Source of the DNA: Bispira polyomma
Taxonomy: Eukaryota
Length of the DNA stretch: 64,000 nt
Reading direction: 5' to 3'
Assembly: GCA_965649765.1 (NCBI GenBank)
Contig: OZ287756.1
Location: forward strand, 17,422,001-17,486,000
Made by a program: the position numbers and the translations under genes. Below are positions 1-64,000 of this stretch, piece after piece; position 1 is the stretch's first letter; every line of letters starts with the position of its first letter. Below the pieces are notes generated by a model, which was not told where the DNA came from, searched no databases, and worked only from the letters and a program-made list of their open reading frames with translations.

Positions 1-91
1 AATGTGAATTTTATGTTACATATCAGCACAGATACAGCCATTTAATGAAGTCAATATTACAAGAACATGAATTGGCATATTCCGGGATGGA

Positions 92-322
92 ATTGAACTG
101 ATTTGGGTTTTACGTTAGGTTTCAACAGCTGTGGTCATATTGCAACGGCCTGGTTTAGTGGTGGGAAAAACCCGTGCTCAAGCACTGTGTAAAGCACCGA
201 CCTACGGCAAGTACTTGACAAACTTTCTCACATGAAGAAGGAATTTTTTAGATTCAAACCCCAGAGGTGAGGGGCCAGTGATTTCAAAGCAGACACTTAT
301 AACTAGTAGGTGACCTTGGCCC
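92..322 (-). mobile_element. tRNA-derived SINE (diverged member of the family at 6427/7936)
   Basis: Reverse complement shows a tRNA-like head and a tcacctctgg...gtgagaaag core. Flanked by the repeat ATATTCCGG (probable TSD). Confidence 0.65.
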
Positions 323-785
323 CTATATTCCGGATTGGAGGTTTGAAGGTTTAGTAGGGCTCTCCACCTCTTTTAACTGCACTTTTATCAACGACCAGTG
401 TTTGCAACTTTGAGTGCATGAATGAAACAGAGGGACAGTGGTACTATCATCAAAGTGATAGTGAGTGAAAGTGGGTGGAGCTTACCACACATCCGGGCCT
501 TACAAAATGGTCATATATAGAACGGAAAATATCGGAAAACGACTGCATCATGTCTCCTCACCCCCACCCCTCCCCTTCGGGTGATAATAAATGATAATGT
601 TGCATGCCTACATAAATCTTCATACCTAATATGAACTTTCTCTGAGAACTGGCCTGTAGGCCTCTCGGACACATAGCCACCCGAATGCCCATCTAGACAC
701 CCCAGGTGAAAACAATACCCCATAGTCTAAAGGCTGTGGGGCTAATAAAGTCTTATTTTGCATCACAAATAGCCATAGAATTTAC

Positions 786-3700
786 CTGTGTAAAAATCCA
801 CTCCCCACCTGCCCATTTCTTCCAAGTCTATCTCTAGTTGACCTGGGGTGTGAGCAGCGTCGACGAGAACCAGTTTGTTGTGCTGTTTGCACAGTTCGAC
901 CAGCTCTTTCACTGGGAACTTGATTGCAGTACTGCTAGATATATAGTCTGAAATGTCAAAATCTTTTCATGCAGTAATTGAGTTTGGTGATGTAGTATTC
1001 TGACTTTACATTCTGACATTGCTTTAAGTGCTTGTATGTTACTGGATGACCTAGGTAAGTCAACTTTCCAGACAAAACTTATCTGACTGGCTGTACATGT
1101 GCTGGGACAGTTAAAGCCCGCCCATTGTTTTACTACTAATAAATCTTTAAAGGTTTCTTTGCTTTGCAATATGTTCACAATGAACTGGTCCATTAAGTGT
1201 GTCATTTTGTTACTTCTCGGAGAGATATTAACCATTATATTCAGGATGGGCCTTAACTGTAAGCAGGCTTTCACTGTTACAGCTTGAGTATGGGGATATG
1301 TATGTCTACCTTCATACTCACCTATTACGACCAGCTTGATCTTAGGATTTGCCTCTATGAATTCTCTGTACTTGTCTACTACAAACTGAACACTAGGGAT
1401 TTCCAAGTCTAACGTCATAGTCAGCACCTCTCCACCTTTAAAAATAGAACTGGTTTATTGTAATAAAATAATTTAGGTAGTTGTCCAGGGGCTGTATTTA
1501 CACAAAAGGTCTTAGTCTTAACTTAGTCTTAAAATTTAAGTAAAAAACATTTAAGACTGCATACTCCTAAACTTAGTGTTGTGTGCAAAGATAGAACTGA
1601 GAAAAGACATTTTCCTATATGTCACTGTCATGGGACTAAGACGAAAATCTTAACTTTGATGGCCAAAATCAAAGACCAAAATCTTTAGCTTAAAACTAAG
1701 TTAAGAATAAGTTAAAACTAAGAGCTTTTCTGTATACGGCCCTAGTTTATTTATACTAGTTATTCAATGTATATAGTTTCCCTGCATTACGTGGAAATTT
1801 TAGTAGAACAGATTAATTGGTTAATTTAAACTTTTTGTGAGATCCACAAATTACTTGTCATTATTAGATATTAATTAGTTTTTAATCAAAATATCGATAC
1901 AATTTAAAATGATCACTAGAAAATTATTTTCACTATCACATCTCATTGTCTTTACTAGCTCAAATTTATCCTTAAAACGAAAACTTTTTATATATTAAGA
2001 TTAACTAAAAAAACTAATAATAATTTGTCCAACGTGAAATTCCAACACAGGAGAAAATCAAGCAAATGATACTGTTAATTATAAAGCCAAAACAGACATC
2101 CCGCGAGGCGGAGTCGAACCACCGACCTAAGGATCACCACAGTATAGCGTGCTACAGTCCTCCGCTCTACCAACTGAGCTATCGCGGGGTCGATAGTTAC
2201 ACATTATATTCATAGTTTTCCACACAGCCACTGTTTATTGATCGTTTTTCGTGATCTGGCCTATTGCGAGGTAAATGTGTGTACTGTGTATATATCTGCG
2301 TGTTGTGTGTGCCGTGAAAAGACAGTATTTCCTAATAAGGTAATATAGAGCACTGGTTATCAATTGGAACGTGGCTCAAATTGTCACCTACATACTGTTA
2401 TATGTTCCACATTGTCATGTGTATTTCATATGTATGTGTGTAATTACCTCTATATACATGTCCCTCTAATAAGTGAATGAAATAAAATGAATGTCGTAAT
2501 CATATATTGTTGTGTGTTTACTTTCATCTGTAGTTGTAAATAAATATCTCAGTGTTTTGTTTAGTGGTTATTGTGGGTGAACGACAACTTAAGATAAATC
2601 TAGCCCAGGAGATTAGCATTAATATTATAGACTGGGATAGGAAACATATTTGCTCCTAGATTTAAACCTCACTTTATGAATTCCATCGCTGGCTTATTAA
2701 GGCATTTGGTATCAAAGCAAATTGTCACCAATAGTTATACTGATATGGGTACAAAAACCTTAAACCAGTAGAAGTTTATGAGACTACCATAATATTTGTA
2801 CAGCGCTTTAATATAAACAAATTAACTAAAAGTTTGATAAAAATATGATGGAATATATCTGTGAGGAAATCATTTGTTTGTTTTAAAATGTAAATAAGGT
2901 TTCTGTGAACTGTGATATTTCTATTTATATATTTAAGCATAAAGTAATGATTTGTAGATGTACATTGATTTAGACTGTAACATCAAAAAAACAACCGATA
3001 ACCTGTACATTAAATGTAACAGAAGGCATGGCATTTATTTTTTTAGCATGTCATTATATAGCTGTGTTTCACTAGACTTTTAAAGTAATCTGGAATATTT
3101 ATATATTTTACTACAAATGTGTAAAGCGCTTATTAAAACTCAGTCTCAGTGATCACACAGCAATTTATTACACTGGGGTCGTATTTCACAGTCAAAATCA
3201 AAGACCAAAATGTTAAGATTTTGTCCCAGTGAGAGTAAGAACAGATATTTGCTTGGTGTTAACTTTGCACTTAACACTAAGACTAATAGTGGGCAGTGTT
3301 CAATATCAGAAATAAATGTTAGGCTTAAGACTTAGTTAAGAAATAAAAGGAAATAATAAGTGCTTGATATACTTTTTTGCTTATCTTCCATCAAGTTACC
3401 CTCGATTTTGTAATGATTTATAAATATAAATATGTATGTATACACAATTTTATGTATGATTTATTTGACTATAATACGTAATTAAATAAGAATAATGTGT
3501 GACCTCCACCCTCACTTTACCTGACTTTTCCATAGCTGCCGAACAGGCGTTTTTCACAGCTTGATAAGTGTAGGAATAGGCCATGATAGCCTCACCATGT
3601 TCAAAGGGCACAGACTTTACCACACAGTTAGCACCTAGAAAAAAGAACCATCATATTTTTGTTTATATCACAGATCTTCAACTTAAAATCATGCTTTGCC

Positions 3701-6700
3701 TCAAATACCACATACATGTGTATATAGATTTCCTTATTAAATTGAATCGCCTAGACATGTTACCGTTCATTTCAATATGCTTTAGCGAAAGTTTAAGTAT
3801 AAGACATTTGATAAATGCTTGCCCTCATAAGGATTATATAGATTCTTAGTGTCAGTTTAAGTCTTTTGATAAATATGGGCCGTGGTTTGGTGTTTAGATA
3901 TAGTTCATAGATTCCTTAATTTCTTAAAAGATCAGTTCTTAATTGCCGCAGAGTAGTTTTCTTTCTGAGAAGGAAATATATGCTGTTACTTATACGAGTA
4001 CTTAATGCATAACTAAATGTACACATACTGTGAATTTGTTCCAAATCAAATGATGCTTTCTGACTGATTTGAGTCTTAAGAAAAGGTAACTATGATTATA
4101 TATATATTTGTACCTGTAAACAGAGAGGTGGTTTCCCGAGCTTAATGAGTGAGGACAAATATGGAGGTTGGTGGAGTGTGATTGCTTTGACCACAAGAAA
4201 GTTATATTTAAAAATAATACTCTCTTTGACAGGTAGCCATCAGAGTTTGTTATGGTATGGTAAGATATGGCTAAATTTACTGAATTTACTAATACCTTAC
4301 TAATATTGTACAGGAAGGAATTGCAAGAGTTTAGTTGACTACTCACCATTGCATTTTCCATCTGTACCACAGGTTTAAAACTGAGATATATTCTGCGCAG
4401 ATTACATAGATGGTAATAACAGGCCAGGCAGACACTGGTTAGATGACTACTGTAAGAGTTGTCTTGGTCAAAACAAGGCTCTTTACTTTACATGCTGGGT
4501 GACATGTTGTTGTAAAGGAGACTGATCAGTAAAAATGGTTTTAAGCTGTCTCGATTAGCATGCTAAGTAAAAGTTGTGTGTCGTCAGCATACAGATGAGT
4601 GACATTAAACTGATAGATTATATTACAGAGAGGAATAGTGTATATGTGTGGGATACCATGATGGAGTGTGAAAACTTCTGAAAAACAATCAACAATATTT
4701 TTTTTTTTGCTTTCTACCATATAGCTTTTCTAACTTAGGATGGTACCATCAATGCCAAACCAATGAGTCACACATATAAAGAGGATAATGTGGTTGATAG
4801 CGTCAAAGGTAACAGACAGGTCAAACAGTGTGAGTGCTACAGCCTTGCCACTACTGGGTTGTCTCTGTTGAATGGAATGATCTGTATGCTGATTGATTTA
4901 TATTTGAGGTGCTTTCGTAGGCCATAAAATCATATAACTGCTTTGCCACAGCTTTCTTAATGAATTCCAAGATGATGTAGTTCAAGTTTGATACAGGTCT
5001 ATAATTTTTAAAAATGTTTCTGATGAGGTTGTTTTGTAGGGAAACATATGTGGTTTTGAAACAAGATTGAAAAATGCCTTCCTGGAGAGAGAAATTGATA
5101 ATACTGGTAATGGGTGTCATAAGGATGTCTATACATATGTTAACCAAAGATATTGGATGTGAATCCAAATTGCAGGGCTTATTTGGGAAGGTTTAAATAA
5201 TTTTGAGAACCCTAGAGATAATCCGGAAGGAGGTAGAAATGGTGCGTATAGTAGGTAGGTGTGGTGAGGTTTCGGAAGATGAAGACAAAGTGGCTCTAAG
5301 TTAGGTAATTTTAATCTGAGAAATATTTACCAAAAATGTTTGACATGTCTGACACTGTTTGGCAGTCAGGTAGAAAACATGTAGGGGATTTGTAATTAGG
5401 CATTAGGCACAGATACTAAATTTTTAAAGGGGCTAACTGTGTTAATCTTTATATTTCTTACCTGTGGTGGCATTTGGTACAAATACCAAATTCTTGACAT
5501 CAGATTTGAGGAATTGAGCAATGGCCTTTAAGTTCTCTTGTACCATTTCGGGTACCAGGCGTCTAAACCACTGGTCTGGGTGGTGTTCGGAGAGGTTCAG
5601 TAATCTGTAAAATAAGTAGCTTTATATGTATTTACAGTAGTTTTTGAATATTTGCTGCTGTATAATGTCACTCTTTTATTACTCTTTTATTACCTCCTGG
5701 AAAATAGCTTATGCTTCTTGACCTGAATTTATTTTATTGTTTATTTGTCACTAGAATGTTTACACAAACTACCTACTAGATGTACATCAGATTTATATTT
5801 AATTTGGTTGAGAGATAAACAAATGTGTCCCTTTGTTTGTTAGCAGGGTTACTGGAACTACAGCTAAAGCGATTTACTTGGAGCATGTATGTTTTAGCTT
5901 TCTAGCACAGTGGCTCCTTGGTGGAGGTATGCATTCTATTGAGTGCCTCTTTCTTGAATAAAGTCATTTTTTCAATATGATCTACAGGTACTGTATAAAT
6001 GACAATTGGAAGAGGACAAGAATAGAGAAAATTTCACATAAGTCACATATTTTAAAGAAATTGACCGGACTTTAAGTTTCACTTAGCTAAAAGATAAACA
6101 CAAAATTAAATTTTCACTGGGAATTAATTTTCATTGTCACAGCTCATTACCGAAACTAAACATAGCAAAAATTCATCTATGGTAGAAATGTCTACTGATA
6201 AAGCATACCTTGATTGAGGACAGAAGTTCTTTGCAAAGAAAGACTTCACTAAGAATGATTTATTTTTGTTGGTAATCCAAAACCTACACACATTGGACCG
6301 TTTGAATTCTGCATATAGATTAGGATAGTTTTCGCTGTTTGAAAATAGAGTATACAGTTATTAAAGACTTGCTCACAAGTTTTTTGTATTTTATCTATGT
6401 CCACCACGTGTCATAGGGTTCAGAAGGGGCCGCAGTGGCCTAGTGGTTAGCAAGCATTGCGCTTCACAATCACTGGTCTCTCACCTCTGGACGGCGTGAG
6501 TTCGAATCCCGTCGATGCCATGTGGGAAAGGTGGTAGTTCCTTACTGTGGGCCGCTGGTTTCTCTGCAGAACCTTGACCAACTGTATGCAGTGGTTCCTC
6601 CAGCGTTTCCAACTACACGTCCCAATATAACCTACTAAAAAGTACTAAGGTGGACGTTAAATATCCAAATTCAAATTCAAACATAGGGTTCAGAAGAGCC

Positions 6701-7316
6701 TAATGAAAGGCTAGTAGGTAGGCTAGTAGATTGTTTGGGTAAAGCTGTCAACACCTTGGAAGATTAATAGATAATAATAATAATGTGTATGGGGTCAAAG
6801 GGTCCTGAGACCTAGTTATAAAATATGTAGGAAAAGCTACCCAGTTCTAAAGAAGTAGTCATTGTGAACAGTACTACAATATATTATAGAAGTTGAAATA
6901 AATTAAAAAGAACTCTCTTGTGTTATATTAATTAATTCAAAACTACAAACATGTATGAAGATAGTACCAATAAAGATATTAACATTCACCTATGTGAATA
7001 GGGCATGTGTTGTCTGTGGTAATACGAAAGGAGTGTCTATATAAAAAGTCATACTGCCCTAATAAAATGCTTGAGACAAAGGGACTTGAAGAAAGTGATA
7101 CATTATTGAGTTCCAGAAGACAGTAAATACTTTTACAGTGGGAAATATATAGCAATTTTCACTATCACTTACTTTTATGGAAATAAAATGACTTCTGTAC
7201 CTGATATGTTCCTGGTGGACTTTTGCTGCCACACTTCCATAGGAGCCATGGTTCATGAACACGTGATCTCTGTCAAAGACAAACTCCTCTACCAAGTGAT
7301 GTCCAAACGATGCCAT
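786..7316 (-). CDS. PLP-dependent aminotransferase class V / C-S lyase (L-cysteine desulfhydrase / hercynylcysteine sulfoxide lyase Egt2 / isopenicillin N epimerase-like); 5 coding exons visible, 3' part beyond the left edge
   Basis: GT-AG exons 7316-7201, 5604-5462, 3634-3521, 1435-1322 and 947-786 splice in frame. They give MASFGHHLVEEFVFDRDHVFMNHGSYGSV...HPDQWFRR...LVFVPNATTG...YTYQAVKNA...KLVVIDYISSSTAIKFPVKELVELCKQHNKLVLVDAAHTPGQLEIDLEEMGRWGVDFYTG. The motifs NHGSYG, VPNATTG and DAAHxPGQ fit the family. The catalytic HKW exon was not found in 1-785. Confidence 0.9.
1488..1742. mobile_element. MITE / non-autonomous DNA transposon
   Basis: Imperfect terminal inverted repeats: GGGCTGTAT..CAAAAGGTCTTAGTCTTAACTTA versus TAAGTTAAAACTAAGAGCTTTTCTGTATACGGCCC. 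A related partial copy lies near 3175-3340. Confidence 0.65.
2099..2188 (-). tRNA. tRNA-Tyr(GTA) with 17-nt intron (2135-2151)
   Basis: Reverse complement reads CCCGCGATAGCTCAGTTGGTAGAGCGGAGGACTGTAG-[cacgctatactgtggtg]-ATCCTTAGGTCGGTGGTTCGACTCCGCCTCGCGGGA. 7-bp acceptor stem, A and B boxes, intron at the canonical 37/38 position, T-run terminator downstream. Confidence 0.95.
4380..5400 (-). pseudogene. Degenerate L2/CR1-group LINE reverse transcriptase fragment
   Basis: ORF 4851-5168 has NYRPVSNL and QSAYRSFHSTET. YADDTQL lies near 4575-4595 on the minus strand. Many frameshifts. Confidence 0.8.
6427..6681 (+). mobile_element. tRNA-derived SINE, full length with 15-bp TSD
   Basis: A box TGGCCTAGTGG, B box GTTCGAATCC and a (CAAATT)n tail. 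CATAGGGTTCAGAAG is duplicated at 6412-6426 and 6682-6696. Near-identical copy at 7936. Confidence 0.9.
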
Positions 7317-7935
7317 CTGCGTGAAACATGTAAACGAGTAAACATTTGGTGTCATTTAATTCCTTTAAAAATTACATTACTAGTGTCAAACTAGGACAAA
7401 TTAGGATACACTCAGATTTTTTGTTTTACCACACTACCACATTTTGATCCAACAAGACAAAGCATGAGTAATTCTAACTTTCTATTTCATGGTAAACATG
7501 GTTTGTAAATATTTGACACCTTATGAATCTGAACAAAAAAAAATTTAAAAAAATCCTAACCTTAAGACTAAAAATCTGAGCAAAATGCCAAAAACACTTT
7601 TTAATATGCATGTGGTAAGGTATATGTATGCAAAATTAGTGGTTCTAGAGAGGAAAATTATCAAAGAAAATGCTGTTTGTAGATCCGTAGATGTGCTTTT
7701 GTATCGGATCTAGAAGCCATGAACAGTTTTTCATCCTCGGGCCCCAATTGGAAATTCTGTAGAACGTGCAGTTTCAGAGAATAAGATGACTTTGTAAATT
7801 GTTGACATGGAGGCTTATGCGTAAGTATACTCATACCCAGACCCATGGGAGCAACTTTGTCAATTTAAATATGTGCATTGTTCCATGAATGTTATGTTCT
7901 AGTATTAAGAGTTTATATGTACAAAACGAGTTTGT

Positions 7936-8200
7936 GGGCCGCGGTGGCCTAGTGATTAGCAAGCATTGCGCTTCACAATCACTGGTCTCTCACCTCTGGG
8001 TGGCGTGAGTTCGAATCCTGTCGATGCCTTTATGGGAAAGGTGGAAGTTCCTTACTGTGGGCCGCTGGTTTCAGTGCAGAACCTTGATCAACTGTATGCA
8101 GTGTTTCCTCCAGCCTTTCTAACTACCCGTCCTAATATACAATAAACAGGTACTAGAGTGGACGTTAAATATACAAATAAAAAAAGCAAACAAAAAAACT
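7936..8200 (+). mobile_element. tRNA-derived SINE, same family as 6427
   Basis: Collinear with 6427-6681, A-rich tail, GAGTTTGT duplicated at 7928-7935 and 8201-8208. Confidence 0.88.
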
Positions 8201-8976
8201 GAGTTTGTATGGTACATGGTTATTAAAACTTGATGTAAAGTATACAATAAAACTATTATTGATTTTGATCTAGTATTCACATGTATATACATGTACATGT
8301 GATGTTAAATCAATGTTTAATCTCAAAAGCCTCATTTATTTGTTTGTGTACTGGTGATATCACATTGTTATACACTGTTATTGTTTTTATTACATTGTGA
8401 TGCTGTCATTTATGTAGGTAGCATTTAAATTAAATAAATCCTCTCTCTCTTTCTCTCTAAATATATATACATACATATAATACAAGGGATAATCGAATCG
8501 CCATGACATTGGGTTTCTAATTTGTATCTATATGCTTTGCAACTTAATTTTTTAACCTTCGCACAGTGACTGCTTACTCTGGGCCACATTGTTTCAAATA
8601 ACTGAAATGAGAGACTTAATTTGTTGCAAGAGATGGTTAGAGTTTCTAGGGATAGGGTTGTCCATGGGCCGTATTGATCAAATACCTTAAACTTAAACTC
8701 CCAATAATCTCAGGTGATGGATATTTATGCACAAGAAAGATGTTTATCTAAAATCTGACTTTACATATTTGAGTTTTGTCAATAAAAGCTCTATTTAAAC
8801 AATTGGTAACATGTGTAGGTTTGTTCACCTTAATACGAGTATTTCTAATAATGTGGCAGCTTCTGATCTCTGTGGCTGGTTTCTCAACAAAACAACAACT
8901 CAGGCTCAACTAGACTTAAGCTCAAAGATAAAATCCACACTTTTTTCTCTGGCTAGAGTTGGGTTAAGTAACATTG

Positions 8977-9175
8977 GACTGCATATTTGAATTCAGCGCT
9001 AAAATTTTACTAAAATGAATGGTAACAAGAAAAGGTTATTTCTGACTGCATATTTGAATTCAGCGCTGAAAGCTCTATTAAAATAAATAGTTACCAGTAC
9101 AGGTTATTTCTGACTGCATATTTGAATTCTGCACTGAAAGCTCTATTAAAATAAATGGTCACAAGTTCAGGTTTA
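8977..9175. repeat. ~67-bp tandem repeat x3
   Basis: Unit GACTGCATATTTGAATTCAGCGCT...AGGTTATTTCT at about 8977, 9044 and 9112. Confidence 0.8.
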
Positions 9176-12100
9176 TTCCATGTACAAGGGACTTCCACAC
9201 AGGCCTTCATTTGAGTCAGAGTTTGAGCTTGAGTTTCTTAGAAGAACATGGGTTCAGACAAAATATGACCTCAGGCTAATTATGCTGATTTGAGCTCTTA
9301 GCCTTACTTTCGGCTCGGGTGTTTGAGGTTATACCATAATTTAATGCCAATTTGTGTATGTTGAGTATGCATGAGTATGTTCAACAGTATGTCTCTAAAC
9401 ATAGTGAGATTTAAACATTTGGATTTTGATTATTTACATAGTTAGTCTACCATATTGGACTTGACCAGTGTACAGTGACCTTGGAAAAAACAAATTAGTA
9501 CTATAAATGAGGTCTTAAATGTCGTACTAATAAAAGCCTACATCAAAAGCAATCTGTCTCTTCACAGATGAAATGTCGAGGGACCCCATGTAGAACCATA
9601 TCTGGCCTGTATTGAGGTGATCTTACTCATATACATACAAGTCTACCATGTTAAGTTACAACTTACCTAATCTAAAAGAAACTCTGTAAATAATGTCACT
9701 GCATGACAAAAATACTGTATAATTATTATCAAGCCAAATATTAACGTGTTTGATTGAATACATGCAATATATAAAACAAGTTTTTAAATCAGCAGCAACG
9801 GTAATTTAGTTTTAGGCTGATTCTTAGGTTTTTAAAACATATAGCATATGTTTTGCAGATGTGTACATGCTGGTAAATTATTTTACAATTTATCTGATAA
9901 TGAAAAGCTTGGCTGGTGGAATATTATCTCGTGTAGTTCCAGAATGAGGTGATTTATGTGAGTTAGAAATCCCATACTGGAACGTTTACGACTCCTTGGC
10001 AATAACTTAGGTGTGAAACATATGGGGGAGGTTTGTGATTTAATAGCCTGTTTTTAAACATGAATCAAGGTCATCTGTTCACTTATCAAATACAAATGTT
10101 TCACGCCTGATGCCCCGTTCACATATTGGCGGTATGGGAGGCGGTACCGGGCGGAATCAGAAGGCATTGTAAACATATTATCTGATCCTATATAGTAAAG
10201 TCGGATGAGACCTCAACAGGGGTGATATCAGATTTAAAAACATGAAAAGAATATAACATGAAAGAGGAACACAAAACAGCAACAACATAAACTATAATAG
10301 TCTCTGTTAATTCAAATACAAGCTTTGTTTTGTCTCAAAATTAATGTTCAAATAATTGTTTTAATTAACCTTCCTCTCTTCATATATAAAACAATTTACG
10401 TGCCAGATTTACTAGGGATGTGTGTGTGTTTTGTGTGTGTGTGGGTGTATTTATAGAGTTTTTGTACATTTGGATTATTTCCATTGGAATTTTGTCCTAT
10501 TTTCGGAACTATATATTTAATAAAACAAAACAAGCAGCCTTTTACAGTAAACAATGTAGAACACGTGAGATTCGAGTTTGTTAATGTGTACTTAATATTA
10601 TGTATTGAAGGCATTTTAGCAACAATAACCAACAAGTACTTGAATCTCAGTATTGATCTCCACTTTCTTCTTCTGTATTTGTTATCTTTAATACTAGATT
10701 TAGGACAATGTGTACACTATAGTAGCCCTTTTTGTAAATACTGTCATTGACTTATTGTATAAATAATGCCACTTTTCTCTAATTTATTACATTATATAGT
10801 CCTTAAGTTATTGTAAAAAAAAAAAACATATGGAGAAAAACAGCAGGTGTTTTTAACAACAAAGTGAAAAGAAACAAGCACTATTTTTTCTCTGTATATG
10901 TTTATTGAGCATCACTTTTATCTGTATATATCAGGCCTTTACTGTATATATTAACCGAGCTTCACTAATTTAATTTTAAATAAATTTTACTCTTTAAAAA
11001 TATTTATATTCTTTTTTAAACTGACAGAAAATAATAGATATTCTTAAGCCTTAATTATACATATTAGTACTTTTTTTATAACTTTAATTAAATATAAATA
11101 AAATTTTACTCCTCAAAAAAATTTTTTTTTTAAATTACAGTAAAAACACATTATTCTTTACACAAAGTAAGTTCTATAAAACAAGCATTTGTGAGTGTTG
11201 TGTGAGCACAAATTGTGATTGTGTGAGAAGACATTTTTTTTTTTTTTTTTTGTATTTGTAGCTATATATAGAGGTCAGCCTTTTTTGTGTAAAAATACAA
11301 TACCTACTGCACTTTCATTTTATTATTATATAAAACAGTGCAGTTGGTTTCTATCACTGTATTGTATTGCAAAGTAAAATATATACAATGTATGCATACT
11401 TACTTTTTGTGTTCCCTGTGCACCAATCTATTTATATTCCCTTGTTTTTATAACAACAACAAATGTATAACTTGCCAGTAGTAAACCTCAATATATACTG
11501 TATAATGGGTACATGCTTAAATAAATACACACACACATTGTGATGTCCCTGGGATAAAAAAAGAGAAGCTGTCTGTCTTATTCCCAGTTAGATGAACTTC
11601 AACACCTTGTGTGAATAGCCCTCCTGGTGGCTGTAAATGGGACTTATCGACTGGTGTAGTACATATACAAACTCTTCTAAAGGAAAAGGATTGTTCCTTT
11701 TCTCTAGAGTATCAAGTATCGTATGTTTATGTTACATAAGAAATCTAGCCTTACTAACGGCTCAGGGTTTTTGTCAGATTGGAACTGAGATTTAATAGAG
11801 ATGTATCAATTAAATTATTATTATTAAAATTATTACCGTATTTATTTAACACATTACGTTGGTAGCATTAAATACCTGGCCACTAATGGGTGTTAGTCTT
11901 TGTCCGCCGTATGTGGCAGCATGGCTAGTATGTTTCCCAGTTTTAGATTAGGTAGTTGTTGTCGTTATTGCAGCATTGGAGCACAAACTTGTCAAATTTC
12001 ATAAAGATGGCATAATGTACTTATATATTACCAGGATTCAGAAGTAGGGAGTTTTTGAGTCTTTTTTCTGGTCAGGAATAATCCTCTCAAACTATTAGTC

Positions 12101-12350
12101 TGCTATGCCGAATTTTACCTCATTGTTACATCAGAGCTTATAGGAGATAGCTTATGCTCAGAGTACTTCAGTTGTGAAACTGCTTTCATACGCTACACTA
12201 GAGTATTCTGCCACCAATGAAGGCTTTTTAAACTGATGTATAGCCGATTGGTAACAGAGCGGCTACCGTAGGCAAAATGTTGAAAATCCAAAATCGTCAT
12301 AAATAGAGATAGAATCTGGTCTGATGGCCACCTCAAATGGCAGTCCTCTG

Positions 12351-12498
12351 TGGTACCTATTTATTTACCTGGGTGCAGAGGGACAACGTTGTGTAAAGTA
12401 CCTTGTCCAAGAGTACAAACACTAGGCCAGCAGCGAGGATCGAACCTGGACCCTCAGATCCAAAGTCAGACACTCTAACCACTAGGTGACCAAAGCTC
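12351..12498 (-). mobile_element. tRNA-derived CORE-type SINE fragment
   Basis: Reverse complement has TAGTGGTTAGAGTG...GGTTCGATCC followed by CTTGGACAAGGTACTTTAC...CACCCAGGTAAATAAATAGGTACC, resembling the CORE domain. Confidence 0.65.
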
Positions 12499-12838
12499 AA
12501 ATATATTTAATTGCTTCTTATGTCAGAGGCATGTGTCCCTGGCCAGGTCTTATAGCTGTGACAGAGTAGGGAAGCTTTCCTTGTGACAAAGAAATTTAAT
12601 AAACAGCTTAGATACTGTGTAAATAAGCCTTCAGTTTCCCCCATAAAATTCAAATTCTCCACTTTCTCCTTCCGCTTTTTTCATCAGTCACATGGTACAA
12701 ACTCATCAGAGATGTCTCAGAATGTAAACAAACAACTAGGGATCTGTACTCTGTACTGTATGTGTATGCATTCTTGTTTTATTTTGGCAGTGTGTGTGCA
12801 GGTTGATAATTAAAAATAAAATATATAGATAATAAAAA

Positions 12839-13159
12839 ATGGTTCACTGTGTTGCATTTGGTTGTAAAAATAGAAATAATAACCAAAAACCTGGTCAAAA
12901 AGTGCATTTATGCGCTTTTGCAAGGGATGAAGCTGTGAAAGTGATTTGGATTAAATGTTTAAAGAGAGAAAAGTATCAATGGAAAGTAGGGCACAGATTA
13001 TGTTCTGATCACTTTGACAGGAGTCAGTCTGAAGTTAATTCTATAAGAATGGCTGAGTTGGGATATCCAAATGCTAGAGCCAAGCTTAAACCTGAAGCAT
13101 TTCCATCATTCACTTATAAAACTGTCAGCAAAAAAACTCTCAGTATTTTAATAAAATAA
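12839..13159 (+). CDS. THAP zinc-finger domain ORF (probably a DNA-transposon relic)
   Basis: MVHCVAFGC...W...LCSDHF...LKPEAFPS matches the C2CH THAP signature and AVPT-like box. No downstream transposase ORF is visible. Confidence 0.8.
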   Translation: MVHCVAFGCKNRNNNQKPGQKVHLCAFARDEAVKVIWIKCLKREKYQWKVGHRLCSDHFDRSQSEVNSIRMAELGYPNARAKLKPEAFPSFTYKTVSKKTLSILIK

Positions 13160-13353
13160 TGGAATTAGAAAACTTATAGTTTCTCAGTGAATACATCTCA
13201 CAGCAGCAAACACCCCAACAAACCCCAACACAACAATATATACGTATTAAATTAGAAGGAATGTTCATGTTTAGGCATATTTATTGTTATATTAATTGCC
13301 ATGGGGCAAAATTGATAAAGTATTGTCTTATTTTTCTCTTATATCTTCTAAAT

Positions 13354-13558
13354 TGATTGATTGGGGTTTAACGATGCTTTCAGCACATTGTATAGGTAAT
13401 ATCAGTTCATACTAGTTGGTTGGTAAGCATTTTACACTTTAAACCACTTGGCATAAGCAAGTAACTGCCAACATTCCCACATAAAGTCACGGCCGAGATA
13501 CAAACCCATGACCTTGGAGGTGGGAGGTGAGTGTGTTAACCACAATGCCAACGAGCCT
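13354..13558 (-). mobile_element. tRNA-derived SINE (diverged)
   Basis: Reverse complement has a tRNA head with cactcacctcccacctcc and a gtgggaatgttggcagttac core also seen at ~31610. Confidence 0.6.
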
Positions 13559-15226
13559 TCTCGTAAAATAAGGTTTATAAATATGATTAAACATAATTAA
13601 TAAATTCAGAAAAAAGAACTGTGCCAAATAATGTTTGTATGCCATCATGTACTACAGCATAAAATTAGAAGAAAATAAATACAGTATTTCCACTACTAAC
13701 TGCTTTATTGAAACTTTGGGTTGTTTTTGTTTTCTGGAGATTTTTAGTGAATGAACAGCATTTATTGTTAAATAATTTGTCAACACACAAAGTGAATTTT
13801 CTTACATGAAATGTTTTTTTTCCCAGTGTCATGGGCCACAATTGTTAAACTAACACCAATTATTGCAACAGTTTGTATTACAACTGTTTGTGTCAAGCTT
13901 ATAACATATTATTTTTAAAATAAGAGTTGTGAATATAATTCTGAAGTATATTTTAGCATAAGTAAGCACACATAGATCTATCTAATGAGGGGGATAGGAT
14001 ATTTAACTACATTTTATAAGCAGCCACTTATTTTCTAAAAGCAGGCACACATACACACACCTATTTTACACACAGATTGCCAATACAGATTTTATTACTA
14101 AACACAGCTAGACTTGTGAGGTTTGTGTTTAATATATTCCTCTTATAATAGAACACTCAAGCTGATAATGTACACTGTTAACAGAGAAAGAACAGAATTT
14201 GTGTTAACTCACAACTAAGTAAAAACAAATTGGTATTGACAGGGGCTGTGGTTTTCCATTATCGCTCATGTTTCCTCACTTTTTCAAAAAGAAAAAAGTT
14301 AAATGTCCATCCAGATAGTTTATGTTCATTCAGTTTGAACTGATGAAACTTTCTGGTATATTTTCTTTCTGAACAAGTGGCTTATCTTTGTAAATCTCAC
14401 TCTGGTGTGTGTTTGCAAAAACTTTCTACGCGCTGTGTAGTGAGAATTACAATCTAGTTAAACATCTCTGACATCACACAGAGACCTGCATGTGGAGGCC
14501 TGCACTTGGCAAGTTCGGACACTTGTCTTCCTGAGGCCCAAAGTAATTAGTTGATAGTGCTGATTATATGGGATTGGGATCTTTATAGAGTGTATGTGTG
14601 GGGTTATACTTATGTTTATTATTGTTCTAGCATACACTATTAAAATATAGGACATTTTTACATGCTAAAATACCCTTTAACACATGCATAATCAGTACAC
14701 TATTAACTCCGGAATTCTAGAAAAGAAATGATAGGCACACACATAATATGCCGGAATTTTGAATTACACAATTAATAAAAATGGGACAAGTACCTATAAA
14801 CAACATGGCTGAGCCCAAAAGGTTGACACTGTCAAATGACAGTAATAAGAGCCCTAAAATGTGACACTGAGATAAGAGTTTAACCCCACCTAAAAAAGTG
14901 AGTTTGAAAAGAGTTGACATTTGAAAAAACAAATTAGATGATTATATCTTTTATTTGTTATTTATTTTGTTTCTAATTTTATTAATTTGATTAAACCCTT
15001 TATCACTATGGTAATGCTATGGTATTCTATATCTGCAATTACATCAAATAAGATTGAATGTGTTAAACAATCCTGAGAGTGACTGGTGAACTGACATGGT
15101 TTTTTTAATTAAGCAATGGTGAAATAGAGAAACTATCAGACTTCTATACAAAACAAAATCTGAGTTAATCCTGTATGACTATATGATGTTGTTTTGGTGA
15201 GTTTATAATACACATTTAGTTCAGTT

Positions 15227-16729
15227 TTACTGTATACTAGCCACTGTCCTAAAACTCTCATCTCTTATCTCTGAGGCGATGAGATTTGCAGTTTCCGTTG
15301 ATACTTTCATATCATTTGACACACTCTCATGTGGTGGCTCTGCGGTTGTGACAAATTTCACATACAGCAACAATACGGTAGAGGGAAGAAGTAAGACTGC
15401 AGAAATGGCAAACACAAAGCCATTCATCCATTCAATGGTGGCAAAGAACATGGCATTGTAGGCTGTAGTCCCCAAGAATAACATCATCAGTTGAGAAAAG
15501 TGCATCACAGCATAGATAGAACCTTGCTCGTCCTCTCCAGCTTGCTTAGATGTCAGAGATCTAGCACAAGCCCACGGTATTTGATGGAACAATTTTACCA
15601 CACTAGACAAATAAATCAAGACGGATGTCTTTGCGAATGCCAACATTAGAGAGCCTACCATAAAGGAGATAATTCCCAGAATGTTGATTGATGCTTCACA
15701 TAAACATTTCAACAGAAGAGGTATTCCTGGTATGACCCCTACCCCACCGATAAGATACGTCACCAGATAAAACATTCCAATCTGTTCTTCATCCAAGTTC
15801 AAAGGGTCATTCTTGAGGAATAGAACCGTTGTCCTTTCTTGGCCAGCTTGTACAAAGGCATACAAGATCAATGCAATAAGCACACACCACATTGTCTTGT
15901 GTCTTCCTGTGTCCCATCGGAATAAATTCTTGATGCCAATGATACCATCTATAGTACTTTTAGCACGCTTCTGTCGAGTGTCCGAAAGTTCAGGTTCCTT
16001 AAGAAGTATAAACAGCATCAAGAAGACCAAAAGTGAGCAGACAATAAATGCCATGAAGGGTATAGTGTAATCTCCAGTAGACTGAAGCCACTTACTACTA
16101 ATATAATTACTGATGCCATATGTGAAGCAGTAATAGATATGAACCATAGCGAGTCTCAGACTTCTTCTGTCTACTGTGTCTGTGTCGGAGATATAAGAAG
16201 AAATCCCTACAGTAAAGCCTGCCAAGTTACCAGATAAGCCATACAATACTGAAGTACAGTACAACAAAGGTTTGGTGGCTGGATGTTCAATGTCTCCATG
16301 ACTAATGTAGAGCGGTAGCAGAAAGCCTAGTCCATACACAACATTCCCCAGACAGGGTAGCCAGATGAGCAGACGTCTGTTCCCTCTGATGTCACTGTAC
16401 AGACCAAGTATCAAGACAATTACAGCTGTAGGGAATAACTCGGCCATGTTTAAGTAGAGCACCAGTAAAGTGGTCTCCTGTTCTATCTTACTGGTCACAG
16501 TATGGTTCACTGAGGTGGTGTTGGTCCCTGTGTATGGCCTGTACCTCTTACCCACGATGTAATACAAATACTGCTGTATTAGAGGTATAGCCAGGTTTGT
16601 GACAGCCAAGTACAACACCAGGGACACTTCAAACAACACTCTCTGGAACAGGGGTTTATTGATGACAGTCCAACATCTTGACCATTGGCTGCTCTTCTCC
16701 ATGACTGGTGGGGGTGTTGAGCCTCCCAT
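15227..16729 (-). CDS. SLC46-family (PCFT-like) MFS transporter, intronless, copy 1
   Basis: 500-aa ORF with about 12 hydrophobic segments. Motifs QQYLYY, GLYSDIRGNRR, SYISDT..RSLRLA and RSLTSKQAGEDEQG are typical of SLC46. Confidence 0.88.
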   Translation of the reverse strand: MGGSTPPPVMEKSSQWSRCWTVINKPLFQRVLFEVSLVLYLAVTNLAIPLIQQYLYYIVGKRYRPYTGTNTTSVNHTVTSKIEQETTLLVLYLNMAELFPTAVIVLILGLYSDIRGNRRLLIWLPCLGNVVYGLGFLLPLYISHGDIEHPATKPLLYCTSVLYGLSGNLAGFTVGISSYISDTDTVDRRSLRLAMVHIYYCFTYGISNYISSKWLQSTGDYTIPFMAFIVCSLLVFLMLFILLKEPELSDTRQKRAKSTIDGIIGIKNLFRWDTGRHKTMWCVLIALILYAFVQAGQERTTVLFLKNDPLNLDEEQIGMFYLVTYLIGGVGVIPGIPLLLKCLCEASINILGIISFMVGSLMLAFAKTSVLIYLSSVVKLFHQIPWACARSLTSKQAGEDEQGSIYAVMHFSQLMMLFLGTTAYNAMFFATIEWMNGFVFAISAVLLLPSTVLLLYVKFVTTAEPPHESVSNDMKVSTETANLIASEIRDESFRTVASIQ

Positions 16730-18186
16730 GTTTCTAAACCTAAACTGTATATTGACTGTCTAAACTAGTATACTGATTGCTAGTATACTAAATTCCATCA
16801 TCCCCAGTAACTCCAGTGTATATATGTAATATCAATCATATTATGAGAAAACAGATATCACCAGATATACAACTATTATTACTACAAACTAGGTACATGA
16901 ACAAAACTTGTATATATCCTTTACACTTTGAAATTTATATGAACTACCCTTCTCACATATTTGGTGCACTGAAAGCTACCCGCCCGTGTGTATATGATGT
17001 CTAATGTTTATAGCATTCAGTGTCTCTAGTTGAGTATTTTTAATGAATGTTTTGAAAACTATCTACAGTATCCATAAAAGTAGATTTCCATATATGGTCT
17101 ATTTATTCTCCACTTCGTGTATTATGCTAGAGTTGTATGTATTCACGTTTGTACAGTTGGTATTTATATTTAAATGTAACAACATGACATGTACTTCAGT
17201 GCTTGTCATATCATCCCTTGCATATTATGTTACAGAGAGAGAGAGAGAGATTTATTTTATTATAGTGCCACCTGCTTCCAATATTCTATATATGTTGTAG
17301 TTTAACATAGCATAAACATAGCAGCCAGCCCCGCATACACGGGGTTATGAGACACTTTGTTACTTATAGATCATGGGAATAAAAATAAAAGATACAGTGT
17401 AACGCAATAGCATATACTAACGTGATAAATATAGATATATACAAATAATATATATAGTATAAAACAAACAACATATACAAGCATGTGATATATGGATATA
17501 TGTTTGTATAATTTTACAGGGCCTATTTAAATAATAATAGAGATTTATGTTTAGCACAGTTCTACCAAATAATTGAAAAAAAATGTTATGTTTTTTTCTG
17601 CATTAGCAATTTAACATGTAGAAAAAATCCACAAAAGTTTAAGTTTCAGTATGTAGAAAGAAAATTTAACTCATTGTCTCTCTGTAATTTTAGATGGAAG
17701 CGCTTGTATTATGGACACTGAAGTACATGTAATATTGTTGCATTGTAACATCAATACCAACTGTACAAACAAATGTGCATACATATAACTCCAGCATAAT
17801 AAGGGAAGTGCAGAATGAACAAACCATATACAGAAATTTACTTTCATGGATATTGTTAGAAAGTTTTCAAAACTTGATTATAAACACTCAACAAAAGACA
17901 CATGATGTTATAAACCTTGTATACCACACAGAGCACTCACACAGGGGTACTTTCCAGTATTCCAAATATGTCAGAAGGGATAGATGAATTTTGAAGTGTA
18001 ATAGGAATACAAGTTGTTGGGGTAGTAGTTTTGTAGTTATAATCGTTTTACATCTGGTGATATCTGTTCTCTGTTAACATGATTGATATTACATATAAAC
18101 TGAAGTTACTGGAGATGATAGAATTTGGTATACTAGTGTTTAGTATACTAGTTTAGACAGTCAATATACAGTTTAGGTTTAGAAAC

Positions 18187-19674
18187 ATGGGAGGCTCAAC
18201 ACCTCCACCAGCCGTGGAGAAGAGCAGCCAATGGTTAAGATGTTGGACTGTCATCAATAAACCCCTGTTCCAGAGAGTGTTATTTGAAGTGTCCCTGGTG
18301 TTGTACTTGGCTGTCACAAACTTGGCTATACCTCTAATACAGCAGTATTTGTATTACATCGTGGGTAAGAGGTACAGGCCGTACACAGGGACCAACACCA
18401 CCTCAGTGAACCATACTGTGACCAGTAAGATACAACAGGAGACCACTTTACTGGTGCTCTACTTAAACATAGCCCAGTTGTTCCCTACAGCTGTAATTGT
18501 CTTGGTACTTGGTCTGTACAGTGACATCAGAGGGAACCGACGTCTGCTGATCTGGTTACCTTGTCTGGGGAATGTTGTGTATGGACTAGGCTTTCTGCTA
18601 CCACTCTACATCAGTCATGGAGACATTGACCATCCGGCCACCAAACCTTTGTTGTACTGTACCTCAGTATTGTATGGCTTGTCTGGTAACTTGGAAGGTT
18701 TCACTGTAGGGATTTCTTCTTACATCTCAGACACAGACACAGTAGACAGAAGAAGTCTGAGATTTGCTATGGCTCATATCTATTACTGCTTCACATATGG
18801 CATCAGTAACTATATCAGCAGTAAGTGGCTTCAGTCTACTGGAGATTACACTATGCCCTTAATGGCATTTATTGTCTGCTCACTTTTGGTCTTCTTGATG
18901 TTGTTTATACTGCTCAAGGAACCTGAACGTTCGGACACTCCACAGAAGCTTGCTAAAAGTACTATAGATGGTATCATTGGCGTCAAGAATTTATTCCGAT
19001 GGGACACAGGACGACACAAGACAATGTGGTGTGTGCTTTTTGCATTTATCTTGTATGCTTTTGTACAAGCTGGCCAAGAAAGGACAACGGTTCTATTCCT
19101 CAAGAATGACCCTTTGAACTTGGATGAAGAACAGATTGGAATGTTCTATCTGGTGACGTATCTGATCGGTGGCGTAGGGGTCATGCCAGGAATACCTCTT
19201 CTGTCAAAATGTTTGTGTGAAGCATCAATCAACGTTCTGGGAATTATCTCCTTTATGGTAGGCTCTCTGATGTTGGCATTCGCAAAGACATCCGTCTTGA
19301 TTTATTTGTCTAGTGTGGTAAAATTGTTCCATCAAATACCATGGGCTTGTGCTAGATCTCTTGCATCTAAGCAAGCTGGAGAGGACGAGCAAGGTTCTAT
19401 CTATGCTGTGATGCACTTTTGTTCACTGTTTATGTTATTCCTGGGGACTACAGCCTACAATGCCATGTTCTTTGCAACCATTGAGTGGATGAATGGCTTT
19501 GTGTTTGCCATTTCTGCAGTCTTACTTCTTCCCTCTACCATAATGTTGCTGTATGTTAAATTTGTCACAATGGGGAGTGTGTCAAATGATATAAAAGCGT
19601 CAACAGAAACTGCAAATCTCATTGACTCAAAGATAACGGGTGAGAGTATTGGGAAAGAGGCTGGTATACAGTAA
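18187..19674 (+). CDS. SLC46-family (PCFT-like) MFS transporter, intronless, copy 2
   Basis: 495-aa ORF, >90% identical by inspection to copy 1, divergently oriented. Confidence 0.88.
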   Translation: MGGSTPPPAVEKSSQWLRCWTVINKPLFQRVLFEVSLVLYLAVTNLAIPLIQQYLYYIVGKRYRPYTGTNTTSVNHTVTSKIQQETTLLVLYLNIAQLFPTAVIVLVLGLYSDIRGNRRLLIWLPCLGNVVYGLGFLLPLYISHGDIDHPATKPLLYCTSVLYGLSGNLEGFTVGISSYISDTDTVDRRSLRFAMAHIYYCFTYGISNYISSKWLQSTGDYTMPLMAFIVCSLLVFLMLFILLKEPERSDTPQKLAKSTIDGIIGVKNLFRWDTGRHKTMWCVLFAFILYAFVQAGQERTTVLFLKNDPLNLDEEQIGMFYLVTYLIGGVGVMPGIPLLSKCLCEASINVLGIISFMVGSLMLAFAKTSVLIYLSSVVKLFHQIPWACARSLASKQAGEDEQGSIYAVMHFCSLFMLFLGTTAYNAMFFATIEWMNGFVFAISAVLLLPSTIMLLYVKFVTMGSVSNDIKASTETANLIDSKITGESIGKEAGIQ

Positions 19675-20547
19675 AACTGAACTATATGTGTATTATAAAC
19701 TGACCAAACAGCCTCATATAATAACACAAGACTGCCTCAGTATTTGTGTTGTATAGAAGTTTGATAGTTTCTCCCTCTAGTATTTGCTTAATTGAAAAAC
19801 CATGTCAGTTCACTAATCTTTCAGGATTGTTTAGCAACACATTCAACATTAATTTGATGTAATTGCATGTGTAGGAGACCGTAGGGTTACGATAGTGATA
19901 TAAGGTTTACTAGAATTAACATATTAGAATCAAAATAAATAACAAATAAATAATATAATTGTAAATTTTTTTTAATGTCATTAAATCTTTTTAAGCTCAC
20001 CTTTGCATCAGTGTCACATTTTAGGGCACTGATTCCTGTCATTGACAGTGTTAACCTTTAGGATTTAGCCATATTGGTTGTAGGCATTCGATTGTGTTAT
20101 TTAGGCATATCATTTGTGTTATTATTTTATTGAATGCTGGAGTTAATAATATACTGATTGTACATGTGTTAACATGCTTATAATGTAACTGGTGGTTTTA
20201 TTTGTATGTTATCAACCATATCTGTTTCATGTAAAAATTTAATAACAAGTTAGATTAAGGGGTAATCTTTTCGGGGCACACTTATGTAATGTGGATGCCA
20301 AGGTGCTTGTACTAAACAGTTAGGGTTGTGTTCTGGGGTGCTTATTCTTAAAATAAACTCGAGCTCAAACAAAATGATTGAACAGACTATATATTTGATT
20401 GAATGATTGATACTTACTATTTAAAAAATTATTACGAAATAATTTAAATGACAAGATCTATAAAGCAATAAAGTTACTATATAGCAACACGCTATCATAA
20501 AAGTTAATAATTAATTTTCTGAATAGTTTGAAATCTATAGTAGTTTT

Positions 20548-20660
20548 TCCCAGGGGGATATTCTGTCACCAACGCTCTTTGTGTTCTACATTACCAAACT
20601 GGCAACACAAAATATAACAGTTATAGCAATTGGAGAGCTGACTATGCAATATATAATAAT
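20548..20660 (+). pseudogene. Short LINE RT remnant
   Basis: Translates PQGDILSPTLFVFYI (QG..LSP.LF motif of non-LTR RT). Confidence 0.5.
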
Positions 20661-23600
20661 AAGTTGGATGCTGAAGAGGTCAGGGTAATAAAATCATTGG
20701 GAGAAATTGTGTCTGCAAAAAAGGCTAGCGACAGGAAGAATAGTCAAAATCCCAAAGGTCAGAGCTCCAGTTTTCTTCTAAAAGTGTGTCCGTTTGCTCT
20801 AGCCTTGTTTGTGATGGGCCTGCTAAGCTAGCCCCAACAATTACTGTTCCTCCTGCAACAAATCACATGATGGGCTCCAAATGTAACCAATTAAAACTTT
20901 CCCCTCAAATTTGTAAAAGTAAGCAATTACATACTTCAGAACATTTTCTCCATACATTTATACCGAATAATTTCTTGCTGCAGAGCAAAACCTGACACAA
21001 AAATTTCATTTTGGAGATCACATAACCTAATAAAGGGCAAAATCTAACAACAGACATAAATTAGTTTAGTTTAAATGACTTTTAGTGGGAAATAATTGAA
21101 ATATCTATTTAGGCCAAAAGGGAGTAAGAGAGTAATAGAATAATAAAAGTTTCAAGATAGTAAAATTATCTGAAGCCCAATGCACTTATTTATTGAAAAC
21201 AATGTGTTTGGAACTGATAGGGGATTTTGAATTTTCCACCACAAATACTAGCTACTTGTTGTTAAAGCTGCAATGTTCCTCCTCTGCATGACCTTGTGTC
21301 ACCTTTTGGATCACTTTGTGTTACACTTTCTTCACAAATTTTTATTTGTTTAAAACATGTACTTTTTTATTACATAACACATACATGTATTCTTGATTGT
21401 TAGGTAATATCACACTCTATTACATACCTATGTTAACACAATGCTTTAAAATTACTTCCTGTTAACATTTTGTTGGATTACCAAAACTGTAGATATTACA
21501 ACACATGACCCATGGTGTGAGATGCTTAATCCATGGACTAGCAAAGACTAGATATGAATCTCTAAGTGTAGTATATAGTAATAAAAAGTTAAAATTACAA
21601 AGAGCAAGTCATGGCTCAACTCTTAGTGAGCCATAATTCAAGTTTAAGAGGAAGCAGGAGGGTGTGGGTGTGCAGTGCTCTTCCCTCTACACTTCCCAAC
21701 TAATGAGCCCACTTTTTAAAATTAGTATAAAGTCTTGCAGCTGAGCTAACCTGAACTGTTGGTACATTAAACATAAGAGCTGTCCATCTGAAAGTGCACT
21801 TCGGTTGTAGGCCACTTGGTGTACATACTCTGTTTAAATCCCTTTTAACTGACATGGTTATGCTACTGTTTTCCACATACCCTCAACAATATGTTCTGTT
21901 GCTTTATAACTCAGTAACATAAATAAGTTGATGAGGAATGTGAGGAATTCAATAGAAAAATATATTTATTGAACTCTTTTGATCTTTTTATAATACATGT
22001 TCATATGTACCATCCTGTTTTATTGGTGTAATGACCAATGCTGTAATGATCAATGAGGAATAATGGCTAAGTATAACATATGCATATTAAATATATTCCA
22101 TAATTAATGTGTAACATCTGTGATTTTACACTGTTTCTGTTATAGAAGTTGTACACTATACAAAGCCTTGCATTTAGTTTAATTGCTTTTCATAGCTAAC
22201 TTTAATTGCTTTGCATGGGACTAATATAGTAGCAGGCCAGGCTGAGAAAGTAACCCTAAAGAATTATTATCATAATATATAGCTTAGATGACTATAACTT
22301 ATCTCATTGAATAATCACTTAAATGAAGGCCCTGACAAAGATAATTCCTGGGAAACATCACACTTTAAATGTTATCATGGAATTTGGTTTAACACAACAT
22401 TTGTGGGTCGATCAAACTGTGTCGTGATGGTTGGAGCCTGATCATGACATAATTAATGAATGTCATTGTTTCACTACTATTTTAAAGTATAAATATAAAT
22501 TAATACCCTCCTTAAAGAATCCTGTATCGATCTTGAAGTTAATATGTCCAGAACTCTTTATTTCACCGTAAGATTTGTGAATCTATTTAGAACAGGGCTA
22601 GTGAAAACTGAACATGTTTTAAATTATGTCACACTTGACACAACTTACTTATTTACTTACTTACAAATGTCTTGAGCCAGAGGAATATTTAATGGGGGCC
22701 TGCAGGACACATTTTTAATTTACCTATTACATTTACACAACTTTTACCCACACCCTCCATACATTTGTATGTAATTAAATGTATATAAAAATAGTATTTC
22801 AAAGTTTGTTCATTGATACATTATTAGTTAATGTGTTGATACATTATTGGCGTGGTAATATTTGATACATTATTAGTCAACGGTGTAAGATCCCTGTACT
22901 GACAAATTCACAGATGTGTCCAGCGCGGGCTTGGCAAGTACTTCTAGCCATCACCCCGGGCACAAAAAACATCCCTTTATTGTATAAAAGTTTGTGTTAA
23001 TTGACTTCCACTAACAGGCAGTAGGTTACACAAAAACTTACATACAATTCTCATTGGACTTGGCATGAAAGACTCCATCACTTTCCATTTCTTCAAAAGG
23101 TCGGGCTTTTAATTCGCCTGTTCAGGATATTCAAAATCAGGGCAAATGGTCATCAGACTGTGTGTGGCGTTACATCACACAAAATCATTTAGCATCTGAC
23201 CAGGTAGTTTGGCCATCTAAGCTAGACTTTCTATTTCCACTATCTCCTAATTGGGCTTTGGTGCTCTTTTTCATGAAATAATTTACATTTTACAATTCAT
23301 ATTTTTAACGTTTAGTCAAATCTTAAGGTCACCTTATATTAAACTTTATTATGCTAAACTTAAACTACGTTCACCTTAAAAAATAAATGTAACTTAAACT
23401 GATAAGGTTACCTTAACTTCAGTTGACATCAACACTTTAAAACGAATGTAAGGTTAACTTAATCTCAGTTTCTGTAAACTAAAGCCTTAAGGTGTGGTAA
23501 ACTTAAAATTATAAGGTGGCTTTACTTTCTATTTACAATTATAAATAAAAGTTTTTTATACAATCTGTACATAGTTTAGAATACAGAAAGAATCTATCCA

Positions 23601-23889
23601 AAATGCTGGTCTCAATACAAGATCAAACATAGCAAGACTTAATTACTCAACGTCAAAACTTCATAGGATTAGGACGAGGCACTAATAATACACATATTGA
23701 CATTGATTATACATATTGATGTTATAATAATATAAATGATGATATCATCATATAAATACAGACATAGCTGGGTAACTATCATGTACTATTGTGCTATAAA
23801 TTATTATATCTGTAACTTATATAACTTGCTATTAAAAAAAAAAAAATAAAATAAAAAATTAGTAACTCATGATAGATACTGATCAATGT

Positions 23890-26800
23890 TGTTACATAAA
23901 CACTCCTGAGGGGGTCAGTTAGTTAATGGGTAACTTAATTAAATATTTTTCTATTATTTTGTTATTTGTATATATTGATGAACTCTATTTACAAAGTATT
24001 GGATTTCCAAGAGCATTGATGGATATAAAATGCAAGAGTAGAAGTGATTCAGATCATTGTATTTTTGTGTATTTGCAAAGGTTAGTTGATGATTATAACT
24101 GTAGCATTTCCATCTTCTTTAGAAGCTATCATCCACCATGATAGATTCAGTTTACTACAGGGCAGCAAAAAGACACGATGCACTAAATTTTTGTTGCAAA
24201 TATTATTTAATATTGTCACATTTAAAAATTCATAGAAATGTCAATATTAAGTTTCTGTTATATACTATTGTTTATTTCATACTTAAGTGTGGTGATGTTC
24301 AACCAAATCCTGGTCCCTCATCAGGTATTGGCTCTACATTTTTCAAAATGTGTCATGTAAATGTCAGAAGTTTATGCTCTAATAATTTCAGTAAGGTTGA
24401 CATAATAAGAACAAAATTATCCATACAGGAAGGATATGATATCATATGTGTTGGGGAAACTTGGTTGGATTCTTCAATATTGGACAGTGATATTAGCTTG
24501 GAGGGATATTGTATATTTCGCAGGGACCGTAATAGGCATGCCGGAGGAGTAGCTATGTACATTTCAGATCACTTAGGTTTTCAATACGTAACCGACACTG
24601 ACACTTTTGATACTGAAACATTAATCATAGAATTAGTAATAAATGGTAAAAAAGTCTTTGTTTTGTGCTGTTATAGACCACCTGGCTTTTCTGCTGAGCA
24701 AGTTGACGAATATTTAGTAAAATTCCAATCAATCTTAGACTCACTTTACATTAAAAAATATGATGCCATCCTCATATTTGGAGATTTTAATGATTGTTGT
24801 ATTGACTGGAATGACGAACATCCAGCAAGTGAACTGAAATCTAAATTTAGAAATCTGATTTCACATAACAATTTGATTCAGATTATAAGTGAACCAACAC
24901 ATGTTACTCCCACATCAGCTTATCTGTTAGACCTAATAATTACTGATTCTCCAAGTTTGATAATGGACCAAGGTATTGACGAGCCAATTGGTGATCCTTA
25001 TCATAGTATGGTATATTGTAATGTAACTTGTACCAATACTAAAGATAGAGCCTACACTAGAAATGTATGGCATTATGACAAGGGGAATTATGAAAGTTTC
25101 AGGACTGAATTAGGATGTATGCCTTGGCATGTTATGGATAACTTCGAAATTAGTGAATGGGCTGAACTTTGGACTAATGAATTTTTAAGTATAGCAAAAA
25201 AAAATATTCCGTTTAGACAGGTAAAAATTAAACCAAATGACAAATACTACATAACATCTGAGATCAAAAGGATGTTACAAAAAAAAAAAATAGAATGTGG
25301 AAAATGTGGCATAGAACAAAAAACTACAATTATTATGAATGCTTTAGTGTGTTAAGGAAGGAAGTGAAATTTGCAATAAAAAATTCAAAACATTACTTTG
25401 ATAATAAAATCATAGAAAAATTGAATAGTCCCCAGTGTTCAACTAAAGATTACTGGCATCTATTAAAGACAATTTATGGCAATAAGCATAAACCTAGTAT
25501 ACCAAGTATCATAGATGGTGATAATATAATATCAGTGACAAAACAGAAAACGGACTTGTTTAATCAATATTTCTGTTTAAAAGCTCAACTTCCTGACAAC
25601 AGTAACCTACCACAGCTTCCCAAAATATTTGAAGTACCAAAGTACTGTTTATCTTCAATTAACACAAATGAAGAAGAGATAGAAAAGATTATTAGTTCTT
25701 TGAATGTAAAAAAAGCTAATGGTCCAGATAATATCAGTAATAAACTCTTAAAAGAAGCCTCCTCAAGTATATCCAGTTCCCTATGTTGTTTATTCAATTC
25801 TTCTCTGTCAAAGGGGACAGTACCTCAATGTTGGAAAATGGCTAATGTCACACCTGTATTCAAAGGAAAGGGTAGTAAGCAGGAAACAAAAAATTATCGC
25901 CCTATCTCATTGCTATCAAATGTAGGAAAATTAATGGAACGTATTGTGTTTAAACATGTGTATAAATACTGTTTTGAAAACAAAATTTTAACATGGAGAA
26001 ATTCGGGTTATAAACCGAATGACTCCACAGTTAATCAACTATTAGCTATTACCCATAAAATCTATCAGGCCTTAGAAAAGGGTGAAGATTATTGCTTTAT
26101 ATCATTAGATGCAACCGCTGCATTTGACCGAGTATGGCATGCAGGGATGATTTATAAACTGCAAAAAATTGGTATTACTGGGCCCCTTTTAGAATGGTTT
26201 ATTGATTATTTAAAGGATAGAAAACAGAGAGTGGTCATTGGAGGACAAAATTCTGAATATGTCAGTATAACAAGTGGAGTTCCACAAGGCTCTATACTGG
26301 GTCCATTGCTATTTCTAATCTACTTTAATGATATGGTAGATGACACAAAAACTGAGAGCTTTCTTTATGCAGATGACACCTCCCTGTGTGAAGCTATATC
26401 AGACAGTCAGAGTTGTTTTGAAAAGTTAAATCAGGATTTAAAAATAATAGAAAATTGGGGTAAGCATTGGCTTGTAAAGTTTAATCCCACTAAAACAAAA
26501 TATATTATTTTTTCAAAAAGATTAAATCAGCCTCATTATCCAAATTTATATTTTGGAGATGAAACAATTCAGTGCGTAAATACCCTAACACATTTAGGGA
26601 TAACATTTAATTCAAAACTGACATGGAATAATCAAATAGAAAAGATCCTAGACCGAGCATACAAATCACTATCACAACTAAAAAGGGTTTCATTCCAGTT
26701 ACCACATTTAGCAAAAAGGCAAATTTATATAAGTTTTGTGCGTCCGATCCTAGAATATGGTGCAGAACTGTTTGACAACTGTACCGAAGAACAAAGTAAA

Positions 26801-27741
26801 TTGTTGGAAAAGATTCAGCGTGATTTTTGCTTAACAATAACTGGTGCATATAAAAAAACAAGTCATAATTCTCTGTTGTCTGAGTGTGGCTTTCAACCAC
26901 TAAAACAAAGACGTAAATTAAAAAAGCTTCACCTTATGTATAAGCTACAAAATGGCCTTGTGCCGGAATATCTCAGACAAATATGTCCCCCTGTTGTGTC
27001 TGTTACATCAAATTATAAATTAAGATATGGTAAGAAAATAAAGTCAATAAAAACTAAAAAAAATTACTTTCATACATCATTTCTTCCGTCCACTATAAGA
27101 GAATGGAACCTCCTTAATCCAAGTGTACAAGCTGCATTGTCAATAGAAACATTCAAATCAAAATTGAAAGCAAAACATAAATTTTTCAAAGTGTATCTAT
27201 GGCACTACAGTAAAGCCGCTGTCCATCATAGTAGGATTAGAATGGGTTTGAGTGCTTTATATCAACACAGAAAATTGTATAATTTCATTGATTCGGGGGT
27301 ATGCTCTTATTGTGGCGCAATTAAGGAGGATGCCAAACATTTCTTTTTGACATGTCCGTCCTTTGCTGCTCTGAGGTTGGAAATGCTACAGAAAGTAAAC
27401 ATAGAAATACCTGAAATGAAAATTAACTTTAATGCAAATAAACTACTTCAAATAATTATAAATGGCACCGGTAGTTTTGATGTAGATAAAAAATTATTTG
27501 AATGTGTGCACTCATATATAGGAAATTCCAAAAGGTTCAGTTAATTGTAAATTGTATATCTGTATCATTGATAAATGTACGATGTATTGTAATAACGATG
27601 TTATGTGTAGCCTATATTTATTATTGTTACAATGCAGTTTGTAATTGATTTGTTAATTTTGGACAAGAGCCTCTAGTGGCCTCACGGCTGTGGGCAATTG
27701 TCATAAAATAAATAATGTTTAAATAAAAAAAAACAAAAAAA
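23890..27741 (+). mobile_element. CR1-group non-LTR retrotransposon (APE-RT-CCHC), no ORF1 seen
   Basis: APE and RT ORFs, a 3' UTR with conserved terminal motif, and an A-rich tail at 27721-27741. Possible TSD CAATGT (23884 / 27742); the 5' boundary is uncertain. Confidence 0.9.
24138..27544 (+). CDS. LINE ORF2: 2A-like peptide, APE endonuclease, reverse transcriptase, C-terminal CCHC; one frameshift in an A12 run (25279-25290)
   Basis: HVNVRSL, GETWL, GDFND and LLDLI (APE). NYRPISLL, GVPQGSILGPLLF and YADD (RT). CSYCG...HFFLTC. The two ORFs overlap at the homopolymer. Confidence 0.92.
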
Positions 27742-27879
27742 CAATGTACACAATGTATGCATTGATACCAGGTTCATTTACTGATATCAATTTTTTTACT
27801 TTAATTTCTTTTTCTATTTGTTTTCTGATCAAATAATATTTTAGTGAGCCAGTTGCCTCTGATACAATTGTCTCTTGGA

Positions 27880-28008
27880 AATAATTTGTTCTATTTGTGT
27901 GTAAATATTATATTTACACAGCTATATTGTATTGTTAGACAAGAGCCCTTAGTGGACTAGAGTTGTGGCCAATTGTCAATCAATAGATTATATGTAAGTA
28001 AAAAAAAA
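27880..28008 (+). mobile_element. Second, heavily 5'-truncated CR1-family 3' end
   Basis: GACAAGAGCCCTTAGTGGACTAGAGTTGTGGCCAATTGTCA plus an A tail matches 27662-27703. Confidence 0.7.
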
Positions 28009-28554
28009 CTTTACATTATGTTCCCAAATCAATGAAGGGCCTGTGACCAATAAATATTCCAGGTAAACATTAATTCCAACAGAGAGGAGCCGAGTGGCCT
28101 TGCATGAGGCCCAAGTTGTTTACCAAGTTGACCACTATCTAACAAAGATTATCACACCCTTTCTTAAATATGTTTTAATTTTTGTTTTAATGATATAGAA
28201 ACATACACATACATATAAAACCCACAACAGGCACTAAAACGAAAAGGTTACAGTTAGAATTAGCCAATCACATTTGATATTAAAATGACAGCAAATCTTA
28301 GAGACTTACACAGTATTTATGAAAGAATGGTTAGTTTCTTACAATGAATTTTTTTCACACCTTTGTATCTGTTGAGGTTGCAAATACCACTTTCCTAGTA
28401 ATATTAAAATAAACAATAATGAACCAATTTAATCACTGTCATGAAGAGCGAATTTCGTGATGCAACTTAACCCACACATTAATAGCATCATAAGCAAACT
28501 ATAACTAAAATGTTTTTTTAGATTAATGAACTGATAGTTTAAAAATTGAAACAT

Positions 28555-28860
28555 TTAAAAATGGCCTGTCAACCTACTTCGCCTAGTATTGTGTAAACTT
28601 GTAAAATGAGGAGGCATGGATCGAATAACTGTAGAAAACGTCAGTTCAGAAAATTGTAAACTAAAGTAGACTTTTGAAAAAATGATATAAAGCCAGTGAA
28701 GACTTCTTAAAATAGGAGTAATGTGAATGTACTTGCTGTTTTTGTCACTGTCCTGGCTGGGATGTTTTGTATGCACTGCAACGTATGAAGGTCTAGCTTG
28801 GAAAAACTTCTAAAAGAGAATTGCAGTAGTCAAGGCGACTACAAACCAAAGCATTTGTCA
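28555..28860 (-). pseudogene. L2-type LINE 3' RT fragment
   Basis: HITPILRSLHWL motif, with upstream ALVCSRLDYCNSL on the minus strand. Confidence 0.75.
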
Positions 28861-29222
28861 TATTGTAAAGTTAAATGTAATTCTATATATACAACTGACA
28901 AAGTTGCAAATAGTTTCATCCTTTCATGGTGGATGTAATTGTAAATGTTTTCTTTTTCTAACCCTAAAATCTCGGATCTTGTTTTTGTTGTTGTATGCCA
29001 TTAGTTTAATTCTTTGCAACTGTTGTATGCGACAAAATCTCATAAAATACTCACAATAAGAATAATTGCACACAATTAGCTTAGTTGTGTAAACCAAGCT
29101 TTAATGAAACGCTTGATGTTATTGTGATGTGCACAGCTATCCACCTAAGACCTCGTCAATAAAAAGGACACAACTAGGACCTTATGCAAGGCTAAGAGCT
29201 GTACAGTACAATGAAATAGTTT

Positions 29223-29414
29223 CAAAATAGAACAGGTTTGTACACATATTCTTTCTCCCTTTAAAGTTAACAGAGTTGACAGTGCACAGTGGGATCAGGA
29301 TTTGCTCAAATATAGTTACAAAATAGAACAGGTTTGTACACATTTTCTTTCTCCCTTTAAAGTTAACAGAGTTGACAGTGCACAGTGGGATCAGGATTTG
29401 CCCAAATATAGTTA
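29223..29414. repeat. 96-bp tandem duplication
   Basis: CAAAATAGAACAGG...AAATATAGTTA occurs twice with few mismatches. Confidence 0.9.
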
Positions 29415-30800
29415 CTACAAGTTCAGGATTTTCTAATACAATATCTAAAGATTTGAGGTAAGTTAATTATATCATGTAGATTATATTAACTTATTTTTTA
29501 TATAGGTGATCAATTCTCTCCAAAAGAGTAGCTAGACATTTTGTTTGAAAATTGTATAAGCAGAAACTATGAAACTAGGAACTGGCTGTAACCAAGCACC
29601 AAGGGACATCTAGTTAGGTAAAAAGGTTAACCCGCGAATACAAGGAATAAATGTTTTTTAGGACTAAAATGTTATTTACAAGTTAGTATATCACATCAAT
29701 ATATTGACTAGTATTGTTAGTTCTAGAGAATTGTCATTTTAAAAGTATGAGGTCACCAAACTACTGTTAACTAAGGTGACCTAAATCAAAGGACAGAAAG
29801 TTTAACCATAAACTAATAAATTTTACAGTTTCTGTTAAATATATATATATTTTTGACGAGTAAGGTGTAGCCATGGAATTTCAGAAATTTCTTTAATGGT
29901 TTTTATACACACACATATATATTACATACAAGTTGAGATTTAATGGGCTGTACAAGTTACAACATGTATGACTTATATGGTATGACTTTTTAAAAGCAAG
30001 CTCAAGACACATCTCTATCAAAAAGCTTATCCCTCCTGACATGGCCTTACCATCACCGACTCTCTCCCTGGTAATGACCCCTTTTCTTTTCACCATAATT
30101 TGAATACTGAATAGCGATTCTGATGTTTTCCACCTTAGAATCCACTAGTATGGAGATTATGTGCCATTACGGAATAAACAAGATTAGATTAGATGACCAC
30201 ATTGTACAAGTTGCAGCTTGTCCAAAATATTTTTTTAACTTTTAAATATTTCAACGACTGACTAAAACTAGTACAACTAACCTGTACAAGTTCAAATCTA
30301 GGCAATGTACAATATAATGGTTGTTTATGTGTATTTTGTGAAGGGTTCATAATTATCACAGATTTAGTAAAGGAGCTTTTGGCTTTGTATTCACTGAAGA
30401 TAAACATAATATGAGTAAAAGTAGACCAGTTAAAAATTAATTAACTGGTTCAAAATCTCAACTTGTACATATATATGTATAAAGAAAACAGATAAATTTG
30501 GTCAGATATGATAAAATTATGCAATATAAATATTTAGATTCTGTATATTATTAAGGATTATTATGTACTTATAATACTAAAGTATGCATGTTTGAACAAT
30601 TATACATATTTCCGTTTATCCGACCTCCATTCATCCGGGTTAATTGAACTAAAGTGATGGCCCCCACCAATTTTTTAAACATTGTCTTAAAAACAATCAG
30701 CTCTGTGGCGACATTGGCGGATTTTACCGAATATTCTGTTATTCTGGGTTACACTTTATAACATAAAGCACTAAAATCAACAAATACTCCTTTCGATGCA

Positions 30801-30909
30801 ATAACAAATTATTTTGTTCATTCTAAAGCCTTTATTTGTGTTAAAAAATCGATGGAATAACAAATTATTTTGTTCATTCTAAAGCCTTTATTTGTGTTAA
30901 AAAATCGAT
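30801..30909. repeat. ~57-bp tandem duplication
   Basis: ATAACAAATTATTTTGTTCATTCTAAAGCCTTTATTTGTGTTAAAAAATCGAT occurs twice. Confidence 0.85.
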
Positions 30910-31529
30910 TGTTATCCCTACATTCATGAACCTCTAACCAAACCACACTGAGATCAATAGACTTGATACAGGTGGGAATATTTATTTCCAGCGGATTGAT
31001 CATGAACATAACCAGTCTTTGTCAGGCCATATTTTATCAGTACTAATTAAAGTTCTGGAAGACTCCACTTAACTCAAACTTTCTAAAATAATATGAAAAC
31101 CCAGGGCATTTACTTATTTAAGCTTTTTCTTGTAAATAAAAACTTTTGATGTGTTTTTTTTTAATTATAATTTCAAGCAGTAACCCACAGGAACTCATCC
31201 CCCCTGCCCCTTACAAAAAGCCAGCGAATTCTCCAGTATGACATATATCATTTGATATATTACTGTTTCTACACACTGTATAGGAAACTAACATTTTAAC
31301 TATGTGTGTTTTAACATGTGGAAACATGTGTATGTATAACATAGTAACTACAAAAAATAACCCTGAATCTATTTCTTTCATTGTCTTTGCAAACTTATGT
31401 CTTCAACTCTTAATTTTGATCTCTGCCAATTTGACCTTTCGGATTACGTGTTGTATATGTATTAGTATATTTTAAAATAATTTTATCACTTGAGTTGACC
31501 AAGCATACTGTCCTTGTCCTACAGACTTG

Positions 31530-31760
31530 GGAGTTTTCGATGGCGCAGTGCTAACATACTCGCCTCCCCGCTCTACCGTTCCGGTTTTAATCTTTGCTGG
31601 GGCTTTAAGTGGGAATGTTGGCAGTTACATGCTGATGGTTGATAGTTTACAGCTTAGAATCTTGACTAACTAGAATATACACTTCCTACCTACAGCACTT
31701 TAACTGCCCATGGTGATAGCACCTATACAATGTAGTGAAAGCGACGTGAAACCCAAATCT
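31530..31760 (+). mobile_element. Diverged tRNA-derived SINE
   Basis: TGGCGCAGTG head, GTGGGAATGTTGGCAGTTAC core and GACGTGAAACCCAAAT end, shared with the other copies. Confidence 0.6.
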
Positions 31761-32708
31761 AATGAAAATCCTACTGGCTTGGATCATATAGATTAGTATT
31801 CTCTCATGATTTGAAAGTATGGGTCACTCAGGTAATTTTGTTATTGTATATATATAAGGTACAATTTAAATCAGGTTAGAATCTGATACAGTTTTTGTCT
31901 TGTTTGAATAAAGGCTTCTTTCTGTTACTGATAAAACTCTGACCTTCCATTAATTGTTTAAAAGTCTGTTAAAATTTTGATTCAGAGTTGGCGGATGTGT
32001 GAGTTTCTGATGGAGATAGTTTGAGTACTGTAGAACTATGACATATGTGTTGATCAATCATATTTTTACACAAACTGATTGATTGAACCTAGTGTAACTC
32101 ATTTTGCATACATTACACAATAGGCCATTTCCCCTAATTTTTTTATTATTTAGGAATTTCCTCTTCTTGTCATCTCCATGATTTAAATTAGATCTTTGCA
32201 TGTCTTACTCTCGCTTATATTATAGTGTACCAAAGGTGAAATTGACAAAATTTAGAAGTAGGCTAAAATCAAGAAATGTAATTAAAATGTAATACAGTAA
32301 TATCAACAAAATCATTTAGTAGTTAAGTTTTCTCTTAAACATAGATATCCCACAGTGAAAATGACCTAGCATACTCTCCAATCATATCATTGCTATAATA
32401 AGTAGCTCCAGACATAATTATTGCTCCAATGACTAGTGACGTCTTAAGTGGAAATCTCCTTCTTCATATCATTATCAAGGAATTGGCATAACTTACTACA
32501 GTGTTGAGTATTCCCTAAATGTATATAAACATAGGTTCTGACCATAATATATGTCTGTTCACAGTATGAAGCACTCCTTACTTAAGTTATGAAAAGACAC
32601 TAATTATATGCTTCTTGCTCTTAATATTATGGACTGCTATATAAATTATCTCTTTTTCACATAATGTATACTTTTGGTCTTTCTGTATATAAAGTTTATC
32701 ATGTATTG

Positions 32709-33109
32709 TATTTAACATAAGAAATGAAGTTTTGCTGTTAATGCTATGAACTAATCATAAATTTAGAAAGTAGAGTATATAAGCACTAGATATTCTCTGA
32801 CAAAGAGGCAGAGGAAGGGAGAGTAGTTACCACCAGAGATAGTGATTAGAATAGGTCTAGCAACAGACTATGTGGTATAATACAGAGATAAGTTCTTAGA
32901 CAAAGAGGAAAACAGCTGCGGGACTCTGTGTAATTATGAAGCTCGGGAAAATAGTGCTGGTCAAGCTCTTTGTGTACAAAGTTAGATGTGTGTGTGTGTT
33001 TGCTGAAATAAAATATAGTTTGGTTTAAATTTGGATTATTATTATTTAGTGCCACCCCCGGTACCTGCTACATCCTATACATCATAGGGGTCAACCCTTT
33101 TACGGCACA
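32709..33109 (+). repeat. 5' LTR (portion shared with the 3' LTR)
   Basis: 401 bp with about 3 substitutions versus 44129-44529. TATATAA at ~32786, AATAAA at ~33007, ends GGCACA. Confidence 0.92.
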
Positions 33110-33125
33110 TGGTGGAGATGCCGGG
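33110..33125 (+). promoter_or_regulatory. Primer binding site complementary to tRNA-Ala 3' end
   Basis: TGGTGGAGATGCCGGG directly after the LTR is the complement of CCCGGCATCTCCACCA. Confidence 0.85.
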
Positions 33126-33211
33126 TAATTAATCAATATTTATAAAGAAACAAACAGTTATAACTTTCACATAGTATCAGGATATTTCACTCAGGATCAA
33201 TAATAATCAGC

Positions 33212-33220
33212 ATGGTGAGT
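33212..33220 (+). promoter_or_regulatory. Leader start codon plus splice donor (ATG|GTGAGT)
   Basis: Consensus 5' splice site about 100 nt after the PBS, directly following AGCATG. Confidence 0.75.
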
Positions 33221-33607
33221 ACCTCCATTACACTATTAAAATGGAAAGAAGTTATAAACTCTATTCTGGTGAACACTGTGTAACTGTTACATATAGCTAT
33301 CTGATGAAACATGTAAATAAACCAATGATGCAAATTATTGAAGACATTTCCTGGGTAGCTTCACATTTAAATGGTACAGTTGTGAATCAACAATGGAAAC
33401 AACTTTTAATTATAAAAGCACCAAGTGACTATTCTGCCTTAGAAGTTTTGCTAGTATACTTAGAGATGCAACTATTACTGTAACTTTGTGAATTTTATGA
33501 AACATAAATAACCTAATGTGACTAAAAAGTTACAGTTGTTAACACTTACTGTTGAATATGCAAATACTATATGTACTAGAGTGTAGCTCCCAACATCTGA
33601 TACTCAC

Positions 33608-34806
33608 ATGTCAAACAGATATAACCTTAGACTTTTGCCTGGTAGAAAACAAATATTAGTAGTTAGAAATGCAATGGAAAATGTACAACCACAGCCGGCA
33701 CTACCAGAACAACCAGTGGAACACAACAACCATCCTCCGCAACCAGTACAAAATCAACCAGCTCAACCTGATCAACCAGCACCGCCTCAACAACAGCCTG
33801 CTGACCTAATAATGGATCCAGAAATTCACCAGCCAGCACTTCATAATCCATTGGCAGTGTCCTTTAAACCAACTACATTCAATGGACTACACCCGGAAAC
33901 TGCAGGACGATGGTGGAGAACATACGAGAGGTACAGTACACTCAGTGGGATAAATGGGAATGACCGATGTCACCTATTTGGACTATTGCTCTCGGGAAGT
34001 TCAGAAATTTGGTTTAATACACTTCCACCACAGATCCGAAATGCACACACCCAGCTACAGTGACAAATGGCCGTATTGAGTCGATCACAAAGGGCAGGCG
34101 AAACAGTTGATGAGTACATCACAGATGCAAGGTCAAAGATGACAGATTATAACTATGAAGCAAATTTGCAGATGACTCTGCTCATAAATGGATTACGCCC
34201 AGAAATTAAGACCCTAGTACTGCAACACTTACCCTTCCAGGACGTCGATGCTTTAGTAAACAAGGCTAGACATGTTGAATCAGCCCTCCAGACACAGTCT
34301 GCGCTATCACTACCTGCATATCCCATGAACATGATGAAAGTAGGTGTAGCTGAAGAAAATGGTGACAAAGATATACCAGGAACACTATTCGGTGGAATAG
34401 AAAAGAATCTTGAAGCCCTGACCAAGAAGTTTGATGGGCTACTTAAGGACCTCACCCACCTCACGCAGAGTAAAAGGAGCAGTCCACCAGCTGCCAGGTG
34501 GAATGACAGGCCATCTCCTTGGAAACCAAGTTCAAATAATCAACCAGGCTACAGGGAGAAAGTATTTACCAAACCCCCAAACTATTCTGGTGGGTATAGG
34601 CCAAGTGACACATACCAGCAGAAGCGGCAACGTAACTACCAATGCTACAATTGTGGGAGAAGTGGCCATTTCAAAGCTCAGTGCCGTTACAATAACACTA
34701 ATAGAGATGTAAATAGACAGTACAACCCAGAGAGACGCACAAGGTCACCCAATGGAAGGTTCCGGAGCCTTCACCAGCTCCAAGACATCAGAATATGGGA
34801 AACTAG
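33608..34806 (+). pseudogene. gag (capsid plus CCHC nucleocapsid); in-frame TGA at 34061 and a 1-nt deletion near 34768
   Basis: PTTFNG...W, Q.AGETVDEY, LINGLRPEIK, CYNCGRSGHFKAQC. Restoring one base gives ...SPSPAPRHQNMGN-stop at the slippery site. Confidence 0.88.
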
Positions 34807-34839
34807 AAAACCCTGTTCCAAACTGGGGATGGGACAGGG
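34797..34839 (+). promoter_or_regulatory. -1 programmed ribosomal frameshift signal (gag-pol)
   Basis: G GGA AAC heptamer, 7-nt spacer, 10-bp stem CCCTGTTCCA / TGGGACAGGG. The -1 frame is the pol frame. Confidence 0.8.
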
Positions 34840-37800
34840 ATATTAGTTGTAAAAACAAAGTTGATGATGACAAAAACTGTGTTATGAACACCTGTGAATT
34901 AAATAAATCTGCAGGAATCATAGAAGAATGCATGATCCATGTGAATATTTGTACTAAGGCTATTCCAGCCTTAATAGACTCAGGTGCTACTCATTCGATT
35001 ATAGGACCTTCTCTGTTAACCAAACTTTCACAGCTTAGACAGAACCTTACTGCTGTAAAGCCTGAGGTTTTTGCCAAAGCTGTCAATGGAAGTATGCTGA
35101 CTTACACCAAGGAGATTTGCTTTGTTGTAGCCATCGATGGACAGGAATATGAAGTAAATGCATATTATTCACATTCCTTAGAATATGACCTCATACTGGG
35201 ATATGATTTTATGAAAAAGGCTAAATTGACTATTAAGTTTGGCAAAATTCCTGTTATTTCCCCTAGGAAATTTGTGCTGAAATGCCCAAGAAACTTGATA
35301 GTGCAGCCTGGCGAAGAACTACTTGTTTGGTCTCAAATAATAGGGGCAGTGCAACAGAGTGAAGGAATAGTGACCATCCATTCAACACTACAGGGTATGG
35401 GACTTGTAGTAGCACGTGAATTAGTTAGTATAGACCCAGAAAAGAAATGGATACCTGTGCGAATTTTGAACCCTTACCTAGGCCCTAAAACTATTAACCA
35501 GGGAACCAGACTTGCAGATATTGAAAGACTAGGAGTAGGTGACAAAGTGATAGAAATTTCTGAGTCTAACCACAAAATCAATGCTACAAACAATAAGAAA
35601 GTTCGAATTAAACCACCAGAGGACTTTATTTCATTATTCGACCTGTCAGAGTCTACTTTCTCTGATCCACAAAAAGAGGAACTTCTGTGCCTACTGTGGG
35701 AATTCTCAGACACATTTCTAACTAAAGGAGATAAGTTAAAGTGTACTGATGTCCTGGAATTCCAAATTAAACTACAAAATGATGCTGAGACTTTCAAATC
35801 CCGTCCCTACAGAAGTAATCCAAAACTTCGAAAATAAATCAGTCAGCAAGTCAACCAATTGCTGGAAGATGGAATTATCAGGCCAAGTGTTAGTCCATAT
35901 GGCAGTCCTGTTCTACTGGTGTCAAAACCTGATGGAACTTATCGCATGGTGATTGATTACAGGCGTTTAAATTCCCAATGTATCAAAGATAATTTTCCTT
36001 TAGTGCGAATCCAGCATTCATTGGAAAGTATTGGTTCAGCAAATGCAAAGTACTTTTCTACTCTTGATTTACAATCAGGTTATCACCAAGTACCAATTGA
36101 AGAAACCTCAAAACCCTACACAGCATTTGTCACACATGATGGACTATTTGAGTTTAATCGGCTAAGTTTTGGCCTGGCAAATGCACCAACATGTTTTTCA
36201 CGTCTTATGACTAGAGTACTACAAGGACTCAACTGGGACATTGCACTACTTTATTTGGATGATATCATTTGTTTTAGCAGTGATTTTAATGGACACCTGT
36301 CAAACCTAAGAAAGATATTCTCTAGACTTAGAGAAGCACATCTCACTCTAAAGCCATCCAAGTGTATGTTTGGAAAGGAGAGGATAAAGTTCTTAGGGCA
36401 TATTGTTAGTGCCAAGGGCATTGAGCCAATCGAAGACAAATGTCAAGCTGTGAGAGACTTTCCACAACCTCGCAAGGTCAAGGATGTTCGTGCTTTCCTC
36501 GGATTGACCGGGTACTACCGCAGGTTCTTGAAAGACTACGCTAAGATAGCTGCCCCTTTAACCAACTTGACTAAAAAGGAGAAAACTTTTATCTGGAGTG
36601 ATGCTTGTGAAGAAGCATTTCAAAATCTCAAGCAAAAATTAACTGAAGCGCCTATTCTAGCTTACCCAGATTACCAAAACGATTACCTTCTATATACAGA
36701 TACAAGTTCGACAGCCATAGGGATGGTTCTATCACAAGAACAGACACGAATTGAAAGAGTGATTTCTTATGGAGGGAAAAAGCTCAGCACTGCAGAACAA
36801 AAATATAGTACCACAGAAAGAGAGTGTCTTGGGGTACTTGTTGCACTAAAACATTTCGAACATTATTTAAGAGGTGTTCATGTTACCATCATAACCGATC
36901 ATGCAGCTTTAAAATGGATGCTCACCCAGAATGAACCCAGAGGACGCATAGCAAGATGGGTTGCCTATATGCAACAATTTAATTACACAATAAAACATCA
37001 ATCGGGAAAAAGCATTGGAAATGCTGATGGGTTGAGTAGAAGACATTACCAGCACGATACGGAAGAAACAACTAAGCCACTAGATGAACAACTTGATGAA
37101 GTGATTCTTCCAGCAAATAGTAACCTAAAGATAAATGTTGCACCACTCACCTTCAGGGGAAGACGAACCAAGCTCAAGGGAAAGAAAAGTAAAGTTGAAA
37201 TAAGACCAGTCATTAAACTACCTGATGTTAAGTGGGACAAACTGAAAATTAGGCAATGTCAACTTAAAGATGATCAAATAGGCCCCATGGTTAAGTATCT
37301 GGAAGATGAAATTCTACCCACTGTTGACAAGAAGGCCAGAGAAGTTTTACTAAGTAGTGAATCATATGTATTGCACGACAGTATTCTGTATCACTTGCTG
37401 GATGTCAAGAGTTTACAAACTAAGAGGCAAACTGATGAACTTAGAATCTGTTTGGTTGTTCCTGAAGAGCTCAAATATGATGTATTAACATCTGTGCATG
37501 GTGATCTGCACTCAGGACATTATGGCACCCACAGGACTTATACAACCCTACGGTTAAAATATTTCTGGAAAGGCATGTACAGCGATTGTAAAAACTTTGT
37601 GGTTTCTTGTGAAAAATGTAACACTAGAAAGAACCCAGTTTCACCTGTAAGAGCTCCACTGCAGCCTCTAGAAGTGGCCAGAATAAATGAAAGATGGGCA
37701 ATGGACATAGTACACATGTCTATGACCTCCTGAGGCAACAAATACATTTTAACTTTTACTGAGTATTGTACCAGATATGTAGAAGCATTTCCTCTGCAGA

Positions 37801-38996
37801 ATACTCAGGCTGTCACGATTGCCAGGATTTTAGTGAATGAGATATGTTTTCGTTTTAGTACTCCACAAGAACTTTTAAGTGATCTTGGAAGCAATTTTAT
37901 CTCTGAGCTTGTAAGTGAGACCTGTAAACTGCTGGGAATAGAAAAAATTTACACCACACCATACCATCCACAGACTAATGGCTTAATTGAAAAATTCCAT
38001 TCAACTTTAGCCAAAAATCTGTCTATGTATGTGACAGCTGACCACAAGGATTGGGACCTGTTTGTTCGAGCTATTTGTTATGGCTATAACACTTCAGTCT
38101 GTGTGGACTCGACCCAGTACACTCCTTTCTTCCTCATGTTCGGGAGAGAACCCAACTATCCCTTGGATACTGTTCTGCCAAGCATTCAGGAAGTACCTTG
38201 CAGTGTACAGGAATATTTAGTCAAATTAGCCCATGCCAGAGAGACTGCTATGACCAACATCAGGGAACGTCAAGACGCTATCAAGAAAAGATACGATAGA
38301 TATGTAGCGCCAGACCCATTCCAACCAGGTGAACTGGTATGGATTTTCTTCCCAGAAATAAATGTTGGAGGAAGCCATAAATTCTTTCACAACTGGTCTG
38401 GTCCATATTTATTGATGGAGAAAATCAGTCCAACAAATTTTAAAGTAGTCCAGGCTCATGATCTCAAGCCACTTAAAAACCCAATACATGTAAACAGAAT
38501 GAAGAGGTTTCACCACAGAGCAGTGGTTCCACCAACACCTGAAAATCTACAAGATATAATTGACACAGCACAGGTGCATACACTAAATGATTTACATAGA
38601 AACGAACAAGCAAGGTTTCAACATGACAACCAGTTGACAACAAACCAAGTACCGCCAACTAGAAACACAGGGTTACAGCCAGTGCAAAATCTTGCTGATG
38701 GCATACACCAAGCTGATGTAGAATTACCAGACCCACCGGTACTAAGAACCGAAGTTAAGACTAAATCAGACAATATTAATGAGCAATCAAGTGAGCCAAA
38801 AGACAATGAGTATGAGATCAATAGAATCCTTAAAGCAAGATACAACAGACAAGGCAACATGGAGTATTTGATTGACTGGAAAGGATATCCCCCATCTGCA
38901 AGAACATATGAACCGTTAGAGAATTTGAACCCAATGGCACAGGAATATGTTAAAACGCAAAATGTACCTGTGGTTGGTAGAAACCCAAAGAATTAA
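34797..38996 (+). pseudogene. pol: protease, dUTPase-like spacer, RT, RNase H, integrase with GPY/F and chromodomain; in-frame stops at ~35835 and ~37731
   Basis: LIDSGA, LDLQSGYHQ, YLDD, DTS/ERE/TDH, HHCC, D-D-E, WSGPY, YEINRIL...YLIDWKGYP...TYEPLENL. The three track ORFs share one frame. Confidence 0.93.
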
Positions 38997-39129
38997 CATA
39001 TGATGCTTATGATTATACAGCCTCTTCAATGACTATAGGGCCCATGGTCTGAAGAAATAAGTCTGTAACATACATACTTTGTTTTTCTAAAGGGTTATGT
39101 AATAATTGAGACTGTTTCCTGTGTTTTAG

Positions 39130-41531
39130 ATGAACATCCATGCAAGTGTGGTACTTGTCCTCACGGTAATTGTCATTTCACCTATTGATGGCAAGCAGGA
39201 AAGTGTTGATGGGGTCACAATTGTAAGAGAGAATTACGGTGTAACATTTCATGAACAAGGCGTATTGGATAATGCCCATAGTGTGTGGCACCAAACGTTT
39301 GTTGTTCAGCTGATACATGATAACATACAGATGCCAGCTTCTTACTGCTCAGACCAGTACAGAAACAGAACTACATCTTCTGATGAATTATTATGCCCAG
39401 TTTTAATGGCTTACAACAAAAGACATTTGAGACTGACAAAGGAAATACAAGCCTCACAAGAAAATATAAAAATAATGCTAAGCAATTTCCAGAGTAGAAT
39501 AAAAGGGCTGTATTCGGTTTTATTGGACGCTTTGCTAAGTCACTGTTTGGTGTATCCACTGAAGAAGACACAAACATACTGCTAAATCAAATTAAAATTG
39601 TCCAGCAGCATAATGAGGCCAATACAGACCAGCTCAACATAATTACTGAAAATTTACAGTCTTACATCGTAAAGTCTGACATGAGAGCAGGACTTTTACA
39701 AAAAGCAATTCAACTAAACTACAAAGCTCTGGATGCAACAAGGGAACTTTTTAATGAAGTAATAGGCCGGACATTTAACAGATTTGCCCATTGGAGAAAT
39801 ATGCTTCCCACATATGGAGTACAATATGCTGACACTTTAAGTGACATACAATCTCACCTAGTCCACGAAGAAAATGCTGTACAAACCTTACTACAGGGAT
39901 ATATACCCTACTATTTTGTGCCTCCAAAAGAACTCCAGACTACATTACAACAGATTTCTGATGCCCTCCTAAATATTGGATCCTTTAAACTAACTCACAC
40001 AAAAATTGGATACTACTACCACCTGAATGACATTGCTTATCAGCGTGTGGATGACAAACTTTACATCAAATTGAGAATCCCTTTGACAGCCACAACTACC
40101 TTGTTCACTCTGTATAGGATACATGCTGTTCCTATTCCCCTTGCTGCAAACAGACAGGAAAGATCTATGGTTGAAATTTCAAAACCATATTTGGCAATAA
40201 GTAGTGATAAAACTTTTTATCTGTCTCTCACAGAAAGTGAATATCAGTTTTGTACAGGTTTACAGTTGAAAAGATGCAATCAGGCTCTAACTATGCAAGA
40301 GATAGCCCAGCCAAACTGTGCTTTGGCTCTATTTAATGACAAACCCTCATTAATATCTGAATTATGTAACATTCTTCTTCTCCCATCAACCAACTACAGT
40401 GAGTCACACATTGTTACTGTATCGGAAAATTCTTATCTAATTTCAAGTAAAGATACACATTGGATGCAAATTTGCCCTCGTAGTACTCCAGTACAGATCC
40501 CACCTTGTACAATCTGTATTGTCAAACTACCTTGTGCTTGTGCATTAAAGGGCCAAACTTTCTTTATCCCACCAACACTGCACAGTTGCAACTATGAATC
40601 ACAACCGGTTATACGACATCTGGTTAATTTAGCTGTGCTGTTTCATTTTTATGACAACCATCACAAATTGTTGAATCTTACATCAAAATCTTCTTTTCAA
40701 GGTCCTATTATACCTAACATACCCAAAATTAATGCAATCTCACAGGAATATAAAGATGTTGCACAAAAAGTCGATAAGCAGCTCTCTCTTGCATACATTG
40801 CCCGAAATTTAAAACAAGAAAAGAAAGTGTATCTAGACAAAGTTTCTAAACTGTATAGTGATTTAGGACCATTAACTAAGCCTCAGATAAGTACAGGTAT
40901 TTCTGTTATGACATGCATAAATTGTCTTGTAGCAGTACTAGCACTGGTCTTATCAATTAATGTGTATTTTAAAGTTGTAATAATGGCAAGAGCAGTACAT
41001 GCTCAAGAATTTTTGAATAATGAATCAAGTGATGATAGTGAAAAAGCGTTAGTCTCAATGAATATTGATGTGAATACCTACTTGACATTTTTCATGATGG
41101 TGATTCTTCTTGTTTTTGCTATTGGGTCAGCAAGTATGCTATTAAAGATATCGATTCGAGTAGTCAGATTAATTACTCCAAAAGCTCCTTGCACAACTAT
41201 CTGTCTGACCATCTTTGGCAACTACGACACAGTTACATTGAAACTGACAAAAACAAGTGTCCCGGCTAAGAATTTAAAGCTAGAATGCTCTAATAATGTG
41301 CTCGTTCCAAGCCTCACCCCACACATGTTTTTGCCTCTTGTAACTGTTGGATGGCAAAATGTTGTCATAAAGTCTAATGACGAGGAAATTATCAGCTTGC
41401 CAAACGAAATAGTAACAGGCGTGCTTAAAATTCGTCAACTGAAGCAAATAGTCACAAATGTGACAGAAATTCAACTCTTTGCTTCTACACTCGATGAACT
41501 GCATGAACTTCATACTTGGAAAATGTGTTGA
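39130..41531 (+). pseudogene. env: class I fusion glycoprotein of baculovirus-F/errantivirus type; 1-nt deletion at ~39504
   Basis: Signal peptide MNIHASVVLVLTVIVISPIDG. Restoring one A gives furin site RIKR and fusion peptide AVFGFIGRFAKSLFGVSTEED, followed by a heptad region, Cys-rich region and two TM segments. Preceded by acceptor TTTTAG. Confidence 0.88.
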
Positions 41532-41710
41532 AGTAAGCTCTTCATCTTTAAGTACTGGTTTTGTAAATGCTTAAGCCCCAGAAGCTTGTAGGCAAGCCAG
41601 TTATGTTTGTGTATTCTTTGGATGTACTTTCTGCATGTTTTTGTTTAATCCTGCATGATTCTATACTTATTTGTGTATTATAACCTATTGTATTATATCC
41701 TTCTGTATTT

Positions 41711-41743
<33 letters not shown>

Positions 41744-41808
41744 ATATCCTTATATCGTAATGTATAAGCATGAACCATTACTTTAGGTTATGTTTATTCA
41801 CTTTCTAG

Positions 41809-42315
41809 ATGTCTAAATTAGCAACTCCAGAAGTTAATGATGCTTATGTCTCTCCTTTGACATGGGAAGTCAAGGTTAACCAATGGTTTGATCACCAAAT
41901 GGAGTCCCAGGACTCAAGTGACTCTGACTTAGTTCCATTTGATGTGGGAGATAACAACTTTTCTATTTTGTATGATGAAGAACACTTCACCATACAGCCT
42001 CGCATTCAATCACTGAAATTGGAACTTTCATCAGATTCAAGTAAGACTGACCTTTCAGTATCTGACTACTACCTGAATAATATGTTACTAGTTCCCGATA
42101 GTTCTCAGGATGAGATCTACAACTTCTCAGACGATGAAAACCACAACTTCTCAGACCATGAGACCTACAACTTATCAGACCAAGCATCTGACATTAGTGA
42201 TAGTCTTCCTGACCTACCTTGTGTTACGCATATGGATAGTTCCCCACCACTGTCTGAAACTCCAACTACTAATAATACTCCTTTCCTCGACCATGCACCC
42301 TATAACCCTTCCTAA
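41809..42315 (+). CDS. Retroelement accessory ORF-A (168 aa, acidic Ser/Asp-rich), unknown function
   Basis: ORF begins exactly at acceptor TTCACTTTCTAG|ATG and lies inside the LTRs. Confidence 0.65.
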   Translation: MSKLATPEVNDAYVSPLTWEVKVNQWFDHQMESQDSSDSDLVPFDVGDNNFSILYDEEHFTIQPRIQSLKLELSSDSSKTDLSVSDYYLNNMLLVPDSSQDEIYNFSDDENHNFSDHETYNLSDQASDISDSLPDLPCVTHMDSSPPLSETPTTNNTPFLDHAPYNPS

Positions 42316-42413
42316 ATTGGTTTGCATATGTAGATGTTTTGTAACACACCAAAACCAAATGGGCTAAAAAAAAACAAAAAAACTGATTTATATTACCATC
42401 ATATCTCTTCTAG

Positions 42414-43001
42414 GCTGGACGTGGACAACGACTCCGTCAGATACTGTACGAACAGCAACATCCCACACATATGCAGCTAGCTGATGACACTCAAGTTGGA
42501 CCATCTACATCCTTCGATGGCGCAGGGGCAATGCTAATGCCCCTACAGAATGTACAGGAGCCCCAACCAGGAACCTCTGGCCAGTATGTTCCTGGTGTTG
42601 GCAGAGGCCTTCTGCTTTTGCAAATGCTGCAATCTGGACAAAGTTCAGGGATTGGCACACCTTCTCCTGCCAGTGGAAATTTCAATGCTCAACAATTTGA
42701 TGATGACGAAGACATTGACCTTGATCAGGCAATGCATCAATATTTCCAAGTGCCAGTGGAATATTCCCCCATATCTTCCCCGTCTGTCACACCACCTCCA
42801 GATCGCGAAGTACACATGACAGCACCCACAATCCAGCTCCAGCATTCAACACCACCACGCCAGATTACTCTGAATAAGCCAGCCATACTGAACCTCCCAA
42901 TGTGGACATCAAAACGTGGCACTGTACAACGCTGTAAATCTGCTTGTGCCGTGCCACCTCGAGTAAAACAAAATGCAACCACAAATGTAATACAATTATG
43001 A
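42414..43001 (+). CDS. Retroelement accessory ORF-B (195 codons; needs the leader ATG), unknown function
   Basis: Acceptor ATCTCTTCTAG|GCT opens AGRGQRLRQILYEQQHPTH in frame with track ORF 42471-43001. Confidence 0.65.
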   Translation, partial: AGRGQRLRQILYEQQHPTHMQLADDTQVGPSTSFDGAGAMLMPLQNVQEPQPGTSGQYVPGVGRGLLLLQMLQSGQSSGIGTPSPASGNFNAQQFDDDEDIDLDQAMHQYFQVPVEYSPISSPSVTPPPDREVHMTAPTIQLQHSTPPRQITLNKPAILNLPMWTSKRGTVQRCKSACAVPPRVKQNATTNVIQL

Positions 43002-43134
43002 TTACCTCTTATTTGTATGCTCTACTGGATACCACCCTAGCATGTACCATCTTGTTACTGACACTAACTTTGTTTTCAAACTTCATTATCCTACTTTACT
43101 CAACCCCCCCCCCCCCCTCCCTATTCTGTTTTAG

Positions 43135-43605
43135 ATGGAGTCACCTTCAACAAATGATTTTCTCAATGATTTAACCCGCTCTGCAAAAATATCCCGAAAG
43201 AAGACTGTAAAACAATATTTTGATCCCAGCTATCCGACAGACCAATTTCAAAACAATACACCAACAGATGGTTTGGATACTACAACTACGGCACATTTCC
43301 TTGATGAAAATGGCCAACAAGTGGTGCTGGCCTCTGATCCCTTACGTGAACCTGCCTCACCATCTGCCTTCTTAACTGGCATTCCTACTCCACCACAGCC
43401 TTCCCAAACCCCTGCACGTAGCACAAAACTTCCTTTTGTACATGAGTCAGCTTCAGGTTTCAAATCTTTCAATGTGCCTGGTCTCTTTCAGACTAAGTAT
43501 GCTGCCCTGATTATGGATTTAGATGTGGCATCAAGCACCTTCCCAAGCTTTAATTTGTGGCATTTTATAGACTATCTCAATCCTCCATTTGCACAGCGAC
43601 TTTAA
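43135..43605 (+). CDS. Retroelement accessory ORF-C (156 aa), unknown function
   Basis: ORF begins exactly at CCCTATTCTGTTTTAG|ATG after a long pyrimidine tract. Confidence 0.65.
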   Translation: MESPSTNDFLNDLTRSAKISRKKTVKQYFDPSYPTDQFQNNTPTDGLDTTTTAHFLDENGQQVVLASDPLREPASPSAFLTGIPTPPQPSQTPARSTKLPFVHESASGFKSFNVPGLFQTKYAALIMDLDVASSTFPSFNLWHFIDYLNPPFAQRL

Positions 43606-44128
43606 AGTAAGTGCAACAGCCCAAGGCCGGGGCACCTTAGACATTGCCACTTGTCAACCTGAGCTACTACAACCTCTCCTACACCATTTCCTTCTTCTGC
43701 AGTCATTGTAAACCCTACCAAACCGACTACCTCAGTTGACTTTTGTCAAGCACCACTATTTCTGTTTTGATATTTTTTTTAAAAAGTATTCATTGTTTGA
43801 TTAATTTACTTGTGTTGCTTTAACACCATCTGGTAATCTTATATCAAAAAAAAAAGATTATGTTGTATGAGATGTTTTATAATTTTGTACTCTGCTGCTT
43901 TTAGCGCTAATATTTTCTGAATTTACATATGTATACATATTTAACTGTATTTTGTCTTAAATGTTTATTATTCTGTAAAAGTCTGAAATGTATTTCACTA
44001 GTAGATATGCTAATCAAGTTGCTAGTATTTATTTTACCTTTGCTTTGGTATGCCTTGAGTATCATATGTATATTACTTATTTTCATGTATTAACTTTGTG
44101 TGTGTCAACTTATAATGCTATACCTTTT

Positions 44129-44529
44129 TATTTAACATAAGAAATGAAGTTTTGCTGTTAATGTTATGAACTAATCATAAATTTAGAAAGTAGAGTATGT
44201 AAGCACCAGATATTCTCTGACAAAGAGGCAGAGGAAGGGAGAGTAGTTACCACCAGAGATAGTGATTAGAATAGGTCTAGCAACAGACTATGTGGTATAA
44301 TACAGAGATAAGTTCTTAGACAAAGAGGAAAACAGCTGCGGGACTCTGTGTAATTATGAAGCTCGGGAAAATAGTGCTGGTCAAGCTCTTTGTGTACAAA
44401 GTTAGATGTGTGTGTGTGTTTGCTGAAATAAAATATAGTTTGGTTTAAATTTGGATTATTATTATTTAGTGCCACCCCCGGTACCTGCTACATCCTATAC
44501 ATCATAGGGGTCAACCCTTTTACGGCACA
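44129..44529 (+). repeat. 3' LTR (possibly 5'-truncated)
   Basis: Direct repeat of 32709-33109. No polypurine tract is visible in front of it. Confidence 0.92.
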
Positions 44530-46844
44530 ACAGTAATGATGGAAGGGGCAGTTGTTTTAGTTATTGTAAGCAATTTAAAATAATTGACACAGTCTTAATA
44601 TTAAATAAAAATAAAAATCTATGTAGCCTGAGTAGGTAATTATATCAAATTAGACCAAATATAAAGCCATAGATGTTCTTTAATTATTAAAACCTCAAAC
44701 TGGGTCAGAATTTTAAGTTCATTAATTCAATACAGTAATTTGAATAATATGGCATCATCACCATGGTGTAACTTCACTTTGACGTTAGACTTATTATTTA
44801 GATTATAACTTGGAAACTATTTGGTACAGGCTTCATATTTGCAACAGCTATTACCTAATAATCAGTACGTTTAGACAGTTATGATTCGACCTTTGGCCCT
44901 GGAGTTCTGACATTGACCTCAAACTCTTGTGTGCACTATACCTCAGTAAATACTTTCTACTTGTAACAACAGGTTGATATTTGGTACAATGATTTATTAT
45001 GGAGCATAGTTATGCAATGTCATGGTAAGAACTCATTTGAATCTTAGAGTAGTGAGCTATTGTGTATATTTTTAGCATGTCTGAAAAGTCACCTAGGACT
45101 AGACAGGAACAGCGGGATGGTGTTCTCATCAAACCATCAGAAAAAGGGAATAGTAGCAGCGAAAGTCAGGACAGTAACATCGATGATCCTCTTGGAGATA
45201 ATGCCCAAACTGAGCAAGAAAGAATAGAAAGAAAAATTCAAAATAGGGAAACAAAGAAAACAGAAGAAAAAGAAAAACGTGTATGTTCTGCTGAGAAACA
45301 ACGAGGTGGTCAACACATGGAAAAGAAAGGGAAAAAGGACAATTGAACAAAAGGCATGAATCTTAATAACAACTGGAGCATTGTTTTGAGACATAATTAA
45401 ATGTCCATAAAAGTAAAATAAACATGTTCCAGTCAGAAGCTTATACATATCAGTAATATCATGAGATTATGTGTGTTATGTTTATGTATACTAAATTCGA
45501 AGCACAAAATCAACAGATAGAATGAGTAAATAATCAGTTCAACAATAAGCAAATTCATCAACTAAAACTGCTCTGTCAATAGTTTGTTATAGTAAAATTA
45601 TACATAAACAAATTTTGTGCTTTTGTTTCACTTACAGTGATATTTTTTTTTTTTTTTTCATTTGCACATAATCAGTACTTGGCAATAGTATCAGACACTC
45701 TTTCTAACTGATTATCTGAAATACAATAGATTATTTTCCGGAAGTAGAAGATGTGCAAGAAACCTCCTCCGAAAATAAAACGTTTGCAAAAAAATGAAAA
45801 GAACCAAAGAAAACAGGTTTTTAAAATGGCTTTTTTCGAAATGTATGTTTCAAAATACCTACTAAATAATAGTACTAAAATACTATGATTATACAAAAAC
45901 AAAAATACTTCTTCTAACAGAGATATAAAAACATATTCGAAGATGAGGCATATGTAATAGCACACTCAAACCAGTATGTAGGGAAAAACAAAACACATTT
46001 GGTCTAAAAACTTTTCTTAAGGTGACATAAAAAAGTGGGGTGACATTCAAACTAATTAAAATACACATGGTTGAATATCGGAAAGGTGACTTTCCGTGAG
46101 TCTTTCAGCCACACCACAAAAAGTCTGGCTTAGGGTTTCTCTGGGCTGTCAATAAAACATGCCACCCAGCATGGAAAAAGCTAGTTGCTATGTCTTGAAT
46201 CAGGGAGATATAGGGCGGGTACCCACAAAGTTAGATGTACGTTAGTCTATGTTAACCACGCAAGGCTTACGTCAATATTTGATGCAAAAGTCCACGCACA
46301 GTTGTAAAAGCCCATGCAGAAATACATTTATATATTTCCTTACGTCAAACACGTTGTATTACGTGGAGAACCACGTTTTCTTACGTTAATACATGTGAAG
46401 ACTTGCAAGTGATGGACTGTTACGTTAAAATGTTTATGCAAAGACACGCAAACATATGTAAGACTATGATTATGAATACGCCAAAGGACGTCATTTTACG
46501 TTTGAGCCCGTTAATTATTACGTTGTGTGTATGTTTTAGTACGTCAACTTATGTAATGTGACGTTTGCCACGTCAAAGTAGGTAAAGTTACGTTAATTAA
46601 TACTTCCATTGACGTCCCATCACGTATATTACGTCAACACTCGCTTGATCATGTCAGGCAACGTTTCTAAAGTACACGTACGTTTTCTATCACGTTGCTT
46701 CCCGCACCACAAAGTAGCTATATATTGAGTGATTTTTCACGAAGCATGTTCATTCACGTGTGAGTCTTCATATGATAAGGAGCTTACATTTTTCAACAAT
46801 AAAACAATTGTTTAACAATAGAATTATTTTATTGCAGTATAACA

Positions 46845-48147
46845 ATGGTTGGAGTAAATTTTCAACAACAACTTGCTTTAAATCAAGCTATGAATTTGCA
46901 AGTACAAGCTTTGAACAATGTTGTAGATCTTGCAACTTCATCAGAGGCGGAGAAGAAGGGCTCAAAGGAGGGACAGGACGGTGTGGGTTAGGCCATGGCT
47001 AGTTAGATGGAGACAATACGGTTACTATGAAAACCTAATGGCTGAACTAGAGGCAGAAGATCTAGCTAGTTACAGAAACTTTATCCGTTGTGACCCACAG
47101 TTCTTCAGGGAACTGATGAACAGACTAGACGGCAGACTGACCCATCAAATAAACAACTACAACACCCACAGACCAGCACTTGATGTTGGTTTAATGTTGA
47201 CCATTACTATGAGATATCTGGCCTCTGGATAAAGCTATCACAGTCTGATGTATGGTTTCAGGGTGGCACATAATACCATATCTAAGGTCATTAAAGAGGT
47301 GCGTCAGGCCATTCAAGAAGAGTACCTGGATGAAATTATCACCACCCCCGGTACAGAGGATGGTTGGCGTGATGTGGCTAGTGTTTTTGCCAACAGATGG
47401 AACTTTCACAACACCATTGGTGCTTTAGATGGGAAACACGTGGCCATTGTAAAACCAAAAGGTTCTGGATCTCTGTAGTTTAACTACAAAAAATTCACAT
47501 CTATCATACTCATGGCAGTAATAGATGCTGAATACAAGTTTATGTGGATCGATGTTGGTGCCAATGGTAGTTGCAGTGATGCACAGCTGTGGAACCATTC
47601 CCCCTTAAAACCTGCTTTAGAGAATTGGTGGCTCACTGTCCCTCCATCCACACCACTACCTGGGGATACTGAACCGGTGCCTTACTTTCTGTTGGCAGAT
47701 GATGCTTTTGCCCTTACTAAGACTCTGATGAAACCATTTGGGCACCGAAATCTCACCCGTCCTGAGAAAATCTACAATTACAGAGTGTCACGGGCCAGAC
47801 GAGTGGTTGAAAATGCCTTTGGCATATTGTGCAACAGATTTCGATGTCTCACCACCAAACTTCAACATGATGTGCCCAATACCATTCATATTACTAAGGT
47901 GTGTTGTATTTTGCACAATGTCTTTCGGTTAAGAGACCCTACCAATCATGTGGAGCTACTGGACAGAGAGGATGTTGACCATAACCTGATACGTGGTGCC
48001 TGGAGACAAGGATTGGACATGCATGACATGGACGATATTTTGACCGACAATACATCCAACAAGGAGGCCAAGGCTCAGAGACAATTACTGAAGATATACT
48101 ACAACAGCAGGGGTGCAGTTCCATGGCAGGATCGTATGATAACATAA
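46845..48147 (+). pseudogene. Harbinger (HARBI1-like) DDE transposase; N-terminal frameshift, stops at 47230 and 47476
   Basis: WVRPWL, RYLASG, GALDGKH, (F)NYKKF, ADDAF, YNYRVSRARRVVENAFGIL, CCILHN. Confidence 0.92.
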
Positions 48148-48787
48148 ACTTTTGGACATTTACTTCATATCAAGTGTTATCATTTAATTTATGTCTGTGT
48201 TGATTTTTTGGGGGTTACAATTTACAATATCATGAAGGTTTAATGATAAATAAATGTTTTGAAAGGATATTATGTGTTTTCAATTTGAATGGCGGCAAAT
48301 TTGTTTCAATTATCCCCTTGAAGGCAGGCATTAGGAACTGAACCCACGACCACATAATATTAATCAGGCACCTCTAAATGGGACAATTGGCTTTCATATT
48401 TCAAAGAATTTGGACCAAAATTAAGTCACATAGAACATTTAAACTTTGACCATTCAGTTTGACCTTGGTCAAGTTTGAATATATCAAAACATTCAAACGA
48501 CACAGGCCATGATCAGCTACACCCTGGTTTCATATTCCAAATATGTAGGATCACTAATGAGCAAGATTTAGGCAATTATAAGTTTCACTATCCCAATTTG
48601 ACCTCAACCAAGAGGTCTAAGGTCAAATCTGAAAATATCAAAATAAACTTACAACATAATAACAATAAAAGAGATATGTAATAACTGTCCCTTGTTTATT
48701 AAAAATCAGATAAATATTTCTTTAATAAAAGTCTCACACGGCTGGCTCTTACACAGAAGTGTCTTTGTAGACAGTTACAAAATCAGC

Positions 48788-51016
48788 CTATGAGGCCAAG
48801 AGCTCTGTATACGTGGTCCCAGTTGCGACCTGGTTGTCAGCAATAGTGATTAGTTGTAAAGGTTCACCTAAACCTATAGAGGCGGCCGCTTCCCTTGTTG
48901 TTGGTGTGGATAAGGATGTCGCAGACGCCATAGAGAGATTGTGAGGGGTGTCGATCTGTGATGGTAGTGTAAAGTCCATTGGTCCCCAAGTGTCTTGATC
49001 GAGGGCGGGGGACCTGGTCAGCGTTGCAGATTCAGTTGTCTGGGTTGACATCCCCGGTCTCTGTGATGCAGCATTGTCCCTGTGAAATATAAAATCAATA
49101 ATTACTAATAGGACTGAAGGTGGATAGGTGGAAAAGGTTGGACAAACATTAAACAGGTGGAAACATGTTGTAATTGTAATTAGACTTTTATATTACAACA
49201 TCTTCTTGGGGTTTTATCAATGTGGCCTCTATATAAAACTACACTGCAGTTGATGTTAATTGCTTACTTGCACCACTAATTTAGCAGCATTTTAATTCCT
49301 GCAACCGTTACAATATCCACACCATTTCAAACTATTTTATGACAGGTTATGAAATGCAAATTAGCCCAACAACTACAGACACAATGCATAAGGCCCATCC
49401 AATTTCATTGTATTTTGATACCTGCAACTGCAGCTCAACATTACATTAGCTTAGCACACCTACTCACTAATCAAAATATTGCTAACAGAAGAACACAAAC
49501 CATCATTGAAAGTTTAAATAAAATTAAAATTAAATTTAAGTACACACGTGTGCAGTAAAACCTCGATTGTCCAACCATATTGGGTAAATACTTTGTTAGT
49601 TCTGATTAGGGAAATCTCAATAAATGGCACATCTTAGGATAAACAAAAATGGGACTACGGCCAGGACTTAGTGAAATTAAATATTCGGATAATGGAAGTT
49701 CTACTGCATTTTACATTAGAAACATATAAATTAACTTACACATATTTGTCCAGCAGTTGAAGGACTTCCACGCTGTATTGCCAGAATGATCGGTCATCTA
49801 ACTGGCGACAGCTGTTGCCCAGCATGACCCTGAACTGCAACCTGGGGTCAGCAGACAGACCTTGCTGCTGGGCCAAGGTGTCGTACATCATCTTTTGGAG
49901 CCTAGCGGTCTGGTTGGACTGTTGTAGTATCTTCTCCATGATTTGCTGGTCCTCGGAATCTTTAGACACCCCTCGCCTTGGCCTCTTCAGGGTAGCACCT
50001 TGCGTTGGTGTGGGGTACGGGTTGACCCTTTGGGGGTTCCCTCAGGTATTTCCTGAGTCTCAGCCTCAGCATCTGGCCCAAACGCTTGTTCCTTGTCCAG
50101 GACCTTGGTGTCTGCCTCTGTTTGGGTGGAGGGTCCAGCGACTTCTCCCTCAATACAAGTCGACCTGATGACGTGCTCTCTGTTGTACTTCAGCTGTAAT
50201 TCAAAAGACAAATGCAGAGACATTTAAAAGAAGGAAACTAAAATTCATGAAGACATTTTTGCAGCATTTCAGCCTGGCCTTTAAAATCTGAAATATTTAA
50301 TGAGCATATTTCTCCTGCATTTCATCCTGGGGTTGCATCCAAATGGGAACCTTTTCAAATCAATTATGTTTACCTTCAACATTATCAATGTAAATGGAGT
50401 AATATTTCTGTAATGTAAACAAACAATATCTCCCCCACCATGGTCGGATAACCAAAGTCCTGCTTCACATGCACTGAAAATGTCCCAACAAGAGAACTAT
50501 CCCTTTTGGTATTTCAAAAATATATTTCACAACCTTATCTTAAATGCAGCAAAAGTTCTATTATCCGACTATTCCATTTCACGAACTCAAATTCATTTTC
50601 AAAAACTTATTTCTTGCTATTGTTCAATACTAAAATGTCCCTTCTATTTTACAGACCTTTTATCCAAACCAATTCTCACTCTCCCAATGTGGTCGGATAA
50701 TAGAAATTACACTGTATGCATGCTATTGACATTAGCAAAACAGGTTACTGTGACTAATTAATTATGACAGACATTGTTCAACAGCAATACATTATTGCAT
50801 GTCCTCTTTGTCATATATTATCTTCAGTTTACATAATTATTGTAAATATAAATCAAACTTACTGTCGTGTTCTTCCTCTTTTCCAATCTGGAAATCTGTC
50901 CAGAGAGGAGAGTACAGCGTTGTAAGATCCACTCTACCCTTTTGGTTGGCTTTCTGTACCCTGCCCCTGGCCTGAATGGCCTGAATTTTCTTAGTATTCC
51001 TCCTTCTCACCATCAT
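48788..51016 (-). pseudogene. Harbinger partner gene (MADF/Myb-BESS-type DNA-binding protein), multi-exon, degenerate
   Basis: Exons at ~51016-50862, ~50193-49740 and ~49079-48788 with GT/AG-like ends. BESS-like segment DPRLQFRVMLGNSCRQLDDRSFWQYSVEVLQLLDKY. A clear MADF domain was not found. Confidence 0.55.
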
Positions 51017-53048
51017 TACAAATCCAGAGTTATATATATATTTTAATATCAGAAAATGAATCCAGAAAAACCATCTACACTCATCAACTGCTAGATGTAC
51101 ACTACAATGCGTGACTTTGCATAGGCACACAATATATATGGAGAATCTTGCGTCAGCAGACGCGAGACATAATGTCGGCCAATGGGAGCTTGTGTCCAAT
51201 TAAGCACAATTTGCGAGAACTTGCATGTTCAAACGTAAGCTTGCGTGTCTTTGCGAGTCTGTATGTAAGAAACGTACAGCTGTGTGGGAGAACATAGACT
51301 GGCGAGTGTTAACGTGAGAAAATGCGACATGTAGCAACAGTTCGTGTCTTTCGGCGAGATCAAACGTACATCAAAGGCACGTCAATGTGGGAGTTACGCG
51401 TAGACCTTTTACATCAAAGAAACGACTTGCACGTGGCAATATAGTAACCGAATATTATATTTATAGTTTGACTAATAGACTCATCTAATGCCCCCGTCCC
51501 ACCGACTTACACGTAAGCAGTCGTTAGAAATTTGGTTCTACGTAAGGTTTGCGTGGTAGTTGCATGAACAAGCGTTACATACAGAGACATACATAAACTA
51601 GCGTGAGAGTTGACCCGCAAGAAATTTGTAATTTTAAACTGTTTGAAATTTGGACACGCACGAGCTGTAAAAACTGTGACATATTCAAACGTGAACTTTG
51701 ACGTAAGCATTACGTCTTTAAACGTCAAGAAACATCTGTATACGTCACAATGTATATATATACGTCATTGCTATGCAAGGCCACGGCCCCAATGCAAACA
51801 TACGCATTGCCACGTGCAAGTCGTTTCTTTGATGTAAAAGGTCTACGCGTAACTCCCACATTGACGTGCCTTTGATGTACGTTTGATCTCGCCGAAAGAC
51901 ACAAACTGTTGCTACATGTCGCATTTTCTCACGTTAACACTCGCCAGTCTATGTTCTCCCACACAGCTGTACGTTTCTTACATACAGACTCGCAAAGACA
52001 CGCAAGCTTACGTTTGAACATGCAAGTTCTCGCAAATTGTGCTTAATTGGACACAAGCTCCCATTGGCCCACATTATGTCTCGCGTCTGCTGACGCAAGA
52101 TTCTCCATATATATTGTGTGCCTATGCAAAGTCACGCATTGTAGTGTACATCTAGCAGTTGATGAGTGTAGATGGTTTTTCTGGATTCATTTTCTGATAT
52201 TAAAATATATATATAACTCTGGATTTGTAATGATGGTGAGAAGGAGGAATACTAAGAAAATTCAGGCCATTCAGGCCAGGGGCAGGGTACAGAAAGCCAA
52301 CCAAAAGGGTAGAGTGGATCTTACAACGCTGTACTCTCCTCTCTGGACAGATTTCCAGATTGGAAAAGAGGAAGAACACGACAGTAAGTTTGATTTATAT
52401 TTACAATAATTATGTAAACTGAAGATAATATATGACAAAGAGGACATGCAATAATGTATTGCTGTTGAACAATGTCTGTCATAATTAATTAGTCACAGTA
52501 ACCTGTTTTGCTAATGTCAATAGCATGCATACAGTGTAATTTCTATTATCCGACCACATTGGGAGAGTGAGAATTGGTTTGGATAAAAGGTCTGTAAAAT
52601 AGAAGGGACATTTTAGTATTGAACAATAGCAAGAAATAAGTTTTTGAAAATGAATTTGAGTTCGTGAAATGGAATAGTCGGATAATAGAACTTTTGCTGC
52701 ATTTAAGATAAGGTTGTGAAATATATTTTTGAAATACCAAAAGGGATAGTTCTCTTGTTGGGACATTTTCAGTGCATGTGCAGCAGGACTTTGGTTATCC
52801 GACCATGGTGGGGGAGATATTGTTTGTTTACATTACAGAAATATTACTCCATTTACATTGATAATGTTGAAGGTAAACATAATTGATTTGAAAAGGTTCC
52901 CATTTGGATGCAACCCCAGGATGAAATGCAGGAGAAATATGCTCATTAAATATTTCAGATTTTAAAGGCCAGGCTGAAATGCTGCAAAAATGTCTTCATG
53001 AATTTTAGTTTCCTTCTTTTAAATGTCTCTGCATTTGTCTTTTGAATT

Positions 53049-53257
53049 TGGTAAGCAGGACACCTTTAGGGGACTGCTACGTCAGTCCACACACTTTTAC
53101 TCTGCTACCTTAAATTCCATTAAGTTAGAACGACTTTTATTAAGCCATCTGTCCATCCCTACACTAGCCAATGAGAGGGCTCGAATGCTACCTTCTTCCC
53201 GCAAAAACATAAGCCACCATATTAAATTCCGAATTTGAAGGAACAACAAGTTCATTT
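53049..53257 (+). repeat. Ngaro repeat A1 (209 bp)
   Basis: Identical by inspection to 59035-59243. Confidence 0.92.
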
Positions 53258-53362
53258 AAAAAAAAAAAAAAAAAAAACTTTTATTTTACTTATTTACATC
53301 GAATTATATTTTATTTTTACATATTGTGTCGCACAGTTGGTGCTAAAGTGATATAGTGAATC

Positions 53363-54970
53363 ATGGGGAAAAATACAAAGGGTGCTTTACACAGTATTGT
53401 TAAACAAAAGAAGCCCACGACTCGAGCTACCAAAGTACTGAAGGTGACAAAGGACACAGTAGAACAGGTATCGACTTCTTTAAACGCTACTTCAGCAAAT
53501 CATGCTACGAATACTGGACAGGGTACACAGTCTTTGGCAGGTAACACTTGTTTTGACACGATCCCGCCTACTACCTCTGAGCAGGGCTCGAACGAGATGC
53601 TCTCCATATTAAGACGACTCGAGTCCTCCAACATATCACTGTCCCAGCGTATAGAAAGAGTGGAGGCTAGAACGGCAAATAACGGGCCCATAAGCAACTA
53701 CTCAGATAGCTTAGCGCTGGAAAGCCAGCACACAGTGATCCCGACTAACGGGTTAAGTGCTGTCCACACTCAACCGTTACTACAATCCACGTTGCCAAAC
53801 CATATTATGAACAGACACACAGCGATGTCGACGAACGGAATGGGGTTAGGTGCTGCTCACACTCAACCGTCACTACAATCCACGCTGCCGAATCCGCTTG
53901 CTAACCAGCACACGGCTATGCTTACTAATGGGATGGGATTAGGTGCTGTTCACACCCAACCGCCACTACGGAATACAGCGTCAGATTCCCTTGCTCCGCC
54001 TAACAGTGGTCTGGGGTTAAGTGCTGCTCACACACAACCGACAACACATTTAACGGCGCACACGCCTTCGGGTGTAGCGGGTATGTACAACCCCATGATC
54101 CAGCAACAGCCACAACCGTCTTTAACTACCCCTCACACTGTACAGACACCGGCTCACAACACGCTGACACTGCAGACAGGGATTGGCTTGCATCAGGCTC
54201 AGCAGATCCAGCAACGGCCGATTAATGCTCACGAGTATCAGAAGGACGGAATAGTGCCCAGTGTTGATGTTCTCAGGTCCATACCCAGTGTCCAATCTGC
54301 TGTCTCGCGCCAACTGGCCGAATACGAAGCATTGGCCCACAAACACTTGCTCCAAGGTAAGGTGAACTCGAGAACAAAGTCTGGTAGGTTTAACAGTACC
54401 GACGTCACGACGGGGGATGCTCAATTTCGGTGGCCGAATGAGGGATGGGTCGGGGGTACCGCCCGAAAACGTCCGACCTACGACGAACTCTCACTGCCGC
54501 AGTGGGCGGCAGGGCAAATCTCCAATGCTCTGCAAGTTCAAGACAACGCGCTTATGAGGAGCATGATGCTTCAGCTCGTATATGCTATGCGGGATGCCGC
54601 TTCATTACCATGGCCAGTGGTCAGGACAGCCTGGGCCCTCAACATGCAAGAGGTGGAGGAGGGTCGGCTGTCCTGGCAGGAAAATACGCAATGGGCATTG
54701 AACAGGCTTAATGCCTCTCAACTCGCGATGGCTAACAGTACACACAATGACAGTAACCGCACGACGCAAGGAGGGAGTTCGAACGAGGCCAAGGTGATCT
54801 GCAAAATGTTTAACACTGGTAAATGTTCACATAAATCAGACCACGGTAATTATAGACATAACTGCTGGTATTGCAATAAGGTGCTAGGTAAAGAACAAAG
54901 TCACCCGGAATTCAAATGCTACAGGGCTAATGCCAACAAACAGTCGGAAAATTCTGTGTCAAATAAATAG
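53363..54970 (+). CDS. Ngaro ORF1 (gag-like, C-terminal Cys/His zinc finger)
   Basis: 535 aa, intact. YDELSLPQW and CKMFNTGKC...HNCWYC...HPEFKC. Internal TNG..AVHTQP repeats. Confidence 0.85.
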   Translation: MGKNTKGALHSIVKQKKPTTRATKVLKVTKDTVEQVSTSLNATSANHATNTGQGTQSLAGNTCFDTIPPTTSEQGSNEMLSILRRLESSNISLSQRIERVEARTANNGPISNYSDSLALESQHTVIPTNGLSAVHTQPLLQSTLPNHIMNRHTAMSTNGMGLGAAHTQPSLQSTLPNPLANQHTAMLTNGMGLGAVHTQPPLRNTASDSLAPPNSGLGLSAAHTQPTTHLTAHTPSGVAGMYNPMIQQQPQPSLTTPHTVQTPAHNTLTLQTGIGLHQAQQIQQRPINAHEYQKDGIVPSVDVLRSIPSVQSAVSRQLAEYEALAHKHLLQGKVNSRTKSGRFNSTDVTTGDAQFRWPNEGWVGGTARKRPTYDELSLPQWAAGQISNALQVQDNALMRSMMLQLVYAMRDAASLPWPVVRTAWALNMQEVEEGRLSWQENTQWALNRLNASQLAMANSTHNDSNRTTQGGSSNEAKVICKMFNTGKCSHKSDHGNYRHNCWYCNKVLGKEQSHPEFKCYRANANKQSENSVSNK

Positions 54971-55015
54971 GTAAATTTTCAACTAGCAGAGTCACATGCC
55001 ATAAGTACTGAGTGT

Positions 55016-57814
55016 ATGAAGAAGGACAGAAAGAACAGTCATTTAATTGCTAATAAGGTAATAGAGAATGATAAGCAATTAATTGTCGATAAGAACAATT
55101 ACAAACATATTGAGACAGTAAATAATGCTAAAATTGATACAGTTGTTACCCAATCTGGGAATGATATGTCAAATTATTACAGAGTGATAAATGTCATTAA
55201 TGGAAATAATGTAAGTCATAATGTTCTTGTTCAAGGTTTTCCAGATATGGGCTATAATGTACACAACACAGATGTGTCACAAGCTGACCATAAGGGAAAT
55301 AGTGTGAGTCATAACGTTCTTGTACAAGGTTCTACAGGTAGGGGCCATAATGTACCCAGCACAGATGGGTCACAAGCAGAACATAAGAACACTGGTCAGT
55401 ACGTCAGATCTGATAGCGCTAAAGATCTAGAATATAACCAGGTATATATGAACAACAGCAGTAAAACATGTGAAGTAAGAATAGACATCACAAATTGGAA
55501 TTACATGAATAACAAGGGGGAATTTTCTTCTCCCATAGTATATATTCACAGTCATAACGGTTTCTTTAAAAATTTCTACTGTCAAATCTGGGATCAGGCT
55601 GCTGGTGTTCATTATTATGACCAAATCGAATTTAAACCTTCTGGTTTACTAACAATTTTAAATTCGTTTTCTGCACTGTTACAATATCAGGAATGTCAAG
55701 ACGTCCAGTATGGTATTGAATACAATTATGTTTCTGCAAAAGACAAACAACAAGCGAAGGACATTAAATTGTTCTATGACAGAGACATTACATGTTTGGA
55801 CAGATATAACATTGACTATACTACATATATGGAACAAATTATTGACTGCATGATTGATGACTGTAAAGGGACTGATAATAATACAGATAATGTAAATAAT
55901 GATGAATGTATAACAAGGAACAAGGAGACCGGCAACATGACCGGGAAAAATGAAACAGGTAAGAGTCGTCCGCTTTGTGATGTCATCACACATCCGACTT
56001 CTTCAGAATATTTTAGGGACATGCTTAAAATGGCCAATCTACCTGTTATCAGGAAAACTACTGACATTAACAATCCCAATAAGGTTGTAGGGTTCATAGC
56101 TCTGTCCCCCACAAATTTTGAGTTTATAGGTCCTGACAGGCAGGCAGTTACCATTAAGGATATTTCAGAAATTTCAAGGGTTGCTGAAATCATTAAGGAA
56201 ACAGGGCTTCCCAATTATAGACAGGCTAGGATACCTATCAACTCAGGTTTACATATCAAAGCATGGGAGAACTTATTACAGGAATATCCTGACCAGTTAT
56301 TAATTCAATACATTAAGTTTGGATTCCCTCTGTCTTTGACACAACCAGAGGGTATAAGAAATCATAAGGTAACTAATCATTTCTCAGCTTCTCAGTACCC
56401 TGATGCAGTAAGGCAATACTTGGAAAAGGAAACATCATTGGGGGCCATGTTGGGGCCTACTAGGGACATTCCGGACCCTCAATATAATTGTTCACCACTT
56501 CTTACTAGGCCAAAAGATATTACAAAGCGTCGAGTCATATTGAACCTTTCTTACCCAAAAGGGGCCTCGGTTAATGACTATGTTGACAGGGACAATTTTG
56601 ACGGAGTGGAATTTGTATTAAAGTTTCCAAACATAGATAACATTACAGAAGCAATTCGTAATACTGATGATCCGGTACTGTTTAAAATTGACGTGGCACG
56701 CGCGTTTCGAAACTTACGTGTTGACCCAGTCGACGCCATGAAACTAGGAATATTTTGGGACAATGTATACTATGTTGATCCGGCAATTGCGTTTGGCTGG
56801 GTCCACGGCAGCGCGGCCTTCCAGCGATGTACCGACGCAATAACCTCATTTATGGGTAACCATGGTTACCAAGTATTCGGATACATAGACGATTACATTT
56901 GCGTTGCTTCAAAAGAACATGCTCAAGCGGGTTTTGATATGCTATATGATATCATGATGAAACTAGTTTTACCTCTTAACGCGGATAAGCTTACTCCTCC
57001 CACTAAGAAACTTACGTGTCTCGGCATTGACTTTGACATTACAGCAGGCACCATTAGTATTCAGCTTGAGAAATTACAGGAAGTTCACAAAACATGCCTC
57101 GAAGTGCATAGTAAAAAATATATTTCTAGAACAAAATTTCAATCGCTCCTGGGCCAATTGCTTTATATTCATAAATGCGTCGTCCCTGCCAGGATATTCA
57201 TTAACAGATTATTAGCTGCTTTTAGAAATAATAGCATGAACAAAAGACTTAAGGTCAGCAATGAAATGCAAGCGGACATCCAATGGTTTATAACATTTTT
57301 GGAAAAATTCAATGGGATAACATATATACAAAAAGATATTATCTCACACGCAAACGAGTTGCATTTGGATGCTTGTCTCACCGGATTCGGGGGAGTATGG
57401 AATAATGAGGTATATGCCACCCCGTTCCATGATATTTTCAACGGCAAATTGACAATTGTTCATTTGGAAATGTTGAATATCATCATCGCATTAAAAATTT
57501 GGGCCGAACAGTGGAAACACCAGAAATTGAGCATCAACTGCGACAATATGGCTGTGGTTCTGGTAGTTGAATCACAGAAAACTAGAGACAAATTCTTAGC
57601 ACTTTGCTTAAGAAACATATGGCTAATTACAGCAGCTTATGATATTACGCTTGAGATTAAACACATTCCTGGGAAAAACAACATAATTGCTGATGCATTA
57701 TCTAGAATATATTCAGTAAGAGGCATTGACAATAATTTATTGCAATCAATTAGAGATAATAATGTTTGGAGGTCAGTCCCACTTGAATATTTTAACTTAA
57801 ACTTGACAATTTAA
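55016..57814 (+). CDS. Ngaro ORF2 (reverse transcriptase plus RNase H)
   Basis: RVILNLSYP, KIDVARAFR, FGWVHGS, YIDD, LDACLTGFG, HLEMLN, CDN, NIIADALSR. Confidence 0.92.
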   Translation: MKKDRKNSHLIANKVIENDKQLIVDKNNYKHIETVNNAKIDTVVTQSGNDMSNYYRVINVINGNNVSHNVLVQGFPDMGYNVHNTDVSQADHKGNSVSHNVLVQGSTGRGHNVPSTDGSQAEHKNTGQYVRSDSAKDLEYNQVYMNNSSKTCEVRIDITNWNYMNNKGEFSSPIVYIHSHNGFFKNFYCQIWDQAAGVHYYDQIEFKPSGLLTILNSFSALLQYQECQDVQYGIEYNYVSAKDKQQAKDIKLFYDRDITCLDRYNIDYTTYMEQIIDCMIDDCKGTDNNTDNVNNDECITRNKETGNMTGKNETGKSRPLCDVITHPTSSEYFRDMLKMANLPVIRKTTDINNPNKVVGFIALSPTNFEFIGPDRQAVTIKDISEISRVAEIIKETGLPNYRQARIPINSGLHIKAWENLLQEYPDQLLIQYIKFGFPLSLTQPEGIRNHKVTNHFSASQYPDAVRQYLEKETSLGAMLGPTRDIPDPQYNCSPLLTRPKDITKRRVILNLSYPKGASVNDYVDRDNFDGVEFVLKFPNIDNITEAIRNTDDPVLFKIDVARAFRNLRVDPVDAMKLGIFWDNVYYVDPAIAFGWVHGSAAFQRCTDAITSFMGNHGYQVFGYIDDYICVASKEHAQAGFDMLYDIMMKLVLPLNADKLTPPTKKLTCLGIDFDITAGTISIQLEKLQEVHKTCLEVHSKKYISRTKFQSLLGQLLYIHKCVVPARIFINRLLAAFRNNSMNKRLKVSNEMQADIQWFITFLEKFNGITYIQKDIISHANELHLDACLTGFGGVWNNEVYATPFHDIFNGKLTIVHLEMLNIIIALKIWAEQWKHQKLSINCDNMAVVLVVESQKTRDKFLALCLRNIWLITAAYDITLEIKHIPGKNNIIADALSRIYSVRGIDNNLLQSIRDNNVWRSVPLEYFNLNLTI

Positions 57815-57846
57815 TTTCAGGTTCTACACCAATTACACAGCAGCTT

Positions 57847-58797
57847 ATGGACACAGCATGGGACAGGATTAATACTGCTTTAAGACCAAAGTCTAATTCA
57901 GCATATGAAGGACAATTTAAAACATTTCTAGCTTTCTTACAGTTCTCAGGTATCCAACACATTACTATACATGCTGTAATTGCCTTTTTGGAGTATTTGG
58001 CACAAAATCTTTTATCTACTGGAGCCATAAAAAATTACATGGCTGCTCTTAGATTTATTGCGAATAAATATTCTTGGGACCTCTCTCCTTTCACGCACAA
58101 TTCAGTGTCTCTTTTCCTCAGGAGTTTATCTCACAATTCTACATTTAGACCCAAACCTAAGGGGATTTTTACTATTCAGCAATTACAGCAGATTTCAGCT
58201 ACATGTGAGATTTTGGATGACCCAATTTTATTTAGGGCAAATTTCTTGGTGGCTTTTTTCGGGTTTTTAAGGCTATCAAATATAGCTCCTCATTCTAGGG
58301 CAAGCTTTGATCCATCCAGACATTTCCTCAGACAAGATGTGCTTTTCGGTTATCCGGGAGCCCACATCATATTAAAGTGGGCGAAAAACTTACAAAATAG
58401 AACGGATACCCATATTATTCAAATTCCAGCCCTTCAGAACAAATTACTTTGTCCAGTAAGGGCTTTAATGGCTCTCCTCCAATCTAGGAAATTGATCAAT
58501 AGCCAACCTCTATTTGCACAGGGCAAGGCACCTTTTCACACAATAGTGGACTCACATGTTAGAACAGCACTGCAAACAGTTCTTTCGCACATTGGACTGC
58601 AATATACTTCCCATGGATTTCACACCTTCAGAAGGTCGGGAGCCACTTTCGCTTTTAACAATAATGTATCCCTTCAAAACATCATGTCCCATGGTCTTTG
58701 GAGATCTTCTGCCGTGTGGACCTATCTACAAAAAACCTCCCAAGCAGCTTCTGTGGTCCCTTTGACTTTTGCGGCCACCATCCCTTCTGTTTTCTAG
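57847..58797 (+). CDS. Ngaro ORF3 (tyrosine recombinase)
   Basis: FFGFLRLSN, LCPV, HTFRRSGAT, HGLWRSSAVWTY (R-HxxR-H/W-Y residues). Confidence 0.92.
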   Translation: MDTAWDRINTALRPKSNSAYEGQFKTFLAFLQFSGIQHITIHAVIAFLEYLAQNLLSTGAIKNYMAALRFIANKYSWDLSPFTHNSVSLFLRSLSHNSTFRPKPKGIFTIQQLQQISATCEILDDPILFRANFLVAFFGFLRLSNIAPHSRASFDPSRHFLRQDVLFGYPGAHIILKWAKNLQNRTDTHIIQIPALQNKLLCPVRALMALLQSRKLINSQPLFAQGKAPFHTIVDSHVRTALQTVLSHIGLQYTSHGFHTFRRSGATFAFNNNVSLQNIMSHGLWRSSAVWTYLQKTSQAASVVPLTFAATIPSVF

Positions 58798-58804
58798 TTT
58801 GGCT

Positions 58805-59243
58805 TGGGGCTAAAAATTTTACTTTTATTTTAAACATTTTTAAGCTTTTCTTATACTATGTTAAGGTCATATGTAAATATATATATACTAACATGTAAAA
58901 AATAAATACTCAAACTGAATCTGTTACTACCTTCTTCTCATATTTACAACATATTATGACCTTATAGATCGCAACTTGACCTTCAACAATCTTGACCTTT
59001 AATTTCAATTATATCCCTCCAATGATGGGGACTGTGGTAAGCAGGACACCTTTAGGGGACTGCTACGTCAGTCCACACACTTTTACTCTGCTACCTTAAA
59101 TTCCATTAAGTTAGAACGACTTTTATTAAGCCATCTGTCCATCCCTACACTAGCCAATGAGAGGGCTCGAATGCTACCTTCTTCCCGCAAAAACATAAGC
59201 CACCATATTAAATTCCGAATTTGAAGGAACAACAAGTTCATTT
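58805..59243 (+). repeat. Ngaro internal junction B1 (58805-59034) plus A2 (59035-59243)
   Basis: GGGGACTG|TGGTAAGC joins the element's right-end and left-end sequences. Confidence 0.92.
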
Positions 59244-59940
59244 TAAAAACCCACCTCCTCCCCTCACCCCAGCATAAGGTATAGGTAATGCGACTTATTT
59301 CCATTGCCGTCGGCCTTTCTGTGTGCATTCAGAATGAACACAGTTAAAGACGCGATTATAAGGTTGAGATGACTAGAAATTATTTATGTTTATTTAGCTG
59401 CCTCTCTGTGGGCATTTATGATGTACACATGGTAGAGACGCGATTATGTGTCAAGACAGGCATTATGGGTGACTAAACTGGACAAATGGTCGTACAGACT
59501 TTGATTTGACGGAGTTTAAGCCCCTTTTTATGGCTTAAAAGACAGGACGGACTACGCCAAGTTATGAGACATTTAAGGGTGTCTGTAAGGATAAATATAA
59601 AGTAGGTTATATGGGTATGAAAAGAAAGATCTTCAATGATCATTGTAACTAACACTGGCTGTTGCCTTGAATGAGCTATGAAGGATAATGTACCAATATG
59701 TAACTCGATATATGTGAAGTACCAGATATTCTTGTCATGTTCAATATGTATGGGCAAGCCCCTTTGTAAACCACTATAATATTATGTGGATGGTATATAT
59801 AATGCAAAGTTAATATGATAAAGGCTAATTTATGTGCAATGCAATATGATATAATATCAGCACATGTTATTGTAGTATTTTAGACGTAACTTTTTATATG
59901 TGGACTTTATTTAAAGTTAGTGATGATTATAGCTTCATTG

Positions 59941-60170
59941 TGGGGCTAAAAATTTTACTTTTATTTTAAACATTTTTAAGCTTTTCTTATACTATGTTAA
60001 GGTCATATGTAAATATATATATACTAACATGTAAAAAATAAATACTCAAACTGAATCTGTTACTACCTTCTTCTCATATTTACAACATATTATGACCTTA
60101 TAGATCGCAACTTGACCTTCAACAATCTTGACCTTTAATTTCAATTATATCCCTCCAATGATGGGGACTG
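59941..60170 (+). repeat. Ngaro repeat B2 (230 bp)
   Basis: Identical by inspection to 58805-59034. Confidence 0.92.
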
Positions 60171-62220
60171 ACAGCTGAAGTACAACAGAGAGCACGTCAT
60201 CAGGTCGACTTGTATTGAGGGAGAAGTCGCTGGACCCTCCACCCAAACAGAGGCAGACACCAAGGTCCTGGACAAGGAACAAGCGTTTGGGCCAGATGCT
60301 GAGGCTGAGACTCAGGAAATACCTGAGGGAACCCCCAAAAGGTCAACCCGTACCCCACACCAACGCAAGGTGCTACCCTGAAGAGGCCAAGGCGAGGGGT
60401 GTCTAAAGATTCCGAGGACCAGCAAATCATGGAGAAGATACTAGAACAGTCCAACCAGACCGCTAGGCTCCAAAAGATGATGTACGACACCTTGGCCCAG
60501 CAGCAAGGTCTGTCTGCTGACCCCAGGTTGCAGTTCAGGGTCATGCTGGGCAACAGCTGTCGCCAGTTAGATGACCGATCATTCTGGCAATACAGCGTGG
60601 AAGTCCTTCAACTGCTGGACAAATATGTGTAAGTTAATTTATATGTTTCTAATGTAAAATGCAGTAGAACTTCCATTATCCGAATATTTAATTTCACTAA
60701 GTCCTGGCCGTAGTCCCATTTTTGTTTATCCTAAGATGTGCCATTTATTGAGATTTCCCTAATCAGAACTAACAAAGTATTTACCCAATATGGTTGGACA
60801 ATCGAGGTTTTACTGCACACGTGTGTACTTAAATTTAATTTTAATTTTATTTAAACTTTCAATGATGGTTTGTGTTCTTCTGTTAGCAATATTTTGATTA
60901 GTGAGTAGGTGTGCTAAGCTAATGTAATGTTGAGCTGCAGTTGCAGGTATCAAAATACAATGAAATTGGATGGGCCTTATGCATTGTGTCTGTAGTTGTT
61001 GGGCTAATTTGCATTTCATAACCTGTCATAAAATAGTTTGAAATGGTGTGGATATTGTAACGGTTGCAGGAATTAAAATGCTGCCAAATTAGTGGTGCAA
61101 GTAAGCAATTAACATCAACTGCAGTGTAGTTTTATATAGAGGCCACATTGATAAAACCCCAAGAAGATGTTGTAATATAAAAGTCTAATTACAATTACAA
61201 CATGTTTCCACCTGTTTAATGTTTGTCCAACCTTTTCCACCTATCCACCTTCAGTCCTATTAGTAATTATTGATTTTATATTTCACAGGGACAATGCTGC
61301 ATCACAGAGACCGGGGATGTCAACCCAGACAACTGAATCTGCAACGCTGACCAGGTCCCCCGCCCTCGATCAAGACACTTGGGGACCAATGGACTTTACA
61401 CTACCATCACAGATCGACACCCCTCACAATCTCTCTATGGCGTCTGCGACATCCTTATCCACACCAACAACAAGGGAAGCGGCCGCCTCTATAGGTTTAG
61501 GTGAACCTTTACAACTAATCACTATTGCTGACAACCAGGTCGCAACTGGGACCACGTACACAGAGCTCTTGGCCTCATAGGCTGATTTTGTAACTGTCTA
61601 CAAAGACACTTCTGTGTAAGAGCCAGCCGTGTGAGACTTTTATTAAAGAAATATTTATCTGATTTTTAATAAACAAGGGACAGTTATTACATATCTCTTT
61701 TATTGTTATTATGTTGTAAGTTTATTTTGATATTTTCAGATTTGACCTTGGACCTCTTGGTTGAGGTCAAATTGGGATAGTGAAACTTATAATTGCCTAA
61801 ATCTTGCTCATTAGTGATCCTACATATTTGGAATATGAAACCAGGGTGTAGCTGATCATGGCCTGTGTCGTTTGAATGTTTTGATATATTCAAACTTGAC
61901 CAAGGTCAAACTGAATGGTCAAAGTTTAAATGTTCTATGTGACTTAATTTTGGTCCAAATTCTTTGAAATATGAAAGCCAATTGTCCCATTTAGAGGTGC
62001 CTGATTAATATTATGTGGTCGTGGGTTCAGTTCCTAATGCCTGCCTTCAAGGGGATAATTGAAACAAATTTGCCGCCATTCAAATTGAAAACACATAATA
62101 TCCTTTCAAAACATTTATTTATCATTAAACCTTCATGATATTGTAAATTGTAACCCCCAAAAAATCAACACAGACATAAATTAAATGATAACACTTGATA
62201 TGAAGTAAATGTCCAAAAGT

Positions 62221-63523
62221 TTATGTTATCATACGATCCTGCCATGGAACTGCACCCCTGCTGTTGTAGTATATCTTCAGTAATTGTCTCTGAGCCTTGG
62301 CCTCCTTGTTGGATGTATTGTCGGTCAAAATATCGTCCATGTCATGCATGTCCAATCCTTGTCTCCAGGCACCACGTATCAGGTTATGGTCAACATCCTC
62401 TCTGTCCAGTAGCTCCACATGATTGGTAGGGTCTCTTAACCGAAAGACATTGTGCAAAATACAACACACCTTAGTAATATGAATGGTATTGGGCACATCA
62501 TGTTGAAGTTTGGTGGTGAGACATCGAAATCTGTTGCACAATATGCCAAAGGCATTTTCAACCACTCGTCTGGCCCGTGACACTCTGTAATTGTAGATTT
62601 TCTCAGGACGGGTGAGATTTCGGTGCCCAAATGGTTTCATCAGAGTCTTAGTAAGGGCAAAAGCATCATCTGCCAACAGAAAGTAAGGCACCGGTTCAGT
62701 ATCCCCAGGTAGTGGTGTGGATGGAGGGACAGTGAGCCACCAATTCTCTAAAGCAGGTTTTAAGGGGGAATGGTTCCACAGCTGTGCATCACTGCAACTA
62801 CCATTGGCACCAACATCGATCCACATAAACTTGTATTCAGCATCTATTACTGCCATGAGTATGATAGATGTGAATTTTTTGTAGTTAAACTACAGAGATC
62901 CAGAACCTTTTGGTTTTACAATGGCCACGTGTTTCCCATCTAAAGCACCAATGGTGTTGTGAAAGTTCCATCTGTTGGCAAAAACACTAGCCACATCACG
63001 CCAACCATCCTCTGTACCGGGGGTGGTGATAATTTCATCCAGGTACTCTTCTTGAATGGCCTGACGCACCTCTTTAATGACCTTAGATATGGTATTGTGT
63101 GCCACCCTGAAACCATACATCAGACTGTGATAGCTTTATCCAGAGGCCAGATATCTCATAGTAATGGTCAACATTAAACCAACATCAAGTGCTGGTCTGT
63201 GGGTGTTGTAGTTGTTTATTTGATGGGTCAGTCTGCCGTCTAGTCTGTTCATCAGTTCCCTGAAGAACTGTGGGTCACAACGGATAAAGTTTCTGTAACT
63301 AGCTAGATCTTCTGCCTCTAGTTCAGCCATTAGGTTTTCATAGTAACCGTATTGTCTCCATCTAACTAGCCATGGCCTAACCCACACCGTCCTGTCCCTC
63401 CTTTGAGCCCTTCTTCTCCGCCTCTGATGAAGTTGCAAGATCTACAACATTGTTCAAAGCTTGTACTTGCAAATTCATAGCTTGATTTAAAGCAAGTTGT
63501 TGTTGAAAATTTACTCCAACCAT
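62221..63523 (-). pseudogene. Harbinger transposase, inverted copy with the same lesions
   Basis: The track ORFs are identical in protein sequence to those at 46930-48147, including the stop positions. Confidence 0.92.
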
Positions 63524-64000
63524 TGTTATACTGCAATAAAATAATTCTATTGTTAAACAATTGTTTTATTGTTGAAAAATGTAAGCTCCTTATCATATGA
63601 AGACTCACACGTGAATGAACATGCTTCGTGAAAAATCACTCAATATATAGCTACTTTGTGGTGCGGGAAGCAACGTGATAGAAAACGTACGTGTACTTTA
63701 GAAACGTTGCCTGACATGATCAAGCGAGTGTTGACGTAATATACGTGATGGGACGTCAATGGATGTATCAATTAACGTAACTTTACCTACTTTGACGTGG
63801 CAAACGTCACATTACATAAGTTGACGTACTAAAACATACACACAACGTAATAATTAACGGGCTCAAACGTAAAATGACGTCCTTTGGCGTATTCATAATC
63901 ATAGTCTTACATATGTTTGCGTGTCTTTGCATAAACATTTTAACGTAACAGTACATCACTTGCAAGTCTTCACATGTATTAACGTAAGAAAACGTGGTTC

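What the first reader, a model, noticed from the sequence alone, without database searches (positions are those of the whole stretch)
33212..43605. Complex-retrovirus-like splicing cassette in a Gypsy element: one leader ATG exon, four in-phase acceptors (env plus three orphan genes)
Seen: ATG|GTGAGT at 33212-33220, just after the PBS. Four pyrimidine-rich AG acceptors each sit exactly at the start of an ORF: 39129 (env), 41808, 42413 and 43134. All four are phase 0 to the leader ATG. The 42413 exon has no ATG for 19 codons yet is open and in frame, which is what a shared leader start predicts. The ORFs are separated by AT-rich intron-like spacers and lie inside the LTRs. Known: insect errantiviruses make env from a spliced subgenomic RNA; multiple spliced accessory genes typify complex vertebrate retroviruses (lenti-, delta-, spumaviruses). 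Inference: this is an invertebrate Gypsy-derived virus with an alternative-acceptor accessory gene array. I do not recognise a described equivalent.
Basis: partly seen in the sequence, partly recalled or inferred. Interest (0 to 1): 0.92.

Follow-up and report, generated by a model that had tools for sequence, protein, structure and literature searches.

The report
Gypsy provirus with spliced-looking accessory genes
A recently inserted but broken Gypsy-type endogenous virus of an unidentified animal carries, after its envelope gene, three small extra genes that each begin exactly at a textbook splice-acceptor site. The layout recalls complex retroviruses, but no RNA data have yet shown it in use.

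Summary
The element (32711-44529) is a Ty3/gypsy provirus with 399-nt LTRs that differ at 3 positions. It encodes gag, then PR-RT-RNaseH-IN with a chromodomain, then a baculovirus-F-type env. This kind of element was described in 2026 as a chromodomain-bearing "ancient errantivirus". This copy is defective: gag, pol and env carry 3 in-frame stops and 1 frameshift in total.

Downstream of pol, four reading frames (env, A, B, C) each open directly after a pyrimidine tract plus TAG. That TAG is also the in-frame stop that bounds the frame. In three of the four, ATG follows at once. Four of the five such TAGs on the element's sense strand are these sites. ATG|GTGAGT lies in the leader and occurs only twice in 128 kb.

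ORF B has homologues (41-43% identity), probably on the same contig as an env relative, so it is a conserved element gene. A and C have no detectable relatives. All three are predicted to be largely disordered.

Spliced subgenomic mRNAs are the best reading, but this is inferred. There are no RNA data. Precedents exist for a leader-exon env splice (Drosophila) and for a spliced accessory gene (Cer1 CERV). I found no description of a three-gene cassette.

The parts
32711..33109 (+). 5' LTR (399 nt). TATA-like box at 32776, AATAAA at 33007, ends in CA.
   Evidence: Direct repeat with 44131-44529, 3 mismatches. Motifs.
33110..33127 (+). PBS-like stretch starting TGG, directly after the LTR.
   Evidence: Read. 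Its tRNA partner was not identified: the only tRNA gene in the window (2099-2188) does not match.
33212..33220 (+). Leader ATG immediately followed by a consensus 5' splice site (GTGAGT). Proposed common donor.
   Evidence: ATGGTRAGT occurs twice in 128 kb. Use as a donor is inferred.
33608..34846 (+). gag (zinc knuckle). Broken: 1 in-frame stop.
   Evidence: Pfam zf-CCHC. Frame pieces.
34752..38996 (+). pol: protease, RT, RNase H, integrase (H2C2, core), C-terminal chromodomain. Broken: 2 in-frame stops.
   Evidence: Pfam RVP_2, RVT_1, RT_RNaseH_2, Integrase_H2C2, rve, Chromo.
39112..39129 (+). Acceptor-like site 1: pyrimidine tract + TAG. The TAG is the in-frame stop that opens env.
39130..41531 (+). 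env, baculovirus-F / errantivirus type: signal peptide, two hydrophobic segments, conserved long tail. Broken: 1 frameshift.
   Evidence: Relatives P0001-P0013 at 34-57% identity. Four of them hit PF12259 above cut-off.
41533..41538 (+). Donor-like GTAAGC one base after the env stop codon.
   Evidence: Position relative to the stop read.
41791..41808 (+). Acceptor-like site 2: pyrimidine tract + in-frame TAG, followed by ATG.
41809..42315 (+). ORF A, 168 codons. Acidic (pI about 4), Ser/Asp-rich, with three 8-codon tandem repeats. No relatives found.
42396..42413 (+). Acceptor-like site 3: pyrimidine tract + in-frame TAG. A CTGAT branch-point-like motif lies about 30 nt upstream.
42414..43001 (+). 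ORF B, 195 open codons, first ATG at codon 20. Gln/Pro-rich. Conserved in related elements.
   Evidence: P0015-P0017, E 7e-10, 41-43% identity. AlphaFold2 mean pLDDT 41.
43117..43134 (+). Acceptor-like site 4: the strongest pyrimidine tract in the element, then in-frame TAG, followed by ATG.
43135..43605 (+). ORF C, 156 codons. Pro/Ser/Thr-rich with predicted terminal helices. No relatives found.
43607..43612 (+). Donor-like GTAAGT one base after the ORF C stop. Acceptor-like sites follow at 43702 and 43904.
44131..44529 (+). 3' LTR, with the only AATAAA downstream of env (44427).

Best explanation
The window holds one defective, recently integrated copy of a Ty3/gypsy endogenous retrovirus. 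It belongs to the chromodomain-bearing, F-type-env lineage. Its 3' third is built like that of a complex retrovirus.

Proposed mechanism (inferred):
1. Transcription starts in the 5' LTR and ends at the single poly(A) signal in the 3' LTR.
2. The unspliced RNA serves as genome and as gag-pol mRNA.
3. A 5' splice site directly after an ATG in the leader (33214|33215) is joined alternatively to one of four 3' splice sites (39129, 41808, 42413, 43134).
4. This gives a nested, 3'-coterminal set of subgenomic mRNAs whose first long frame is env, A, B or C.
5. Each exon is open from its first base, so the leader AUG reads straight into it. Env, A and C also carry their own AUG at the junction. B does not have one, so it would depend on the leader AUG or on an internal AUG.
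6. Donor-like sites one base after the env and C stop codons suggest that the spacers are also removed as introns.

A, B and C are soluble, mostly disordered proteins. They are most likely regulatory or adaptor factors. A Rev/CERV-like helper for export of the intron-containing genomic RNA is one plausible role, but that is speculation.

What is shown: the element's identity, the motif pattern and its non-randomness, the conservation of B, and the defects of this copy.

What is inferred: every splicing and translation step, and all functions of A, B and C.
For: - Element identity: LTR pair, PBS-like site and Pfam domains including Chromo. Env relatives carry PF12259. The class is described in PMC13524379.
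- Acceptors: 4 of the 5 pyrimidine-tract TAGs on the sense strand are the in-frame stops that open env, A, B and C. Three are followed at once by ATG.
- Donor: ATG|GTGAGT lies between the PBS and gag, and the 9-mer is present twice in 128 kb.
- Coding: three ORFs of >=150 codons appeared in 0 of 2000 shuffles. All are on the sense strand, and G is enriched at codon position 1 as in gag-pol-env.
- ORF B is 41-43% identical to P0015-17. P0016 lies on a contig of exactly the length (95,267 nt) of the contig that holds env relative P0002, which is 52% identical. At that divergence, neutral sequence would not keep protein similarity.
- There is no AATAAA between env and the 3' LTR signal, so the mRNAs would be 3'-coterminal.
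- GTAAG lies one base after two of the four stop codons. Only 12 such 5-mers occur in 11.8 kb.
- Precedent: env is spliced from a short peptide exon upstream of gag, or from an AU dinucleotide, in Drosophila clades (PMC12992720). Cer1 has a spliced accessory gene (PMC10309623).
Against: - There are no transcript data of any kind. The host genome is not in the searchable collections.
- A and C have no detectable homologues, no Pfam family and no PDB sequence match.
- GTRAGT is not enriched in the element.
- Five upstream ATGs with short ORFs precede the leader ATG if transcription starts after the TATA-like box.
- An ATG directly at three junctions is not needed if the leader ATG is used. It would fit other 5' partners equally well.
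- The B homologues, as called, start at a Met aligned to B residue 40. The ATG-free N-terminus is therefore not shown to be conserved.
- C/T-rich coding sequence in B and C creates further acceptor-like sites.
- This copy is broken, so its own expression would say little.
- No target-site duplication or polypurine tract was recognised.
Confidence: 0.55

Rival explanations
1. The four acceptors are real, but their 5' partner is not the leader ATG exon. The alternatives are spliced-leader trans-splicing of a long transcript, a donor elsewhere, or short first exons from internal promoters. Each protein would then start at its own ATG (B at codon 20 or 40), and the leader ATG|GT would be coincidental.
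For: - ATG lies directly after the AG in three of four sites. From my own knowledge, this is typical of trans-spliced genes in nematodes and tunicates.
- B homologues start at the Met aligned to residue 40.
- GTRAGT is not enriched, and five uATGs precede the leader ATG.
- Internal env promoters are documented in Oikopleura Tor elements (PMC4402516).
- A (TA)n/TATA-rich stretch lies 60-100 nt upstream of ORF A.
Against: - ATGGTRAGT is rare (2 in 128 kb) and sits exactly where Drosophila relatives have their env donor.
- From my own knowledge, spliced-leader trans-splicing is not known in molluscs or annelids, two of the three phyla reported to host this lineage. The host is unidentified, however.
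- No SL RNA family was found in the window.
- All four exons are in frame with, and open to, the leader ATG.
Confidence: 0.17
2. Only env (and perhaps B) is a functional, spliced gene. A and C are lineage-specific, fast-decaying or recently acquired sequence that does not encode maintained proteins, and their acceptor-like starts are by-products of T-rich spacers.
For: - A and C have no homologues, no families and low-complexity composition.
- The AlphaFold2 model of C is low-confidence.
- T/C-rich spacers raise the local chance of pyrimidine tracts.
- With LTRs 99.2% identical, 1.5 kb of sequence would stay open by chance since insertion.
Against: - Tract + in-frame TAG + immediate ATG occurs at both A and C, and such sites are very rare in the window.
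- No shuffle out of 2000 gave three long frames.
- Codon-position composition resembles that of the element's known genes.
- A GTAAGT lies one base after the C stop.
- The word-indexed search that failed for A and C is insensitive to roughly 40%-identical disordered proteins. B was found only by the full HMMER scan.
Confidence: 0.15
3. The post-env region is a one-off captured host fragment or a nested foreign insertion, not part of the element's own genome.
For: Composition shifts in this region (C-rich, GC skew -0.26 at 42-44 kb). A and C are orphans.
Against: - B has homologues that appear to lie on a contig holding an env relative in another genome.
- No terminal repeats or duplications bound the region.
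- All ORFs are on the sense strand and share the same acceptor design as env.
- A host gene captured through RNA would have lost its introns, and these ORFs are not exons of one frame: each has its own start and stop.
Confidence: 0.05
4. Chance: ordinary ORFs and motif matches with no biological meaning.
For: Individual motifs (GTRAGT, 19 ATG-free codons, 'phase 0') are each unremarkable.
Against: The joint pattern is not unremarkable: 4 of 5 tract-TAGs fall at four ORF starts, ATG adjacency occurs three times, 0 of 2000 shuffles match, and B is conserved.
Confidence: 0.02

Closest known systems
Chromodomain-bearing, F-type-env 'ancient errantiviruses' of Cnidaria, Mollusca and Annelida (Chary & Hayashi, eLife 2026, PMC13524379)
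   Same: LTR-gag-pol-env order, Ty3/gypsy pol, chromodomain after integrase, and a baculovirus-F/paramyxovirus-F-like env downstream of pol.
   Different: That survey looked only for gag, pol and env. Its text contains no mention of splicing, and no mention of ORFs beyond env apart from a generic remark. The three extra ORFs and their acceptors are additional to what it describes. I did not place this copy in their pol tree.
Drosophila insect ERVs (ZAM, Beagle, springer, idefix subclades): env from a spliced subgenomic mRNA (Senti et al., EMBO J 2025, PMC12992720)
   Same: The donor lies upstream of gag, after a very short coding exon (a short peptide, or only AU of the start codon). The acceptor lies at the start of the main F-type env exon. 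The ATG|GT leader exon here is the same design.
   Different: Those elements have one acceptor and one spliced gene. Here four acceptor-like sites serve env plus three further ORFs. Integrase here carries a chromodomain. Splicing here is unproven.
Cer1 of C. elegans and its CERV protein (Sun et al., PLoS Genet 2023, PMC10309623)
   Same: [quoted passage not shown] Its product is needed for export of unspliced genomic RNA, a Rev-like task.
   Different: CERV is one five-exon gene that shares peptides with gag. Here there are three separate single-exon ORFs with no similarity to gag, env or each other. No sequence relation to CERV was tested or found.
Complex retroviruses (lenti-, delta-, spumaretroviruses)
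   Same: It works like them on paper: one major leader donor, several alternative acceptors in the 3' third, small non-structural ORFs after or around env, and a common 3' end.
   Different: It is not a member. Pol and env are Ty3/gypsy and Baculo_F types. A, B and C match no Pfam family, including those of retroviral accessory proteins, and no PDB chain. The proteins I had in mind (Rev, Rex, Tat, Tax, Tas, Bet) did not come back as hits. There is no sign of overlapping or two-exon coding genes.
MDG1-group sORF1/sORF2 (PMC11952523) and bdelloid rotifer ORF3s (PMC5408684)
   Same: Metaviridae-type elements that carry extra, lineage-specific ORFs in sense orientation.
   Different: The MDG1 sORFs lie upstream of gag on unspliced transcripts, and sORF2 is a membrane protein. 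The rotifer ORF3s are single genes, often enzymes or env-like. None is a three-ORF array behind env with individual acceptors.

Membership tests
Ty3/gypsy (Metaviridae) LTR retroelement | Two LTRs flanking an internal region, with a PBS next to the 5' LTR | tested here: met
   399-nt LTRs with 3 mismatches. A TGG-initiated PBS-like stretch sits at 33110. The tRNA partner was not identified.
Ty3/gypsy (Metaviridae) LTR retroelement | gag with a zinc knuckle; pol in the order PR-RT-RNaseH-IN | tested here: met
   Pfam hits in that order along the pieces of gag and pol.
Ty3/gypsy (Metaviridae) LTR retroelement | Polypurine tract before the 3' LTR, and a target-site duplication | tested here: not met
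   No purine run abuts 44131, and the flanks do not repeat. This may reflect decay, recombination or slightly misplaced LTR ends.
Chromodomain-bearing F-env 'ancient errantivirus' (PMC13524379) | Chromodomain C-terminal to integrase | tested here: met
   PF00385, E 1.7e-11, at the end of pol.
Chromodomain-bearing F-env 'ancient errantivirus' (PMC13524379) | F-type envelope gene downstream of pol | tested here: met
   The env pieces themselves give no Pfam hit. They align at 34-57% identity with P0001-P0013, of which P0004, P0005, P0012 and P0013 hit PF12259 above cut-off.
Chromodomain-bearing F-env 'ancient errantivirus' (PMC13524379) | Placement within that clade in a pol phylogeny | not tested
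   No comparator pol sequences were fetched, because of the bar on fetching viruses of animals.
Errantivirus-type env expression (spliced subgenomic mRNA from a leader mini-exon; PMC12992720) | Donor upstream of gag after a short coding exon, and an acceptor at the start of the env exon | tested here: met
   Motifs are present at 33212-33220 and 39112-39129. This covers the motifs only.
Errantivirus-type env expression (spliced subgenomic mRNA from a leader mini-exon; PMC12992720) | Observed splice junction in RNA | not testable with these tools
   No transcript data for the host. The host genome is absent from the collections.
Complex retroviruses (Retroviridae) | Retroviridae-type structural genes and homologous accessory proteins | tested here: not met
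   Env is Baculo_F type and integrase carries a chromodomain. A, B and C have no Pfam or PDB match.
Complex retroviruses (Retroviridae) | Several accessory ORFs, each reached through its own acceptor from a common donor | tested here: inconclusive
   The sequence design is present and non-random. Its use is unproven.
Cer1 CERV-like export factor | Sequence or structural similarity to CERV; nuclear role in genomic-RNA export | not tested
   No CERV comparator came back from any search, and none was fetched. The AlphaFold2 models of B and C are too poor for fold comparison.

The most novel reading that the evidence does not exclude
A lineage of invertebrate Metaviridae (chromodomain-bearing, F-env errantivirus-like elements) has independently evolved the genome logic of complex retroviruses. 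One leader donor, placed after a one-codon ATG exon, serves four alternative acceptors. These give env and three accessory proteins from a nested mRNA set. At least one accessory protein is conserved across host genomes and may manage the fate of the intron-rich genomic RNA.
Probability: 0.4. Interest if true: 0.8.

Novelty: new variant of a known kind. Interest (0 to 1): 0.62.

Why it matters
Accessory genes reached by alternative splicing are treated as a hallmark of complex vertebrate retroviruses. If an invertebrate Ty3/gypsy lineage does the same, three things follow. First, this organisation evolved at least twice among reverse-transcribing viruses. Second, surveys that score only gag, pol and env have probably overlooked gene content in a widespread group. 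Third, a new set of small, disordered viral proteins (one already seen in more than one genome) becomes available for study of how such elements balance spliced and unspliced RNA and deal with host defences. The pattern 'pyrimidine tract + in-frame TAG + open frame' is also a simple, searchable signature for finding such cassettes in other elements.

Tried and rejected
- Pfam on A, B, C and two overlapping small ORFs at E<=1: no hits.
- PDB sequence search for A, B and C at E<=1: no hits.
- Word-indexed homologue search for A and C: no hits. This is insensitive for short, disordered, diverged proteins, and it covers only 0.55-1.75x the query length.
- AlphaFold2 for B (4-row alignment) and C (single sequence): mean pLDDT 41 and 52. 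I did not run fold search, because matches to such models would be meaningless.
- Paralogy among A, B, C, env and the leader ORF, and second copies in the window: none.
- Boundaries of a nested insertion around the cassette: none. One 36-nt, 72% inverted match (41407/43732) is at chance level for a 9-mer seed.
- tRNA partner for the PBS: ARAGORN found no tRNA. The one Rfam tRNA does not match.
- Host identification by exact look-up of a neighbouring host MFS gene: not on record.
- My codon-usage frame test favours the annotated frame for A, B and C. It is biased, because the other frames contain stops, so I give it little weight. The codon-position base composition from the same call is the usable part.
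- A literature search on the phyletic spread of spliced-leader trans-splicing gave nothing usable.
Full report
**What is there.** Positions 32711-44529 are an LTR retroelement on the + strand. The LTRs are 399 nt long and differ at 3 positions. The 5' LTR has a TATA-like box at 32776 and AATAAA at 33007. A TGG-initiated PBS-like stretch follows the LTR end directly.

The internal region encodes three known genes:
- gag, with a zinc knuckle;
- pol, with protease, RT, RNase H, integrase and a C-terminal chromodomain (Pfam);
- a large glycoprotein gene, 39130-41531.

This copy is defective. Counting frame interruptions, gag has one in-frame stop, pol has two in-frame stops and env has one frameshift. 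I do not give their places. I saw no clear target-site duplication or polypurine tract.

The surroundings are ordinary animal repeat-rich DNA:
- two intronless MFS genes;
- an intron-containing tRNA;
- a LINE;
- PIF/Harbinger transposase ORFs;
- a DIRS-like element.

The host is unidentified. A neighbouring host protein is not on record in the look-up collection, and the closest env relative is only 57% identical. The genome itself therefore seems absent from the protein collections.

**Env.** The two env pieces give no Pfam hit on their own. The larger piece finds 13 relatives at 34-57% identity. Four of these match Pfam Baculo_F (PF12259) above its cut-off. The alignment shows a shared signal peptide, ectodomain, two hydrophobic segments and a conserved long tail. 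One distant named hit is from the oyster Crassostrea gigas.

[quoted passage not shown] The gag-pol-env backbone is therefore a member of a known kind.

**The observation.**
- Each of the four sites (39129, 41808, 42413, 43134) is a 12-13/15 pyrimidine tract followed by TAG.
- In all four, that TAG is the in-frame stop that bounds the downstream reading frame, so the frame opens at the first base after the AG.
- In env, A and C, ATG follows immediately. In B the first ATG is at codon 20.

The statistics support a real pattern.
- On both strands of the window, only five sites combine >=12/15 Y, YAG and ATG. Three of these start env, A and C.
- Only 2.2% of TAGs in the window have such a tract. 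On the element's sense strand 5 of 154 do, and four of those five are the ORF-opening ones. By my own arithmetic from these counts, picking four TAGs at random would do this about 2 times in 10 million.
- Three frames of >=150 codons never arose in 2000 dinucleotide shuffles of the post-env region. None occurs on the opposite strand.
- The spacers are T-rich or C/T-rich, and the ORFs have higher GC.

The donor ATG|GTGAGT at 33212-33220 is a 9-mer present only twice in 128 kb. It lies where retroviral major donors lie. GTRAGT as such is not enriched in the element, however, and five short-uORF ATGs precede the leader ATG if the TATA-like box is used.

- GTAAG donor-like sites sit exactly one base after the stop codons of env (41533) and C (43607), out of only 12 such 5-mers in 11.8 kb.
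- There is no AATAAA between env and the 3' LTR signal.

**Are A, B and C genes?** B is.
- A full HMMER scan of 1.84 billion representatives returned one cluster (P0015-P0017, 141-145 aa, E 7e-10, 41-43% identity). It has conserved blocks along most of its length.
- P0016 lies on a contig of 95,267 nt. That is exactly the length of the contig carrying env relative P0002, which is 52% identical. The two very probably belong to the same related element.
- At that divergence, unconstrained sequence would retain no protein similarity. I therefore infer purifying selection on B and its linkage to this element lineage.
- The homologues, as called, begin at a Met aligned to B residue 40. Conservation of B's ATG-free N-terminus remains untested.

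A and C found nothing in the word-indexed search, in Pfam or in PDB sequences. That search is weak for short, disordered proteins at about 40% identity, so their absence from the results is not evidence of absence.

Composition of the three proteins:
- A is very acidic and Ser/Asp-rich, with three 8-residue repeats.
- B is Gln/Pro-rich.
- C is Pro/Ser/Thr-rich, with predicted terminal helices.
- None has a membrane segment.

AlphaFold2 confidence is low: 41 for B and 52 for C. They look like disordered proteins built from short motifs. They are not paralogues of each other or of gag or env.

**How it most likely works.** This section is inference.
- LTR-driven transcripts end in the 3' LTR.
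- The unspliced RNA is genome and gag-pol mRNA.
- The leader donor pairs alternatively with the four acceptors. This gives a nested, 3'-coterminal set of mRNAs for env, A, B and C, each in frame with the one-codon leader exon.
- The donor-like sites after the env and C stops suggest that the spacers can also be removed as introns.

The env part of this design is documented in Drosophila, where the env exon is joined to a short peptide exon upstream of gag, or even to just AU of the start codon (PMC12992720). A spliced accessory gene in a Ty3/gypsy element is documented for Cer1, whose CERV protein is needed to export unspliced genomic RNA (PMC10309623). An element with this many unused splice sites in its genomic RNA would need such help. 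That makes a Rev/CERV-like role a reasonable guess for one of the three proteins, but nothing here tests it.

**Rivals.**
1. The acceptors are used with another 5' partner: spliced-leader trans-splicing or internal promoters, as in Tor elements (PMC4402516). ATG placed right at the junction would fit this. The rarity and position of ATG|GTGAGT argue against it, as does the likely host range of this lineage.
2. Only env and B are maintained, and A and C are not.
3. The region is a one-off captured fragment. This is made unlikely by the B homologues.
4. Chance. This is excluded for practical purposes.

**Novelty.** My literature searches found extra ORFs in Metaviridae-type elements: MDG1 sORF1/2, which are unspliced and upstream of gag (PMC11952523), rotifer ORF3s (PMC5408684) and Cer1 CERV. 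They found no array of three ORFs behind env, each with its own acceptor. The 2026 survey of this lineage searched only for gag, pol and env. I rate the finding a new variant of a known kind. It is interesting but unproven.

Conservation of the donor and acceptors, and dN/dS, therefore remain untested.
- I did not search with a joined leader-Met-plus-exon product. Exons were searched one by one, by reference.

- The script printed stop-to-stop frame bounds for the whole window. This includes the pieces of broken gag, pol and env, and so implicitly shows where their frames are interrupted.
- One search printed a full alignment with the two env pieces as separate rows beside intact relatives. 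A summary would have sufficed. I used it only for identities, N-terminal starts and domain extent.
- While reading, I also read the second frame by eye near the env break to recognise the cleavage-site and fusion-peptide region. No two-frame string was written to any tool, note or report.

Noticed in passing
window 46368-50202 and 60166-64000; 50198-51440 and 51806-53048: Two perfect (100%) inverted-repeat pairs of 3835 nt and 1243 nt. The larger pair runs to the window end. Each outer arm carries an identical PIF/Harbinger DDE_Tnp_4 ORF (47512-48147 +, 62221-62856 -). This is either a real large palindrome or an assembly artefact.
   Followed up: partly
window 53044-60170: A DIRS-like element. 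Its ORFs (53363-58797) carry an RNase H-like domain and a tyrosine-recombinase N-terminal SAM-like domain. It has direct repeats at 53044-53263/59030-59249 and 58805-59034/59941-60170.
   Followed up: no
window 15227-16729 (-) and 18187-19674 (+): Two intronless Major Facilitator Superfamily genes form a 95% identical inverted duplicate that includes their upstream regions.
   Followed up: partly
window 2099-2188 (-): An intron-containing tRNA gene was found by Rfam (58 bits) but not by ARAGORN. It does not match the element's PBS.
   Followed up: yes
window 24138-27544 (+): A LINE with endonuclease and reverse-transcriptase ORFs. A 96-nt tandem pair lies at 29216-29407.
   Followed up: no
window 33241-33483 (+): An 80-codon ORF lies in the leader, inside the proposed first intron and upstream of gag. 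It has no family match. Eighteen ATGs precede the gag ATG after the TATA-like box, so how gag is initiated is unclear.
   Followed up: partly
window 42110-42180 (+): ORF A contains three tandem 24-nt (8-codon) repeats, a reiterated acidic short motif.
   Followed up: no
window 32700-32715, 44120-44135, 44530-44540; 32776 vs 44196: The element shows no recognisable target-site duplication or polypurine tract. One of the three LTR mismatches removes the TATA-like box in the 3' LTR copy.
   Followed up: partly
window 41407-41442 and 43732-43767: A 36-nt, 72% complementary inverted match brackets the whole A-B-C cassette. It is at chance level for the seed used and is not interpreted.
   Followed up: no
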